A stretch of 64,000 bases of DNA from Myxococcota bacterium (GTDB lineage: Bacteria > Myxococcota_A > UBA796 > JAJRTE01): positions 33,521-97,520 of the forward strand of contig JAJRTE010000118.1 in the NCBI GenBank assembly GCA_024278455.1, in the 5' to 3' direction. Of this stretch, positions 1 to 64,000 are shown in pieces. The translations under genes and the position numbers were made by a program. Numbering within the stretch: the first letter of the stretch is position 1; each line of letters opens with the position of its first letter. The notes under the pieces were generated by a model. It made no database searches. It saw only the letters and a program-made list of their open reading frames with translations, and was not told the origin of the DNA.

Positions 1-428
1 ATTTCGACGAGTTCACGCGGATTTTCGAAGCCATGTTCGGGTCGTTCCGGTTCAGGGTCACGGCGAGGATCCCGCCGCTCGAGGGGGAGGAGTACAGGCC
101 CGATTTTTCCCGGCTCAGCGGTTCGTGGGTTGCCTACCTCCACGGTCTCAATACGGGCAACTACGTTCTCTTGCAGAAGAGTTGCGCGGGTATCAACGGT
201 TCGAAGATCATCGATGACACCAATGTGCAGGAGGTCAAGAGCCGCTACTTCCCGTATCAGAACCCAATCTACACCTTCGTGTCTCACGTGGAAGTGCGTG
301 ACCGGATCGCTCGAGCCAGGATTGCGTTGCGGGGGTTGCCTCCTGAAGGGTTTCTCATGCATGAGACCCGGGAGTTCATCAAGGAAGACGGCTACTGGCG
401 GGTGCTGCGGTTCGACAAGGTGGACTAG
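1..428 (+). CDS. Hypothetical protein, 5'-truncated (the ORF is open to the window start)
   Basis: The reading frame is open from position 3 upstream of the first ATG at 33. It ends with TAG at 426-428, 3 nt before the GTG start of the next gene. No recognisable motif. Confidence 0.4.
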   Translation, partial: FDEFTRIFEAMFGSFRFRVTARIPPLEGEEYRPDFSRLSGSWVAYLHGLNTGNYVLLQKSCAGINGSKIIDDTNVQEVKSRYFPYQNPIYTFVSHVEVRDRIARARIALRGLPPEGFLMHETREFIKEDGYWRVLRFDKVD

Positions 429-431
429 CGC

Positions 432-3400
432 GTGGCGTTCAAGGAAAGTCTGGACGTTGTCCTCAGGGACTGCAAGTTCTTGTTGAGTGCGAGCCAACTG
501 GAGGTGCTTCTGCCGGGGGTGCGAAGCTACCTTCCGCCCCTGACCGCGATTCGTTTCGCCGACAAGGGTGCTCCACGATTCGTGTGGGGGTTCCCCGTAA
601 TCCACGGCCGGCGCTTGATCGAAGCGCTGTGCCAGTTCGTCGGACAGGAAGAGCAGAAGTACCTCGAGGACTCCAACTACCAGGAGAATCTCAGGCTCCT
701 GACACCGGCACAACTGAAAGAGGAGCCCTATTTCAAGGTCCTTTCACACCATCTCCTCGAGACGCTCGCCGAGGGTGCGTTTCTGAAGCTCGATAGCGTT
801 CTCTGGATCTACCTCGCCGACCTCGTCTGCCGGCGTCTCAACCAGGATGAAGTGCTGGCCGCCATCATCAAGCAGCTTCACCCCAACGAGCACGCCAAGC
901 TCAACGCGCTCGAGGCGGACATGAGCCGGCTTCGATACAGCAATCCGCAGGGCTTTGCCGATGTGCGCAACCGCGTGCTCAGGAGCCTGTTCGCGCGGAA
1001 CGACTTTGCCAACAGTTCGATGAAGGAGGTGTTCGACGAAGTACCGAGCAACCTCCTGAACCGCGAGATGATCGCCAACCGCCTGGTCTACACGGAGCGC
1101 CCGGAACCGATCTACCGTTCATTGGAAGTCGACGAGGCGTTCTTGATCAAGGGCTACAGGCTGCCCGCATCGACCTTCTCGGGCGTCAACCGTATCCTGC
1201 GCATGGTGATCGTGGGCATGCTGGAGCGCGCGCGGACCGGCAACATGCTGCCCCTGGATCTCTATTTCCTTACTTCGTTCGTCGATGGTCAGGTTCGGGA
1301 CAAGGCTCTTCGGCTTCCTTCGCAAGGCACGGGATTCCAGAAACAGAACGCCGCGAATCCTCGAGCACTGGAAGAAGCCGAGGAACGCGAGCGGATTGCC
1401 TATCTCTTGTCTCTCCAGGAGGAGCCCTCCCGCTACCTCCTCAACCACCTGCCGCTCCATGACCGGGAATACGTCAGGCCGATCGAGAAGGCGGTGAGCC
1501 GGCTCAGCCTCACGTCCCGCGATAGTGTCAAGAAGTTGAGAAACAAGACCGCTGCGGCAGAACTCGCATCCCAGTACGCGGAAGCTGTCAGAGACATTCT
1601 GCGATGGGACCTGTTCCAGGCACTCAAGTCGAGGTTGCGCTGGGTTTTTCCCAAAGATGGCACGTTCTACTGCGACAACCGCCCGCTGACCCCTTCCACG
1701 ATACCTCTCAACCTGGACAGCTTCTACGAGGTCTATGCCCGTTCGCGCCGTGGCACGGCCGTGTTCATCGATCTCGTGGGGTTCACCAACCGCACCAAGG
1801 CACTCACTCGAGAACTCCAGGAAGCGGCAACGCGAGGGGACAAGGAACGCTACACCCTCTCCTCGGTATCGCTGGCGATCCAGAGGGTGTTCTCCGTTCG
1901 AAACCACATCGAAGAGTTCGGCGGCATACCCCAGGGGTTCGAAGGCGACGCCATCCTCGACACCTTTCCTCGAGCCATCGATGCGCTGCGTTACGTGTCC
2001 GCTTTCGCAGACAACTACTCGAAAAACCGCTATATCCGATTCCGCCCCTTCGAACGGCCCATCGAGAATCCATACAAGGAAGGTTTCCGTGTCGGCCTCG
2101 CCAGCGGCGATTACTCACTGATTTCGATCGTCGGCCGCACGAACGACCTTCAGGGCGAAAAGTCCACCGACCGGGCCGTGGGCCACACGATCAATCGCGC
2201 GTCCCGGCTGAATTCCGGCAAGAAGGGCGAGAAGATCTTCCTCTCCAGTGACGATACCGAGCGCGAGGAGGAGGTGCCCGACCCGCTCAACCTGTTCAAG
2301 GTTCATGTGACGGACAACCAGGAACTCCACAACGACGGCATTGCAAGCTTCGAGGACACCTTCCTCGAGCTGAAGCGGCACGTTAAGTCGGAGTCCATGC
2401 CCTGGTACGAGCCTCGTTCCGGACGAGGAAGCACCATTGCCGGTGTGACGCCCAAGTTCAGAAACTACACGTTCGAGTTCATATTCGAAGACCCCAGGTT
2501 GAAACGGATCTGTCTCATCCGCAGGTTGCCTCGTTCGCCCGTCTTGAAGGGGCTCGAGGATGAAGTCGTGACGGTGTTCGAGTACCTGCTCTTCGAGATC
2601 GACGACTTCCTGGCGCTCGTAAAAAAAGATGCGGCGATTGCCCCGCGTCCTACCGCGCGCCCCGCTCCATCGCGGAGGGTTCACCCGCTGGAGCGTCGTT
2701 CGGAAGGCGCGGAACAGCCTGAGCTGGAGATGTCGGCCGAGGGGCTTCCACAATCCCCGTTCCAATGGGAAGACGCCGTTGCAGATCCCGCACAGTTTCT
2801 CGCCGCCAACCCCGGGTTGTCGCTCGACGACGTGCTGGGTGGTCCGGAGGCAGTCAGGGAAACGGTCGAAACGCAGATGCAAACGGCTGGCGGCGAAGGA
2901 GTCGCCGCGGCTCCGGGTGAGGGGATTGGAGGAAATCGTATTGACATCTCAGCCGTTTCGGTGACCTCCGGGTCGCTCGACGATGACCATCTCGACGATG
3001 GCGACGGAGCGCAGACCGCTTCGAGCTTGGAGCACGACTTCCGGCGCGGGCAGTTGTACCAGGAGGAGCACGGACTGGATGGCGACCGGGGGACGGCAGA
3101 GGAGGCTTCGAAAGGAGATGCCATTTCTCAGTCGTTCAGGGAGCGACTGCTGTCACAGGAGCCGTCTTCGGCATTCGGTGCGCTCTCGAGCACCGCGCCC
3201 ATCTCGGGCAGCCCTGTGGGGGGAGTTGCGTACCTCGGCACACAGGAGGAAGCAGGGAGCCTCTTCGAGGAGGCTCCGGGCGACGGGGGTGGGTCGGCGC
3301 CGGATTTCACCACCGGTCTGGCTCTTGGCGAGGGGGGTCAGGCACTGCATGCCGGCGGAAGCGCCCGCCTCGACGGGCACACGGACATCTCCACGCAGGA

Positions 3401-3824
3401 ACCGATCCGGCCTGGCGAGGGGCGGAACGTATTGGCGTCTCGAGCAGACACCGTGGGCGTGCCGTCGCAGGGAGCCCGCATCCCCGAGCCGGCCGCGAAT
3501 ACGATCAAGCCTGTACCGAAAGCGGTCGTCCTGGCCTGGCGGGGCCCCAGGGAGACCAGGCCCGCCGTGGATCCGCCGGACGCCGCGGGACGGAGACGCT
3601 TCCCACGGGGCGCGGGCGCGAGCGCGCAGGGAGTGGACCCACTGGAGTCTCGCGTGGGTGGCTACGTCTTCTCCGCCATCATGACGGGTGGGAAGACCAG
3701 GACGCGCCGTATCGTCATCGGGAAGACCGGTGACGGCAAGCTCGAGGATGTTCATATCTATCCGGCACCGGCCCACAAGATGGCCCCCTGGGTGCTCGAT
3801 CGACCGTTCACTGCGTTCCTTTAA
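432..3824 (+). CDS. Large multidomain protein with a class III adenylate/guanylate cyclase catalytic domain, an N-terminal domain of about 450 aa of unknown function, and a low-complexity C-terminal tail of about 400 aa
   Basis: 1130-aa ORF with a GTG start. Cyclase motifs are present: VFIDLVGFT (metal-binding Asp), GFEGDAILDTF, and VGHTINRASRLNS (Asn/Arg transition-state residues). The C-terminal 400 aa is rich in A/G/P/E/D (disordered). Confidence 0.65.
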   Translation: MAFKESLDVVLRDCKFLLSASQLEVLLPGVRSYLPPLTAIRFADKGAPRFVWGFPVIHGRRLIEALCQFVGQEEQKYLEDSNYQENLRLLTPAQLKEEPYFKVLSHHLLETLAEGAFLKLDSVLWIYLADLVCRRLNQDEVLAAIIKQLHPNEHAKLNALEADMSRLRYSNPQGFADVRNRVLRSLFARNDFANSSMKEVFDEVPSNLLNREMIANRLVYTERPEPIYRSLEVDEAFLIKGYRLPASTFSGVNRILRMVIVGMLERARTGNMLPLDLYFLTSFVDGQVRDKALRLPSQGTGFQKQNAANPRALEEAEERERIAYLLSLQEEPSRYLLNHLPLHDREYVRPIEKAVSRLSLTSRDSVKKLRNKTAAAELASQYAEAVRDILRWDLFQALKSRLRWVFPKDGTFYCDNRPLTPSTIPLNLDSFYEVYARSRRGTAVFIDLVGFTNRTKALTRELQEAATRGDKERYTLSSVSLAIQRVFSVRNHIEEFGGIPQGFEGDAILDTFPRAIDALRYVSAFADNYSKNRYIRFRPFERPIENPYKEGFRVGLASGDYSLISIVGRTNDLQGEKSTDRAVGHTINRASRLNSGKKGEKIFLSSDDTEREEEVPDPLNLFKVHVTDNQELHNDGIASFEDTFLELKRHVKSESMPWYEPRSGRGSTIAGVTPKFRNYTFEFIFEDPRLKRICLIRRLPRSPVLKGLEDEVVTVFEYLLFEIDDFLALVKKDAAIAPRPTARPAPSRRVHPLERRSEGAEQPELEMSAEGLPQSPFQWEDAVADPAQFLAANPGLSLDDVLGGPEAVRETVETQMQTAGGEGVAAAPGEGIGGNRIDISAVSVTSGSLDDDHLDDGDGAQTASSLEHDFRRGQLYQEEHGLDGDRGTAEEASKGDAISQSFRERLLSQEPSSAFGALSSTAPISGSPVGGVAYLGTQEEAGSLFEEAPGDGGGSAPDFTTGLALGEGGQALHAGGSARLDGHTDISTQEPIRPGEGRNVLASRADTVGVPSQGARIPEPAANTIKPVPKAVVLAWRGPRETRPAVDPPDAAGRRRFPRGAGASAQGVDPLESRVGGYVFSAIMTGGKTRTRRIVIGKTGDGKLEDVHIYPAPAHKMAPWVLDRPFTAFL

Positions 3825-4036
3825 GACAGAATGCAGGAGGGTGACCAGCCTTCGGGGAGCACGCGCGTGGTCCCTCCCGCCATCCTTTCGACCATGATGC
3901 CGTTGCCCGTCCTCTACGTGATGCGGCTTCTCAAGAGGAAAAGCCGTGCCGAAGAGAGTTGAGGCAGGGAGCGGGAGGCCGGAACGCGGGTCGGCTGCGT
4001 GTACACGGGCGCGTTCTCTCGCGACTTCCGGTTTGC

Positions 4037-4065
4037 TTGCATCTCCCGGGCTATCGCGCTAGAAT
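4037..4065 (+). promoter_or_regulatory. Putative sigma70-type promoter (TTGCAT, 17 nt spacer, TAGAAT) for the OMP gene
   Basis: -35 TTGCAT at 4037-4042, 17-nt spacer, -10 TAGAAT at 4060-4065. A GGGGG Shine-Dalgarno lies 7 nt before the ATG at 4102. Confidence 0.3.
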
Positions 4066-4101
4066 CCCCACGATCGCGTTTCATCCGGCCAAGGGGGTAG
4101 T

Positions 4102-4917
4102 ATGTGGCACTCCGGACGCTGGGCACGCTGGCTCGTACTGACGGCGGTGGTCCTGTGCATACCTGGTAGCGGTGGTGCGGCCGCGGCTGGCGGAGCGAGA
4201 ACAGGGGGGGGCGACGCCCCCATCTGGTGGCTCGGATTCCAGTTGCGAGCCATCACCGACGGTGCTCCTCCTGCGACGGCATCCAACACCATGGACGCGT
4301 ACAAGGACCTTGACAGTATGCACTTCGATTGGGGCGGCGGGATAGCGTTCCCGGTGGGCGTCAACCTCTACCGAGGACTGGGAATGCGGATATCGCTGGC
4401 ACTCGCCTATTCCGGGGATCCTCCGTTCGACAAGGCCGTCGCGCAGATCTCCTTCCTGGAGCAGCAAGCCTCGGGGGCCTGGTCGGACCGCCAGTACCGT
4501 ACTCGCCCCGCTTTTTTCGTCGGCGGAGCCCTCATCACCGACGTCCAGTACATGTTCCCCCTGCTCTTCGGCGCCATCAAGCCCTACCTCGGACTGGGCC
4601 CCGGTCTGTATCTGAATTACGTGTTCACAGATATCACTCAGGACGAATACGCGCTGCTTGCCAACGAGTACAACGACCCGAACGACGACACCAACATCGA
4701 TCCCTATTCGGTGAATCTCGAGCCCGGGTTTGACGCCTACCTCGGGCTGAACTTCCTGGTCTCGGGCGGGATGCATTTGAACTTCGAGGTCCAGTACGAC
4801 GTGGCGCGTTTCCGCGAAGCGCCCCTGTTGAAAGCCACCGACGAGGCCGACGCGCGTCGCGCGGCATACACCTATTCGACGATCACCATGAGCACCGGTC
4901 TGACATTCAACTTTTGA
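4102..4917 (+). CDS. Outer-membrane beta-barrel protein (OmpA-like/porin family)
   Basis: N-terminal signal peptide (LVLTAVVLCIPGSGGAAAAG), alternating amphipathic beta-strand pattern, C-terminal ...GLTFNF ending in Phe (OMP sorting signal). Confidence 0.6.
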   Translation: MWHSGRWARWLVLTAVVLCIPGSGGAAAAGGARTGGGDAPIWWLGFQLRAITDGAPPATASNTMDAYKDLDSMHFDWGGGIAFPVGVNLYRGLGMRISLALAYSGDPPFDKAVAQISFLEQQASGAWSDRQYRTRPAFFVGGALITDVQYMFPLLFGAIKPYLGLGPGLYLNYVFTDITQDEYALLANEYNDPNDDTNIDPYSVNLEPGFDAYLGLNFLVSGGMHLNFEVQYDVARFREAPLLKATDEADARRAAYTYSTITMSTGLTFNF

Positions 4918-4932
4918 AGAAAGGCTTGTCGT

Positions 4933-5454
4933 ATGCGTATCTATCGCGCACAGATTCCACGGATAGCGACGGACATCATCGCGACGCTCAGGAAAGACAA
5001 CGACATCGAGGTCTCGGACGCCAACGTCGGCGAAGCCGAACTGGACATCGCAGCCATCCTGGAGCAGTACCGCAAGACGGAACTCCGTATCACGGACAAG
5101 GCCAAGGACCTGCTCGAATCGCGAGGGCTCACGCACGCCGACTTGGGACGCGTGAGACGTGAACTGTGCGAGCGGTACCAACATCCAACCGGAGATGACG
5201 GGATCGCCTGGGTGATCGGGCAGATCGTCGAGTGTTTCATGCTCTCCCGGTTCGTCGACGAAGTCTACTCGGATGACAACGTGCTCCGAAAGAAGGTCAA
5301 AACCGTTCTCACGCGGCACCTCGTCGATGATGCGAAGCTGGACGCCGAGGTGAGATCCCGTATCAAGAACCTCCAGGAGGGGACCTCCGCATGGCACATC
5401 CAGTACCAGAAGGTCATGCAGGAGGTCCGGCGCAAGCACGGTCTCGTGCAATAG
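4933..5454 (+). CDS. Hypothetical protein, DUF507-like
   Basis: 173-aa ORF 13 nt after the OMP stop. Charged helical protein with the MRIYRAQIPRIATDIIATL N-terminus typical of DUF507. Family assignment is from memory only. Confidence 0.45.
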   Translation: MRIYRAQIPRIATDIIATLRKDNDIEVSDANVGEAELDIAAILEQYRKTELRITDKAKDLLESRGLTHADLGRVRRELCERYQHPTGDDGIAWVIGQIVECFMLSRFVDEVYSDDNVLRKKVKTVLTRHLVDDAKLDAEVRSRIKNLQEGTSAWHIQYQKVMQEVRRKHGLVQ

Positions 5455-5759
5455 ACAATCAATCTCCTCGTTCAGTCCGTCCGGACTCCGATGGCGCCTG
5501 GCTGGAAGGTCACCTGTTTCCCGGGCGGCCTGTCTGCTCGGCCTTCGTCCGGATGGCCCGCGTGCATTCTCAAGATTGAAATCGAAGATGTCCTTCAGGC
5601 AAAACGGAAGCGTGGGCTTTCGGAGTTCGGGGAGGAAGAGGGGAGTGACGAGGGCACGACAATTCGGTTGCCGGAGAGCGACGCCGGGTGTATCTTCGTG
5701 TGATTCGATTGGCGCAGCCATGCACTGTGGAGAGTCTACCGAGCGAAAGGAGCAGGTTG

Positions 5760-6095
5760 ATGTCAAAGACAACAGACAAAGTGATGCACGTGACAGATGC
5801 AACATTCGACGACGAGGTGATCAAGAGCGAGGTACCGGTGCTCGTCGATTTCTGGGCAACGTGGTGTGGGCCGTGTCACATGGTCGCCCCCATCGTCAGT
5901 GATCTCTCGGTGACCCATGAAGGCAAGCTGAAAGTGGCGAAGGTTGACGTCGACGCTTGCCAGAAGACGGCGATCCGGTTCAACATTCGGAGCATTCCCA
6001 CGTTGTTGCTTTTCAAGGACGGCCGGGTCGTTGATCAGATCGTGGGTGCACAGCCCAAGGCGAAGATCGTTGCCGCGGTCGACAGGGCCTTATGA
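5760..6095 (+). CDS. trxA: Thioredoxin
   Basis: WCGPC active-site motif. Sequence VLVDFWATWCGPCHMVAPI ... KVDVDACQKTAIRFNIRSIPTLLLFKDG. The start is chosen at MSKTTDKVMHV within the longer ORF 5688..6095. Confidence 0.9.
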   Translation: MSKTTDKVMHVTDATFDDEVIKSEVPVLVDFWATWCGPCHMVAPIVSDLSVTHEGKLKVAKVDVDACQKTAIRFNIRSIPTLLLFKDGRVVDQIVGAQPKAKIVAAVDRAL

Positions 6096-6190
6096 TGGGC
6101 CTTGCGCGTCCCATGTCCGCATGCCGGCGCGCCTGCGGGTGGACGTCGCTTCCCTCCGGCGGCCGTTCCTGAATCCAGCCCCACCACGTT

Positions 6191-7292
6191 TCAGAACATG
6201 TAGCGGCGCATGCTGATGTTCAGGAGCAATCCAACCATCAGGTGAATTGTCAGGATAGATGATCCCCCGTAGCTCATGAGGGGCAGGGTGATACCTGTCA
6301 CGGGAAGCAGTCCCAGGACAGCACCCATGTTGACCAGGATCTGAAGGAAGATGGCACACACGATCCCGGTGGCCAGGATGGCTCCAAAGCGCTCCTTGGC
6401 CTGGCCCGCCACCCTGAGCCCCAGTACGAGAAGGGCGAGGAACAGGGTGAGTACGACGAGGCATCCCACGAATCCCCATTCCTCGGCAAGGACCGTGATG
6501 ACGAAGTCTGTGTGGTTCTCCGGGATAAAGCCCTGGTGGGTCTGCATTCCTTTGAGGTAGCCGCTCCCAAGCAGTTGTCCGGCCCCGATGGCATACCGTG
6601 CCTGGAGAATCTGGTATCCCTTGCCCAGGGGATCTCCCGCCGGATCGAGCAGGGCTACCACTCGGTTGCGCTGATAGTCCGTCAGTGCCACGGTGTATAC
6701 CACGGGAAGCGAGACGGCGACCACGATTGCCAGGATCAGGATGGAACGCCAGCGGAGGTTGACCGCGAACGCGACAGCCACGAACAGCATGACGTAGAAT
6801 GCTGCCGTGCCCAGGTCGGGAGACAGGTAGATCAAGGTCACCATGGGGACGAGAAGCATGGTGGGTTTTGCCAGGTCTCGAAGGCGATATCCTCCCACCA
6901 TCACGTGGGAGTGGAAGTATTTGGCCAAGACGATGACAAGAAGGAGTTTGCCGAATTCCGACGGTTGCATGGAGAAGGGGCCGAGGTCTATCCAGCGCCG
7001 GGCGCCCGATATGACGCGGCCCGTGATGAGTGGTACCGTCAACAGGAGGATACCGAGCCCATACAGGGGATAGGCGAGTCGCTCGTATACCCGGTAGTCC
7101 AGCACAGTCATGGCCAGCATCGCGATGACGGACAGCGCTACGAAGGCGACCTGCGAGAAGAAGACGGTCGAAGTGCCTCCCTGACCCTCTTGTTGAACCG
7201 CGCTGTAGAGATTGATCAGCCCAACCGCGTCCAGAATCAGGACTATCAACAGAATCGTCCAGTTGAAGTGAGCGAGGAGTCTGCGGTCCACG
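6191..7292 (-). CDS. rodA: Rod shape-determining protein RodA (SEDS family, FtsW/RodA)
   Basis: Polytopic membrane protein with SEDS motifs. Lies immediately downstream of PBP2 on the same strand. A GTG start at about 7290-7292 directly follows the mrdA stop. Confidence 0.85.
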
Positions 7293-7296
7293 GTAC

Positions 7297-9347
7297 TAGT
7301 CCTGGGGCGGCGAGGCGTCTGCCACGGCGACAACCGATTCGGCGCCGGGGCGGGCAGGCTGCACCGCGCGGGCCTGCCGGTCTCCTGGAACAGGCAACTC
7401 CCCACGGTCGAAGAACGTGCGCATGACTTCTCGAGCGATGGGCGCTGCCACGGCTCCTCCGTGACCCCCGTGTTCGACAATGACGGAGACGACGATTTCA
7501 GGGTTTTCGGCCGGAGCGTAGGCCGTGAACAGCGCATGGTCCCGGAAAGCTCTTTTGGGCTTCTTGCCCTGGTCCGCGTGGTCCTTGCGCACGACCTGGG
7601 CCGTCCCGGTCTTGCCCGCGACCCGGATGCCCTTGAGCTTGCTGCGCCGGGCGGTCCCGGAAGGATCCTCGAGAACGCCCAACATCGCCGACTGGATCAC
7701 GCCCAGGGTGGCCGGGTCCACCGGGATTCTACCGACTTCCTCCGGCTGGCTCTGCTTGATGACCCGGCCATCCACCGTCTGGATGCGCTCCACGACATAG
7801 GGGCGCATGAGCCGGCCTCCGTTCGCCAGTGCCGAGGTGTAGCGCGCCAGTTGCAGAGGCGTGACAAGGTTGTACCCTTGCCCGATGGTCGCGGACACGG
7901 TGTCCCCGATCACCCACGGTTGCCGGACCACGCGGAGCTTCCACACTTCGCTGGGGACGAGACCGGGCTTCTCCTCGTTCAGGCCCAGGCCGGTGGGCGC
8001 TCCCAGGCCGAAGGCGCGCGCGTATTTGGCGATCCTCGCAACGCCCAGCTTGGCCCCGATGGCGTAGAAGTACACGTCGCACGATTCCACCAGCGCCCTG
8101 CGAATATCCACGTAGCCGTGACCTCCCCTCTTGTGACAACGGAACTTCCGCCCCCCTATCTTGATGTAGCCCGGACAGTAGACGGTCGTCGCGGTCGTGA
8201 CCACACCTTCCGCCAGCGCAGCCAGGGCGGGAATCATCTTGAACGTCGATCCTGGAGGGTACTGGCCCCGGAGCGCCTTGTCTTCCAGTGGATGTTCCGG
8301 GTTCGTCCGAAGAGTCTCCCATGCCTCCCGGGATATGCCTCGAGCGAAGATCTCTGGATCGAAAGTCGGATTGTTGAACATCGCGAGAATCCGACCTGTG
8401 CCTGGTTCCATGGCCACGACGGAGCCCACGTGGCCTTCCATCAGTTCGCGGACCCTTCGCTGCAGTTCGAGGTCGATCGTGAGGACGAGGTCGTTTCCGG
8501 GGGAAGCGGGCCGGCCTCTTCGTGTAAGGTGTGCCAACATCGATCGCGCATACGCTTCCCCGTCCTCCCCTTCGGCGGGCGTCACCATCCGTCCGGTCGC
8601 GTCCTCCAGGACGTAGTAGACCCCGTCTTCGCCCTTCAGATAGGGTTCGTACTGTTTCTCGATGCCGTACTTGCCGACGAAGTCTCCTATTTCGTAGTAG
8701 TCTTCGCCCTTGGTGGCCCCATACAACTCACGGAGATGCTCCAGCTCTGAACTGTTCACCTCGCCCAGGTACCCCACAAGGTGACTAAAAAGATCTCCGT
8801 GCGTGTACGTCCGTTTCTGGCCCACCTGGATGGCCACCCCCGGCAGCTCAATCCGGTGGGCCTCGATCGCGGCCATCTCGTCTCGAGAGACATCCGGCTT
8901 GATCACGACCGGCTTGTAACGGGCCCTTCCCGTTGCGCTCTTGAAGCGCTCGACGACCGACTGGGCCGGGATGTGCAGCAAACGGGACAGCGCCTTGGCG
9001 ATGGCACCGATATCCAGGGCGGCGCCGTCGAGGCCCGGACTTGGGCCGGCGACAGCCGGCGCGTGCCGTCGAATCAGGTTCGGCCGGATGACCACGTCGA
9101 AAGACGGGCGGACATCGGCGATTCGGTTTCCGTGGCGATCGAAGATGATGCCTCTGGGCGCCGCGATTTCCCTGGCCTTGAAGGAGTTTCTGGCTGCGTA
9201 CCGAACGTAGTAGTCGCCCCTGACGAGTTGGAGATAAGAGAAACGGCAGGCGATGACGACGAACCCGGCGACCATGAAGGCGACAAGCCACTTCAGGCGC
9301 GGCTGAAACTCGCGATTATGTCCTTCGAAGTCGATGATGGGGGCCAT
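7297..9347 (-). CDS. mrdA: Penicillin-binding protein 2 (peptidoglycan D,D-transpeptidase MrdA)
   Basis: N-terminal TM anchor, dimerisation domain, transpeptidase SxxK motif (STFK), context with mreCD and rodA. The start is at MAPIIDFEG within the longer ORF. Confidence 0.85.
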
Positions 9348-9366
9348 GCTGACCTTTGGAACGCGG

Positions 9367-9885
9367 CTAGGCCGAAACCTGTATCGTCCCTGTCCGGCGG
9401 GCGAGGGACGACTCGACTCGAGACAACAGGGGAAACAGTAGCAGGACCACTGCCGCGCTGCTGGCAGCTCGAGCCACCACACTGGCCGGGGTGAATTCCA
9501 GGGGAGACGGGATCGAAGCGAGTCTCCCCAGCCCCGCGGCCCCGGCCTCGATCAAGACGCTGAGCATGGCAACCAGGAGCATCTGCACGGCACGGGTCTG
9601 CAAGAGCAATCTCATCCCGAGCAACCGGACGAGGAAAAACAGGCAGACATAGAGAAACAGGTAGGTCCCGAACGGCCGTCCCGAAAACAGGTCCACCAGG
9701 TATCCATACGACAAGGCCAACCCCGCGCCATTCACCTTGCCCCGGCGTATGCCCGCGTACACCAGGATGATCAACAGCATGTCCGGCTGCAGAATACTGT
9801 AGGTAGTATAGCTCACCACGGTCGATTGCAAGACCAAAATGAGCCATCCGACACCGAGGAGCAGAAAGAAGGTGCGAAGACTCAT
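9367..9885 (-). CDS. mreD: Rod shape-determining protein MreD
   Basis: Small polytopic membrane protein between mreC and mrdA. Its ATG overlaps the mreC stop (ATGA). Confidence 0.7.
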   Translation of the reverse strand: MSLRTFFLLLGVGWLILVLQSTVVSYTTYSILQPDMLLIILVYAGIRRGKVNGAGLALSYGYLVDLFSGRPFGTYLFLYVCLFFLVRLLGMRLLLQTRAVQMLLVAMLSVLIEAGAAGLGRLASIPSPLEFTPASVVARAASSAAVVLLLFPLLSRVESSLARRTGTIQVSA

Positions 9886-10856
9886 TCGCTGGTCTCCGAG
9901 ATGGGCGTCACGGTCTTGGGGATGACCCGGCCGGCACCTTCGAAAAAAGGGCTCGCCTGTCGTCCGCCGTCGCCTGGTTCTGCGGGCCCGCACTGGCAGC
10001 CCTCGATGTCCTCAGGCCCATCAGGCGGGGGCAGCGTTGCCAGCACGGCGACTTCTTCGATACGTGACATGTCGACCGCCGGCGCTATGCGTACTTCCTG
10101 GAAGACGTCGGAGGCGCGGCGACGAAGACTGCTCACTGTTCCAATCGCCAGCCCCGGGGGGAAAATGCTGTCCAGGCCCGACGTCACGACGAGATCCCCG
10201 GGCCGAACCTCGTCGAGGCGTAGGAGATACTTCAATCTCAGGGACGCGGCGCCAAGTCCTTCCACGGTGCCCCTGGCCCGCGTGCGTTGAATCAGCGCGT
10301 CGACACCGCTCTGGGGATCGGTCACCAACAAGACGTCGGCATAGTTCGACCAGGACCGCAGGACGCGCCCCACCACACCGGCGGACGTTACGACCGGCAT
10401 GCCCCGCAGCACGTTCCCCTCGGTCCCCCGGTCGATCCGGATGGTTCGATAGCGCGAGATAGGATCGTAGCCCACGACGCGCGCGGTGTACATCGGCCGG
10501 CCATGCTGTTCCGAAAAGTCGAGCAGCTTGCGCAAACGTTTGTTCTCGAGTTCCACTTCGTGAAGCTCTTCCAGGCGCTCGCGCAGCACAGCGACCTCAC
10601 GAGCCAACCTGTCGTTCTCCTGGCGAACGCCGACAAGAGCGACATAGGTGTGCCAGACGGTCGCAGCACGGCGAAACGCAACCGTGACAGCACGTTGTGC
10701 GGGGGCCGATAGCTTGAGCACGGCGCGGTCCACGGCGTTCAGTTCGTGTGGCCCCTTTGCGTTGGCGAGGAAGACCAGCAGTGTGGCCCCCAACAACAGC
10801 AAGGCGAGCACCAGCCGGCGCCGACGCCGGCGGAGAGGGCGAAACAGGATAGACAT
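9882..10856 (-). CDS. mreC: Rod shape-determining protein MreC
   Basis: N-terminal TM, coiled-coil region (ENDRLAREVAVLRERLEELHEVELENKRL), beta-rich C-terminal domain. Directly upstream of mreD. Confidence 0.8.
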   Translation of the reverse strand: MSILFRPLRRRRRRLVLALLLLGATLLVFLANAKGPHELNAVDRAVLKLSAPAQRAVTVAFRRAATVWHTYVALVGVRQENDRLAREVAVLRERLEELHEVELENKRLRKLLDFSEQHGRPMYTARVVGYDPISRYRTIRIDRGTEGNVLRGMPVVTSAGVVGRVLRSWSNYADVLLVTDPQSGVDALIQRTRARGTVEGLGAASLRLKYLLRLDEVRPGDLVVTSGLDSIFPPGLAIGTVSSLRRRASDVFQEVRIAPAVDMSRIEEVAVLATLPPPDGPEDIEGCQCGPAEPGDGGRQASPFFEGAGRVIPKTVTPISETSE

Positions 10857-11052
10857 TGGTGCCCATATATACCAGGCGGCGGCGTTTTTCAAGCGCATTT
10901 TGCCTTGACAGGCAGCAGTGCCAGGCTATACTGCGCAAGCGCCAGAGCGCGCAACGTTGCACACAATCGAACGCATGGGTCCTCCAGGTCGTGCTGGTCC
11001 TCCAGTGACCTCGAGCACGCCGCAGGACCCGGTAAACCGGGGCCCCCCAGAC

Positions 11053-12543
11053 ATGCTTGGTACACTCAGAGAGAACAAGAACTCGACCATCATCTCGTTC
11101 ATCGTAGGATTGATCGTACTCGCTTTCATCGTGTGGGGGCCAGGGCTCAAAACGAGAAAAAAGGGCGTGATGCTGGCTCGAGTCAACGGCGAGACCATTT
11201 CCCCCACGCGCTTCGGCCGCCAGGTCCGCGATGAACTCGAGCAACGGCGCCGCGCGTACCAGAGGGAAATCGGGGAGGACGAGAAGAAGGTCATCCAGCA
11301 GCAGGTGCTCGACCGGATGATCCAAAGAACGCTGCTCGCGCAGGAGGCAGGCCGGCTGGGCATTGTGATAAGCGACGAGGAGCTGCGGGAGAGGATCCTG
11401 GAAATCCCGTTCTTGAAGGACGAGGATGGCAAGTTCGACCTGCGCAGGTGGAAACGGCTGAAGCGCCAGTATCCCGGATTCGAGCAGGAACAGCGGGAAG
11501 ATATGCAGGTCAACCGGCTCATTCGGTTCGTTCGGGACGCGGTCGAGGTCTCAGACGCCGACATTCGGGATCTGTACGAGGAGCAGAATACCAGGATCAA
11601 TCTCGAGTTCGTCAAGCTCCCTTATTCGAAGTTCGAACGCGAAGTCCAGGTCACCCAGGAGGACAGGGACGCCTATTTCAAGGAGCACGAGCAGGAGGTG
11701 CGCCAGCGCTACGATGACGACTTCGAGCGGCTGTACGACATCCCGAAGAAGGTGAAGGCCAGCCACATTCTGCTCAAGTATGGCGAGGACGACAGCGATG
11801 CTTTGCGTGCCCAGTTGATGGAAAAGATGAAGGCCATACGGGAAGAAGCCTTGACAGGAGATTTCGCCGACCTCGCCCGTCGCTACTCCGAGGACCCCGG
11901 TTCGGCGACTCGAGGCGGGAGTCTCGGCTACTTCGAGCACGACAGGATGGACCCTGCGTTTGCCGACGCGGCCTTCGCCACGCCCAAGGGACAGGTCAGC
12001 GACATCGTCGAATCGAGGTTTGGCCTCCACATCATCAAGATCGAGGACATCCAGGAGGCGCAGGTCAAGACGTTCGACGAGGTCAAGAACGCGATCATCG
12101 ACAAGATGATCAAGAAAGAGAAAGCGCCGTCCTTGTGCCGGCGGGCTGCGGACAGGGTGAAGGCTGTGTGGGTCGAGGGGGGTCCGGAGTTGGAGGCACT
12201 GCTCGACGAGTACGAGCTTGCACTCCAGGAAACGGGTCCGACGCCTCGGCGGGGCGACACTATTCCGCGGATCGGCACCTCCGCGGAACTCGTGGAAACC
12301 GCATTCGCCCTCGATCCCGGTTCCCCGCCCCCCGACACCGTCTTCCACGTGAGGGACGCCGAAGTCCTCATTCGCCTGAAGGAACGTCAAGACCCGGATA
12401 TGACGAGGTTCGAGTCGGAGAAGGAACGTCTCAGGCAGAACGCGCTCATCAGGAAGCAGCAGATGGTTCTCGAGGCCTGGCTGGATGGGCTCAAGGCACG
12501 CGCAGATATCGAGGTCAACCCTCGGCTGGACTTCATGGCGTGA
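11053..12543 (+). CDS. Periplasmic chaperone / peptidyl-prolyl cis-trans isomerase, PpiD/SurA-like (parvulin domain)
   Basis: N-terminal TM anchor (IISFIVGLIVLAFIVWG), SurA-N-like region, parvulin signature ASHILLK ... GSLGYF ... FGLHIIK. Confidence 0.7.
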   Translation: MLGTLRENKNSTIISFIVGLIVLAFIVWGPGLKTRKKGVMLARVNGETISPTRFGRQVRDELEQRRRAYQREIGEDEKKVIQQQVLDRMIQRTLLAQEAGRLGIVISDEELRERILEIPFLKDEDGKFDLRRWKRLKRQYPGFEQEQREDMQVNRLIRFVRDAVEVSDADIRDLYEEQNTRINLEFVKLPYSKFEREVQVTQEDRDAYFKEHEQEVRQRYDDDFERLYDIPKKVKASHILLKYGEDDSDALRAQLMEKMKAIREEALTGDFADLARRYSEDPGSATRGGSLGYFEHDRMDPAFADAAFATPKGQVSDIVESRFGLHIIKIEDIQEAQVKTFDEVKNAIIDKMIKKEKAPSLCRRAADRVKAVWVEGGPELEALLDEYELALQETGPTPRRGDTIPRIGTSAELVETAFALDPGSPPPDTVFHVRDAEVLIRLKERQDPDMTRFESEKERLRQNALIRKQQMVLEAWLDGLKARADIEVNPRLDFMA

Positions 12544-12785
12544 TCGCCGGGGCGAAACCCGGATGCGTATCGCCTTGCTGCGCGCTTTCGAACGGGTACG
12601 CTCGACCACCGGCAGGCGGTGATGTCGGGCCGTCATGCGAACCACCTCCCGGCGCTCGGCCGGACAGGTCCGCGGCGTGAACAGTGCGGAGCGCAGGCGG
12701 CCCGGGAGTGCAGGTTGTCGCCGCGTGGCCGGGCGCTGACCCGGAGTTCGGGGCAGTGCCGCTGGGGTTCTCCGGCCCCCGCGGT

Positions 12786-13484
12786 GTGAGATGCCTGCTT
12801 GGGCCGCGGGGCGGGAAGGATGAGGAACAGATCTTGGAGTCGAGCGGCTATTTCGTGACATTCGAGGGCATCGAGGGCGCTGGCAAGAGTACCCAGATCG
12901 CGTCCACGAGGTCGTACCTCGCCGCTCGGAGCATCGAAGCCGTGGTGGTTCGGGAGCCGGGTGGCACCGAAGTCGGAGACCGGGTTCGAGATATCTTGCT
13001 TTCTCCCCTGAAGGAACCGCTTGCGCCCCTTGCCGAACTCCTGTTGTTTTGCGCGTCGCGTCACCAGTTGGTCACGACCGTGATTCGGCCGGCGCTCGCC
13101 GCCGGACACGTCGTTCTTTGCGACCGTTTTGCAGACTCGTCGCGGGCGTACCAGGGATTCGGTCGCGGTCTGCCCCTGGATGTCATCGAGCAGGTGAACA
13201 ATGTTGCCACCGGTGGGCTCGAGCCGGATCTGACGATAGTCCTGGACGTGCCGCCGGAACGGGGGCTGAACCGCGTAGAGCTTCGGAGCGGGGCGGCGCC
13301 TGGAGACCGCTTTGAGACCGAGGCGCTGGACTTTCACCGCCGCGTTCGAGAGGGGTTCCTGCAGCTTGCCAGGGAAGCGCCCCGGCGCGTCGCGGTCGTC
13401 GACGCTGGCCGGCCCGCGGAGCAGGTGACCAGGGCTGTACTCGAGTTGATTGAACATGGGATTCGACGACGTCTTGGGACATGA
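12786..13484 (+). CDS. tmk: Thymidylate kinase
   Basis: P-loop FEGIEGAGKSTQ, plus DRF and LID-region motifs. Canonical tmk-holB order. The start is uncertain (GTG 12786 or TTG 12834). There is no plausible ATG in frame. Confidence 0.8.
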   Translation: MRCLLGPRGGKDEEQILESSGYFVTFEGIEGAGKSTQIASTRSYLAARSIEAVVVREPGGTEVGDRVRDILLSPLKEPLAPLAELLLFCASRHQLVTTVIRPALAAGHVVLCDRFADSSRAYQGFGRGLPLDVIEQVNNVATGGLEPDLTIVLDVPPERGLNRVELRSGAAPGDRFETEALDFHRRVREGFLQLAREAPRRVAVVDAGRPAEQVTRAVLELIEHGIRRRLGT

Positions 13485-14466
13485 GAGGCAGTGTGCGCGG
13501 CTCAAGGCGGCCGTCGTCGGCGACCGAGTGCACCATGCGTACCTGATTACGGGTATTCCGGGCATCGGTCGCCGGACGATCGCGAGGATCTTCGCGCGAG
13601 CGCTCAATTGCGCGCGGCAGGATGGGGACGCATGCGAGAGCTGCGCCTCGTGCCGCAAGACCCTGGCGGGCGTCCATCCGGACGTCCTCGTCGTCGCCGA
13701 CGATGATGCCATACCGATGATCAAGGTCGACGCGGTCCGGATACAGATCATCCACTTCGTCGGACTGAAGGTGATGGAGGGGCGGTATCGCGTCGTGATC
13801 GTTCCGGGGGTGGAACGCATGAACCTGAATGCCGCCAATGCCCTGCTCAAGACGCTCGAGGAGCCGCCGCCTCGAACGGTCTTCATCCTGACCACCGCCA
13901 ATGCGAACATCTTGCTCCCGACCATCCGTTCCCGTTGCCAAAAGATAGTGTTGACCCCCTTGCCCGCAGCTCTTATCGCGGACTACCTGGTGACGAGGGT
14001 GGGCATGGATCCGGGCCGGGCCATGGAAGTGGCTCGGATCTCGGGTGGAAGTCCCGGCAGGGCGCTCAGCCTGAATGGCGATGAAATCCGTCTGCGGACA
14101 GAGTTCCTGGGAGCCGTCATGGACGTTGCCCGAGACGGCGTCCCCAACCTGCCAGATCTGGTTGAAGCCGTTCTCGGGAGCAAGGGCACGCGGCAGGACA
14201 TGTTGGCGATGCTGGACGTGTTGGCATCCTTCCTGCGAGACGCGGCCATGGTGAGCACCGCCCCGAGCGCACCGCTTCTCAATCCCGACCTGCGTGATAT
14301 GCTGTTGGAACTTGCAGCCAGGATGACCTTCGAGGACATCGTTGAACTGATGGCTCTGACGAACGAACTCAAGGACGCCGTCAGGCTCAACCTGGGTTTG
14401 CATGTCATCCTGGAGCGCTTGTTCATCGCCATGGCGCAAATTCGGAAGACCAACCATGCCGAATGA
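13456..14466 (+). CDS. holB: DNA polymerase III subunit delta-prime
   Basis: AAA+ clamp-loader motifs (HAYLITGIPGIGRRTIA, zinc module CxxC...CxxC, LKTLEEPP, SRC motif TIRSRCQ). Overlaps the end of tmk. Confidence 0.85.
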   Translation: MGFDDVLGHERQCARLKAAVVGDRVHHAYLITGIPGIGRRTIARIFARALNCARQDGDACESCASCRKTLAGVHPDVLVVADDDAIPMIKVDAVRIQIIHFVGLKVMEGRYRVVIVPGVERMNLNAANALLKTLEEPPPRTVFILTTANANILLPTIRSRCQKIVLTPLPAALIADYLVTRVGMDPGRAMEVARISGGSPGRALSLNGDEIRLRTEFLGAVMDVARDGVPNLPDLVEAVLGSKGTRQDMLAMLDVLASFLRDAAMVSTAPSAPLLNPDLRDMLLELAARMTFEDIVELMALTNELKDAVRLNLGLHVILERLFIAMAQIRKTNHAE

Positions 14467-15493
14467 TGGAACGACGCCACCTGCTGCAACCGAGCCTGGT
14501 CCGCCCGGCCGGTTCGTCGTGAGCGTCACCCTGTTCCCAGCGGATCGTTTCCACGAATATCTGTGTGAGGCACCACCACCTCGAGTCGGAACACCGGTTG
14601 TCATCGAGACGGAACGAGGTGTGTGTCTCGGGTGGGTGCGGCGCAAGCCTCACCCGGCCAGTGCGAGAGAGAAGGATGCCTTGCCGAGCCTTGTTCGGGT
14701 GGCGAGCGAAGGCGACCTGCTCCAAGAAGATCGAAACCGCGAACGGGAGATCCATGCCTTTCGGGTCTGTGTCCAACTCATCCAGAGGCACTCTCTCGTC
14801 ATGAAGCTCGTCAAGGTCCACTACCTGTTGGGGGGTGCCAAGGCGGTTTTCTACTTCACCGCGGATGGCAGGGTGGATTTCCGTGCTCTGGTCAGGGATC
14901 TGGCTGCGGAACTCCGTGTGCGCATCGAGATGAGACAGATCGGCGTCCGAGATGAGACCAAGATGTGTGGAGGCGTGGGGCACTGTGGGCGCCAGTTGTG
15001 TTGTTCCGGGTGGCTCAGGAACTTCGTGCCCGTGTCCATCCGCATGGCCAAGGACCAGAACCTTGCTCTGAACCCGCAAAAGGTGTCCGGGGCCTGCGGG
15101 CGTCTGATGTGCTGCCTGGCCTACGAGCACGAGAACTACGTGGCGATGCGGCGAGGATTGCCCAAGGTGGGGAAGCGCACCAAAACCGTCCATGGGTCCG
15201 GTCGCGTCGTCAGTGTGGAGGTTCTCAAGGAACGCATGACCATCGAACTGGACGAGGGTGGTCGGTTGCAGGTTGGGCGCGACGAACTGGTGGTTCCCCA
15301 GGGGCCGGCTGGTGCGGTGGGGGGGGACTATCGACAAGAGCAGGGATCATCGACCCAGCCAGCCAGGGAGGTGGAGTCGTCCCGGGGTGACCCCCCGGTC
15401 GGGGCAGTGGCGCAGTCCCCGGCCCAGCGCCCGAACAGCAGGCGGAGCCGTCGCGGCAGGCGAAGACGACAATCCCGTTCCGAGAAGCCATGA
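14456..15493 (+). CDS. PSP1 C-terminal domain protein (RicT/YaaT-like regulator)
   Basis: PSP1 domain signature (VIETERGVCLGWV ... YFTADGRVDFRALVRDLA), conserved Cys cluster (CGGVGHCGRQLCC ... CGRLMCC). Classic position after holB. The ATG overlaps the holB stop. Confidence 0.75.
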   Translation: MPNDGTTPPAATEPGPPGRFVVSVTLFPADRFHEYLCEAPPPRVGTPVVIETERGVCLGWVRRKPHPASAREKDALPSLVRVASEGDLLQEDRNREREIHAFRVCVQLIQRHSLVMKLVKVHYLLGGAKAVFYFTADGRVDFRALVRDLAAELRVRIEMRQIGVRDETKMCGGVGHCGRQLCCSGWLRNFVPVSIRMAKDQNLALNPQKVSGACGRLMCCLAYEHENYVAMRRGLPKVGKRTKTVHGSGRVVSVEVLKERMTIELDEGGRLQVGRDELVVPQGPAGAVGGDYRQEQGSSTQPAREVESSRGDPPVGAVAQSPAQRPNSRRSRRGRRRRQSRSEKP

Positions 15494-15550
15494 CTGTCCT
15501 TGGGGTGTGGCGGTGAGGATGAGGTGGGAAGAAAGAGAAAAACACGCGGG

Positions 15551-16405
15551 ATGGCGTTCCAACCCCTGGCATCACCCCTGATCGACAGTCATTGCCACCT
15601 GGTGCCCCAGGTCTACGGCGATGGCGTGCCGGAAGTCATCGAACGGGCGTTTGCCGCGGGTATCGAGCGGGTCGTCAACATCGGTGGCGGCGATGGTATG
15701 GCTGGCAACCATGAAGTGCTTCGAATGAATGCCCTCGACGCTCGACTTCACCCCGTAGTCGGTGTTCATCCACACGATGCCCGCCTGCTGACCGACCACC
15801 CGGAAATCCTGGATGAACTGTCAGCAATGGCAAGGCGTCCCGAAGTCGTCGGTTTCGGGGAAATCGGGCTGGACTACTACTACGACCTCTCGCCACGGCC
15901 TGCCCAGCAATCGGCGCTCGAGGCGCAACTGGACGTGGCCATGAGCGCCGGGAAACCCGTCGTCATCCATGTCCGCGACGCGTATGACGACCTGTTGTCG
16001 ATCCTGGGCGCGTGCAACGCGTGGGCACTACCGGTCGTCTTTCATTGCTTCTCGAGCGACTGGGCGTTTGCGCGGCGTTGTATCGATCGTGGCGCCTTCA
16101 TCGGGATTTCGGGCATCGTCACGTTCAGGCGTGCCGAGGAGGTCCGCGAAGTGGCCAGCAAGGTACCGGTGGAGCGCCTCCTGCTCGAGACCGACAGTCC
16201 CTATCTCGCACCGGAACCGTTTCGAGGACGCCGGAATGAACCGGCGCTCGTGCACGCCGTCGCCCTTGAGGTCGCCAGGCTCAGGAACATGGATGTCGCC
16301 GATCTGGCAGCTCTTGCCAGCGACAATGCGCGAAGACTGTTTTCGCTGCCCCCTTGCACCCGGAAGGGCGCGACCCGAAGCACATCCGTGCCCTCCGGGG
16401 AGTGA
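15551..16405 (+). CDS. TatD-family metal-dependent hydrolase
   Basis: IDSHCHL N-terminal motif and GEIGLDYYY, plus His/Asp/Glu metal ligands across a TIM barrel. Follows the PSP1 gene as in many bacteria. Confidence 0.85.
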   Translation: MAFQPLASPLIDSHCHLVPQVYGDGVPEVIERAFAAGIERVVNIGGGDGMAGNHEVLRMNALDARLHPVVGVHPHDARLLTDHPEILDELSAMARRPEVVGFGEIGLDYYYDLSPRPAQQSALEAQLDVAMSAGKPVVIHVRDAYDDLLSILGACNAWALPVVFHCFSSDWAFARRCIDRGAFIGISGIVTFRRAEEVREVASKVPVERLLLETDSPYLAPEPFRGRRNEPALVHAVALEVARLRNMDVADLAALASDNARRLFSLPPCTRKGATRSTSVPSGE

Positions 16406-16850
16406 CACGCTGCGATTTCACTTCGTGGCGTGGTTGTGATGGGAGGAGGGGCATCCCCTCCCCAGCCAAGCGGGCCGCGCCGCAGAGCGGGCGCCGGCAT
16501 GCCTCGCCGTGCCGATGCGGGCCAAGCAGGTTGGCAGGCTCAACCGCACGAGAACGTCAGGATGCGCTTTCCGTTGGATGGATCGGAAAAGGCGGCGTCG
16601 ACCCATTCTTACGGAGTCGCCTCTTCCGATCCCTGCCCGCCCTACGTCTCGTGTGCTTTCGAATGGCCTTGGTCTGTTTCGTGTTGGATGCCATGTCATT
16701 GCCCTGGTACAGATGTGATGCGTGTCACCCGGTCGGGTTTCTTCGCTCTCGTAGAAAGACCGTCGTAGGGTAGTCACACTGTGGGGGCATGTCAAGGAGA
16801 AAGCACGGCGGGAGCGGTGCCACGCCGCTCCCGGGCACTCGTCATCCTCG

Positions 16851-17222
16851 TCATCCGGCCTGAACCGCGATCTCTCGAGGTCGCAGGGAATCCTGTTTCG
16901 GCAGGTGAATCGTCAGCACCCCGTTCCTCAACTCTGCCGAAATGCGGTCCGGATCGATGCCCCCGGGAACCACGAACTTCCTCGTGTAGACGAAACCGTC
17001 ATCCTTCTCGTAGTCCTTGAGGCAGGTGCAGGTTCCCTCCATGGTGAGCTGGTTCTTCTCGAAGTTGATTTTCACTTCGTCCAGCGTCACGCCGGGCATG
17101 TCCGCGTACATCAGGATCTCTTCAGTGTTCTCGAAGATGTCCACGGCCGGCGCGTAGGTCCTCCGGCGCTCGATGCGCTCCACGTCGGTCGTCTCTCGCT
17201 TCGCAACGTTCTTGTCACTCAT
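16851..17222 (-). CDS. Hsp20/alpha-crystallin family small heat-shock protein
   Basis: Alpha-crystallin domain (PAVDIFENTEEILMYADMPGV ... RKFVVPGGIDPDRISAELRNGVLTIHLPK). Confidence 0.85.
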   Translation of the reverse strand: MSDKNVAKRETTDVERIERRRTYAPAVDIFENTEEILMYADMPGVTLDEVKINFEKNQLTMEGTCTCLKDYEKDDGFVYTRKFVVPGGIDPDRISAELRNGVLTIHLPKQDSLRPREIAVQAG

Positions 17223-17270
17223 GGCCGTTCTCCTTTCTCTATAGTAAAGTCCTCCGTTGTTTGCCTCGCT

Positions 17271-17723
17271 TCAGCTCGACTTGACCTGGATCTGCCTCGG
17301 CTGGCTCTCCGGTGCCTTCGGAAGCGTCACCGTGAGAATGCCGTTCCTGGCCAACGCCGTCGTCTTCTCCAGATCGACCTTGCAAGGCAGCGCGAAACTC
17401 CTCGAGAACTTCACCGAGGCCCGTTCGTGACGGTGCGTCTGGTACCCCTCCGGAACCTGCGTCCTCCGCTCTCCGCTGATGGTCAGCACGTCCTGGTTGA
17501 CAGACACGTTGACGTCCTTCTCCGACAATCCGGGGACCTCCGCAACAAGGGCCAGTTCGTTGCCCATGTCGATGAATTGCATCCGTGGCCATCCACTCGC
17601 CCACTGCGGCACAGAGGGCAGGTCCCCTCCTTCCGTCATTCGGCGGACCCATCGGTCCATCTCACGACGAGCCTCATCCAGCATGGCAAACGCGTTGTCG
17701 ATGTCATTCCAACGAAGCAGCAT
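17271..17723 (-). CDS. Hsp20/alpha-crystallin family small heat-shock protein (second copy, in tandem)
   Basis: Alpha-crystallin domain (PRMQFIDMGNELALVAEVPGL ... RSFALPCKVDLEKTTALARNGILTVTLPK). The start is at MLLRWNDID within the longer ORF. Confidence 0.85.
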   Translation of the reverse strand: MLLRWNDIDNAFAMLDEARREMDRWVRRMTEGGDLPSVPQWASGWPRMQFIDMGNELALVAEVPGLSEKDVNVSVNQDVLTISGERRTQVPEGYQTHRHERASVKFSRSFALPCKVDLEKTTALARNGILTVTLPKAPESQPRQIQVKSS

Positions 17724-17829
17724 GATGCATTCCTCCCGTGACAGGTACTTCGCCTCTTTTCTCCCGCGAGGCGGGGTCGCGGCGAACTGAAACACACGAC
17801 AAGTCACTAGATAAGCTTGGTGGTCTTCA

Positions 17830-17850
17830 ATTGGCAAGATAGACACCGGC
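17830..17850 (-). promoter_or_regulatory. Candidate sigma54 (-24/-12) promoter upstream of the tandem hsp20 genes
   Basis: The minus strand reads cGGTGTCTATCTTGCc: GG-N10-GC spacing matching TGGCAC-N5-TTGCW. It lies about 110 nt upstream of the hsp20 ATG. Confidence 0.25.
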
Positions 17851-18242
17851 GACCCACCGTCAAGTCCTGTACGTCATGTTTTTCCACTTTCAATCCGACG
17901 GGTTACGTGCCTTCTTGCCTTGCACATCCAATACTAAGCGCCGTGTCTGCGACGGCAAGGGGGCACGAAATCGAACCATCGATCTCGTAAGGCGCCCAGC
18001 GGAATCGTCACCCAAGTCCGCCTTGGGAAGACCGACTTTCTGGTGCGATCGCCGCCGGAGTGATTTGGCGGAGCAGCACGTGGCTGCGGAAGGCCCTCGG
18101 AATCCCGGAGCGCTGTGTCTCGTCTCGGTCTGAGTGGTCCGGGAGGCGAATCGGCCGGCGGTTCGTCGTGATGATGTCATGGGTGACATCCGATAGACCT
18201 CGTGATAATGGGCGGATATGGTATAGGTAGGCGTTCGAGTGC

Positions 18243-18271
18243 TTGCATTCGAGGCGGGCATGTGGTATTCA
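18243..18271 (+). promoter_or_regulatory. Putative sigma70-type promoter (TTGCAT, 17 nt spacer, TATTCA) for the KH-domain gene
   Basis: -35 TTGCAT at 18243-18248, 17-nt spacer, -10 TATTCA at 18266-18271. About 80 nt upstream of the ATG at 18350. Confidence 0.25.
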
Positions 18272-18349
18272 CATTTCTGAACTGGGCAGGTCGAAGGCCC
18301 CCGCTCGAGGGCGTTTCGAGCGGGAAGTCGAACTTGAAGGAGGTCTGTT

Positions 18350-18607
18350 ATGGATCCGGTGCAGGAAACGGCAAGCCTGATGGAACTGATGGTGAAGGCT
18401 CTGGTGGATGCGCCCGAGGCGGTTCGAATCGATGTGGTTTCGGGGACCCAGGCGGTGATCTATGAGGTTGCGGTGGACCCGGTGGATGTGCGGCGTGTGA
18501 TTGGACGCCGTGGGCGCACGGCGGATGCGCTTCGGGAGATCCTGACCAACCTGGGTTCCAAGGCTGGTCGGCGGTTCATGCTGGAGATCGTCGAGCCTCA
18601 AAGGTGA
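18350..18607 (+). CDS. KH-domain RNA-binding protein (UPF0109/YlqC-like)
   Basis: 85 aa. KH fold with GxxG-type loop VIGRRGRTADALREIL. Confidence 0.7.
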   Translation: MDPVQETASLMELMVKALVDAPEAVRIDVVSGTQAVIYEVAVDPVDVRRVIGRRGRTADALREILTNLGSKAGRRFMLEIVEPQR

Positions 18608-19032
18608 CGTAGCTGGCGGGTGGTTCGATTCCTCGTGCATTCCTGTCCTCGTGGCCCTTCGCGCTCACGGTGCAAGGCAACCTGCGGCACTTCAACGAAA
18701 ATCGCTCATTTGTCCGGAAGGGTCTGCCGATACCCATCGGTAGGCGAGTGGCTGCCAGGAATGGCATTCGCCGTGGTTGCTGAGCGTGGCTAGGCCGAAC
18801 GGTGGGCCAATATTGCCATGCGCATGGGTTGGGGGGATAGGATCTGTTTGGAAGGATGGGAGATACGTGGTGACGGGGAGTGCAGTGTGGCTGGCAGGTT
18901 TCTCGTGATACCGGAAGGCGATTCCGGCTACGGTTCATGCCGAAACTGGCAAAAGACATTTGTATTTTGCGAATTGTCCGGGAACAATAGGAGGTAGGCA
19001 TTGGAACGCAGCATCGCTTGGGAGGAAAGCCG

Positions 19033-19647
19033 ATGACCGAAACCGTCGACAACACTGCGATATCACGGATGATGTCCCGCCTGTTGGCCATCGTCGCGAT
19101 GGTGCCCTTGCTTCTGGGTGCCGGTCTGGCAGCGGCTGGGCAGGGAAAAGCCGCCGGGAGTGAGACGAAGAACGGAGGAATGGGGGATGGCTGTTCCTAT
19201 GAAGTGGAGTATCACGCAAACGGCAAGGTGAAGTCTCGAGTGGGCTTCACGGCGGGTGCGGACGGTCAACCAGTCCTCGGGTGCAAGACGACCGTATACT
19301 TCGAGAACGGCAAGATGGCCATGGAGCAGGAGTTTCGCAACGGTCTTCCCGATGGTGTCTATCGGACGTTCTACGAAAGCGGACAGGTGGAGATGGAGTA
19401 CTGGTACGACAACGGCACGCCGGAGGGCAAGGTCACCTCCTGGCACGAGAACGGCCGGCTGAAGGCCCAGGGCAGCATGAAAGGGGGGTTGCGAGATGGA
19501 CCGTGGGCGACCTGGCATGAAGACGGCAACATCGAGTCGCAAGGTGAGTATGCCATGGACCAGAAGATTGGCGTGTGGTTCTACCAGAAGGCGGATGGCG
19601 TCACTACCAAGACCGTGGACTACTCCGTTGGCACGGAGACGCAGTGA
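19033..19647 (+). CDS. MORN/YwqK-type repeat protein (secreted or membrane-anchored)
   Basis: N-terminal hydrophobic segment. Repeated G-x-W/Y-x-x-Y/W-x-x-G units (YFENGKMAMEQEFRNG, YRTFYESGQVEMEYWYDNG, TSWHENGRLKAQG, WATWHEDGNIESQGEY). Confidence 0.6.
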   Translation: MTETVDNTAISRMMSRLLAIVAMVPLLLGAGLAAAGQGKAAGSETKNGGMGDGCSYEVEYHANGKVKSRVGFTAGADGQPVLGCKTTVYFENGKMAMEQEFRNGLPDGVYRTFYESGQVEMEYWYDNGTPEGKVTSWHENGRLKAQGSMKGGLRDGPWATWHEDGNIESQGEYAMDQKIGVWFYQKADGVTTKTVDYSVGTETQ

Positions 19648-19704
19648 ACCGGTACCGAGAGAACCGCTGCCGATCTTTCGGCTCGCAGGCACCAGGAGGA
19701 AACC

Positions 19705-20886
19705 ATGTCGAGTGAAATGCCCGTTGTGACGTGTCCATCGAGAAGGTCCGGAACAGGAAGGTGTCGCTATGGTTTTGCAGCGGCAATCGCACTGCTTGCG
19801 GCTGTGAGCACGGCCACGACGTGGGCCTTCTTCGAAGAACCCGAACTTCCTGACGACCGGAACGAATCAACGATCCACTATTCTCTCGTCGGCGCGCTGG
19901 CCACGTGCGCCGGGTACGAGGAACTGGCCTACCGTGTCGCCACGTATGATCAGCTCACCGATCTGGGTATCGATCCATCATACGACGGCACGTTGTGCGA
20001 GGGTTGGGTGCCGGCCCCTCCCCCGAATCCCGTGGCGGCGGCGGTCTCCGGGGCCATCCTGACGGACCTGGTGGACGGCGTGATCAACGGGTGTGCCAGT
20101 TACGTGCCGCTCACTTTTCCCAACGACGAGAAAGGGCACGATCCCGCCTGCTTTGCGAACAGATTCAGGGGTACCGCCCACTTCTTCCATTTCCCCAACG
20201 ACGATCGGCTGGAGCGGTTGAGGGAATGGGCTTTCACTCCGAACGTGCCTCTGTATGGCGACATCTATGCGGCCTACGGCGGCTTCACCGCACTCCCCAT
20301 GACGTGGCGTTGTGTGGCCGAGTGGCTCGAGCAACCGATCGACACCGGTCCCATTACCAGCGACAGCCTCGAAGCGCTCGGGATCTACCTGCACTCGATG
20401 GCAGATCATGCGTCCCACTTCGATTGCATAGAGCACACCGAGAGTGACGAGATTGCTCTCAACATTCCGACGCACTATGGGCAGTGGGGGACGAGTTACT
20501 GTTCGTTCTTCGAGCACTATCAGGAGTTGGAAGGAGATGAGTCCGAACTGGACGAAGCGCCCTTGTCGCGAACGTTGGAGTCAGCGGTGGGCCACGAGGC
20601 CATGTTGTGGCTCTACGACGGCATTGTGCCTCACGACCAGCCCTATGACTTCTCGGGTATCTACGGTGAACTCCTCGCATGGCGTGGAGCCCACCCGGAC
20701 CTCTTCGTGGGAAAGCCGGATCCCATACCGGCTGACCTGGACAACATCGACTACCAGGAAATCATGGAGATGGTACAGGGCATGATCGTCGGAAATGCCG
20801 GGGAAGGCGGCCGGTACAACGGCATGTACCGTATCGAAGATGCGGATGATATCGCCGCATTCTGCCACGGTATCCAGGGGTTGTAA
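19705..20886 (+). CDS. Secreted hypothetical protein. After the predicted signal-peptide cleavage site the mature protein begins with Trp followed by His-rich motifs (possibly zinc-dependent phospholipase C / S1-P1 nuclease-like)
   Basis: Signal peptide AAAIALLAAVSTATTWA. Mature protein starts with W, then IHYSLVGAL, HFFHFPNDD, LHSMADHASHFD. The resemblance to Zn-PLC/P1 nuclease is pattern-level only. Confidence 0.45.
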   Translation: MSSEMPVVTCPSRRSGTGRCRYGFAAAIALLAAVSTATTWAFFEEPELPDDRNESTIHYSLVGALATCAGYEELAYRVATYDQLTDLGIDPSYDGTLCEGWVPAPPPNPVAAAVSGAILTDLVDGVINGCASYVPLTFPNDEKGHDPACFANRFRGTAHFFHFPNDDRLERLREWAFTPNVPLYGDIYAAYGGFTALPMTWRCVAEWLEQPIDTGPITSDSLEALGIYLHSMADHASHFDCIEHTESDEIALNIPTHYGQWGTSYCSFFEHYQELEGDESELDEAPLSRTLESAVGHEAMLWLYDGIVPHDQPYDFSGIYGELLAWRGAHPDLFVGKPDPIPADLDNIDYQEIMEMVQGMIVGNAGEGGRYNGMYRIEDADDIAAFCHGIQGL

Positions 20887-20958
20887 GCCTGCGCGGTCCT
20901 TGCCTCCATCCGGACGCCGCGCCGCTCGCGCCCCCCCCTACCCGGCTCCTTCCCCGCA

Positions 20959-21495
20959 TCACCTGCGGAACCCGGAGACCGCCCCGAATCTGCGCTTGAG
21001 TACGGGGAACGACCCGATCATCAGCACCGTTATCAGCGTGCCCACGGCGGCGGACGTTACGAATTGCCGCACAGGGATTTCGCCTTTCAGGAACGCATAC
21101 CGAAAGATGAGATAGAACAGCACCCAGTACAGGGTGCTCGTCAACAGCCCGGGGGAATAGCGCCTGGTCACTATCGTGGCCACGAGGTGCCAAAGCCCGT
21201 TCGTGGCCATCTGGAACACGAAGGTCAAGGGGAGGACGATCCAGGCGCCTCCCAGGATATCGTACAGAACGATGGAGAGGACTATGAGGGTCATCAATAG
21301 TGTGTTGAATCCGAAGAAATGTTTCCACCCGTAGTCGGGCCAGAAGTGGCGCCGCACCATCTCGACGAAGTTCTCGCCCAGGACAGATTCGTCGACGATG
21401 TGGATGACATACGCGAACACGTAGGCCCAGAAAAGGAGACTGATCGGAATCGACAGTGTGCCGCTCGTTCTCGCTGCCGCAACAGTGATGTCCAT
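20959..21495 (-). CDS. Integral membrane protein of unknown function (HXXEE-like motif HIVDES)
   Basis: Five to six predicted TM helices. The start is at MDITVAAART within the longer ORF. Confidence 0.5.
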   Translation of the reverse strand: MDITVAAARTSGTLSIPISLLFWAYVFAYVIHIVDESVLGENFVEMVRRHFWPDYGWKHFFGFNTLLMTLIVLSIVLYDILGGAWIVLPLTFVFQMATNGLWHLVATIVTRRYSPGLLTSTLYWVLFYLIFRYAFLKGEIPVRQFVTSAAVGTLITVLMIGSFPVLKRRFGAVSGFRR

Positions 21496-21636
21496 CCTCA
21501 CCTCCTCTGTTGTGTCTTGGTTGTGCGGCACAACCAGGCGATTGAACCAGGCTTTCCGATGTCCAGTCCCTCCTGTCGTGATACCGCAAGGACAGGAGGA
21601 AGCGGGTTGGGTGGATCCTCCACCAATTGACGGGCC

Positions 21637-22149
21637 GTGTCACCCCAATCGTCGCACCCCTCATTTTTTTGTCACATCTCTCCCCATGGCGTCAGAAACC
21701 AGGATGCAAGAATGAGAGAGCTTGTCAATCGGGGACACATCGTGACGTTCGTCAGATACCACGCACAACCAGGGAGTGGCAGCCCAGCGCGACGCCTTGC
21801 CCGCACGGCATCAGGCGGGCACGCAGAAGTGGCCCGTCATCCCGGAAAAGCTGTGTCGGACGCCACATCGGGTGCAGGCGATTTCGCCATCAATTTCCAC
21901 TTCGCCGGGGAGACCCAGGTCACGATCGATTTTGGGTTTGGTCACTGGACTGTCGACACATGGTTTAGCGGGGACTACAGGAGCATCTGGGACGCGGACG
22001 TGTTGTCCACCTGTTCGATCGCCGTGAGCAACACATCGGATCATATCGACAATTTCAGCTACAATGCCGATGATGTCCCGGGCGAGATCGAGCAGATGTT
22101 CGAGGATGAGGGAGAAACCAGGTCGAGGATGCCATCCGGAACGCGTTGA
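21637..22149 (+). CDS. Hypothetical protein
   Basis: 170-aa ORF with moderate GC3 bias. Its TGA overlaps the ATG of the next ORF (ATGA). Confidence 0.3.
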   Translation: MSPQSSHPSFFCHISPHGVRNQDARMRELVNRGHIVTFVRYHAQPGSGSPARRLARTASGGHAEVARHPGKAVSDATSGAGDFAINFHFAGETQVTIDFGFGHWTVDTWFSGDYRSIWDADVLSTCSIAVSNTSDHIDNFSYNADDVPGEIEQMFEDEGETRSRMPSGTR

Positions 22150-22598
22150 GAGACGCTCTCCTCGAGCAACTCGACATGCTTGTGACGAAAGACTGTGCCG
22201 TTCTCCAGGACATTGAAGGGTTGAACAAGAAGGGGGGCGTTTCGGTCCCGGCCGGGGGAGAGAAGACCTTCACGGTCGTCATGCTCAACACCGGGGAGGC
22301 GATGTGGGGTTCTGGTATTGCAACCCAGCTCGGCCTGGTCGGAGACGGGGGCAGCAGTTGCTACGGGTACCTCCAAACCAATCGGTGGCACCTCGATGCC
22401 ACGGTCTCCCCTGGCGAGGTCGGTGGGTATGATGTGCGTGTTTCCGGCCTGGATCCGGGCCAGGAGATTCGCTGCGAGTTCCAGATGGTCCGTGACGTTT
22501 CCGGACCCGGCACCGGCCCCCACTGGTTTGGTGATATCTTTGCACTCAAGATCACCGGGATGGAGATGATCACGCAGGTTGTGCACGCTGCGCCGTAG
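22146..22598 (+). CDS. Hypothetical protein with an NBR1/Ig-like beta-sandwich domain
   Basis: GEKTFTVVMLNTGEAMWG ... YDVRVSGLDPGQEIRCEFQM ... WFGDIFAL resembles the bacterial NBR1-like domain. Good GC3 bias. Confidence 0.35.
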   Translation: MRDALLEQLDMLVTKDCAVLQDIEGLNKKGGVSVPAGGEKTFTVVMLNTGEAMWGSGIATQLGLVGDGGSSCYGYLQTNRWHLDATVSPGEVGGYDVRVSGLDPGQEIRCEFQMVRDVSGPGTGPHWFGDIFALKITGMEMITQVVHAAP

Positions 22599-22905
22599 AT
22601 GCCACGATCGGTGGCCTCCTTGTTCCTCCTTCCACGTCACCTTCTCTGGTGCTCGATATCCTGTCGAAGATCATTTCGGCATGGGTTCGCGCGGGCGTGA
22701 CAGTGGCTGAACAGGCACGCGCCGACTCGTTCTCAAGCTGTTCTCCACCTGTGGGGAGGTTCCGGCGCACGTTCGTCCCCAGGCCCCCGCAGCAGGGCAT
22801 CGCTCGGCCTCTGCACGCCGCGACGGTGCCTTGTGCCCAACCTGGCGCTCTGGTACGATAGGCCGAGGCGTATGTTCGGGAGTCAGGAGCCATGGAGGAA
22901 GTGCG

Positions 22906-23334
22906 ATGTGCGGCGATCCCGGTTCAGGACAGGCGGTTTCGCAATCTGGCGGCGGGCGGCGAACCGGCGAGAAGGCCGCCTGGACCCTGGGCTGGCTGGG
23001 CGGATTCCTTTGGGTGCTCATCCTGTCGGTGGTTCGTCTCGTTCAGGGCAGCGTGGCCAGTGGCATGGCCGGCATCGCCCTGTTCGCCGCCGCGGTGTCG
23101 ATGATCGTCGTCTTCGCGCCGTGGCGTCACGCGACGGTGCGGCAATGGAAACTGATGGTCCCGGTGTACGTGACGCTCTTCGGCTCCATCGTCTGGGCTA
23201 TTTCGACCATGGGGGCAGGCGAACTTGGGCTGGGTTGGGGGTCCGCCTTCTTGGTCCTGCCCTGCCTCATCCCGCTCTGGACGGCCGGCACCAAACGATG
23301 GAACGACGTGAACGGCCCACCTGGAGGCTCCTGA
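22906..23334 (+). CDS. Small integral membrane protein (four predicted TM helices)
   Basis: Hydrophobic segments WTLGWLGGFLWVLILSVV, GIALFAAAVSMIVVFAPW, VPVYVTLFGSIVWAIS, SAFLVLPCLIPLW. The start is chosen at an internal ATG. Confidence 0.35.
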   Translation: MCGDPGSGQAVSQSGGGRRTGEKAAWTLGWLGGFLWVLILSVVRLVQGSVASGMAGIALFAAAVSMIVVFAPWRHATVRQWKLMVPVYVTLFGSIVWAISTMGAGELGLGWGSAFLVLPCLIPLWTAGTKRWNDVNGPPGGS

Positions 23335-23501
23335 CCTGGATCGTCGAGACCCCCTGGACCAGAACATGCGCGCAGGGCTGCTGCATCCTCGAGACCGCGG
23401 GCGGCTCCGTCACCTTGGCTTTGCGGCCATCTCGGGGCCGGGGGGCGGGAACACCCGAACGGCTGCGAACACGCCGGTGGGCTCACGCCCTTGAGGGTGC
23501 A

Positions 23502-26015
23502 TCACATCCCTGCCGGGTCGACGCCCGACAGGAGTCGTCCCCCAATCGCCGGCGAGGCGCGATCCTCCTCGAGTACGATGAATGCATGAATGCCAAAGCA
23601 TCCGCACGGTGAGGTATAACGCAGATCGAGCCGCTGCGCCACGGGCTGGATCTTGTGGGTGAACGTCACTGAAGAGCGAGCTTCGAGCGAGAACCCTCTT
23701 GCGAATCGCCCGGCCCCGGGCAACACCGCCGCCAACCAGTCGAGGCCCACCTGTGCGCCCAACTCCAGCGACGTTCCGCCTGTTGTCGGGGTGGGGTAGT
23801 ATCCCAGTGGCGGATTCGCCTCTCGCGAAGGATTCATCCACCCGAGCCGGTAGTCCAGCCGGAGAAGACCGAGTCGGGAGCTTCCATCGACGAAGATCCA
23901 CGAGAACGCCCGGAGGTCCGGCGCAGTCAGCACTGAAAGCCCCACCCGCGACGGCTGCACCGCCGTCAACCGGAACTCGAGATCGGTCCATCGGCCCGGA
24001 CGCGCGAACTCTTTGCCCAGGGCCACCTGGAGCCACCCCACCTCGACTTCCCGGGACGCCCCGTCATCCCGAAGCGTGCCGGAGACTTGCTGCGAGACAT
24101 GGAATACGATCTGCCTGGCCGGCCGAGACACGTCCCCGATCGCCGCGACGAACGCGGGATCCTCTGAAGACCATAGATCGTAGGCAACCTGGACGCCGGG
24201 CTCGACGAGATGACGGATACTTTCCCACGCCCCCCCCCCGAGAACGAATCGGCGGCCGATGAGCGTTCCCAGATCGATCGTCAGTGGCACCCGGTGGCGA
24301 TACAGGGCCGAAGCCAGTTGCGAGTCGGTACCATCAGTGGCGCGTGCCAGCGGCGCCATGAGGTCGCCTCGATAGCCCACGGAGGCCTTGGCGGTTGCGA
24401 TGTGCCACGGCTGAACCGTCCACACGATACTGGCTCGTGTGCTCGAGTAGAGCGGCCCACCAGCCTCCAGGGCCGGCGTGACGGGCGCTCCTGTTCCGCT
24501 CTGCTGCCGAAAGACCCCCCAGTCGGCATCGACTCGGGCCACACCCAAGCCGATTCGACGCGCCTGCCCAGTATATGAGACGTCGAGTTCCGGTGTCCGG
24601 CCTGCGAGTGAGAATTCGTGGTCGTCGAGATCGACGTAGCGGCGGACTCCAAGGGTCCCTGTCCAGCGTTCACCAGGGACCTCGAGCCGCGCGCGGGACG
24701 CCATCACATTCCCGGCCCGCGTCTCGATGTCGGTCCCGAAGTCTGCCAGGTAGTCCGGGTCGCTGAGCGCGCTCATGTCCGCGTAGATCCCGAGTCCGTT
24801 GTCAAAACGTTGTGCATGTTCCCAGTCCCACTCCCAGCGGTGGGACGGCGTGTCGGGCGTGGCGTCGGCACGGTAGCGCACTCGAGCACTGCCGCTGCCT
24901 GACACGTTCTGGTAGGCGAGTCGGCCGAACGCGCGGATGCCCCGGATTTCGGTCCAGCCGAGCCCCAGCCACAGGCGGTGGCCCCGGTCGATTCGCCAGG
25001 TCCAGGGGAGATCGACGTCGAGCCCGTCCTGGCCGTGTGCCACTCGAGGAGCCAGCGGGCCTGAGTAAATCCCCGGGACCAGCGGCAAGGTAAGGCGCGG
25101 CAAGTAGAAGACGGGGACGCCCTTGATCTTCAGGACCGCGGACTCGAGGCGGAGTCGTTCTGGACGCCCCGGGAGTGCCGGCATCCATGCCGGGTGGCGG
25201 GCTGAGGAAGTGGGAGGCTGTGTCTCGGCCGCGGGCACTTCGCCGCTGATCGTGCTTGCTGCGGCGGTCTTCGTCGCCGGTCGCGGTTCGATGGCGTTCG
25301 GTGGACGGGCTTCCAGGAAGACGGCGTGGCGGGCGGACAACACGACCAGGGGGCCTTCCGGGGCGGGGGGCGGTCCGCTGCTGCCTGGATCTGTTCCGCG
25401 CTCGCACCAACAGGGAGCGAAGAGGGTGTCGAACAGTTGCAGGTCCTTTCCCGTTGCCCATTGTGCGCCCGCTGCCCAGGCATGGGCGCCTGCGTCCGCA
25501 AGGAAAACGTGGCACTGCCCCAGACTGCCCGCGCCGTTCCCGGCGTCGATGGAGACCTCCATGGCCTCGAAGGTCGTGTCGGCCGCGCGCCAGAGCACCT
25601 GGCCGCGCAGGCGAACCACGCGATTCGCCAGGTCGATCTGGGCGCTCGAGGCGGTCAGGCGATATCCACCCCATTCCAGGAAGACCCCGTTCTTTCCCAG
25701 CATGCGAAGTGCCTTGCTATCGAACGTCAGGGAGCCGGCGCCGAGCGTCACGAAGGAGGAGATCGTGGTGCTCGATCCCGCAACGTTCGGCCGTGTGCTG
25801 TGTTCGTCCCTGTCCACCGTGGCCCCGGGTTGGGAGGGAGAAGTTGCTTCTCCGGCGTTGCGTGCCGGCGTGGACGCTTCGTTTTCATAGACCTGGGCGA
25901 TTGCGGGTCGAGGCCATGCGAGAAACGGGACAGGGAGCGAGAGCATGATCGAGAACAGGGTCAGGAACCACGGCTTGTGGCGGCCGGTGTGGAGGGCGAC
26001 GGCGCCGCGGCGCAT
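23502..26015 (-). CDS. lptD: LPS-assembly outer-membrane protein LptD (OstA-like N-terminal domain plus C-terminal beta-barrel)
   Basis: Signal/anchor (FLTLFSIMLSLPVPFLAWP). OstA-like beta-jellyroll region (VFLEWGGYRLTASSAQIDLANRVVRLRGQVLW). Large C-terminal beta-barrel with a CxC near the C-terminus (SPCGCFG). Confidence 0.55.
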   Translation of the reverse strand: MRRGAVALHTGRHKPWFLTLFSIMLSLPVPFLAWPRPAIAQVYENEASTPARNAGEATSPSQPGATVDRDEHSTRPNVAGSSTTISSFVTLGAGSLTFDSKALRMLGKNGVFLEWGGYRLTASSAQIDLANRVVRLRGQVLWRAADTTFEAMEVSIDAGNGAGSLGQCHVFLADAGAHAWAAGAQWATGKDLQLFDTLFAPCWCERGTDPGSSGPPPAPEGPLVVLSARHAVFLEARPPNAIEPRPATKTAAASTISGEVPAAETQPPTSSARHPAWMPALPGRPERLRLESAVLKIKGVPVFYLPRLTLPLVPGIYSGPLAPRVAHGQDGLDVDLPWTWRIDRGHRLWLGLGWTEIRGIRAFGRLAYQNVSGSGSARVRYRADATPDTPSHRWEWDWEHAQRFDNGLGIYADMSALSDPDYLADFGTDIETRAGNVMASRARLEVPGERWTGTLGVRRYVDLDDHEFSLAGRTPELDVSYTGQARRIGLGVARVDADWGVFRQQSGTGAPVTPALEAGGPLYSSTRASIVWTVQPWHIATAKASVGYRGDLMAPLARATDGTDSQLASALYRHRVPLTIDLGTLIGRRFVLGGGAWESIRHLVEPGVQVAYDLWSSEDPAFVAAIGDVSRPARQIVFHVSQQVSGTLRDDGASREVEVGWLQVALGKEFARPGRWTDLEFRLTAVQPSRVGLSVLTAPDLRAFSWIFVDGSSRLGLLRLDYRLGWMNPSREANPPLGYYPTPTTGGTSLELGAQVGLDWLAAVLPGAGRFARGFSLEARSSVTFTHKIQPVAQRLDLRYTSPCGCFGIHAFIVLEEDRASPAIGGRLLSGVDPAGM

Positions 26016-26107
26016 CCACGACAAGCGGTCCCGGGCCGGCCGGAGCGGCGGTGTCGGGGCGTGTCGAGGGGGGCGGCCCATGCTGGTTGGCCGTTGAGCC
26101 GCGTTGG

Positions 26108-27397
26108 TCACATCACCGACTCCGTGGGGCGAGCGATGGCCTGCTCTGCCTCGTGGACGATCGAGAGAGATCCACAGAGGATGTTCGCACCTCTCTTGTT
26201 GCGGCCAAAGGCCTCGATCGTGTCCGCGACGGTTGGAGCAATGGAGATTTCAGGCACTGGGGCGCCGGTCGGGATGGCTTTTCGTGCCACTTCTCGAGCG
26301 GTTTGCCTGAGTCGATCTGGTTCGATGCACCTGTTGGCCGAGCTGCGTGTGCAGATCAGGTGGTCGATCTCCGGAAGGAGAGGTGCGAGAAAGCCCCTGA
26401 CATCCTTGTCCTCGAAGATCGCAACCGCAAGCCATCGGGGGCTTCCGCGGCAGGTTGTGCGCAGGTTCCGGGCCAGGGCGAGGGCCGCGTGCGGGTTGTG
26501 CCCGCCGTCGACCAGGAAGCGGTATCCTTCCGGGTGGCAAAACCACTCGAGCCGTCCGCGTAAGCGAGTGGCCTCGAGACCTTCGCGGATGGCGCTGGCG
26601 GTGATGCGGAACGTCATCCGGGTCAGCCTGGAGGCCGCCTGGACGGCCAGGGCCGCATTGTCACGCTGATGGGTTCCAGGTATGCCGAGGCGGAGACCTT
26701 TCAGGCGGAGGCTCGGGGAGACGAACACCAGGTCGTTGCCCGTTCCGTCCATTCGGAAGTCCTCGTTCAGCACGTCAATGGGCATGGCCCCATTGGTCGC
26801 GTCTGGTTCGAGCCACGCTCGAGCTTGACCCGATGCCCCGGTGACGAGCGGTCTGCCGGGACGTCCTATGGCGGCCTTTTCTCGAGCGATCGATCCCAGG
26901 TCGCCGCCCAGTTCTCGCACGTGGTCCAGGGCGATGGATGTCAGGATGGAAAGCAACGGGTCGCAAACGTTGGTGGCATCGAGTCTTCCGCCCATGCCCA
27001 CTTCGACGAGGGCGATGTCAGGGTGTGCCTGTTCGAAGGCGAGAAAGGCCATTGCTGCCGCGGTTTCGAAGAGGGTGAGGCGGTCTGGCGCGGCGCGTCG
27101 CACCAGGAGGGCGAGGGCCTGCCCCTGCGTGTTGGTGAGGGGGGTGCCATTGTAGCAAATCTGTTCGTGGAAATCGGCGAGGGCCGGGGAGGTGAACGTT
27201 CCCACCCGGTACCCCGCAGCGCGCAAGATGGCGTCGAGAAACGCCACCGTGGACCCCTTGCCGTTGGTTCCTCCCACCAGGACGGCAGGCACGGCACGTT
27301 CCGGGTGGCCGAGGCGTTCCAGTGTCTGGCGGAGCAGTTCGTTCGAGGTTCTCTGTCCTGGGGCGATCCAGCCGATGAGATAGTCAGGAGTCAACAT
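26108..27397 (-). CDS. folC: Bifunctional folylpolyglutamate synthase / dihydrofolate synthase
   Basis: Mur-ligase motifs VGGTNGKGST, DHVRELGG, GGHNPHAA. Classic position immediately downstream of accD. Confidence 0.85.
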   Translation of the reverse strand: MLTPDYLIGWIAPGQRTSNELLRQTLERLGHPERAVPAVLVGGTNGKGSTVAFLDAILRAAGYRVGTFTSPALADFHEQICYNGTPLTNTQGQALALLVRRAAPDRLTLFETAAAMAFLAFEQAHPDIALVEVGMGGRLDATNVCDPLLSILTSIALDHVRELGGDLGSIAREKAAIGRPGRPLVTGASGQARAWLEPDATNGAMPIDVLNEDFRMDGTGNDLVFVSPSLRLKGLRLGIPGTHQRDNAALAVQAASRLTRMTFRITASAIREGLEATRLRGRLEWFCHPEGYRFLVDGGHNPHAALALARNLRTTCRGSPRWLAVAIFEDKDVRGFLAPLLPEIDHLICTRSSANRCIEPDRLRQTAREVARKAIPTGAPVPEISIAPTVADTIEAFGRNKRGANILCGSLSIVHEAEQAIARPTESVM

Positions 27398-27418
27398 GGG
27401 GCACCACGGCGAGGTGGA

Positions 27419-29503
27419 TCAGGAATACAACATCGAGTAGATGTTTGCCACGACCCTGCGCATGTCTTTCCTGTGAACGATCATGTCCACCATGCCATGC
27501 TCCAACAGGTACTCCGCGCGCTGGAATCCCTCGGGCAACTTCTGGCGGATGGTCTGCTCGATGACCCTGGGCCCCGCGAACCCGATCAAGGCGCCCGGTT
27601 CCGCGATGTTGACATCGCCCAGCATGGAGAAGCTCGCAGCCACTCCTCCCGTGGTCGGGTGACACAGCAAGGAGACATACGGCAGGGCGGCTTCTTTGAG
27701 CCTTGCCAGGGCGGCGCAGGACTTTGCCATCTGCATGAGCGACAGGACGCCTTCCTGCATCCTGGCGCCGCCCGATGCGGCGATGAGGATGGCGCCGGTT
27801 CGGGCGGCCAGGGCGTTCTCGAACATGCGCGTGACCTTCTCGCCCACGACCGAACCCATCGAGCCGCCCAGGAAGGTGAAGTCGAAGACACCGACGTGAA
27901 CCGGGAGGTCGTCCAGGGTTGCGGACCCGTACACGAAGGCATCATGAACGCCCAGTTTCTTCTGGACGGCCGCCAGGCGTTCACGGTAGGTCTTCGAGTC
28001 CTTGAACTCGAGGGGATCGACGGGGACGATGTGGGCATCGATCTCCGTGAAGCTGCCTTCGTCCACCGTCATGTCTATGCGGCGTCGCACCGGAAGATAG
28101 TGATGGAAGCCACACTGGGTGCAGACGTTCAGATTGGCTTCGAAGTCCGGGCGGTAGATGATCTCTCGGCACTTCTTGCACTTGAACCAGATGGCCTCGA
28201 GGGGCCTGCTGGCCTGCGGGCGCGCGGTGTCCGAGGATTCCCCCAGCGCGTCGGTGGCCAGCACCCAACCGGGCACGATCCCCTGTTGCCCGTTGGCTGG
28301 TTGTGCTCCTGCATGACTCACGAGTTCCTCGAACACCCTGCTCCCCGGTGGAGCGTAGCTTTCCGGGACGAGTTTCTCCATGACGAGGTCATGCAGCACC
28401 GGCCGGAACTGCTTGATCTTCTCGTTCTCCCGTGACGGGTGCACGCGGTTGGTGAGTAGGATCAGGACGATTTCGCGTGCAACGTCTATCCAGATGGATG
28501 TCCCGGTGAAACCCAGGTGACCCACGCTCAGCCCGGTGAAGAGTCGTCCTGCGGCCGACCCTTCGCGTGCGGGCACGTCCCAGCCATAGGCGCGCATGGA
28601 GCCGTCCGGGAAGACGCGTCTGCGCCAGAACTCTTGCACCACGTCTGGTCCGAACAGGAGTCCTCGTTCGCCATGGTAGGCCTTGAGCATGGTCACGGCC
28701 AGGGCGTGGATCTCCTCGGCGGTGGAGAACAGCCCGGCATGTCCTGACACCCCCCCCATGACGTGGGCGTTGTCGTCGTGTACCTCTCCTGTCAAGTAGC
28801 GGTCCAGGCGCCTGTTGTATTCCGTGGTGGCGAAGGCTTCCCGGGGCAGGCCTCGTCGCGGCGGCTCCGCGCCCAGGGGCAGGAAGAAGGTGTGTGACAG
28901 GCCAAGGTGCCGGTAGATATGCTCTTCGCAATACGTGTCCAGCGGCATACCGGCTGTTCGCTCGATGGCTTCCGTGAGAAGAATGAAGCCGAGATCGCTG
29001 TAGATGGCGCTCGAGCCTCTTGGCTGAACCTGTGGCGAAGCCTTGACCTCCGCCATGATGGCTGCCCTGGCTTCCGGGGTTCCGGGCTCGAGGCTGCCGA
29101 GTCGGTGGTTCTCCACGATCTCCTGGTAGAATGGTCGCCAGGCGGCCAGTCCGGCCCCGTGGATCAACAGGTCGGAGATCAGGACGCGGTCCTTCCACCC
29201 GCCCGAGTATTCGGGAATGTGCCTGGACACGGGGTCCTCGAGGGACATTCTACCGGACTCGACAAGGGTCATGACGGCAGGCGTCGTTGCCAACACCTTG
29301 GTCAGCGATGCAAGGTCGAATACGGTGCCTCGAGTCATGTTGCGTTGACTGGGCAGTCGTTGAGCGGCACCGTAGGCCTTGAAGTGGCGCACCACGCCTC
29401 CGGCTGAAACCAGCATGACTGCCCCGGGAAACACCCCGTCGGCCAGGGCCTGTTCCAGGCAACCGTCCACGTTGGGAGACAGGACTTTTTCTCCGAAATC
29501 CAT
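27419..29503 (-). CDS. accD: Fusion protein. N-terminal beta-lactamase/transpeptidase-family serine hydrolase domain (about 420 aa) joined to the acetyl-CoA carboxylase carboxyltransferase beta subunit (AccD, about 285 aa)
   Basis: The N-terminus has the SxxK motif (ASLTK) and overall class-C/AmpH-like serine hydrolase similarity. The C-terminus has the AccD zinc ribbon CKKC...CTQCGFHH, followed by FTFLGGSMGSVVGEKV, ASGGARMQEG, and IGFAGPRVIEQTIRQKLPEGFQ. It is a single uninterrupted ORF. Confidence 0.75.
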   Translation of the reverse strand: MDFGEKVLSPNVDGCLEQALADGVFPGAVMLVSAGGVVRHFKAYGAAQRLPSQRNMTRGTVFDLASLTKVLATTPAVMTLVESGRMSLEDPVSRHIPEYSGGWKDRVLISDLLIHGAGLAAWRPFYQEIVENHRLGSLEPGTPEARAAIMAEVKASPQVQPRGSSAIYSDLGFILLTEAIERTAGMPLDTYCEEHIYRHLGLSHTFFLPLGAEPPRRGLPREAFATTEYNRRLDRYLTGEVHDDNAHVMGGVSGHAGLFSTAEEIHALAVTMLKAYHGERGLLFGPDVVQEFWRRRVFPDGSMRAYGWDVPAREGSAAGRLFTGLSVGHLGFTGTSIWIDVAREIVLILLTNRVHPSRENEKIKQFRPVLHDLVMEKLVPESYAPPGSRVFEELVSHAGAQPANGQQGIVPGWVLATDALGESSDTARPQASRPLEAIWFKCKKCREIIYRPDFEANLNVCTQCGFHHYLPVRRRIDMTVDEGSFTEIDAHIVPVDPLEFKDSKTYRERLAAVQKKLGVHDAFVYGSATLDDLPVHVGVFDFTFLGGSMGSVVGEKVTRMFENALAARTGAILIAASGGARMQEGVLSLMQMAKSCAALARLKEAALPYVSLLCHPTTGGVAASFSMLGDVNIAEPGALIGFAGPRVIEQTIRQKLPEGFQRAEYLLEHGMVDMIVHRKDMRRVVANIYSMLYS

Positions 29504-29535
29504 CGAGGACCCCCGTTCAATCGGAATCAATCGCG

Positions 29536-30456
29536 TCACGCCACGACCGGCTCCCGTATCTCAAGTGTGCCCTTGTTACCATCCAGGGTCGCAAGTGCCC
29601 CGATCGGCAGCGTGGCGTTGTTTTCTCCATGGCCGAAGGGAAGCCCGTGGACCACGGGTCCGGGAATGGCTTGCGCGAATTGCTCAAGAATGTCCACCAC
29701 CGGCCGCCCCGCAGCGCCAGGCTCAACGCAGTCGACCATTTCTCCGAAGGCGACCCCCGCCGCCTGTTGCAGTTTGCCGGCGAGCTGGAGTTGTGTCAAA
29801 AGACGATCGACCCGGTAGGGGCGTTCTCCGATGTCCTCGAGGAAAAGGATCTTGCCTCGAGTGTCCAGTTCGAACGGCGTGCCGAGTGTGGCGGCTATCA
29901 GGGAGAGGTTGCCGCCGCAGAGTCGTCCGGTGGCGCGCCCCTCCGACAGGCAGATCGACCCGCCCGTCCCGGCTGCCACAGGACCGGGAATCGTGTGCGG
30001 CCGGGTCAGCATGGCCATCATCTGCGCCAGGCTCGAGGCGCTGGTCTTGTGCAACCCGGCCACGAGGGGGCCATGGAACGTGACGAGCCGCGTCATCTCC
30101 GTGATATGGTTCAGGAGCGGCGTCAGATCGGAGTGGCCAAGGACCACCAGGGGATGCGTATCCACGGAAGGCAGTACCAGGTCCGGGAGTAGTTGCATGA
30201 CTCCGTATCCACCGCGGGCGAAGAAGACCGCCCTGATGTCCGGAGACGTGAACAACTCCTCGAGTTCGGCGATGCGTCGTTCCCGGGACCCGGCCAGGTA
30301 GTGTTCTCGATCGTGGATGTCGGCCCGATACCGAACCCGGAAGCCCTGAGTCTGGAGCCAGGCAACGCCCGCATCGAACGCAGCCCGGTCGAATGCGCTC
30401 GATGGAGCCGCGATGCCTATGACATCCCCTTTTTGCAAAGCTGGTGGAAGGACCAT
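29536..30456 (-). CDS. ldcA: LD-carboxypeptidase (peptidase S66, LdcA/MccF family)
   Basis: Motifs GDVIGIAAPSS, VFFARGGYG, VVLGHSDLTPLL, IFLEDIGERPYRVDR, HGLPFGHG. Its stop overlaps the start of the accD fusion gene. Confidence 0.8.
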   Translation of the reverse strand: MVLPPALQKGDVIGIAAPSSAFDRAAFDAGVAWLQTQGFRVRYRADIHDREHYLAGSRERRIAELEELFTSPDIRAVFFARGGYGVMQLLPDLVLPSVDTHPLVVLGHSDLTPLLNHITEMTRLVTFHGPLVAGLHKTSASSLAQMMAMLTRPHTIPGPVAAGTGGSICLSEGRATGRLCGGNLSLIAATLGTPFELDTRGKILFLEDIGERPYRVDRLLTQLQLAGKLQQAAGVAFGEMVDCVEPGAAGRPVVDILEQFAQAIPGPVVHGLPFGHGENNATLPIGALATLDGNKGTLEIREPVVA

Positions 30457-30551
30457 GGTGGCATGATGCGCGAAGGCCGGTGGGGTTTCAACGAAATTTC
30501 CATGCCCGTTCGCCGTTCGGGCCGAACGGCGCCATCGCTCTGGCATGCCGG

Positions 30552-31670
30552 CTACTCCGGTTCGTGTCCACTCTGGCATGGTTCCCTTGCATCGCGAGCA
30601 CATTGACATGCGTCCAGTGCCAAGGGGAGAAACGGGCAGGTATCACACGCATGGTCCGGGTCGGCATGGAAACGGCACAAGGCCGCCGGCATGCCTCGCT
30701 CCGGCTCGAGGATGGCGGCGGCAAGGCCCAGGATGAGATCCACGGGGAGAAGCGATGGCTCGACGGACCGATTCTTCGGGCTCCCTTTCGACAGGATGCG
30801 GCCCGAATCGTGGAGATACCATCCCCCGGCCATGCCCACGTCGCGAAGCCGGTCGGCCGGGATGGGTCTTCCCGCCACCACTGCCTCGGCCAGGCGAACG
30901 ACCTCCGCGAGCGGTTCCAGGTCGAACTCCCCCAGCCGGCCTTTCGTGCGCATGGTCACCCCCGTGTGACCTCGAGCGTCGCGGTGCACCACCAGGTCCG
31001 CCTTGTGCAACCGGGCAACCTTCACTGCACCGGTGCTGGCAGATACCACCGCGACCAGGCTGGTCTTGTTGGAAAGACGGATGCGCAGCGCGGACTTGAA
31101 GTCTTGCTCGGCACGAATCCAGTCGAGTTCTGTCGCGTGCGCGGCATCGAACAGCGCCATCATGATGTCGGTCACGCGTTGTGGCTCGCGCGGGTGGCAC
31201 AGGTTGAGTCCTCGAATCAAGTTCGGCAGGCTGACGAGGTGATCCATGGGAATGCGCGACGCGATGGAACGGCCTCGAGTCTCCTGTAGCCTCACGAATT
31301 CCAACAACTTGGATAGTTCCGGGCGATTCATAATGCCGAGGTCCTCGGCGACAAGCCATGACGCCGACTTCTCCTGCTTGCCTGGTGCACGGGTGCCGGC
31401 CCGGGCATGCGTGTCCAGTCGCCCGCCCCCGGTGTCGACGGCAAGCACGCCTCGTTCCTTCTCCAGGGTATCCGGATCGAGACCGTCTGGGAGATGACCG
31501 GCCGGGACGTAGACCACCGGGACACGCGCAATGCCCGGGTACCTGGTATCACCAAAGCGCCGGAGCAGCCAGATGCTCAGCGTGGCGTCCAGGTCGGGAT
31601 GCTCATGGGTCAGAATCGCGGTGACGCGACGGGGTGCAAAGTCGTCGATGATGCCCTCCTGTGGTCGAGC
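30552..31670 (-). CDS. DHH-family phosphoesterase (NrnA-like). The conserved N-terminus lies upstream of the first canonical start codon
   Basis: The track ORF 30552..31517 begins with GTG. The same frame is open 261 nt further upstream with no stop, and encodes DHH motif I (AILTHEHPDLDATLSIWLL; compare H-x-N-P-D-G-D-A-x-G-S) and motif II (LAVDTGGGRLDT). That upstream stretch contains no ATG, GTG or TTG. Confidence 0.5.
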   Translation of the reverse strand, partial: ARPQEGIIDDFAPRRVTAILTHEHPDLDATLSIWLLRRFGDTRYPGIARVPVVYVPAGHLPDGLDPDTLEKERGVLAVDTGGGRLDTHARAGTRAPGKQEKSASWLVAEDLGIMNRPELSKLLEFVRLQETRGRSIASRIPMDHLVSLPNLIRGLNLCHPREPQRVTDIMMALFDAAHATELDWIRAEQDFKSALRIRLSNKTSLVAVVSASTGAVKVARLHKADLVVHRDARGHTGVTMRTKGRLGEFDLEPLAEVVRLAEAVVAGRPIPADRLRDVGMAGGWYLHDSGRILSKGSPKNRSVEPSLLPVDLILGLAAAILEPERGMPAALCRFHADPDHACDTCPFLPLALDACQCARDAREPCQSGHEPE

Positions 31671-32088
31671 GGCTCGTCGCTTTTCCCGGGCAGCCCGCCT
31701 GTCGGGGATCTTGGACCTGCGCGGATTCGATGGAATCGTCGATGGGCAGGTGCCCGTGTCGGGGCCGATGGCCCGCGATCAGACTGGGCGGGTACTCTAG
31801 ACGACCACCTGAAGCCCTGTCAAGGACCCTTTTGCTGGATGAGTGGTCCGTCATGCGCTCCGGGTCTTGAGATGGAGCGTTCCCGTCACGCATGGCCTGG
31901 TTGCAAACGGACAAGGAACGCTGAGAGATCCTGGGAAGGGCGGCACGGAATCAAGGATTGCTGGTCTCGGTGCGAAGCTGCGCATGGACCACCCAGGCCT
32001 CCTCGAGCAAGCGCTCCAGTCGAGCCTCAGCAGCGCGAACTCTGCATAATCATTCACCTCATGCCTCACCTCCAGCGTGTACATCAGA

Positions 32089-33288
32089 CTACCGCCCCGA
32101 TTCACGCTCATTCGTTACGAACCAACCCGCTTCGAGCGGTTCGAGGTCCTCGAGACATCGTGACAGGGCAATGGCATCCACGTTTTCGGCCAAGGGGAAA
32201 CTGTCGGTCCCGGCGTGGATGACGTACAACCGGAACAGGTGCAGGTCGGCAAGCGCTGACCGCATCGACCGCGTCACTCGAGGTCGTTCCGTGCGCTTGA
32301 TCTCGAAGCCCACCTTCTTGCCGTCGTGGACTATCAGCAAATCCAATTCTGCACCGGTGTGGGTGGCCCAGAAGTAGGTTTCCTCGTCTCGAGCGCCCAG
32401 GATGTCGAGCATCTGCGCAATGGCAAACCCTTCCCAGGAGGCCCCCACCTTGGGGTGCCCCTCCAAGGCGTCGGGAGACGACAGACCCAGCAGGGTGTGA
32501 AGCGCGCCGGTATCGCTCAGGTACACTTTGGGAGACCTGACCTGGCGTTTTCGCAGATTCTCGAACCAGGGAGAGAGTTGCTGGACCACGAACGCACCGC
32601 TCAGCAAGTCCAGGTAGCGACGGACCGTGGTATCCGACACCCCGAACGAGCGGGCGAACTCGGACCCATTCCACGTCTGACCGTGGTAATGGGCCAGCAT
32701 GGTCCAGAATCGCCGCATCGTCTGAGCAGGAATGTTGATACCAACCTTCCGCAAGTCTCGATCGAGAAAGGTTGCGACATATTGCCGCCGCCACTCGACG
32801 CTGAGCGTTTCGCTTTCGGACAGATAGCTCCGGGGCAACCCGCCCCGCACCCACAGCCTCTCGAGGTTGTCTGCACCCACTTCAGCCAGACTGAACCCCG
32901 ACAATGGGTGATAGGCAATTCGCCCCGCCAGGGTCTCCGAACTCCGCTGCTGGAACGTCAAGGCAGCACTCCCCAGGAGAAGAAAGCGCGTGGAAGGTGG
33001 TGCCCGGTCAGCAAGCACCCGGAGTACAGAGAACAACTCGGGCTCGAGTTGGACTTCGTCGAGAATGATCAACCCACGCAGGCCGCGCAGGGCCAGACCT
33101 GGTTCAGCCAAGCGCGCCGCGTCGGCCGGGTCCTCGAGGTCGAAGAAATGGGTCGGCCCGTCCCACTGAGCTTCGACCTGATGGGCAAGTGTCGTCTTGC
33201 CTACCTGCCGGGCTCCGACAATGGCGACGACCGGGAAATGGCGGAGCAGGTACCGAACACGGGACAGATGTCTCGTGCGCTGGATCAT
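32089..33288 (-). CDS. AAA_14/DUF4143-family ATPase
   Basis: Walker A (VGARQVGKTTL), Walker B (ILDEVQ), FLLLGSAAL, and a C-terminal DUF4143-like region. Flanked by lower-GC DNA. Confidence 0.8.
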   Translation of the reverse strand: MIQRTRHLSRVRYLLRHFPVVAIVGARQVGKTTLAHQVEAQWDGPTHFFDLEDPADAARLAEPGLALRGLRGLIILDEVQLEPELFSVLRVLADRAPPSTRFLLLGSAALTFQQRSSETLAGRIAYHPLSGFSLAEVGADNLERLWVRGGLPRSYLSESETLSVEWRRQYVATFLDRDLRKVGINIPAQTMRRFWTMLAHYHGQTWNGSEFARSFGVSDTTVRRYLDLLSGAFVVQQLSPWFENLRKRQVRSPKVYLSDTGALHTLLGLSSPDALEGHPKVGASWEGFAIAQMLDILGARDEETYFWATHTGAELDLLIVHDGKKVGFEIKRTERPRVTRSMRSALADLHLFRLYVIHAGTDSFPLAENVDAIALSRCLEDLEPLEAGWFVTNERESGR

Positions 33289-33366
33289 GACATACCCCCG
33301 GGCTCTCAGCGTCCTTGAACAGATGTTTACCATGAAATCTCGATATCAACCACCGAAATTTCGTGG

Positions 33367-33768
33367 TTGGGCCAGACGAGGTTACCCCCGCTACGGGAGG
33401 CAGACCAAGATGTCAGGAAGCGGGGTACGAGGTGGAGACAGAACACCAGCACGCCAACCCGACTTCGACATTCCGGCACGAAGAATGGCCTATTCTCGAC
33501 CTCTTCCATCCTCCAACCTATTGATTTCAAGAACAGGCTGAAGCGTGCGGCTGGAATACCGGAACACGAGTGGGGGAATTGCGAGATTGACCACATCCTC
33601 CCTCTAGCTCCTGGAGGCAGCAACTGTCCGACCGATCTCCAACTGCTATCAAGACGCCGCTCCTGTCTGAAGATGGCATTCGAGCAGATCGTGGTGAGAG
33701 ACTTCGAGGCTGGGCGAATCAGCTACGAAGGCGCGGTGATATGCGTGCTGAAGTGGCAGCGGCAGTGA
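33367..33768 (+). pseudogene. HNH endonuclease remnant (degenerate or truncated)
   Basis: HNH core (NCEIDHILPLAPGGSNCPTDLQLL) without the upstream Cys pair. Lower local GC and atypical codon usage. It lies within the ATPase islet. Confidence 0.4.
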
Positions 33769-34197
33769 CTTTCCGGCCAGCGAGCCGCGCCTCCCAGGAG
33801 AGACCTACCTTTCGTAGACTGCGCACCTGAGCGTCGGGGCACCTGAGGATCCTTGCGGAGCCATCCGCGCTGTCCAGAACCTGAGTAGTTTCGCGGCGAA
33901 CCGATGCTGTTGAAACAAGACTACCCCAGATTCCACGCCGAAAACGCCCTGGAGGGCGGGAGCCACAGCCTATTTGGAGAGGACTTTCTTCGCACCGGCG
34001 CCACTTCCTACACCACTGATTCATGCTCCAATCGCTCGTGACCCTGGCTCCGCCCGCGGGACTACCTCGAGAAAGTTTCCGGGTGGTATTTCGGCTTTGC
34101 CACCTGACCGAGCACGTTTTGTCCGATCCGGCGGACTACCAGGCGTTGATGGACATGTTCCTCGATGCGGCCGGCGGGTGATCGGAGACGGGCCGGG

Positions 34198-34407
34198 TCA
34201 CGTCCGTCCGCGGCCGCCGCACCTGCGGCAGACCCGGTAGCGCACACCGCACCTGCCCTGTGCATCCGGCTCTGTGCGCACGATCTCTCGCCCGCTCCCG
34301 CAGCATTCGGGGCACAGTGTGCCTGGGGGCCTGGGTTGTGATGCGAAGCCCCGGTAGGCCAGGAACCCGGCGCAGGCGAGCACGATTAGGGCGGTGAGCG
34401 GGTCCAC
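34198..34407 (-). CDS. Small membrane-anchored zinc-ribbon protein (CxxC ... CxxC)
   Basis: 69 aa. N-terminal TM segment (ALIVLACAGFLAY) followed by CPECCGSG ... CRRCGG. Confidence 0.25.
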   Translation of the reverse strand: MDPLTALIVLACAGFLAYRGFASQPRPPGTLCPECCGSGREIVRTEPDAQGRCGVRYRVCRRCGGRGRT

Positions 34408-34460
34408 GACGCATGTCCCTCACTGGCGGTGCCACCTCGTTGGCGCGAGGTGGGTCGAGG

Positions 34461-34772
34461 CTACGCCTTCTTGTCCACGGACCTTGCCAGTTCGATGTAG
34501 CGAGACCAGGGAATCGCCGGCCAGGTCTCTGCTGCCAGCGCACCGTTCGCTCGAGTAATCGTCGAGACCTTGGTGGCCGTTTCCGGCCCGTCCGCCTCGT
34601 AGATGTCCATGAAGTCATAGGGTCCCAGAAGCGCATAGTGGGCGATCCACTTGACTTCTGGGCACATCTCGTCCACCTGCTTCTTCCATGCCTTGCCGAT
34701 CGCTTCCCGGCGTTTCAGGTCCGCGCTGATTTCCGGGGTCAGCTTGGTCATCAGTACGTACGTGGCCATGGC
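34461..34772 (-). CDS. GYD-domain protein
   Basis: MATYVLMTKLTPE ... HYALLGPYDFMDIYEA matches the GYD family. The start is chosen at an internal ATG. Confidence 0.7.
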   Translation of the reverse strand, partial: AMATYVLMTKLTPEISADLKRREAIGKAWKKQVDEMCPEVKWIAHYALLGPYDFMDIYEADGPETATKVSTITRANGALAAETWPAIPWSRYIELARSVDKKA

Positions 34773-35042
34773 ATTCCTCCTGATTGGTTGACGAAGAATC
34801 ATCGTCCTCGAGGCGACAATCACGCTGGTTCCATCATACACCGCCTAAGGAGCGTTTCTCAAGATATCCCCGTCGACACGGAAACCTGTCACCATGGTGT
34901 CACCGGCGGAATCAGGCCAGAATCGGCAGGACTGGACGGCAGATCGGTTGGGACGCCGCAGCGATGAAGCTATTGTTTTTCAGGTGGCCGCTTCCCGGAT
35001 CCCCATCCTCGACCTGGGCTTGCGCTACTGGTCGGGGACCGG

Positions 35043-38000
35043 TCACTCCACCTGCACGGCAACCGGGATATACACGACCGGCTGGGTCGGGTCGTTCGTC
35101 TCTGCACGGATCTGGAATTGGTAGCCCCCGGCAGCGAGTCCTTCCGCCGACACGTCCAGGTCCAGGGTAGAGGCTTCCCCGCCCGCGATCACAGCCTCCG
35201 CTGCGCCCTCGAGGTCACGGAACGACACGAGACCGGCCGAGGGCAGCACCGAGGGGGCCAACTCGACGGCGGAGTATGTTCGTGGCACGGTTGGCGCCTC
35301 TCCGGGTCTGATAACGGCGACCTCGAGGCCTTCCCTGCCTTCACCGTCCTGGATGCCGACTCGAGCCCAGCTTTCGGGCGCACCAGGGATCTCCTCGTAG
35401 TAGAACCGGATCCTGCCATCGGGAAAGAGCACGATCTGGAAGGTGTATCGGAAATCACCGGCATAGTCGGGCACGTTCTGGAACTGGACATAGGCGACGG
35501 AACGGGACGAGTCATAGTAGAAGTAGGCGCGATCCGTGGAACCGAAGTCGAGGTCGGCCCAGAACGGAGCGATCAAGTTGGCCGGCGCATCCGAACTCGG
35601 AATCGGCAGTTCGCGATAGGCTTCTGTGGTATCTTCCGTGAGCGTGATGTAGCCATCGGTCGAGACGTAGAGCTGGTTGAACGAGCCCAGGTAGAACGGG
35701 AAGGGCTTGGTAAGAAGCAGTCCCGACGAATGGGCCTGATCCCCAGTCAGGTGGAGGGGCAGGACTTTCAGCTCTAGGTCATCCCACACGAACGGGATTT
35801 CGTACCAGGTGTATGACACGGTGGGTCTGAGGGAGTAGGCCAGTTGGCTTTCCTGCGGTCCTGCGTTGGTCAGCGCGATACGGACCGTGCCGGAATCTCC
35901 AGAGGAGATCTCGAGGGGAACTGGACTCACGTTCCATTGCAGCACCGGTGCCGGGCGTTCGGCCAGCTCGAGTTCCACGATGCCCACGGATCCCGTGGCG
36001 GCGGCTCCCTCCGCGGGAGCCTGGATGGGAATCATGACCGACACGTCGTAGAAGCCAACGGCGCTGGCTGTGAGCATGCCCGACGTGGCGCTGGCGTCGT
36101 CCAGCTCGAACAGGAAGTTGCCGGCGCTGTCCGTTCCGGTCTCGAGCACGTCGCTGGCGACTTCCAACGTGACGCGTGCAGCAGGGATAGGCGCGCTGTC
36201 TCCCTGGTCTGACGATACGACGCGCCCGCTAACCACGATGCGAGGCGTCCCTTCACCGTCGGTCAGGATGCCCGTGGCCAGGAAGGCTTCCAGCAGGCTG
36301 GAATAGAGCCGCTGCGCCTGGTCGGACGCCAGCCCGATCTCGGTGGCCGCGCCGAGCATGCTGACCGCGAATTCGGTGAAGCCGCTGGCCGGCGTCAACC
36401 GGTACTGCACAGTGTTGTACGCGCAACGGGCGAGCAACCGGGCGGCGGCCCAGGGGTCGTCGTCGATGGGTGTCACCGCGTACCCATGGAAGGTTTTCCC
36501 TGGAGGGGTTCCCGACACGGCCAGGTACATGGCCTTGTTGACGATGGCGGAGTCGTAGTGCAGTGGCGTGTAGCCGCCGTCGCTGCCGATGTACCCGCTC
36601 ATGTGTCCCGGCATGCCGAATATCTCCGGGTGGGCGAGGTTGCGGACCGGCGGCCTTCCAGGGATGTCTTCCCCGATGGACCAGTCCAACTCCCCGGTGG
36701 CGTAGGCCTCCACGAACGTGCCGAACAGGTCGGCCAACGCCTAGTTGAGGGCACCGGACTGCCCGGCATATTCGAGGTCCGGGCCATGGTCGATAACGCC
36801 GTGAGTGAGTTCATGCGCGATCACGTCCACGGCCACCGCGAGGGACGTGGCGCGCGACGTGCCGACGCAAAGCACCGCGTAGTCCGTGATCCAGGCCGCG
36901 TTGTAGCCAGACATATCCACCCGCACCACCACGTCCATGGGACTGTCGCTGTCGTCGATGCCTTTTCGGCCATGCTCCTCGAGGTAGTAGTCCAGCGCCA
37001 TGCGGACAGCGGCCAGCGCGCTGACACTCGCGCCATATTCTGGCTCGTCGAACCTGGTGCCGGGACCGTAGGTGATGTGGTCGTATTCGTCGAAGAACTG
37101 CCGGTCGTATGCCGAGAAGACGGAACCGTCGCTGTGGATGACATAGATCACCCCGGTCTCCTCCTCTGAAGAGGCATCCACGAAGAAGGTGTCGTCGCCG
37201 GCAGCATCTCCGTAGAGGTCCGGGTAGGCGTCGTCATCGTAGGGGTGGAGGTAGCCATCCACGAGATAGGGAAGGGGGAAGCCCTGTCCGCGGTACAGGT
37301 TCAGGGCATAGACCTGCCCGTCGTCGCCCGTGCCCGTGGCCGACACCTGGCAATCGGTATCGTTTTCGCTCGAACAGGTGGGCCAGGTGGAGGTGTCGAG
37401 ACGAACCAGGTCCTCTCGAGCCAGTACGCGGCCGTCGACCTTGCTCACCAGTGCCCGAACCGGGCGTGTCTCACCCGTTCGGGCATCCAGTGCCTCTGCC
37501 ACGAACTCCAGCGCGGCTTCCGCCGCCCCATGCGGCCCCACCCACAAGAAAGTCTGGCCTTCCGTTCCCAGGACGCGCAGCCCCTCCGCGCGGACGCGGT
37601 CGGCCATCTCGCGGGGCGACAGGACGCCCTGCTCGACTGTCCGGATGTTCGCCAGGCTGGCGTTGAGGGAGGTGACACGGCCGCCTCGAACATGAAGATT
37701 GAGTCGGGCGCCGCGTACCGGCAGCTCCCCACGGTATTGATGGAACTGCAGGTGCCTGGCACCGTGGGTGTCCGTGTCGTCTCGAGTCAGCCGCAAAGTG
37801 GAGAGTGGGTCCAGGGCCAGGAGGTGACCCAGCCGGGTGCGCACGCTCTGGCCCGGATCTCCGCGGCCCAGGTCGGGAAACGGGAGGTCGACCCCTGCCG
37901 CGGCCTTCACCCGGCCGTCGCGATCGTACACCGCCCAGACACGCCCGGCGCTGGAGATCGAACCTCCTGGTGCCTCAGGGCGCACGCCGGCAACAGCGCT

Positions 38001-38138
38001 CGGATCGCTCCTCGATTCGCGCTCGACAAGGGCCGTTCGCCGCTCCATCTCTCCCGGGGTGCCGGGGTCGCAGACGACCCCCAGAGACGCGACGACCATT
38101 CCGAGAACAATCCCGGCTGTTCTGCACCTTCTGTCCAT
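35043..38138 (-). pseudogene. Thermolysin-like M4 zinc metalloprotease (propeptide, catalytic domain and C-terminal extension) interrupted by an in-frame TAG at 36741-36743
   Basis: The upstream ORF ends ...[27 protein letters not shown]. The downstream ORF continues [13 protein letters not shown]... (compare thermolysin HELTH ... ESGAINEAISDIFGT). TAG replaces the Glu codon at the thermolysin E166 position (third zinc ligand). N-terminal signal peptide at MDRRCRTAGIVLGMVVASLGVVC. Confidence 0.75.
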
Positions 38139-39237
38139 GCGGGCATTCCCTTCTCCCGGCCGGGCACGACCGGAGAACGCCGATGATACATCTTTCGCGA
38201 AGCGGCTCGAGAACGGAACGACAGCGGGGAGCAACAGGGAGCGCAGAACACGGCAAGCACAATCGGTACTGCGGGGAAAGCCTTCCGCCGACGCCAGCGG
38301 TCGAATCATTCGGGCTGGCTGCTACCCAGTGTACATCGCACGGTCGCACCGTGTCAACGGGATTGACACTGCCAATTTGTGCGCGAAATCGCGGCAGAAA
38401 TCCGGCTGGATAGCGGTTGCCACCAGGTTTCCAGTGGTAGATTGGTCATTCCGTGGGCCTGCTCGACCCGGCTCGAGGACTCCGCCCACTGGTGGGCCGG
38501 GCCGCCAGGCCGAGTCTTGGGTGAACCACGATAGGCGTTGTGACGAAGAAACTCGGTGGGCAAGCGCATCGACGCAGCAGGACCACCCCGCGATGGGGTT
38601 GTAACGGTATGTTTTTGTTGAGAAAACCAGGTGGGGGCGGGTATTTGCCTGCCGCGCTGGATTCTCGCCAAGAAAATTCTTGCGCTGTTGGTTTGTCAGG
38701 TGTACGGATGACAGCATCCCAAGGGTAGAATCGCGTTAGCCGTCGTGGTGGCCGTGCTCAAAAACCGTCTCTATCACGAGATGTCGATAGCGATAATTTG
38801 CGATTATGGGTGAGAGAAAAATCTTGGCCCGTCAATAGAAAACATGGATTAGCGCTCGACCGATACTCTCTTCTCGTTCACAATAGCATGGGGTGTTCTG
38901 CCTTGCGACCTACTCGGGCTCGTTGTAGCGGATGTCGACCCGTTTCGTCCTGGTAGTTGCTTTGACACACGTCCAGAAAGTCCGAAAGCGCGTGGGAAGA
39001 ACGTCGCAAATAAACGCGGTGCGTCGAGCACCGCAGTGGAGGCCCTTCTGGCTGTCGTGGTTGCCTGCTCGAAACACGTCTGATGCAGGGACATTGGGGG
39101 ATGGCTTTGGGGGCGTGGTAGACCAAGGAATAACGCTGAGATCGGAGCCCGGGCGTGCCGAACAGAAGCTGACACGAGCACTCGCGGCGAACCAGGGAAC
39201 TACGGCGTTGGCAGTTGTTCCGACGGAGAGGTGTGAC

Positions 39238-40665
39238 ATGCCAGGAGAGCAGCAAGTACTGACTCCCTCCACAAGTGCTTCGCTCGAATCGGTGTATCCT
39301 CAAACCAAATGGCTCGCCCTCGTGCCGGGCATCCTGCTGCTTGGGCTGGTCGTGGCGGGGATGGCGTCTCTCTTCTCGCCCCCACAGGATGCCGGACCGT
39401 ACGGCATGGCTGCGGGGAATCAGCAGAGAACCGATGATGGCGCCGGAACACCTTCGCTCCGCGAACAGGCCATCGAATCCATCCGGATGGCAGCAACACT
39501 CCAGGAAGAGGACCCCGCCGAAGCCGAACGGCTCTACCGGCGCGCCCAGCAGGTTGCGCTCGACGCAGGTGACAACGGAGTGGCCGCATGGTCTCTTCGC
39601 ATGCTCGGTGACATGAAGAGCGATAGCGCTGTGCGAAACGCACGGGATGGCGATGGAAACGCCCCGGCCGAGTTCGACGAAGCCGAGGCGTTGTTGCAGC
39701 AGGCGTTGGAGATGGATCAATCCCATGGGTACGTGCAGGACTCTTACCTCGACTTGCTAGCATTGGCCGCTCTGGAGAAAAAACGAAAGGATTACCCAGC
39801 GGCAGAAAAAAGGTACCGGGAGATTCACCAGATCGCCTCGATGGACTCCGGCATGGCTCCGCTGATAGCCTGTTCGGCAGCAGCCGACCTTGGCGACTTG
39901 CTTCGCGAAACCGAGGGAGACGTGAAGAATGCGCAGAAGGCCTACCAGGATTGCCTGGCGACCTATCGGGATAGGGGTGACGCGCCCCGGGAGGCCTACT
40001 ACCTGTGGCGGCTCGGCGTCAACGCGTTCGAGCGTCTCGCCTTTGACGAGGCCATCGAAAGCCTCGAGAAGAGCGTGAAGATTTGGGACGAGGAACGCAC
40101 ATCTGGCCGGCTGAAGGAGTGGAATCAGAAGCCGATTCCGTGGTGGACATGGGTCTCGGAACAGTGGCTGGCGGTGGCTCGTATCCTCGAGATGGAGGAC
40201 CTGCAGGACCGCGATGGCGTGCACCTTTCCGAAGCGGGCAGAGTACGGGCGCAAGACGTGGACCCTGAGTGGATAGCTGGGCTGGCCGATGAGGCCCGGA
40301 TGTGGGCCCAGGAGATCCCGGCCACCACAGATCACATGCCCTATGCTGTGTGGGCCACTGCACTGTACCACCGGCTCACAGCGGCGCGGGACGGGGCGGA
40401 TTCCTTGGACGTCGAGCAAGACTTGCTGCGCTTGCGCCGGCAACGCGCCGACCACGAACTGGCGTTCCTGGCTGGCCGCGAACTGGCCGCATTCTATCTC
40501 GAACGCGGCGAGCGTTCCAGGGCACGCGCGACCGTGGCAGGTACCCTGGAGATGTTTCGGCCAGTCTACGCAAACGTTCCTTTTCTCAATCTTCACCACG
40601 AAGATCTCCTGAGGTGGCAGCGATCGCTGTCCGAAGGCCGCAGCGAGGTTTCGCCGGGCCGCTAG
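39238..40665 (+). CDS. Membrane-anchored TPR-like repeat protein (module 1)
   Basis: N-terminal TM anchor (WLALVPGILLLGLVVAGMASLF) followed by a TPR-like helical repeat region. It is a paralogue of the ORF at 60419..61867, sharing LAFDEAIESLE, ELAFLAGRELAAFYLE and NVPFLNLHHEDLLRWQ. Confidence 0.7.
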   Translation: MPGEQQVLTPSTSASLESVYPQTKWLALVPGILLLGLVVAGMASLFSPPQDAGPYGMAAGNQQRTDDGAGTPSLREQAIESIRMAATLQEEDPAEAERLYRRAQQVALDAGDNGVAAWSLRMLGDMKSDSAVRNARDGDGNAPAEFDEAEALLQQALEMDQSHGYVQDSYLDLLALAALEKKRKDYPAAEKRYREIHQIASMDSGMAPLIACSAAADLGDLLRETEGDVKNAQKAYQDCLATYRDRGDAPREAYYLWRLGVNAFERLAFDEAIESLEKSVKIWDEERTSGRLKEWNQKPIPWWTWVSEQWLAVARILEMEDLQDRDGVHLSEAGRVRAQDVDPEWIAGLADEARMWAQEIPATTDHMPYAVWATALYHRLTAARDGADSLDVEQDLLRLRRQRADHELAFLAGRELAAFYLERGERSRARATVAGTLEMFRPVYANVPFLNLHHEDLLRWQRSLSEGRSEVSPGR

Positions 40666-41273
40666 GCATGGCTATTCCTGCCAGGGTGCGCGTCAATCTC
40701 CGCAGCATAGGTTTTTGGCTTGGAGGCTGCTATGTGGTGGTGTAGGAAAAGATACATCTGCTTGATTGTTGGGCTCGTGGCGCTCATGGCGTGCCTGCAC
40801 TTCTCGATACCAGGTTGGGGCGTTTCGGTGGCATAGGAGAAGGTCCGCACCTCGTCGTGGCCGGCCCAGATCGTGGAACTCGTCAGGGCCCAGGTTACCC
40901 GGTTCTACGCCTTCCCCCACTTTGTCGGCAGTACCGATCGTTGCCGACTCCGACTCCAACGCCACAGCCCGATCTCCAGCGACGGCCCCTGCAACACCGC
41001 GGCCGCTGACCCAGGTGCAACGAGCAGAGCCGCGGGGCTGATCTTGCGTTCACCAGCGGTGGGGGCACCTGGTTCGATCCCGGAGGAGACGGATCCGTGG
41101 CACGATCAGGCCGAGCCCCCAGGAACGTTGTTCCCCTTGACCGACCCATCTGCCACACCCTGGTGGTGCTCCTCTTGGCGGTGCTCTTCTCGTCGTCCCC
41201 TGTGCATGGTGACTAGAGCAGCCAGGTCAATGGTAGTGAGACTGCCGAGAGTTTCCGCGTAGACCTCATCCAA

Positions 41274-43487
41274 TTGTCTCGATCTCCCTATCGCGGCGCG
41301 CCCACGGTGAAGGCCCGGTGTGCAACCGGGTCTCCCGAAGACCAGGCTTCCACGTTGCACCTGCGGCTTCCCGGAACCAGGGTGGCAGATCCATCAAGGA
41401 CCGTATCCATCCAGTTGCCGTGCACGAATGGTTTCGACTGGCCCCTCGAGGTGGCGAATCGCAGTGGGCCGGCGAATGAGGCGCGCGTTACGTTTCGAGC
41501 CGGTTCGGAGGAGACGTCGGCCGACCGTGCGCCCATGCCCTTCTTCATCCGCCGCAACGATTTTGTCGAAAGGCGTCTTGCGGAAATCGCACCGATCGGG
41601 ATCAACGCTCTCGCCTGCGGCCTCCCTGGCGACATCTGTGCCGTGGGAGGACGTGCCGGCTCGACCATGGTGAAGGAGCCGTTCGAGCAATCCGTTCTCC
41701 ACCTGTCATACAGCGATGGCTTGCCCGGTAGAGCCGTGATGTCGCTGGACCGTGCCGGCAAGACACTGTGGATTCAGACGGAGGATGGTTATTGCCGCTA
41801 CGATCCTCCCGGCGTACTACGGTGCGGACCGGCGACACCTGGGCTCGCCCGCTCCAGGCCGGGCAGATATCGAATCGTGGCGGATCCCATCCTGGAAGAA
41901 TGTGCCTGGGCGTTGCGGCCCGGCGGCAAGGTCAGGGCGGTCCATGGGCCATCTGGACCGATCGGCTCGGCGTTGAGGGAATACGAGGACGAGGTGCTGG
42001 AGGCGTTGGAAGCAGACGACATCGTGCTGCTGAACCTGGATCGCTGCCAGCAGCTTTGGGTGCTGGAGGGCGGGAAGCAGTACGACGTGTTCGTGCGCTG
42101 TCTTTTCGAAGACCCCCGCGACTCGAGCAGCCCATGTGGAGGATGGGTGGCCCCCCCCTCGAACCAGGTGCCGCTGGATGGCGATATCTGGCATGCAACG
42201 GGCGATCCTGCCCGCGTTGCATGGGTGTGGGGCTGGGGAACCGGGACGCTGAGAATCGACGCCGCTGTCGAGGATGGGAGCGTGGAGACCGGTGTTCGCC
42301 CCAAAGGAAGCCCCGTGTACGAGGAGAAGCTGCACACCCTTCTGCCGAAAGATGAGAAGGGGGGCTCGGACACGAACGTCCGATTGATTCTTCCTACCCG
42401 GGAGGGGGTCTGGATCGCTGGAGCGCAACGCGTCTGGTGGATCCCGAGAAAAGACTCGGGAGACGCAGAGCCCGGCGCCCCGGAACCGGGGAGTGCAGGC
42501 GACAAAGGTTTTGTTGGGCAGGTGCCTCGTGCGACCAGAGAGGGCGCTTCGCCGATCATCAAGGCCATGGCACCCACCGATGGCGGTGCCGGGGAGGCGC
42601 TTCTTGTTGCGACCGACCTGGGCGTGCACCGCTGCTGGCCCACTTTTGATGCCAAAGACCGCGTCACGTGCCGGGCGAGCACGCGAGTAGGGTACGCCGG
42701 TCCACAGGACGCGCGAATTACGGCCGCCTGGGCCGACATGAGCGGACGGTTCTGGGTGGGAGACTCCCGCGGTGGCGTTCATCTTCTGAGCCTGGACAGA
42801 ACGTTCGTACCCCATTGGGCCGACTCCATCGATCTGGGCGACAAGTACTATGCCGGCTCTGAACCTTTGGAGTCCGATAGTGGTGGTGGAGCTGACAGGG
42901 GCTGCTCGAGAGAGCGTCGAGCGGTTCAGGCCCTGGTGAAGACCAGCCGGTGGCTGTACATCGCTTGTTCGGACATGCTGTTTCTTTGGGACGTCGAGGG
43001 GCTTCCGGGCAGCGGAGGTGTCGCACCCCGGAGCACACCTGTCCCAATCATGTTCCAGAAGCCCTTTCTCACACCCGCGAATGCGGACGACCTGTTCGAC
43101 CGTCTTCCCATCGCAAGAATGCGGCTCGACCCTCAGAGCAGGGTGTTGGTCGCTACCAGCAACGGCCTCTACAGCGGTCCCCCTGTCGGCAAGGGGGGCG
43201 ACAACTCGCCGGTCTATTTGCGGTCAGTCCCACTTCCCCTTCCGCACGTAGGCGATGACACGGGAAACGGTGTCCCACGAAATAAGATCTCGGACTTCGC
43301 CTGCGATCGGAAAGACCGCCTGTGGGTGATAGTCGGCGGCAGCCTCTCGTACTTCAAGGTCGAGCATCGAGGGAACGCCACGAGCAGCGATACCGGCAGC
43401 GGGACCGCGCAGGCGAGCGACGAAGGATGCGGAACGGATCGATCGTCACAACAAGACGGGACGCCGGCGGACAACGCTCCAGAATGA
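41274..43487 (+). CDS. Large Reg_prop (two-component regulator propeller)-like beta-propeller repeat protein (module 1). The N-terminus is possibly disrupted
   Basis: Repeats of the L-W-I/V-G/A-T-x-x-G-L/I-x-x-Y/F type (TLWIQTEDGYCRYD, RFWVGDSRGGVHLL, LWVIVGGSLSYF). Paralogue of 56480..60067. A signal/anchor-like segment (LVVLLLAVLFSSSPVHG) lies in the same frame upstream but is separated from the TTG start by an in-frame TAG at 41214-41216. Confidence 0.6.
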   Translation: MSRSPYRGAPTVKARCATGSPEDQASTLHLRLPGTRVADPSRTVSIQLPCTNGFDWPLEVANRSGPANEARVTFRAGSEETSADRAPMPFFIRRNDFVERRLAEIAPIGINALACGLPGDICAVGGRAGSTMVKEPFEQSVLHLSYSDGLPGRAVMSLDRAGKTLWIQTEDGYCRYDPPGVLRCGPATPGLARSRPGRYRIVADPILEECAWALRPGGKVRAVHGPSGPIGSALREYEDEVLEALEADDIVLLNLDRCQQLWVLEGGKQYDVFVRCLFEDPRDSSSPCGGWVAPPSNQVPLDGDIWHATGDPARVAWVWGWGTGTLRIDAAVEDGSVETGVRPKGSPVYEEKLHTLLPKDEKGGSDTNVRLILPTREGVWIAGAQRVWWIPRKDSGDAEPGAPEPGSAGDKGFVGQVPRATREGASPIIKAMAPTDGGAGEALLVATDLGVHRCWPTFDAKDRVTCRASTRVGYAGPQDARITAAWADMSGRFWVGDSRGGVHLLSLDRTFVPHWADSIDLGDKYYAGSEPLESDSGGGADRGCSRERRAVQALVKTSRWLYIACSDMLFLWDVEGLPGSGGVAPRSTPVPIMFQKPFLTPANADDLFDRLPIARMRLDPQSRVLVATSNGLYSGPPVGKGGDNSPVYLRSVPLPLPHVGDDTGNGVPRNKISDFACDRKDRLWVIVGGSLSYFKVEHRGNATSSDTGSGTAQASDEGCGTDRSSQQDGTPADNAPE

Positions 43488-43805
43488 TGCGCGTTTCCCC
43501 TCCACCCCGTGACCTCCTCATGCGGCCCGATCGCGGGCACTGTCCTCCCACGATTCTCGCCACACCCCGTCAACGCCGGAAAGCCAACGTTCCTGTTCCA
43601 CGGTGATCGCCATCGTTGCCCGGAGCGTCTCGTCCCTCTTCCGCTCACTTCACCTTGCCAACCGGGCGTGAATCTCCTATCGTATTCCCCGCGAGAGGCA
43701 CGGCCTTGTCCGGCAAGGCGCGACGGGACGGTCTGGCGTCGCTGCCGGTCTCGGTCCCCTCACGGCGGCTGCCGAAGCAGTGCCCGGCCGTAGCGGGTCG
43801 GCTCG

Positions 43806-44906
43806 ATGGAGCGGTATGGCATGGCGTGGCTCGTGGATGCAGCCCAACTGACTACACGTCTCGGCAAGGCCCTCGTCTCGGGCCGTGTGCCAAACTACGT
43901 CATCGCCTTCGTGACCGGACACTGCAACATGTCCTGCGCCTTTTGCTGCCCGGCTTCCCGGTCCATCCGTGACGCGGATGAACTCGACCCGGACCAGTGG
44001 GGGCGCGCCTTGTCCGGGTGCGACGCACTGGTTCATCTCACCGTCACCGGCGGCGAGCCCTTCTTGCGCGACGACCTCCTCGACGTCGTCTCGAGTATGG
44101 TAGGTTCCAGCGGCGTTCCTCGGCTGAGCATCAACACCAACGGGTACTTCACGGGCAGGATCTTCGCCACCCTCGAGACGCTGTTGCGCCGGTTCCCGGG
44201 GGTCGACACCTGCCTGGCGATCTCCCTGGACGGACCTCGAGCCGTTCACGACGCGCTGAGAGGCATGCCCGGGGCGTTCACGCGGGCCCGATCCACCATC
44301 GACGAGGTGGACAGGCTGCGCTCGAGGTATCCTCGGCTCACGGTCCGTCTCACGTCGGTCCTACAGCCGGACAACGCAGATGTGCTGGGACCGTTCCTCG
44401 AGGAGACCGCCCTCTGGCCCGTCGACTTCCACGAGCTGGCCTTGATCCGTGACGTGCCGATCGAGGTTCAGCGCCAGGTGGTGGAAGCCTACCGCAGGCT
44501 CACCGCCGTGCAGCTCCGCCGGGCATCCCGCCGCTACCTCCAGACCATGGATTGGCGGCTCGCCCGGCAGCTCCGGCAGGACGTGTTGGACCAGACCGCC
44601 GAAGGGGCGAGACCGTTTGGTTGCCTCGCGGGCGGCCGGATGATCGAGGTGATGGCCGACGGCACCGTGCGCGGGTGCGAAATGGAGAAGATGCGGCCTC
44701 ACAGCAACCTGGGGCGGGTTGGGGGTGACGCACACACCATCGTGGACCTGCTGGCCGGCGAACCGGCGAGGCGGTTCCGGCGCAGGGCGGCGTCGTGCCA
44801 CTGTACGTTCGAGTGCGCACTGACCTGCAAGACCGTATTCACGCCTCGAGCATGGCCCCGCCTGTGGATGCCACGTCGCTTCGGGCCGGAACAGGAGGAC
44901 CGATGA
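43806..44906 (+). CDS. Radical SAM / SPASM-domain protein
   Basis: CxxxCxxC (GHCNMSCAFCC), GGEPFL, and a C-terminal Cys-rich SPASM-like region (CHCTFECALTC). Confidence 0.8.
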   Translation: MERYGMAWLVDAAQLTTRLGKALVSGRVPNYVIAFVTGHCNMSCAFCCPASRSIRDADELDPDQWGRALSGCDALVHLTVTGGEPFLRDDLLDVVSSMVGSSGVPRLSINTNGYFTGRIFATLETLLRRFPGVDTCLAISLDGPRAVHDALRGMPGAFTRARSTIDEVDRLRSRYPRLTVRLTSVLQPDNADVLGPFLEETALWPVDFHELALIRDVPIEVQRQVVEAYRRLTAVQLRRASRRYLQTMDWRLARQLRQDVLDQTAEGARPFGCLAGGRMIEVMADGTVRGCEMEKMRPHSNLGRVGGDAHTIVDLLAGEPARRFRRRAASCHCTFECALTCKTVFTPRAWPRLWMPRRFGPEQEDR

Positions 44907-45916
44907 ACCCGGTGGCGGTCAGCATTATCGTCCCCGCGCACAACGAAGCCTCGAGGCTCGATACGTGCTTGTCATCGATCGTCGAGATGTCCCGAACCAA
45001 GGGCTGGCAGGCACTGGTGGTGGACGACGGGAGCACCGACGAGACCGCCAAGGTCGCTCGAGGCGCGGGCCTACCGGTGATCCGAAACGAGACGCCACAA
45101 GGGGTGGCGGCGGCCCGCAACCTGGGAGCCAATCGCGCCGATGGCGACGTGCTGGTCTTCGTCGACGCCGATGTGGTGGCGCCGGCGGAAACACTCGAGG
45201 CCCTCGTCGCGCGGTTGGTGGACGATGCTGGCGTGCATGCTGTGGGTGCGTGGCCCGAAGTTTCGGACCTGTCGCCGGAATGGAGTGCCCGGTTCGTGGG
45301 CCTCCGCGCTGCCATGCCTTTCAAGATCGGGCCGCGATCGGACATCGAGTGCTTTTCCGCTTTCCAGTCCGAGTGCGGGGCCATCCGTCGCGAAACGTTC
45401 CAGGCCGTGGGAGGCTTCCCGGACCATCACCGGGGCGTTGGCATGGAAGAGTTCGAGATGGGCCACACTCTCGAGCGTCTCGGTTACCGGAATGTCATCC
45501 TGGCCGATGCCCACTACTACCACCATTTCAAACCGCTCGGTCCCCGGTGTCGCGAGCTGTACCGGCGAACGCGCCGGTGGGTTCCGCTCCTGCTCGACCG
45601 CGGGCGTCTCGAGTCCACCGGGGCGGTGGGAACTGGCCACGAGACCCTGTCCTGCGGGCTGTCCGTGGCCGCTGCCGCCGGGTTGGTGGTCGCGCCGTTT
45701 CACGCCGGCGGGCTGGTGTTGTCCGCTTCCGCCCTGGCTGCGCAAGGCTTGGTCGAGCGGCGGTTCCTGGCCCTGGCCCGGCGCACGTGCGGCCCCGCGA
45801 TGGCGCTGTACGCCCTGCCTGCGCTTCAGTGCATCAACCTGTCGATCGCCGCGGGGTTTGCGGCCGGGCTGGTCGACCAGGTCGCGCGCGGCGGCCGGAC
45901 GCCGGAGCAACGGTGA
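44903..45916 (+). CDS. Family 2 glycosyltransferase (GT-A fold)
   Basis: VSIIVPAHNEA ... VVDDGSTDET ... DxD (FVDAD). The start overlaps the stop of the preceding radical SAM gene. Confidence 0.8.
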   Translation: MNPVAVSIIVPAHNEASRLDTCLSSIVEMSRTKGWQALVVDDGSTDETAKVARGAGLPVIRNETPQGVAAARNLGANRADGDVLVFVDADVVAPAETLEALVARLVDDAGVHAVGAWPEVSDLSPEWSARFVGLRAAMPFKIGPRSDIECFSAFQSECGAIRRETFQAVGGFPDHHRGVGMEEFEMGHTLERLGYRNVILADAHYYHHFKPLGPRCRELYRRTRRWVPLLLDRGRLESTGAVGTGHETLSCGLSVAAAAGLVVAPFHAGGLVLSASALAAQGLVERRFLALARRTCGPAMALYALPALQCINLSIAAGFAAGLVDQVARGGRTPEQR

Positions 45917-45944
45917 TGGGGCGCTCCTGTTTCGGCGCAGCGCG

Positions 45945-45982
45945 CTGCGCCCCTGCCTCCCTCGCTCCTACTCGCTACTCGA
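45945..45982 (+). repeat. Partial copy of a roughly 30-bp GC-rich repeat motif (gYGCCCCTG ... CTCGCTaCTyC); see also 61951-62063
   Basis: tgcgcccctgcctccctcgctcctactcgctactcg aligns with the two direct repeats at 61958 and 62032. Confidence 0.3.
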
Positions 45983-46009
45983 GACGATGTCAAGATGGGT
46001 TGGGCGACC

Positions 46010-46471
46010 CTATTGGGGTCCTCGAGACGATCGCAACTCCCGATAACGTGTCTCTTCATGGAGTTCCGAATGGTGCGAACGGTGTTGGAAGCTCAACAAC
46101 CAATGGGAACCGGTCAGCAGGAATTGCCCGGTTTCGTCGCGGTTGGCGTCGATCCGCTCCTTGATGTAAGGAAGGAGGTCCGGGGCGTACTGCACCTCGT
46201 CGAATATCACGGGCGGTGGGTACATCTCGACGAAGGTACGCGGATCTCGCTGTGCAGCCCCGCGGACATCGGGTGGCTCCAGGGAGACGTAGCGGTGGTG
46301 CGTTCCGAAGAGGTGCAGCAGGAGCGTGGTCTTGCTGGCCAGGCGGGGTCCGGTGAGCACCAGGGCCGGGAACTCGGCGGCCGCTTCCTTGAGGATGGGC
46401 TCCAACGATCGCTCGATGTCGGCTGGACGCACGGGCAGCCTCCTTGGTGGAGACGCGCATTTCGAATGCAC
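46010..46471 (-). pseudogene. N-terminal fragment of an AAA_14/DUF4143-family ATPase with a degenerate Walker A
   Basis: ALVLTGPRLASKTTLL (the GK Gly is replaced by Ser), IFDEVQYAPDL, FLLTGSH, then loss of similarity after about 120 aa. Homologous to the intact copy at 32089..33288. Confidence 0.5.
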
Positions 46472-47079
46472 GAAGTCAGGTGCTGGAGGCGATTCACCGC
46501 AGGTTGAGCCGGTTGGCCACGGAAGAACGGCGTCTTCGCACGGCTTGGCGGTTGGCGACCGGCCTGGGATCCTCCCATCCGACGGAAAACGGGTTCACCT
46601 TCGACTGGAACGTCGGCGTGCCGTTTCTCCCAGGATCGTCCCTCAAAGGGCTCGCACTCGCCCATGCGCGCCTGATCGGGATGACCGAGGACCGTGTCAC
46701 GGCCCTGTTCGGGCTCCAGCGGGACGAGGACCGGGTGCGCGAGGACTGGAGCGCGTCGGGAGACCTGGTCTTCCTGCCCGCCTACCCCAGCCGGTGGCCG
46801 GACATCGAGGTGGATGTGGTCAACTGCCACCACCCGGAGTACCATGGAGATCGCCCGGGCAGCCGTCCGGCACGTCCGGCTGTGGACTACGAGAATCCCA
46901 ACCCTGTCTTCTTTCTCACCGTGGCTTCGGACCAGGACTTCATCTTCCGGCTGTTCAGCCGGACCGGAGACCTGCGGGCGGTCGAGCGCGGGTTCCAACT
47001 CCTCGAGGAGGGCCTGGGCACGCTTGGCGTCGGGGCAAAGACTGCCGTGGGGTATGGGTTGCTGGCGCCGGTCTCGTGA
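46444..47079 (+). CDS. RAMP-superfamily protein (Cas7 group, Cmr6/Csm3-like), solitary
   Basis: Cmr6-type N-terminal motif (TGLGSSHPTENGFTFDWNVGVPFLPGSSLKGLALAHARL) and a C-terminal glycine-rich loop (LGTLGVGAKTAVGYGLL). 211 aa with a TTG or GTG start. There is no other cas gene in the window. Confidence 0.65.
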   Translation: MVETRISNARSQVLEAIHRRLSRLATEERRLRTAWRLATGLGSSHPTENGFTFDWNVGVPFLPGSSLKGLALAHARLIGMTEDRVTALFGLQRDEDRVREDWSASGDLVFLPAYPSRWPDIEVDVVNCHHPEYHGDRPGSRPARPAVDYENPNPVFFLTVASDQDFIFRLFSRTGDLRAVERGFQLLEEGLGTLGVGAKTAVGYGLLAPVS

Positions 47080-47223
47080 CGAGTCGAGGCAGGTGGTGAT
47101 GTGCGGGCTCGTGCCGCGGAAGATCTCGAGAAGGAAGGGATTGTATTACAGATGGAACAACGTTCGTCATGCCCCGGTCGTGCGAGCACGAATGGACCGG
47201 AGAGGGACATCTTCAGGGCTCTA

Positions 47224-47388
47224 CTCTTCGGCACAAACCTGGCTCGAGGGAGAGGAGGGGGTGCAGTCGTAGTCTTGCGGCAAGAACCCGGCCGGGGCGT
47301 CCTCCCACGTGCCGGGCCAGAAGTAGTCCGGGAAGCCGTCGCCGTCCAGGTCCCAGGTCGCGCCGCTGTGTCCGGAGTCGTCCGGCAT
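47224..47388 (-). CDS. Candidate small ORF (55 aa): Asp/Trp/Tyr-rich peptide with an FG-GAP-like DxDGDGxxD loop
   Basis: MPDDSGHSGATWDLDGDGFPDYFWPGTWEDAPAGFLPQDYDCTPSSPSSQVCAEE. About 40 of the first 42 codons end in G or C (strong GC3 bias typical of real genes here). No clear Shine-Dalgarno. Absent from the track because it is under 60 aa. Confidence 0.3.
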
Positions 47389-47570
47389 TCGTAGGTCGGG
47401 GAGTCTTCGTCGTACGGGAGGCTGGACAAAAGGTCGTACGCCCTTCAGATGTCTCGAGACGAGGACCGTGAGCGGTTCGATCGGATGGCCGTGGTGCTCG
47501 ACTACGCGGCGATGTCATTCCCGACAAAGGTTCCGAACGGGCTTGAAATACCGCGCCGCGGCTGCTAGCC

Positions 47571-48947
47571 TTGAAAAGATACGTTGGTCATGGTGTGCAG
47601 CCGCGGCGTGCGACCTGCGGAAAACCCGGGTTTCTGAGAGTTGACTTGGATACGAAACGGATTCGGAAGCTGGACCGGTTCGCCGGAAAACCCTTGTGCC
47701 TGTCGTTGACCGTCCTCGAGCGGGTGCGTCGCACCGTTCGGCCGCGTGCCGGCGAGCCACCGAAAAAGATCCTGTTCCTCAAGCTCATCGAGATGGGCTC
47801 CACCGTGTTGGCCTGCCCGAGCTTCGAGGAGGCGACCGGCATGGTCGGTCGGGACAACCTGTACATCCTGGTGTTCGAGTCCAACCGCGCCATCGTGGAC
47901 ATATTGCCCTACTTCGAGCAGGACAATGTGTTGACAATCGACGATCGCAGTCTGCCCCGGTTCGTGCTCGGACTTCTCCGCGTGATGTGGCGAACCCGCC
48001 GGGAAAAGATCGACACCGCCATCGACATGGAAGGGCTCACGCGGGCGTCGGCGATCATCACCTACCTGACCGGGGCGAAGCGGCGGGTTGGATTCCACAA
48101 TTTCAGCGCCGAAGGTCCCTACCGGGGGCGGCTGTTCACCATCGAGCTGGGATACGCTTTCCAGCACCACACGGCCCGGATGTTCCTCTCCCTGGTGCGG
48201 GCCCTCGAGGCCCCGCTGGACCAGGTCCCCAAGCTCAAGCGAACCGTCGAAGTCAGCCCGGACGCCATGCCCCGTTTCGAGCCCACGTTGCAGGAGTTGG
48301 AAGAGATGGAGACAGGGCTCGATCAACGCTTCGTGGCGGGCTCGAGCGGAACCACGCCCCGGGGGCGCATTCGGGCCCGGCGAGGACCCAGGGTCATCTT
48401 GAACCCGAACTGCAACGACCAGCTCCCGCTCAGGAAATGGCCGGAAGATCGTTTCGTCGCCCTGGGCCGGCGACTGCTCGGAACCAGGGACGACCTCACG
48501 CTGATACTGACCGGCAACCCGTCGGAGCGGGCACCCTCCGAGGCGATGGCTCGAGCCATCGGGCCGGCGGACCGCGTGATCTCCATGGCCGGGGACACCT
48601 CGCTACGCCAGCTCTTGACCCTGTACCACCTGGCGGACGTCCTGGTCTCGAGCGATAGCGGTCCGTGCCACTTCGCCGCGCTGACACCCGTCCACGTGGT
48701 GGCCCTGTTCGGCCCGGAGACGCCGGCGCTATACAGCCCGCTGAGCGACCGGGTGACCACGATTTCCGCCGGCCTGGCATGCAGTCCCTGCCTCAACATG
48801 CTCAACCACCGGCTGTCGTCCTGTACCGACCCGGTGTGCATGCGAGAAATCCCGGTGGAGACCGTGCTGGGCGCCACGCTCGAGGCCCTGGCTTCGCGCC
48901 CGCAACGGCTCGATGCCGCCCAGGCGCGTGCTCCCGCAGGTTCATGA
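47571..48947 (+). CDS. Family 9 glycosyltransferase (ADP-heptose:LPS heptosyltransferase-like)
   Basis: KKILFLKLIEMGSTVLACP at the N-terminus and HLADVLVSSDSGPCHFAAL (GT9 signature). The exact start is uncertain (TTG/GTG candidates). Confidence 0.75.
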   Translation: MKRYVGHGVQPRRATCGKPGFLRVDLDTKRIRKLDRFAGKPLCLSLTVLERVRRTVRPRAGEPPKKILFLKLIEMGSTVLACPSFEEATGMVGRDNLYILVFESNRAIVDILPYFEQDNVLTIDDRSLPRFVLGLLRVMWRTRREKIDTAIDMEGLTRASAIITYLTGAKRRVGFHNFSAEGPYRGRLFTIELGYAFQHHTARMFLSLVRALEAPLDQVPKLKRTVEVSPDAMPRFEPTLQELEEMETGLDQRFVAGSSGTTPRGRIRARRGPRVILNPNCNDQLPLRKWPEDRFVALGRRLLGTRDDLTLILTGNPSERAPSEAMARAIGPADRVISMAGDTSLRQLLTLYHLADVLVSSDSGPCHFAALTPVHVVALFGPETPALYSPLSDRVTTISAGLACSPCLNMLNHRLSSCTDPVCMREIPVETVLGATLEALASRPQRLDAAQARAPAGS

Positions 48948-50092
48948 TGGACTTCCTCGAGACAGTAGGCCAGGCAGGCGAACACGGCGACGGGTCGGCA
49001 GACCGGACATCGAGTGCTTGGCGCGCTGTAACCCAGGCAGGCGTGATGATGGACGTGTGGCTCGCGAGGCACCTGGGCCGGAAGCCGCGCTACCTGCCCA
49101 TCGTGCTGGCATTCATGACGTTCCGCTGCAACCTGAGTTGTCGGGCGTGCGGGGTCGAGTTTCAGCACGACGAGACGAAGAGGGAACTGACCACCGGGGA
49201 ATGGAAGCGCGCCCTGGACTCGATGGCCAGGCTTCGCACGTCGATCATTTCCATTTCCGGTGGAGAGGCGCTCCTGCGGCCCGACATCTTCGAGATCATC
49301 GCCCATGCCCGGCGGCGAGGGATCGCGGTCCACCTGTGCAGCAACGCGACCCGTATCGGTGCGCGAACGGCCCGGCGGCTCGCCGAGGCCGGAACCCACA
49401 CGGTTTCCGTCTCCCTGGATGGCTCGAGGCCCGCCGTGCATGACGCCATCCGTGGCAAGGGGTCGTTCGAGGCCACCCTGGCCGGCATCCGGGCGCTCAG
49501 GCAGCACGCGCCGGGCGTGCGTATCGGCATCAACACCCTCGTTACCACCGTCAATGCCGCCGACATGCTGCCGTTGTTGGCTCTCGCCGAATCCCTGGGT
49601 GCCCACCAGGTGAAATTCGCGCCTGTGCACACCAATCTGCTCCACAGGGACAAGCCGGTGGACGCATACGGGGACCTGATGTTTCGCACCGAGGACGAAA
49701 TCCGCGGCCTCGAGATCGAGGTGGCCCGGTTGATTCGGGCGTCGAGACGATCACGGGTCCAGGTCAATCCGGCCGCCTACCTCGAGGGGATCGCCGACCT
49801 TTACCGGACGCCCAGGCGATTCCGGTGCTTCGCCGGCCATGCCGTCTGTGCCATCGGGCCGACCGGCGAGGTGACGCCCTGCTGCGACATGTCCGGAGGC
49901 CCGAGCATCAGGACCCGGCCGCTCGAGGAGATATGGCTCGGGGACGCCTTCCACGTGCTGCGGCAGGAGGTGAGGCATTGCCGCGCGCCGTGCTGGGACA
50001 CCACCAACACCGAGCTGAGCCTGCGGTTGTCGGTACGAAACCTGCCCGCCGTGCTCCCCGATACGTGGCGGGCGCTGCGATTCTACTTCTGA
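48944..50092 (+). CDS. Radical SAM / SPASM-domain protein
   Basis: CxxxCxxC (FRCNLSCRACG), SISGGEALL, and C-terminal SPASM cysteines (CFAGHAVCAIGPTGEVTPCCDM ... CRAPCW). The ATG overlaps the GT9 stop (ATGA). Confidence 0.8.
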   Translation: MMDFLETVGQAGEHGDGSADRTSSAWRAVTQAGVMMDVWLARHLGRKPRYLPIVLAFMTFRCNLSCRACGVEFQHDETKRELTTGEWKRALDSMARLRTSIISISGGEALLRPDIFEIIAHARRRGIAVHLCSNATRIGARTARRLAEAGTHTVSVSLDGSRPAVHDAIRGKGSFEATLAGIRALRQHAPGVRIGINTLVTTVNAADMLPLLALAESLGAHQVKFAPVHTNLLHRDKPVDAYGDLMFRTEDEIRGLEIEVARLIRASRRSRVQVNPAAYLEGIADLYRTPRRFRCFAGHAVCAIGPTGEVTPCCDMSGGPSIRTRPLEEIWLGDAFHVLRQEVRHCRAPCWDTTNTELSLRLSVRNLPAVLPDTWRALRFYF

Positions 50093-50103
50093 AAGGAACA
50101 GCG

Positions 50104-51297
50104 ATGATTCCACGACGGCGAGCCTACCTGGACCCGGACGAGTTTTCCTTCGTCGCGCGGATCCTCGAAACCGGGTCAACCCCGGTCCACGCGGTGGCAC
50201 GTCTCGAGGAGGCGGTGGCGTCTCGAGTCGGCACGGCCGCAGGGGTCGCAATGAGTTCAGGACGCCGGGCGATGGTCGCCATCCTGTCCCACCTCGAGGT
50301 CGGTCCCGGGGACGAGGTGGTGATACCGGCCTACACGCTCAAAGACCTGGTACCCCTCATCCAGGGACTCGGGGCCACAGCCGTGCCTGCGGACATCGAC
50401 CCCGAAACGTTCAATGTCTCCCGGGATACGGTCGCCCCGAGGCTGACATCGAGAACTCGAGCGATCCTGGTCGTGCACCTGTTCGGCGCACCGTGCGATA
50501 TCGAGGGCATCGTGGACCTGGGACGGAACCGAGGTATCCCCGTGATCGAGGACTGCGCCCACGCTCTGGGCAGCAGTGTCCATGGCCGGCAAGTCGGCTC
50601 ATTCGGCCGCGCCGCCTTCTTCAGCTTCGAAACCACCAAGCCGGTCAACACCTTCGGCGGCGGCATGGTGGTCACGAACGATCTCGAGTTGGCAGCAGCG
50701 GTCCGATCGGCCCGCGCGGGCGCCTGCATGTCTTTCGAGGCGTTCCGCCAGAAGACCACTTCCGTGGTGCTCGAGGACCTGCTGTTCCGCACCGGGTTGG
50801 CGGCCCCATTCCTGTTCTTGCTGGCCACTCCCAGGTTCAAGAGGTGGATGAACCAGGCGTACCGGCGGTTGCAGCACGCACCCCCGGCGGACACCGCCTA
50901 CCTGCCGGTCCAGGCCGAACTGGGCCTGCGGAAGCTGGCTTCCCTCGAGACGCGGGTCGCGGAACGGGAGCAGATTGCGCTCCGGTACCGGGCATTGCTC
51001 GCCCCCCGAATCACGATCCAGAAGGTCCCGGCCGGGTGCCGGAGCACCTGGTACTTCCTCGTGGCATTGCTGCCTCGAGACGCTGCTCCCGTGCGTCGCG
51101 CGCTCCTGCTCCGCGGCATCGACGCCGGGGTCGAGGACGAGATCGCCGATGACTGCGCAGCATGGCTCGAGCGGAGCGATTGTCCAGTGGTGGCGGACGT
51201 CGCCCGCCGTGCCATCGCGCTGCCGATCTACGAAGGGTTGCGGGAACGCGACCTTCGTCAGGTGGCACACACCTTGAATACCCTGGTCGCGGGATGA
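50104..51297 (+). CDS. DegT/DnrJ/EryC1/StrS-family PLP-dependent aminotransferase (sugar aminotransferase/dehydratase)
   Basis: PAYTLKDLVPLI, VVHLFGAPCDI, VIEDCAHALGS, SFGRAAFFSFETTKP (the PLP-lysine region). Confidence 0.8.
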   Translation: MIPRRRAYLDPDEFSFVARILETGSTPVHAVARLEEAVASRVGTAAGVAMSSGRRAMVAILSHLEVGPGDEVVIPAYTLKDLVPLIQGLGATAVPADIDPETFNVSRDTVAPRLTSRTRAILVVHLFGAPCDIEGIVDLGRNRGIPVIEDCAHALGSSVHGRQVGSFGRAAFFSFETTKPVNTFGGGMVVTNDLELAAAVRSARAGACMSFEAFRQKTTSVVLEDLLFRTGLAAPFLFLLATPRFKRWMNQAYRRLQHAPPADTAYLPVQAELGLRKLASLETRVAEREQIALRYRALLAPRITIQKVPAGCRSTWYFLVALLPRDAAPVRRALLLRGIDAGVEDEIADDCAAWLERSDCPVVADVARRAIALPIYEGLRERDLRQVAHTLNTLVAG

Positions 51298-51382
51298 CGG
51301 GGAGCAAGGCGCGGGGGGCGGAGCAGGACAGGACGGCACCGGTAACCCTGAGCGCGCTGACTCGGACATGGCGGGGCGGGGG

Positions 51383-52795
51383 CTACCCGAACGCCAGCAT
51401 GGCTCGAGCGCCTCGCAAATGCACCTTCCACTCCGTCCAGGTCCTCATGCCCATGGCACGCCGGAACAGGTAGCGCGGCCTGAGGTAGAAGGCGCGATAG
51501 GAACGGTCCAGGAACGCCTGGTATTCCTCGGCGCTCAGACCCTCCGGGACGTACACCAGGGCGTTGTGATCCAACGTGGAACTCTGTTCGAAATCGAACT
51601 GGTATCCTCGAGCCGACAGCTCTTCGTAGAACGTCGTGCCCGGGAAAGGCACGAACTTGTTGAAATGGGCGAAGTCCAGGTCGAGTTCCCGGGCGAACGC
51701 CAGGGTCCGTTCCAGGGTCTCCCGGGTTTCGGCGGGTGAGCCAACCAGGAAGTCCGCGCGCACCCGCAGCCCGGCTTGCCTCGCCCATTGCACCGCGCGC
51801 CGGTTCTGCGCCGCCGTGTTACCCTTGTTCAATGTCTTCAGGATGGCGTCGTCCCCGGACTCGAGCCCGAAGAGCACCTGCCAGCAGCCGGCGTCCTTCA
51901 TCATCGAAAGCATGTCGAGGTCCACGGCGTTGACTCGAGTCAGGCAGGTCCAGGGAAGCCGGGGGCGGAAACGGCGCAATTCGCGACACAACCGCTCGAG
52001 ACGGCGGCGGTTGAGGGTGAAGGTATCGTCGAAGAAACGGATTTCCCGCGCGCCGTACTTGCCGGCCAGGAGTTCGATCTCCCCCATGACGTTCTCGACG
52101 GAGCGCTCCCGGTAGCGCTCTCCGAACACGGCCCGGTCGCAGAAGTTGCACCGGGAGGGACAGCCTCGAGATGTCATGACGTGGGCGAGGGGGAGTCGGC
52201 GCAGGGATGCCGGGCAGGGCTCGTAGGCTTCCAGCGGGGGCAGGAGGTGGCGGGCCGGGTAGGGAATCGTGTCCAGGTCTTTCACGAACGGCGCGGGCCC
52301 GGTCCAGCAGGGCTTGCCGCCGGCCTCGAATACCAGCCCGGGAATCGACTCCGGCTGCGGTCCCCCGCCCTCGAGATGCGCAAGCAAGGCGGAAAAGGTC
52401 GTCTCGCCCTCCCCCAGGACCAGGAAGTCGAACCGGCCGGATTCGATGGTCTCTTCGGGCATGGCGGTGGGGTGGGACCCGCCGGCCACGAACGCCGCGC
52501 CGGGAATGATGCGCCGGAGGATGTCCGCGGTCCTGACAGCGTTGCTGAAGGAAGGCGTGGTGACGCTGACGCCGACCACGTCAGGCCGAAAGCTGCGTCC
52601 TTCCACCGAGATAGCTTCCCACGGAAGGCCTCGAGCACAGTCCAGGATGTGGACATCGTGGCCGTCCCGCTCGGCCACGGCAGCCAGGTAGGCCAGGCCC
52701 AACGACGGAATGATGTTCTCCACCCCGGAGAAGAGCTGGCGCTGCCCGCCGATGTCGGTGGCGCCAAAGGGCACGTCCACCAGCAGCACTTTCAT
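51383..52795 (-). CDS. B12-binding-domain radical SAM protein (class B cobalamin-dependent radical SAM)
   Basis: N-terminal cobalamin-binding Rossmann-like domain (KVLLVDVP ... GLAYLAAV ... PDVVGVSVTT), then CPSRCNFC and the downstream radical SAM core. Confidence 0.85.
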   Translation of the reverse strand: MKVLLVDVPFGATDIGGQRQLFSGVENIIPSLGLAYLAAVAERDGHDVHILDCARGLPWEAISVEGRSFRPDVVGVSVTTPSFSNAVRTADILRRIIPGAAFVAGGSHPTAMPEETIESGRFDFLVLGEGETTFSALLAHLEGGGPQPESIPGLVFEAGGKPCWTGPAPFVKDLDTIPYPARHLLPPLEAYEPCPASLRRLPLAHVMTSRGCPSRCNFCDRAVFGERYRERSVENVMGEIELLAGKYGAREIRFFDDTFTLNRRRLERLCRELRRFRPRLPWTCLTRVNAVDLDMLSMMKDAGCWQVLFGLESGDDAILKTLNKGNTAAQNRRAVQWARQAGLRVRADFLVGSPAETRETLERTLAFARELDLDFAHFNKFVPFPGTTFYEELSARGYQFDFEQSSTLDHNALVYVPEGLSAEEYQAFLDRSYRAFYLRPRYLFRRAMGMRTWTEWKVHLRGARAMLAFG

Positions 52796-52999
52796 CGCTC
52801 GACCTCGTTTCCACACCGCACCCGCAACCGCTCGTGCCGGTCCCGGGGGACCCGGCTCGACCGCATACCGCCCTGCACATTCCGGGATTGTGTCCAGTAT
52901 GAGAAGACCCGGCGGTCTCCCTGGGTGCGCCTGCGTTCCGGGTGAAAGGACCTCGTCGCGGGGCTGACGCCGCCGGGACGGGGTCCTGTCGGCTCCCTG

Positions 53000-53563
53000 C
53001 TACAAGATACGGCCTCCCACGGCCTCCATCAGCCCCGCGTGGGGGGCGGGAATGACCTCGATGTTGGTGACCATGCCCGGTTCGGCGGCCTCCTCGAGGT
53101 ACCTGGCGGCCTCCTCGACCTCGTACAAGGGGCCGGTGATGAGGAAAAAGGCCTTCCCACCGAGCCCCTGGGCCAGGCGCAGATCGAGGAGCCGTACCGC
53201 GTTGTGCTTCAGCGCCTGGTCTGCCAGAACGACCGCGGCGGACACCGAGAAGGTCTCGACAATGACCACCGAATCGATCTCCTGGTCCTGGTTGCCACCG
53301 GTCATGGCGGGGAAAACCTCCTCGCTGATGTTCGGGATGAACAGGCTGTCGACTACCGCCTCGCCGCCGTAGTGCAATCCCTCTTCCATCGCCTCCTGGA
53401 CCTCGCGCTCGCCACCCGCCACGAGAACCATGTACTTGCCCGGGCACAGGCTGTGAGACTCGAGCACGGTGATCCGGGCCTTCTTGAGCATGACATCATG
53501 AACGAGGATGCCTCGAGCAACGCTGTTGGTCTCCACGAGGCCGAGTGCTGGGTATTTCATCAT
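53000..53563 (-). CDS. Tandem-BMC-domain microcompartment shell protein, PduT-like (possible Fe-S pore ligand in CPGK)
   Basis: Two BMC domains (ALGLVETNSVARGI ... ; VVIVETFSVSAAV ...). The LCPGKYMVLVAGG motif corresponds to the Fe-S-ligating Cys of PduT. 187 aa. Confidence 0.8.
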   Translation of the reverse strand: MMKYPALGLVETNSVARGILVHDVMLKKARITVLESHSLCPGKYMVLVAGGEREVQEAMEEGLHYGGEAVVDSLFIPNISEEVFPAMTGGNQDQEIDSVVIVETFSVSAAVVLADQALKHNAVRLLDLRLAQGLGGKAFFLITGPLYEVEEAARYLEEAAEPGMVTNIEVIPAPHAGLMEAVGGRIL

Positions 53564-54879
53564 CCACCCATAATGACGATACGGTCGCTCGAGACCTCCA
53601 CCACCTGTCCGGAGATGGACGCGTGGTGGTTGGCTCCGAGCTTGCCGGCTGGAATGCGCGCGATCAACTGCCCCTTGGAAACGTGATCGCCTCTCCGGAC
53701 CACCGGCTCCGAAGGCGCCCCGCTCTGCTGCGTCAGGGAGATGGCGACTCGAGGCGGGTCCTCCATCCGGGTCAGGGGCAGGTCATGGTCCTCGTAGGGC
53801 TTCAACTGGTACCGGCGCGTGATCCTGTCCTTGCCGATCTTGCGATACTTGTTGAACTCGTGGAGCTGCCTGGGGGCATGGTGGTGCGGATTCTTGACCC
53901 CGGCCGCCCGCAACCGCTCGAGGATCTCGGCGTAGGCCCGCCTGGGACTGAGATACATCGGGCAGGCAAACTCGCACAGCCCGCACTGGGAGCACAGGAA
54001 CGCCGCGGTCATCACCGACGTGGGCTGCTCCAGTTTGTATGCCAGCGTTCGCATCACCCTGTGGGGCTCGATATGGTGCCCCTGCATGTACCTCGAGCAG
54101 GCGTCAGTGCAGTAGCGGCACTGGCAGCAGGCGGCCACGCTCCGCCGGATCATCGCTTCCATGGTGATCTGCTTCTGCTGGACCACCGGGTGATCTCTCG
54201 GCAGGAACAGGATTCCGCTCGTCGTCTTGTTGACGGAAGCACCGGTGCCGACAATCCGGCCCATCATCGGTCCGCCGTCGATGATGGCGATGTCCTCCAC
54301 CGGGATCCTGGGCTGACAGCGCAGCAGAAGATCCAGCACCGGCGTGCCGATGGGCGCGATGATGACTTGCGGGTGTTCGATTTCCCCTGCCAGGGTCACG
54401 ATCCGGTCGGTCACCACACGACCGCGAGCAGCTCGAGCCACCTGGACCATGGTCAACACGTTGCTGACGACCGCGCCGACCTGGAGTGGAATGCCGCCCT
54501 CCGGGACGATTCGTCCGGTGAGGTCCGCGAGGAGTATGTGCTCGTCGCCGGCCGGGTAGGTGTTGCCCATCAGGCCAAGCTGGACGTTGCCGCGTCCGTT
54601 CAACTGCTCCGTCAGGGCCTCCACCGCTCCGTGGTAGTGTTTCTTGACCCCGATCAGGCCTCGAGACGCGCTGGTGTGGGACATGATCAGCAGCAGGCCC
54701 TCGAGGATTTCGTCGGCGTAGTGCTCCATGACCCGCTGGTCCGACGCGAGCAGGGGCTCGCATTCGGCCCCGTTGGCCAGGACCAGGTCCACCTTGGCAT
54801 CGATCTTCACGTGGGTAGGGAATCCCGCTCCGCCGCAACCGATGATGCCGGCGTCACGAACGATATCGACAAGAGACAT
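53560..54879 (-). CDS. PduS-like cobalamin reductase / RnfC-family flavin and Fe-S oxidoreductase
   Basis: GIIGCGGAGFPTHVKI (NADH/FMN-binding motif of PduS/RnfC). Two 4Fe-4S ferredoxin motifs (CCQCRYCTDAC, CSQCGLCEFACP). Its stop overlaps the PduT-like start. Confidence 0.8.
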   Translation of the reverse strand: MSLVDIVRDAGIIGCGGAGFPTHVKIDAKVDLVLANGAECEPLLASDQRVMEHYADEILEGLLLIMSHTSASRGLIGVKKHYHGAVEALTEQLNGRGNVQLGLMGNTYPAGDEHILLADLTGRIVPEGGIPLQVGAVVSNVLTMVQVARAARGRVVTDRIVTLAGEIEHPQVIIAPIGTPVLDLLLRCQPRIPVEDIAIIDGGPMMGRIVGTGASVNKTTSGILFLPRDHPVVQQKQITMEAMIRRSVAACCQCRYCTDACSRYMQGHHIEPHRVMRTLAYKLEQPTSVMTAAFLCSQCGLCEFACPMYLSPRRAYAEILERLRAAGVKNPHHHAPRQLHEFNKYRKIGKDRITRRYQLKPYEDHDLPLTRMEDPPRVAISLTQQSGAPSEPVVRRGDHVSKGQLIARIPAGKLGANHHASISGQVVEVSSDRIVIMGG

Positions 54880-54912
54880 GGATGGTGCTCCGTGTATAGC
54901 CGCTGGTTTCTT

Positions 54913-55518
54913 TTACAGAATAGCGCGGGGCGGTGCAACCGAAAAGAGGCTGTGCAGGTCGGGTCTCGGGACTTCTCCGCCAAGGGCTCTCCGGCGGAGG
55001 GCCGTGACAGGGAGACGCAGGCGTCGTCTCGCGGGAGTGATCCGAGTGGATGAGTCACCGAACCACAGTGCTCCCTGGGTGTCTCGCGCGATGAAGACAG
55101 CCTCGGGAGACAGGCCGTGCTGTGGGCCGAACGGTCCTACCACCCCGTCCTGGGGCGTGATGGCGTAGGTCAACCGAAGGTCCTGGTCGCCGCCTCCACC
55201 GGTGGCGCCCCCCTTTCTACGCTCCGATACGAGTGCCCAGATGTTGCCCCGGCTGTCCTGGCCGAGCGCGCAGATGTTCGTCTCGACGGCGTTGCTCGAA
55301 GAGACGCTTGGTGGCGAGGAAGTACCGTGGGAAATGGCCCGCATTACCCGCGGCTTGCGATGCGACCGCTCCCCGTGCGATGACGGACCGGCAAAGCACG
55401 GGACGCCTTCGAGTGCCGGTGATTTCGGGCACCAGGGCGGCGTGTCGGTGGTTGCGGACATTGGGGAGCAGGTTTGGTGTTCGGGCACACGAGGGGTGGG
55501 ACTGCGAGGAGTTCGCAC
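54913..55518 (-). pseudogene. Truncated duplicate of a fragment of the large beta-propeller gene at 56480..60067
   Basis: It encodes SSSNAVETNICALGQDSRGNIWALVSERRKGGATGGGGDQDLRLTYAITPQDGVVGPFGPQHGLSPEAVFIARDTQGALWFGDSSTRITPA, identical except for one residue to an internal segment of the 1289-aa protein. The flanks are unrelated. Confidence 0.45.
55028..55306. repeat. Copy 1 of a roughly 279-bp near-identical direct repeat
   Basis: About 99% identical to 57115-57392. The two mismatches are gggAgacagg vs gggCgacagg and ctCcgatac vs ctTcgatac. Confidence 0.85.
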
Positions 55519-55766
55519 CAGGTGTCATCCACTTCGCCGTCCGGATAGGTGAACCAACCGAAGAACAGGGTGGATTCATCTGTGCGATGAACGGACACAA
55601 GGCCAGTCAGGGCCACGTCGAGCCGGGCGATGTACAACTCGTGAATTCGTCCGCTGACGAAATCGGGGACGAAGTCCTCCACCGCCAGGGCCAACGCCCC
55701 GCCATTGGCGTCCCCCGTGTCGGGGGACAAGACGTCCTCCTCTGTTGGTGGTGTTTTCATTCTACC
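55344..55766 (-). CDS. Small hypothetical protein. The C-terminal part is possibly corrupted by the adjacent duplication
   Basis: MKTPPTEEDVLSPDTGDANGGALALAVEDFVPDFVSGRIHELYIARLDVALTGLVSVHRTDESTLFFGWFTYPDGEVDDTWCELL has good GC3 bias. The last 45 codons (proline-rich) have poor GC3 and run into the repeat boundary. Confidence 0.3.
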   Translation of the reverse strand, partial: GRMKTPPTEEDVLSPDTGDANGGALALAVEDFVPDFVSGRIHELYIARLDVALTGLVSVHRTDESTLFFGWFTYPDGEVDDTWCELLAVPPLVCPNTKPAPQCPQPPTRRPGARNHRHSKASRALPVRHRTGSGRIASRG

Positions 55767-56145
55767 CAAGCCCTGGGAGAAGTCTCAAGGGTTTGCTGGT
55801 TGTTTTGGTCTGGTGCCGGGAGAGCCGGGCAAGGCGGGCGTTGGGTACGTGGGACAGTCCAGGTCAAGCGGCTCGTACCCCCCTTTTGAAAGTGTCTCGA
55901 GAATCCCTCTGGGGTCGTCCAACCGCCATGGGAAAGGTTTCGGACCGAGGGCAGACCGGTAGAGGAGCGGCCCGAGCGGGCTGTTCGGATTCGGAGGAGG
56001 ATGCGGGGGGCTGGTCATCCCAGTGGGTCAGGATGTGAGGAGATCGAACCCATGGTCTGCTGATAGAGCCGCCTCCGTGTCTTCGGGCGGTAGCGGCTCG
56101 AGCGCCGGTTTCAAGAATTCGTTCTCGGCGACCACCCCAACGCCC

Positions 56146-56370
56146 CTACCCGTCCAGTCCTCCCTGCGCCAGCAGGACCGACCGGTAGTCGTCGTCGCAC
56201 CGCAGGCAGGTGTCGAACCAGGCTCCCTCGGCCACAAGGCGATGCTTGTCCTCGAGGAGGTCTGCCCAGTCGACCTGTGCCACCAGGCCAAGGCGGTGGC
56301 CACCTGGCACATCGTTGACACAGGAGAGGAGGTCGCCGTCCGACGTGATGAAGGTGACCGACGCGAACAT
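56146..56370 (-). CDS. Small hypothetical protein (74 aa)
   Basis: Strong GC3 bias throughout. A GGAG sequence lies 10 nt upstream of the ATG. Sequence MFASVTFITSDGDLLSCVNDVPGGHRLGLVAQVDWADLLEDKHRLVAEGAWFDTCLRCDDDYRSVLLAQGGLDG. Confidence 0.4.
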   Translation of the reverse strand: MFASVTFITSDGDLLSCVNDVPGGHRLGLVAQVDWADLLEDKHRLVAEGAWFDTCLRCDDDYRSVLLAQGGLDG

Positions 56371-56479
56371 CCCACATCTCGAGCAGGCTCCTGGTCGCGG
56401 GCGTGCGTCGCCGTGTCCTCCCCGGCCGTGCTTCCCCCGCCAGAAAAAGGAGAATCCGCGTGCCTAGGACCATCTCTTG

Positions 56480-59400
56480 CTACTCTCCTCTCGACCCGGT
56501 TCGGGTTCCCTGGGTCTTCGGCCCAAGTGGGTGCAGATAGCGAACGATGGCCACAAGAAGGAAGGGAAGCAGGGCGTGGACAATCGCCAGGCGGGGTAGG
56601 GCACTTCCCAAGAAAACGGGGCCTGGCTGGGCAAGGCAATCCACGAAAAGATGGTTCCCAAGAAAACCGTTCTCCGTGATCTGGCCGCGAACTCCTCCGG
56701 CAACGAGGAACCAGGCCCCCGTGCTCAGGAGCGTCAAGAGAAGAAAGAGAACCGCCACACCCCAGTCCCGACTTTCAAGGTGCCTTCGGTTCCCGGCCAG
56801 GCGAACCATGAGGGAGACAAGGCCCAGGGCATGGCCACCGACAAGGACAAGGCGTGAGTCGATCTGGTCGAGAAGTCCGAGAATGGGGAAGCTCGGGTCG
56901 AATCGCAAGTACGACACCATGGTTGCCAATCCGCCCGCAAGGACCCACGTTGAGAGTTCCCAGGCAAAAACCATGTCCCACAGCGAGGCCTCCTTGCCGG
57001 CGCCGAGTTTTCTCCAACTCCAAACCAGCAGGCATACCCAGACGATGACACTCGCAAGCTCGACTCCGAATGCCCCGCACCAGCCCATGGCGGTCCTTTC
57101 GGGACCGCAGCGATTCGCGGGAGTGATCCGAGTGGATGAGTCACCGAACCACAGTGCTCCCTGGGTGTCTCGCGCGATGAAGACAGCCTCGGGCGACAGG
57201 CCGTGCTGTGGGCCGAACGGTCCTACCACCCCGTCCTGGGGCGTGATGGCGTAGGTCAACCGAAGGTCCTGGTCGCCGCCTCCACCGGTGGCGCCCCCCT
57301 TTCTACGCTTCGATACGAGTGCCCAGATGTTGCCCCGGCTGTCCTGGCCGAGCGCGCAGATGTTCGTCTCGACGGCGTTGCTCGAAGAGACGTTGTCGTT
57401 GCCAGCAGGAAGGAGAGGGGGCGCGGCACGCAGCCGCTTCGTCCATGCCTCGACTGGCTGGAAGCTGTGCGACCCGGTGTCGCCGATTCTCCCACGGAAG
57501 AGCTTGTCGCCTTGCCCCCATGCCCACAGCCGGTTGGTGTGGTCCAGGAAGATGTGTTCGATGTCGATGTCGTTCCGCTGCCCGTCCGCCGCCGGTCCCT
57601 CTCCGGTGCTGCAGGGCCTCAGATGTACGGTGACCGCAGGACTCTTTCGAGCGTCGCCCGCCGCGGTCGAGGCGCCAGCGGTGTTTTGGTAGGTGACATC
57701 GAAACAGCTCAAACCGTCCCTGACGACCCAAAGCCTTGCTGACTGTTGGTCCTGGACTTCCACGGCAATGCTCTTGACCTTCGCATTGGCCCTCCTGGCG
57801 TCGGTTTTCCGAACCCGGGGCATATCGACGGTTTGCAGGTAGGCTGCACGCTGGGTTCGGTATCTCGTCCAGTCCGGTGGGCCGGTGTAGATCCCTCGAC
57901 TGGTGGCCACCCAGAGCACACCGTTCTCGTCCACCAGCATTTTCGCTATCTCTCTCTGTGCCGCGACATCCACGATGAGGCCTGACCGGCGCTTCTGACC
58001 GGGCTTCTGGAACAGGACGGGTTCGGGAGAGTCGGAGGGACAACGCGGGCCCTCTCCGAGCGCGACTCTCGAGGCCCCCACGTTCCACCGATAGAGGCGG
58101 TCAGCGTAGGCGATGTACAACCACTTTCCGACCATGGCCAGGGCGCGAACAGACTGCGGGCTCATGAGCGTTCTGCATGCCCTGGTGCTCGCGCCCGTGC
58201 CGCTCTTGGTTTCCTCGCTCGTCGTTTTCAAGACACCACGTGCTGGATAGGTCGAGCAGGCCCAAAAGGGAGCAAGTGTGTGGCCCTGCACGAGGGCGTG
58301 TACGCCGCCGGAAGAATCACCAACCCAGAATCGTCCGGCCCGGTCTGGTGAGGCGGCGGTGATGTGGGCGTCCCGGGGTCCGAGCGATCCTTCCCCCGGT
58401 GGCACTCTGCGCTTACAGGTTACGCCGGGGTCCCGCTTCTCGCTCAAGTTGTGGGTACACTCGTATCTCCCTGCGTCGGTTACGACGAGCACGGGGTCAC
58501 CCACATCGCCGTCAAGGGCGCGGATCGCGTTGATATGCAGGTGCGTACCTCCGGAAACCGGCTGGAGCGTCGCGGCGCCCACGGTTACTGTCTTCTTCTT
58601 GTCCAGAATCGGCGGATCGTCCTTCCCTGCTTTTTTCCTCGGGAGCCACGACAGGCCGCGGTCATGGCCTACCCAGACGCCGTCGCGTAGTGGCAGGATG
58701 GCGTGGATCGTGGAGAGGTTCGTGATTTGCTCGAGATCGAGACGCCTGCATGCCTGTTGGTCCGTTTCCGGCTCAGGCGCTCCGGGGAGACCCCCTGTGG
58801 CGGCCGCACGGCGGCAGGCGATCAACGCGGTTCCCCCTCGGCCCCACACCCAGCCCGGTTGGAAAGGATCGGCGACCGTGCTGGAGAGTTCCAGGCCGGT
58901 CGGCACTTGAAGGGGATGGCTCCATCGATCGCATGGTGGCCCGGCGTCAGGCGCGTCCCACTCCGGGAGAGAGCGTTCGAATACCGTGTAGCGCATGTCC
59001 AGACTTTCCAGCACCCACAGTTGCTGAAAGGTGCCCAGGTCCAGTATCGCAATATCGTCTGCCGATACGCTGTCGAGCCCGCGGGCCGCGGTTTCACGAA
59101 GGACGGTACCGAGCTTCTGGTCGACCTCCTGAACAGCCAACACACGGCCGTCCGGCAGCACCTCCCAGGCACAACGCGCGGGATAGATCGGATCCGCGAT
59201 GACCCGATAGCTCCGTTGGCGCACCCGGCGCTCTTCGACCTGTTGTAGGGATGGACGCGTTGCCGGTCGTGTGCACAACAGGGTCCCCGGACCGTCATAT
59301 CGGCACACCCCCCGGGCTGTCAGAATCCAGAGGACTCCCTCACGACCGTCCAGGGATATGACCGTGTCATCGGGCAAGCCGTCGAGGTAGCTCAGTCTGG

Positions 59401-60067
59401 ACCCGGCTTGCTCGAAAGGATCATTCAGGATGGTGACACCACCTCGTCCCCCGATAGCCCAGTAGTGGCCAAAGGGTTGGATAGCACTGACACTGACAGG
59501 CGCCGTCATGGCATCACGAGTGAGATAGTCCGACCTCCTGATGAAGAACGGCATCGGAACATCATGATGACATGCTGACTTTGTGCCGCGGTAGACGTCC
59601 ATGCGAGCACTGGCGGTAGGAGCGGCACGGTTTGCCAACGTCAACGGCCAGTCGAAGGTCGTTCCACAGGGTGGCTGGAAAGGGATCTTCCAGTTCTTGC
59701 TAGGATCCATTCCTCCCGGTTGGAGAAGCAGCCAGTGGGTGCTTGCGCGTGGAGACCACTGCGAACAGCGCAGCCTGACGCCCAGTGTGTGTCGGGTGGG
59801 CTCACGGGGTACCTGGACGAGGTCGAGTGTACCATCGCAGGTCACCTCGGAAGCCGGCGGGTCCTTGCCGACGTTCGCGACGACGGCCGTGGCCTGAGGT
59901 GCCAGGACCCAGGGCAGAAGAGCAATGAGCACATACGTGATGGGTCTGACGGCACGGGCGGCTGAGGAAGGCAGCAGGAGAAGTCGTTGCACGCGCACCA
60001 CCTCTTCAGGGAAGAGCCGTCCGGTTGCCCAGCAACGGCCGTGGGAGCCGTACCTCCTCGCTGCCAT
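56480..60067 (-). CDS. Large Reg_prop-like beta-propeller repeat protein with a signal peptide and a C-terminal polytopic membrane domain (module 2)
   Basis: Signal peptide (VRPITYVLIALLPWVLAPQATA). Reg_prop-like repeats (VLWILTARGVCRYD, RFWVGDSSGGVHAL, VLWVATSRGIYTGP, RLWVVRDGLSCFDV). About 200 aa C-terminal region with 5-6 TM helices. Paralogue of 41274..43487 (FDWPLTLANR / VPMPFFIRRSDYL). Confidence 0.7.
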   Translation of the reverse strand: MAARRYGSHGRCWATGRLFPEEVVRVQRLLLLPSSAARAVRPITYVLIALLPWVLAPQATAVVANVGKDPPASEVTCDGTLDLVQVPREPTRHTLGVRLRCSQWSPRASTHWLLLQPGGMDPSKNWKIPFQPPCGTTFDWPLTLANRAAPTASARMDVYRGTKSACHHDVPMPFFIRRSDYLTRDAMTAPVSVSAIQPFGHYWAIGGRGGVTILNDPFEQAGSRLSYLDGLPDDTVISLDGREGVLWILTARGVCRYDGPGTLLCTRPATRPSLQQVEERRVRQRSYRVIADPIYPARCAWEVLPDGRVLAVQEVDQKLGTVLRETAARGLDSVSADDIAILDLGTFQQLWVLESLDMRYTVFERSLPEWDAPDAGPPCDRWSHPLQVPTGLELSSTVADPFQPGWVWGRGGTALIACRRAAATGGLPGAPEPETDQQACRRLDLEQITNLSTIHAILPLRDGVWVGHDRGLSWLPRKKAGKDDPPILDKKKTVTVGAATLQPVSGGTHLHINAIRALDGDVGDPVLVVTDAGRYECTHNLSEKRDPGVTCKRRVPPGEGSLGPRDAHITAASPDRAGRFWVGDSSGGVHALVQGHTLAPFWACSTYPARGVLKTTSEETKSGTGASTRACRTLMSPQSVRALAMVGKWLYIAYADRLYRWNVGASRVALGEGPRCPSDSPEPVLFQKPGQKRRSGLIVDVAAQREIAKMLVDENGVLWVATSRGIYTGPPDWTRYRTQRAAYLQTVDMPRVRKTDARRANAKVKSIAVEVQDQQSARLWVVRDGLSCFDVTYQNTAGASTAAGDARKSPAVTVHLRPCSTGEGPAADGQRNDIDIEHIFLDHTNRLWAWGQGDKLFRGRIGDTGSHSFQPVEAWTKRLRAAPPLLPAGNDNVSSSNAVETNICALGQDSRGNIWALVSKRRKGGATGGGGDQDLRLTYAITPQDGVVGPFGPQHGLSPEAVFIARDTQGALWFGDSSTRITPANRCGPERTAMGWCGAFGVELASVIVWVCLLVWSWRKLGAGKEASLWDMVFAWELSTWVLAGGLATMVSYLRFDPSFPILGLLDQIDSRLVLVGGHALGLVSLMVRLAGNRRHLESRDWGVAVLFLLLTLLSTGAWFLVAGGVRGQITENGFLGNHLFVDCLAQPGPVFLGSALPRLAIVHALLPFLLVAIVRYLHPLGPKTQGTRTGSRGE
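57115..57392. repeat. Copy 2 of the roughly 279-bp near-identical direct repeat (within the module-2 beta-propeller gene)
   Basis: See copy 1 at 55028-55306. Confidence 0.85.
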
Positions 60068-60418
60068 GGTGGCTAGCGACGACGCAGGTTCTTGGGCGGC
60101 GTTTCTGGTGTCGGTGGTGGGGTGGGCGTCGGCGTGACCATGGGATCGTTCACGGGCGGCCCCACGTGGGTCCCCGGCAGCAATCCTTGTGTCAACTGCC
60201 ATTTGAACAATTCCGCGAGCTGTTCCGCCCATGACCTGGGCGCCACCCTTTCCTCCGCTGCCGCCGCTCCCCCCCCTGGCAGTTCGAGCTTGATGGAAAA
60301 CGCCAGAATGAAGAGGCCAACAATCAAGTAGATGCGTTTCTTTGTCCACTGTATCATTGCCACACCCTTGAACAACCCGGAGCTGTATTCGAAAAGGAAA
60401 TGCGCCCGTGGCGCACCA

Positions 60419-61867
60419 TCATCGGACAGATTCGTTCTTGCCAATGCTGTCAAGATGTCGGTTTGCTGTCTGGCAAGGCTGCTGTTGCCAAATCAGCAAT
60501 TCCTCACGGTAGAGTTTCAGAAGAGGAACGTTGTCGTGGGCAGGCCGATAGGTGTCCAGCGCGGCGTCGACCACGGAAGCAAACCTTTCACAGTCTGCAT
60601 GATCGAGATAGAACCTGGCGAGTTCTCTTGCAGCCATGAACGCGAGTTCGTCGTCGTCGTTTCTGGTCAGGTCCTCCAGGGTGGCCTGAACAGATGCTGG
60701 GTGCAGGCCCACGAGCCGGTCATAAGTCGCTGCCGTCAACTCCGCGTAGCGAAGATGGGCCTGCGCAAACGACTTATCACGAAAACGCTCCGCGTCATCT
60801 CGGACCGCATGGACCAATGTCGCACCGCCGGACCGCAGGGCGTTCGCCCTGACGTTTCCCGCCTTGGAAAGGTGCGCGCCATCACGTTCAAGGAGATCTT
60901 CAAGCTCAAGAACCCGGGCTAACATCGTGTCTTGAGTGGCCAGCCATTGCCACCACGCGAACGACTTCCGATCCCACTCTTCCGGCTTGCCGAACTCGGC
61001 AACCTGTTTCCAGAGGTCGCTGCTCGCTTCGAGGTCGTCGATGGCTTCGTCGAATGCCAGCCGATCGATGGCATTGCTGCCCAACATCCAGTAGGAGTAG
61101 GCCTGCCTCGGAACATCTCCAAGGTCTCGATAGGTCTCCAGGCACTTTTCCCTCGCTTCACGCACAGTTTCCACATCTCCATGGGTCTGGCGACGAATGT
61201 TCCCGAGGTCTGCTTCGATAGAGCATTCGACCCTTGGGTCCAGGCCAATGGTCGTGGAGAAAAGCTGAAGAGCTTCCCGATACCTCGAGGCTGCGACGTC
61301 GAGACGCCCCCTTCTCTTTTCCAGGGTTGCCATGGCTTGCAGAACAAGACACTCCTCCTGCGCCAACTCGTGGGCTCGGCTCAGGTCCAGCGCCTGGTTC
61401 AACAGGGCATCGGCCTCGGCAAATGCTGCCACAGCGGCATCTGCGTCTCCGTCCTTCCGGAGAGCATCGCCGTAACTGCCCTTCAAGTCACCAAGCAACC
61501 TGAGGCTGAGCGATGCGGTTGCGTAGTCTCCGGCCTCGAGTGATTGGCGCAACGCCTGATGGTAGAGCTGTTCGGCTTTGGCGTCGTCCTCGGCCTCGAC
61601 CGCGGCTCCCTCTCGGAGAGATGCCATGGCCAGTTCGCGCAGCGAGGGCGGTGGATCGGCATCCGCCCGTTTGAAAGCCTCCCAGGCAAGACTCGACGAG
61701 CTGGAACCTCCGGATGCGGAAAACAGGGGCGCAAGGCCCACGACAAACAAGATCATGATCCCGGCTGGTATGGCCAACGCCCATTTCGATGTTCGTGAGT
61801 CGTTTTCGCTGTCGTTGACAGGCGCATTGGGAGTACCCAACGCTTCCGACGCATTGGCCATCGTCAT
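60419..61867 (-). CDS. Membrane-anchored TPR-like repeat protein (module 2), paralogue of 39238..40665
   Basis: N-terminal TM anchor (WALAIPAGIMILFVVGLAPLF). Shared blocks LAFDEAIDDLE, ELAFMAARELARFYLD, NVPLLKLYREELLIWQ. Confidence 0.7.
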   Translation of the reverse strand: MTMANASEALGTPNAPVNDSENDSRTSKWALAIPAGIMILFVVGLAPLFSASGGSSSSSLAWEAFKRADADPPPSLRELAMASLREGAAVEAEDDAKAEQLYHQALRQSLEAGDYATASLSLRLLGDLKGSYGDALRKDGDADAAVAAFAEADALLNQALDLSRAHELAQEECLVLQAMATLEKRRGRLDVAASRYREALQLFSTTIGLDPRVECSIEADLGNIRRQTHGDVETVREAREKCLETYRDLGDVPRQAYSYWMLGSNAIDRLAFDEAIDDLEASSDLWKQVAEFGKPEEWDRKSFAWWQWLATQDTMLARVLELEDLLERDGAHLSKAGNVRANALRSGGATLVHAVRDDAERFRDKSFAQAHLRYAELTAATYDRLVGLHPASVQATLEDLTRNDDDELAFMAARELARFYLDHADCERFASVVDAALDTYRPAHDNVPLLKLYREELLIWQQQPCQTANRHLDSIGKNESVR

Positions 61868-61950
61868 TCCTCCCGGGCTGAGAACACGGAGCGAGAGAGC
61901 ACGTTGATCCAGTGGCGGGCGCGCCCCCTACCTCATGCATACGGCACGCC

Positions 61951-62063
61951 TCCTGGTGGCGTGCCCCTGTCGTCTCTCTCGCTACTTCCAATCGGCGAAA
62001 CGGCGGCTATACTGAAGAAAAAAAGCCTGGTGACGTGCCCCCGCTTCCTCTCTCGCTACTTCG
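61951..62063 (+). repeat. Two degenerate roughly 39-bp direct repeats separated by a roughly 35-bp spacer
   Basis: cctggtgGcgtgcccctgtcgtctctctcgctacttcc (61951-61989) and cctggtgAcgtgcccccgcttcctctctcgctacttcg (62025-62063), about 82% identical. They lie in the 5' region of the module-2 TPR gene. Confidence 0.4.
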
Positions 62064-62429
62064 GGACTGCGGCCATGAGATCCGAGCGCTAACTGCGCAG
62101 CAACAACGTTGACACCACCCCCTCCATTTTCCCCGAATCAGAGCAGGAGGCACAAGTGTTTTCTTAGAGAAATTTGTTGGCTGCCACCAAGATCCCTTAT
62201 GAGTCATAGAGTCACTCTATCACACAAGGCATCGAGCCACAAACAGCACTTTTGAGTCAGCTCAACCGCCTCTTCGTCGACGCGATGGCAACGAGTGTAT
62301 CAGTTGCCACGTAGACGTGTCAACAATCTTGTCCTTCTTTTTCACGAGTGATCCGACGCCATGCTTGACCGGGGAAAATGCTCGCCACGACTGCAAGATA
62401 GGTTTGGCGGCACTGCTGCCATGCCTCCC

Positions 62430-64000
62430 CTACTCGCCAGCTCGCACAACCTGCACGCGTGCCCCGGGGGACCCTCCGGCGACGGCGCTGTCGTACATCA
62501 TCTCGGCCATGGCGGGCGGCTGGTTGAAGCGTCCGGGCACGATGGCTCGGGCACGGAAACGAAAGTCGTAGGTCCCCTTGGGCAGAGTGTCGTAGTAGTA
62601 GGCGACCCGGTCGTCCAGCATGGCCACGTGGGTCGGGGCCAGGGTCGGCGGGCGGCTGGGAGTGGCCTCGGGCGGAGCAGTGGCCAGGGCCGGGTTGAGC
62701 GGATCGAGCCCGGCCGCCAGGGGCACCGTGATGGCTACTTGGTGGCGATCGGCGGGATTGACCACCTGCAAATGGTCCTCGATCACGTCCCCGGTGGCGA
62801 GTTCGAGGGTGATGCCCGGTTCGGAGATGGCATGCTTCACCGGGGGAGCGTCTCCAGGCTGCACGACGAGGAGTTCCCGCGTGACGACGAATCCCCGGGA
62901 GAATGGCTCGGCCAGTCCCACGTCTTCCCCGGGCAGCCAACTTTCGGCCAACCGGAGCACGATTTCCCCCTGGTCCGGGCCGGCGGCGAGACGGACGCGC
63001 CCAGGGCCTCGAGCCGTCGTGACCATCGTCGCGGCAGGCTGCTCCCCGGACACCTCGAGCACCCTGTTGTCATCTCCGGCGCGGATGTCGATCCTGGCCT
63101 CCGGGCCGGGTGGCAAGGGAGGCTGCAGCCGCTGAGCGAGGGCGGCCATGGCCGCTGCGTTGGCGTTGGTCGTGCCCCATCCTCCGTCCTTCCCGAGGGT
63201 GACCAGGGCGTCGATCAGGGGCGGAAGCCGCGGCTCGTCCGGCTGGTACCTCTCGATTGCGCGGATCGTCAGCGCCAGCGTGCGGGCCTCGGAAGGGAGC
63301 ACCAGCGCGCTGCGCTTCTCGATGCTGTCCTGCAAGCCGCCGTAGACCGGTTTCCCTTCCCGTTGTTCGATGACCACCCCGTGCCACAGGTCGTCCGCCA
63401 GGGCCTGGGCCACAATCTCCTCGCCCCTTCCGCCCAGCGAGAACGCCAGGGCGACTCGAGCCTTGCCCTCCTGGTCGAGGTAGGCGGCTCTCCGCGCGAG
63501 TTCCGCGGCATAGCCCGGGTCGAAGTCGCCGGCTTGGGCCAGGGCGAGCAAGGCCATGGTCCGTTCCCCGTCCCGCTCGCCGTCGATGAGCCCTGCGGCG
63601 TCGGAGCGGAGCGCTCGACGCAATGCCCGCTTCAGGGTGTGGCGCAGGTCGCTATCGATCGTGTATCCCCGGTCGCTTGCGGCCTGGAGGAACTCGAGGG
63701 TCCAGGCGGTGAGGGACACGTAGCCGCGAGCGCCCGGCCAGTAGGCGACCAGGCCCCGGCCGTCCACTGCCCGGGGGAGCGCTTCGAGCGTTTCCTTCAC
63801 CGCGGCGTCCAGTTCGCTGGCCCGCTCCTCGAGGTGGAGGAGTTCCCGGAAGGCTCTTGTGCTCAGGATCGCCCGGGCCCGGCTGAGCTTCTGCTCGGTG
63901 CAGCCGTAAGGGTACTCGAGGAGGAAGTCCAGGCCATCCGCCAGGTCGACGAGGACCGGTTGGTTGGTCACGAAGAAGGCCCGCTTCACGCTCCCAGGGC
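62430..64000 (-). CDS. Alpha-2-macroglobulin family protein, C-terminal portion (the gene continues beyond the window end)
   Basis: Thioester motif YPYGCTEQ, followed by alpha-2-macroglobulin thioester-domain and receptor-binding-domain-like sequence. The frame is open to position 64000. Confidence 0.8.
   Translation of the reverse strand, partial: PGSVKRAFFVTNQPVLVDLADGLDFLLEYPYGCTEQKLSRARAILSTRAFRELLHLEERASELDAAVKETLEALPRAVDGRGLVAYWPGARGYVSLTAWTLEFLQAASDRGYTIDSDLRHTLKRALRRALRSDAAGLIDGERDGERTMALLALAQAGDFDPGYAAELARRAAYLDQEGKARVALAFSLGGRGEEIVAQALADDLWHGVVIEQREGKPVYGGLQDSIEKRSALVLPSEARTLALTIRAIERYQPDEPRLPPLIDALVTLGKDGGWGTTNANAAAMAALAQRLQPPLPPGPEARIDIRAGDDNRVLEVSGEQPAATMVTTARGPGRVRLAAGPDQGEIVLRLAESWLPGEDVGLAEPFSRGFVVTRELLVVQPGDAPPVKHAISEPGITLELATGDVIEDHLQVVNPADRHQVAITVPLAAGLDPLNPALATAPPEATPSRPPTLAPTHVAMLDDRVAYYYDTLPKGTYDFRFRARAIVPGRFNQPPAMAEMMYDSAVAGGSPGARVQVVRAGE

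What the first reader, a model, noticed from the sequence alone, without database searches (positions are those of the whole stretch)
46444..47079. Solitary Cmr6/Csm3-like RAMP (Cas7-group) gene with no other cas genes or CRISPR array
The ORF carries the hallmark RAMP features: a Cmr6-type N-terminal segment (GLGSSHP..NG.......GVPFLPGSSLKG) and a C-terminal glycine-rich loop (GVGAKTAVGYG).

It sits alone between a GT2 gene and a GT9 gene. A Walker-A-degenerate AAA_14 ATPase fragment lies on the opposite strand, overlapping its 5' end. A partial copy of a GC-rich repeat motif lies about 460 bp upstream.

It could be the last remnant of a decayed type III locus. Alternatively, it could be a RAMP co-opted into a non-CRISPR role inside the radical-SAM/glycosyltransferase island. 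A free-standing functional Cmr6 homologue would be unusual.
Basis: partly seen in the sequence, partly recalled or inferred. Interest (0 to 1): 0.7.

Follow-up and report, generated by a model that had tools for sequence, protein, structure and literature searches.

The report
Truncated leftover of a Cmr6 gene
The ORF is a real relative of the CRISPR type III-B protein Cmr6, but it is a 5'-truncated gene piece joined to a second broken gene inside a 1.6-kb insert that close relatives lack, so it is most likely ordinary genomic debris rather than a new stand-alone system.

Summary
ORF 46444-47079(+) scores 110.7 bits on TIGR01898 Cmr6 (cutoff 51.1), folds as a Cmr6/Csm3-type RAMP in a confident model, and is the only cas-like sequence in the 64-kb window. 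There is no CRISPR array.

All homologues are longer (median 287 aa). The ORF starts at position 68 of a 263-position Cmr6 profile, and its nearest relative (65% identity, 302 aa, in a cmr4-cmr5-cmr6 operon) has about 100 extra N-terminal residues. The upstream frame contains stops.

The missing 5' part is replaced by the first ~115 codons of an AAA_14 ATPase on the opposite strand. That fragment lacks its DUF4143 half and carries a ruined Walker A (QSGKT to LASKT).

Both fragments lie in a ~1.6-kb segment (45869-47533). Two syntenic relatives lack it: their GT2 and GT9 genes are directly adjacent. In 80 reference Cmr6 loci, every locus with enough upstream flank carries cmr5/cmr4/cmr3/cas10.

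Best reading: a non-functional remnant of a type III-B locus, or a patchwork of foreign DNA, specific to this lineage. The retained RAMP core shows no decay, so the truncation is recent or a residual function cannot be excluded. Interest is low.

The parts
45869..47533 (.). Lineage-specific segment of about 1.6 kb between GT2 and GT9. It holds both gene fragments plus about 630 bp without recognisable genes.
   Evidence: blastn of relative L084 against the window aligns 7845-9853 with 43857-45868 and 9943-13693 with 47534-51278. That leaves about 90 bp in L084 against 1665 bp in the window. L085 also has the GT2 3' end directly upstream of GT9.
46444..47079 (+). 5'-truncated cmr6. It has a complete RAMP core but lacks the N-terminal ~70-100 residues. 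Alternative starts are GTG 46447 and GTG 46480; the public annotation P0001 (199 aa) uses the latter.
   Evidence: TIGR01898 110.7 bits. Homology to full-length Cmr6 starts at residue 64 of 266 (L003) and 103 of 302 (L001). It starts at profile position 68 of 263. The upstream frame has stops. The AF2 model has pLDDT 86.8, and the top Foldseek hits are Cmr6 chains.
46091..46432 (-). 5' fragment (about 115 codons) of an AAA_14/DUF4143-type ATPase gene. Its Walker A is degenerate, and the 3' two-thirds including DUF4143 are missing. The mechanical ORF is 46010-46471.
   Evidence: Pfam AAA_14 E 2e-15. PADLOC PDC-S01 positions 12-123 of 422. It is 77% identical to L086 AAA_14 residues 7-116, after which homology ends, and there is no DUF4143 nearby. 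7 of 58 conserved columns are lost, including QSG to LAS in Walker A.
46437..46443 (-). Shine-Dalgarno-like AAGGAGG of the ATPase fragment, immediately abutting the first codon of the Cmr6 ORF. It marks the breakpoint between the two fragments (about 46433-46474).
   Evidence: Upstream sequence listing and sequence.
47080..47533 (.). Remainder of the insert with no recognisable gene. It contains a weak FG-GAP-like 55-aa ORF at 47221-47388(-).
   Evidence: Pfam on six ORFs gave only FG-GAP at E 0.012, below cutoff. There is no similarity to any fetched locus or to the rest of the window.
44795..45916 (+). GT2 glycosyltransferase, left neighbour. It belongs to the conserved island, not to the insert.
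   Evidence: Pfam Glycos_transf_2 E 3e-29. Syntenic in L084.
47571..48947 (+). GT9 glycosyltransferase, right neighbour. It is preceded by a promoter-like motif (about 47541-47572) conserved in L084 and L085.
   Evidence: Pfam Glyco_transf_9 E 5e-24. Orthologues are 74-75% identical. The motif is aligned.

Best explanation
The ORF is the 3' two-thirds of a type III-B cmr6 gene, left behind as a non-functional fragment. It sits head-to-head against the 5' third of an unrelated AAA_14/DUF4143 ATPase gene that is itself truncated and mutated. Both lie in a ~1.6-kb segment present between GT2 and GT9 of a conserved radical-SAM/glycosyltransferase cluster only in this lineage.

The simplest history (inferred) has two steps. 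First, a mobile or defence-island segment carrying a cmr operon next to a divergently oriented ATPase entered the GT2-GT9 spacer. Second, deletions removed cmr1-cmr5 with the first ~70-100 codons of cmr6, and also the 3' part of the ATPase. Alternatively, a patchwork of foreign fragments was captured directly.

[quoted passage not shown] With no Cmr partners and no crRNA source in the window, the fragment is not expected to do anything there. Its intact RAMP core and lack of decay indicate that the truncation is recent.
For: Shown by tool results:
1. It is a genuine Cmr6.
2. It is truncated. The 106 homologues have a median length of 287 aa. The window ORF starts at profile position 68 of 263, against a median of 18. 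Alignments start at residue 103 of 302 in the nearest homologue. The conserved N-terminal AN.GL..DR..W block is absent. The upstream frame has stops.
3. The nearest homologue (65% identity) lies in a cmr4-cmr5-cmr6 operon. All 80 reference loci with enough upstream flank carry cmr5/cmr4/cmr3/cas10.
4. No other cmr/cas sequence occurs in any frame of the window, and there is no array.
5. The neighbouring ATPase is a fragment. It has lost 7 of 58 conserved positions, including three consecutive Walker A residues (99th percentile of its family), and has no DUF4143.
6. Two syntenic relatives show the empty site.
7. It is a singleton. Only the same gene (P0001) is closer than 65% among 5.8 billion proteins.

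From the literature: Cmr6 with Cmr1 caps the complex and is needed only for target capture by an assembled Cmr2-5 crRNP (PMC4215187).
Against: - The retained part shows no sign of decay. It has no internal stop in 211 codons. It keeps 46 of 48 highly conserved columns, the same as its intact sister. A relative-rate comparison shows no acceleration.
- The RAMP core is complete. The ORF begins about 12 residues before the N-truncated P. furiosus Cmr6 construct that was crystallised (4W8V). The model is confident, with pLDDT 86.8 and pTM 0.84.
- It is co-oriented with the flanking operon, so read-through transcription is plausible.
- Shine-Dalgarno motifs are rare in this window, so their absence says little.
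- Only 64 kb of a 121-kb contig, and none of the rest of the genome, could be examined. A complete type III locus elsewhere is not excluded.
- The direction of the indel (insertion here versus loss in both relatives) rests on two relatives only.
Confidence: 0.78

Rival explanations
1. The truncated Cmr6 core is expressed from operon read-through and has a function of its own. It could be an RNA-binding protein or a decoy/inhibitor of type III complexes, independent of cas genes.
For: - Complete, confidently modelled RAMP core.
- No decay at conserved positions and no rate acceleration.
- Same orientation as the flanking operon.
- Composition identical to the neighbours, GC3 0.82.
Against: - No orthologue or family of such short proteins exists.
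- It is absent from the same island in two relatives.
- It is joined to an obviously decayed gene fragment.
- It has no promoter-like site or Shine-Dalgarno motif of its own.
- The nearest relative is an ordinary operon-encoded Cmr6 with the same composition, so lack of decay is equally explained by recency.
Confidence: 0.07
2. It is a spare or partial duplicate subunit that works in trans with a complete type III-B locus located elsewhere in the genome, outside the window.
For: The core is intact. Only about half of the 121-kb contig, and none of the rest of the genome, could be inspected.
Against: It lacks the N-terminal segment that every operon-encoded homologue in this clade carries. Across 80 reference loci cmr6 is always encoded in the operon, so there is no precedent for a detached copy.
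Confidence: 0.08
3. The 1.6-kb segment is an assembly chimera of a metagenome-assembled genome, not real genomic sequence.
For: The source looks like a MAG contig, with a single NCBI record. The segment is a patchwork of unrelated fragments.
Against: Syntenic sequence continues on both sides, so two artefactual joins within 1.6 kb would be needed. The fragments have the same GC3 (0.82) as the flanking genes.
Confidence: 0.05

Closest known systems
Cmr6 (TIGR01898), Cas7-group RAMP subunit of type III-B Cmr effector complexes
   Same: Sequence and fold agree. It scores 110.7 bits against a cutoff of 51.1. It is 65% identical to an operon-encoded Cmr6. The G-rich loop GxGAKTAVGYG and the PGSSLKG motif are present. 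Top structural matches are A. fulgidus, S. islandicus and P. furiosus Cmr6.
   Different: It lacks the N-terminal ~70-100 residues present in homologues. It has no cmr1-5/cas10 partners and no CRISPR array within 64 kb. It has no upstream region of its own.
Orphan or degraded cas gene remnants (isolated cas pseudogenes left after locus loss)
   Same: A single truncated cas gene with no array or partners, next to another broken gene, specific to one lineage.
   Different: The retained part is still undecayed. It lies inside an otherwise conserved biosynthetic operon rather than in an obvious defence island.
VIPR systems (stand-alone Vipr RAMP + Vap + vrRNA; bioRxiv 10.64898/2026.04.26.720920)
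   Same: A RAMP-fold protein without other cas genes or an array, flanked by some non-coding DNA.
   Different: Vipr proteins form a separate early-branching clade found by structure rather than sequence, whereas this ORF is a close sequence relative of canonical Cmr6. No YNNGG tandem tract occurs near it: the longest run in the window is 4 units, far away, against 9-16 in vrRNAs.
AAA_14/DUF4143 ATPases (PADLOC candidate PDC-S01)
   Same: The opposite-strand fragment matches positions 12-123 of 422 and is 77% identical to homologues.
   Different: Only the first ~115 residues are present. Walker A is mutated and DUF4143 is absent. A full-length paralogue, 32% identical, lies at 32089-33333(-).

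Membership tests
Cmr6 (TIGR01898 / type III-B RAMP) | Sequence score above the curated family cutoff | tested here: met
   110.7 bits against a cutoff of 51.1, E 1e-31, profile positions 2-194 of 195. PADLOC Cmr6 E 1.5e-34.
Cmr6 (TIGR01898 / type III-B RAMP) | RAMP (RRM-like) fold with C-terminal glycine-rich loop | tested here: met
   AF2 model with pLDDT 86.8 and pTM 0.84. Foldseek top hits are Cmr6 chains 9l7c_I, 3x1l_H, 6s6b_I and 4w8v_A, followed by Csm3. The GVGAKTAVGYG motif is present.
Cmr6 (TIGR01898 / type III-B RAMP) | Full-length architecture, including the N-terminal segment seen in homologues of this clade | tested here: not met
   The ORF starts at profile position 68 of 263, against a median of 18 in 106 homologues. 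It aligns from residue 103 of 302 in the nearest homologue. The upstream frame has stops.
Cmr6 (TIGR01898 / type III-B RAMP) | Encoded in a cmr operon with cas10/cmr2, cmr3, cmr4 and cmr5 (and usually cmr1) | tested here: not met
   No hit to any of these in 883 six-frame segments of the window, by tblastn or by PADLOC. Every reference locus with enough upstream flank has them. Sequence beyond the 64-kb window could not be examined.
Cmr6 (TIGR01898 / type III-B RAMP) | A CRISPR array supplying crRNA | tested here: not met
   No array was found by TRF, repeat search, Rfam CRISPR-DR models or a k-mer array finder that detects arrays in the reference loci. This applies to the window only.
Cmr6 (TIGR01898 / type III-B RAMP) | [quoted passage not shown] | not testable with these tools
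   This is a biochemical property (PMC4215187).
VIPR (Vipr RAMP + vrRNA) | vrRNA with 9-16 YNNGG tandem units in flanking intergenic DNA | tested here: not met
   The longest perfect run in the window is 4 units, at 56.6 and 58.3 kb. None lies near 45.9-47.6 kb.
VIPR (Vipr RAMP + vrRNA) | Minimal RAMP belonging to a clade separate from Cas5/6/7 | tested here: not met
   It is 65% identical to a canonical operon-encoded Cmr6.
AAA_14/DUF4143 ATPase (for the opposite-strand fragment) | Intact Walker A (GxxxxGKT) and a C-terminal DUF4143 domain | tested here: not met
   GPRLASKT replaces GPRQSGKT, and homology ends after about residue 116. DUF4143 matches only the paralogue at 32-33 kb.

The most novel reading that the evidence does not exclude
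A naturally N-truncated Cmr6 RAMP core, captured into a radical-SAM/glycosyltransferase operon, is expressed by read-through. It is retained because it does something without any Cas partner, for example binding RNA or interfering with incoming type III complexes.
Probability: 0.06. Interest if true: 0.6.

Novelty: already known. Interest (0 to 1): 0.15.

Why it matters
It matters little biologically. It is an example of how defence-gene debris can lodge between genes of a conserved operon.

Its practical value is as a caution. A strong profile hit to a Cas family, with all hallmark motifs, can come from a gene fragment. Length relative to homologues and comparison with syntenic relatives settle the question quickly.

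If the minority reading were true (a functional stand-alone Cmr6 core), it would be a rare case of a Cas7-group subunit recruited outside CRISPR.

Tried and rejected
- Exact look-ups of the window's own proteins (the ORF, P0001, P0107) to reach the rest of the 121-kb contig found nothing on record. Sequence outside the window stayed out of reach.
- A genome-contig scan with the single protein found no relative. The second scan, with an alignment, gave only ordinary cmr loci.
- VIPR-type stand-alone RAMP was considered and rejected.
- The 37-nt two-copy repeat at 61952-62062 was considered as a degenerate mini-array and rejected. It has two copies at 84% identity, no ATTGAAAC-type 3' end like the arrays next to related cmr loci, and no Rfam CRISPR-DR hit.
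- dN/dS against the nearest homologue was not computed. At 65% protein identity synonymous sites are saturated, and most divergence predates the truncation. A relative-rate and conserved-column test was used instead.
- A recurrent ATPase-cmr arrangement that would support a single-deletion scenario was looked for. AAA_14 ATPases lie near cmr genes in only 2 of 83 loci, both downstream of cmr6.
- The non-coding parts of the insert match nothing in the fetched loci or the window.
- The promoter/terminator scan of 45.7-47.8 kb found nothing.
- A Shine-Dalgarno survey showed such motifs are rare here, so their absence is uninformative.
- The apparently short complete homologue P0081 (228 aa) sits 230 bp after cmr5, so its start is probably under-called.

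Full report
**1. The observation**

The window has a 211-codon ORF at 46444-47079(+) with a TTG start. GTG codons at 46447 and 46480 are alternative starts. The ORF contains the quoted motifs.

It matches the following families:
- NCBIfam TIGR01898 (Cmr6) at E 1e-31, 110.7 bits against a curated cutoff of 51.1, covering profile positions 2-194 of 195.
- Four PADLOC Cmr6 models at E 1e-29 to 1e-34.
- Pfam RAMPs at E 8.7e-11.

An AlphaFold2 model built on 70 aligned sequences is confident, with mean pLDDT 86.8 and pTM 0.84. Its best matches among solved structures are Cmr6 chains of A. fulgidus, S. islandicus and P. furiosus, followed by Csm3.

The neighbours are as stated. A GT2 gene lies at 44795-45916(+), a GT9 gene at 47571-48947(+), and an AAA_14 match on the minus strand at 46010-46471.

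**2. Is it alone?**

Within the 64 kb it is alone.
- PADLOC scans of 48 coding-like ORFs gave Cas hits only for this ORF.
- tblastn with Cmr1, Cas10, Cmr3, Cmr4 and Cmr5 from a complete related locus found nothing.
- Profile HMMs for these five families were built from 80 reference loci. A search against all 883 stop-to-stop segments of at least 40 aa in six frames found nothing except the ORF itself.
- No CRISPR array was found by Tandem Repeats Finder, by the repeat finder, by Rfam, or by a k-mer array finder that readily detects arrays next to the reference cmr loci.

A solitary cmr6 is unusual against the baseline. In 80 Cmr6 loci from GTDB species representatives, every locus with enough upstream sequence has cmr5, cmr4, cmr3 and cas10 in front of cmr6.

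**3. The ORF is a fragment**

The 106 homologues found among 5.8 billion proteins have a median length of 287 aa. Apart from P0001, which is the same gene called from GTG 46480, and one weak partial hit of 189 aa, none is shorter than 228 aa.

On a 263-position Cmr6 profile the window ORF starts at position 68, while the median homologue starts at 18. tblastn alignments start at residue 64 of 266 in L003 Cmr6 and at residue 103 of 302 in the nearest homologue P0002.

The conserved N-terminal block (consensus AN.GL..DR.L..W) is absent. The same reading frame upstream of 46444 contains stop codons.

P0002 is 65% identical and lies in a cmr4-cmr5-cmr6 operon.

What is retained is the whole RAMP core. 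ORF residue 20 corresponds to residue 8 of the crystallised, N-terminally truncated P. furiosus Cmr6 (4W8V, 246 aa) and to residue 92 of A. fulgidus Cmr6 in 3X1L.

**4. What replaces the missing 5' part**

The minus strand directly upstream encodes the first ~115 residues of an AAA_14/DUF4143-type ATPase. It covers PADLOC PDC-S01 positions 12-123 of 422 and is 77% identical to a homologue over residues 7-116.

Its likely start is the GTG at 46432, preceded by AAGGAGG at 46437-46443. That Shine-Dalgarno-like motif abuts the first codon of the Cmr6 ORF. The breakpoint between the two fragments therefore lies within about 46433-46474.

Homology to ATPases stops at 46091. The DUF4143 half is nowhere nearby.

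The fragment has lost 7 of 58 positions that are at least 90% conserved in its family. These include three consecutive Walker A residues, QSG changed to LAS. Its family has a mean of 2.2 such losses and a 99th percentile of 6.8. It is a decayed pseudogene.

A full-length but only 32% identical paralogue lies at 32089-33333(-).

**5. Comparison with relatives**

The GT9 protein has orthologues at 74-75% identity. One of them lies on a 78-kb contig (L084) with the same cluster: radical SAM, GT2, GT9, radical SAM/SPASM, DegT aminotransferase, B12-radical SAM, BMC, RnfC-like and alpha-2-macroglobulin.

At the DNA level the alignment is as follows:

| L084 | Window |
|---|---|
| 7845-9853 | 43857-45868 |
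| 9943-13693 | 47534-51278 |

This leaves about 90 bp in L084 against 1665 bp in the window.

In a second relative (L085) the GT2 3' end is likewise directly upstream of GT9. A promoter-like motif (CTTGAAAT, 17 bases, TAGCCT) precedes GT9 in all three genomes.

The two fragments, plus about 630 bp of unidentifiable sequence, therefore form a segment specific to this lineage. They are not a conserved part of the island.

The unidentifiable sequence matches nothing in the fetched loci or the window. Its only family hint is an FG-GAP-like 55-aa ORF below threshold.

**6. State of the retained Cmr6 part**

It shows no decay.
- There is no internal stop.
- It keeps 46 of 48 columns that are at least 90% conserved in 58 outgroups, the same number as P0002.
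- Mean identity to the outgroups is equal (0.459 for the window ORF, 0.458 for P0002).
- 5 sites depart from the outgroup majority only in the window ORF, against 6 only in P0002.

Its composition (GC3 0.82) equals that of the flanking genes, and also that of the P0002 contig. Composition therefore does not date the event.

This means either that the truncation is recent or that the core is still under constraint. With a single genome these cannot be separated.

**7. Mechanism and verdict**

[quoted passage not shown] It is required for target capture by an already assembled Cmr2-5 crRNP (PMC4215187).

The best-supported reading (about 0.78) is that this is non-functional debris. The grounds are:
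- There are no partners and no array in the window.
- The conserved N-terminal segment is missing.
- There is no upstream region of its own.
- No orthologues exist.
- It is fused to a decayed gene fragment.
- Relatives show an empty site.

It would be the remnant of a type III-B locus that entered the GT2-GT9 spacer and was then almost entirely deleted, or a captured patchwork of foreign fragments.

One neat but unproven scenario is a single deletion running from just upstream of a divergent ATPase gene into cmr6. No recurrent ATPase-cmr arrangement supports it: AAA_14 ATPases lie near cmr genes in only 2 of 83 loci, both downstream of cmr6.

Rival readings are an independently functional core (0.07), a subunit acting in trans with a locus elsewhere (0.08), and an assembly chimera (0.05).

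The recently described VIPR stand-alone RAMP systems were considered and excluded. The ORF is a close sequence relative of canonical Cmr6, and there is no YNNGG repeat tract nearby.

**8. Limits**

The source contig is 121 kb, and only 64 kb were available. Its proteins are not indexed for context look-up. A complete type III locus elsewhere in the genome is therefore not excluded. The direction of the indel rests on two relatives.

**9. Novelty and interest**

This is a truncated copy of a well-known gene family in a lineage-specific insert, so it is of an already known kind and of low interest (0.15). The most novel reading not excluded is a functional, partner-less Cmr6 core, with probability about 0.06.

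Noticed in passing
window 55029-55306 and 57115-57392; segment 54940-62482: A 278-nt direct repeat at 99% identity. The second copy lies inside a 1289-aa Reg_prop ORF (56480-60349, minus strand). The whole 7.5-kb segment between the RnfC-like gene and the alpha-2-macroglobulin gene is replaced by 137 bp in relative L084.
   Followed up: partly
window 61952-61988 and 62026-62062: A 37-nt direct repeat in two copies (84% identity) with 74-nt spacing, in an intergenic region. The spacing is CRISPR-like, but there are only two copies, no ATTGAAAC-type end and no Rfam hit.
   Followed up: partly
window ~47541-47572; L084 ~9933-9965; L085 ~93-125: A promoter-like motif (CTTGAAAT, 17 bases, TAGCCT) directly upstream of the GT9 gene, conserved in three genomes. 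It suggests GT9 has its own promoter within the cluster.
   Followed up: no
window 45978, 46021, 47453 (+); 8878, 32384, 37777, 44086 (-): The 10-mer CTCGAGACGA occurs 7 times against 0.49 expected. Three copies lie in the non-coding parts of the 1.6-kb insert, one near each end. This could be microhomology involved in the rearrangements, or a codon-usage effect.
   Followed up: no
window 32089-33333 (-): A full-length AAA_14 + DUF4143 ATPase (414 aa) with an intact Walker A, only 32% identical to the fragment next to the Cmr6 ORF.
   Followed up: partly
L086 6001-7227; L087 6001-7288: The best 120 homologues of the ATPase fragment are all 245 aa or shorter, at 63-78% identity across several phyla. 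In two long contigs the gene is split into separate AAA_14 and DUF4143 ORFs. This suggests frequent frameshifts or pseudogenisation, or a programmed split, in this subfamily.
   Followed up: partly
window 43806-54879; L084 7827-17204: A conserved cluster of two radical-SAM/SPASM enzymes, GT2, GT9, a DegT aminotransferase, a B12-binding radical-SAM enzyme, a BMC-domain shell protein and an RnfC/Nuo51-like protein. It is syntenic with a relative, and the names on GT9 homologues point to the Planctomycetota/Verrucomicrobiota/Lentisphaerota group.
   Followed up: no
window 47221-47388 (-): A 55-aa ORF with a DLDGDGFPDY motif and a sub-threshold FG-GAP match (E 0.012). It may be a third gene fragment in the insert.
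   Followed up: partly
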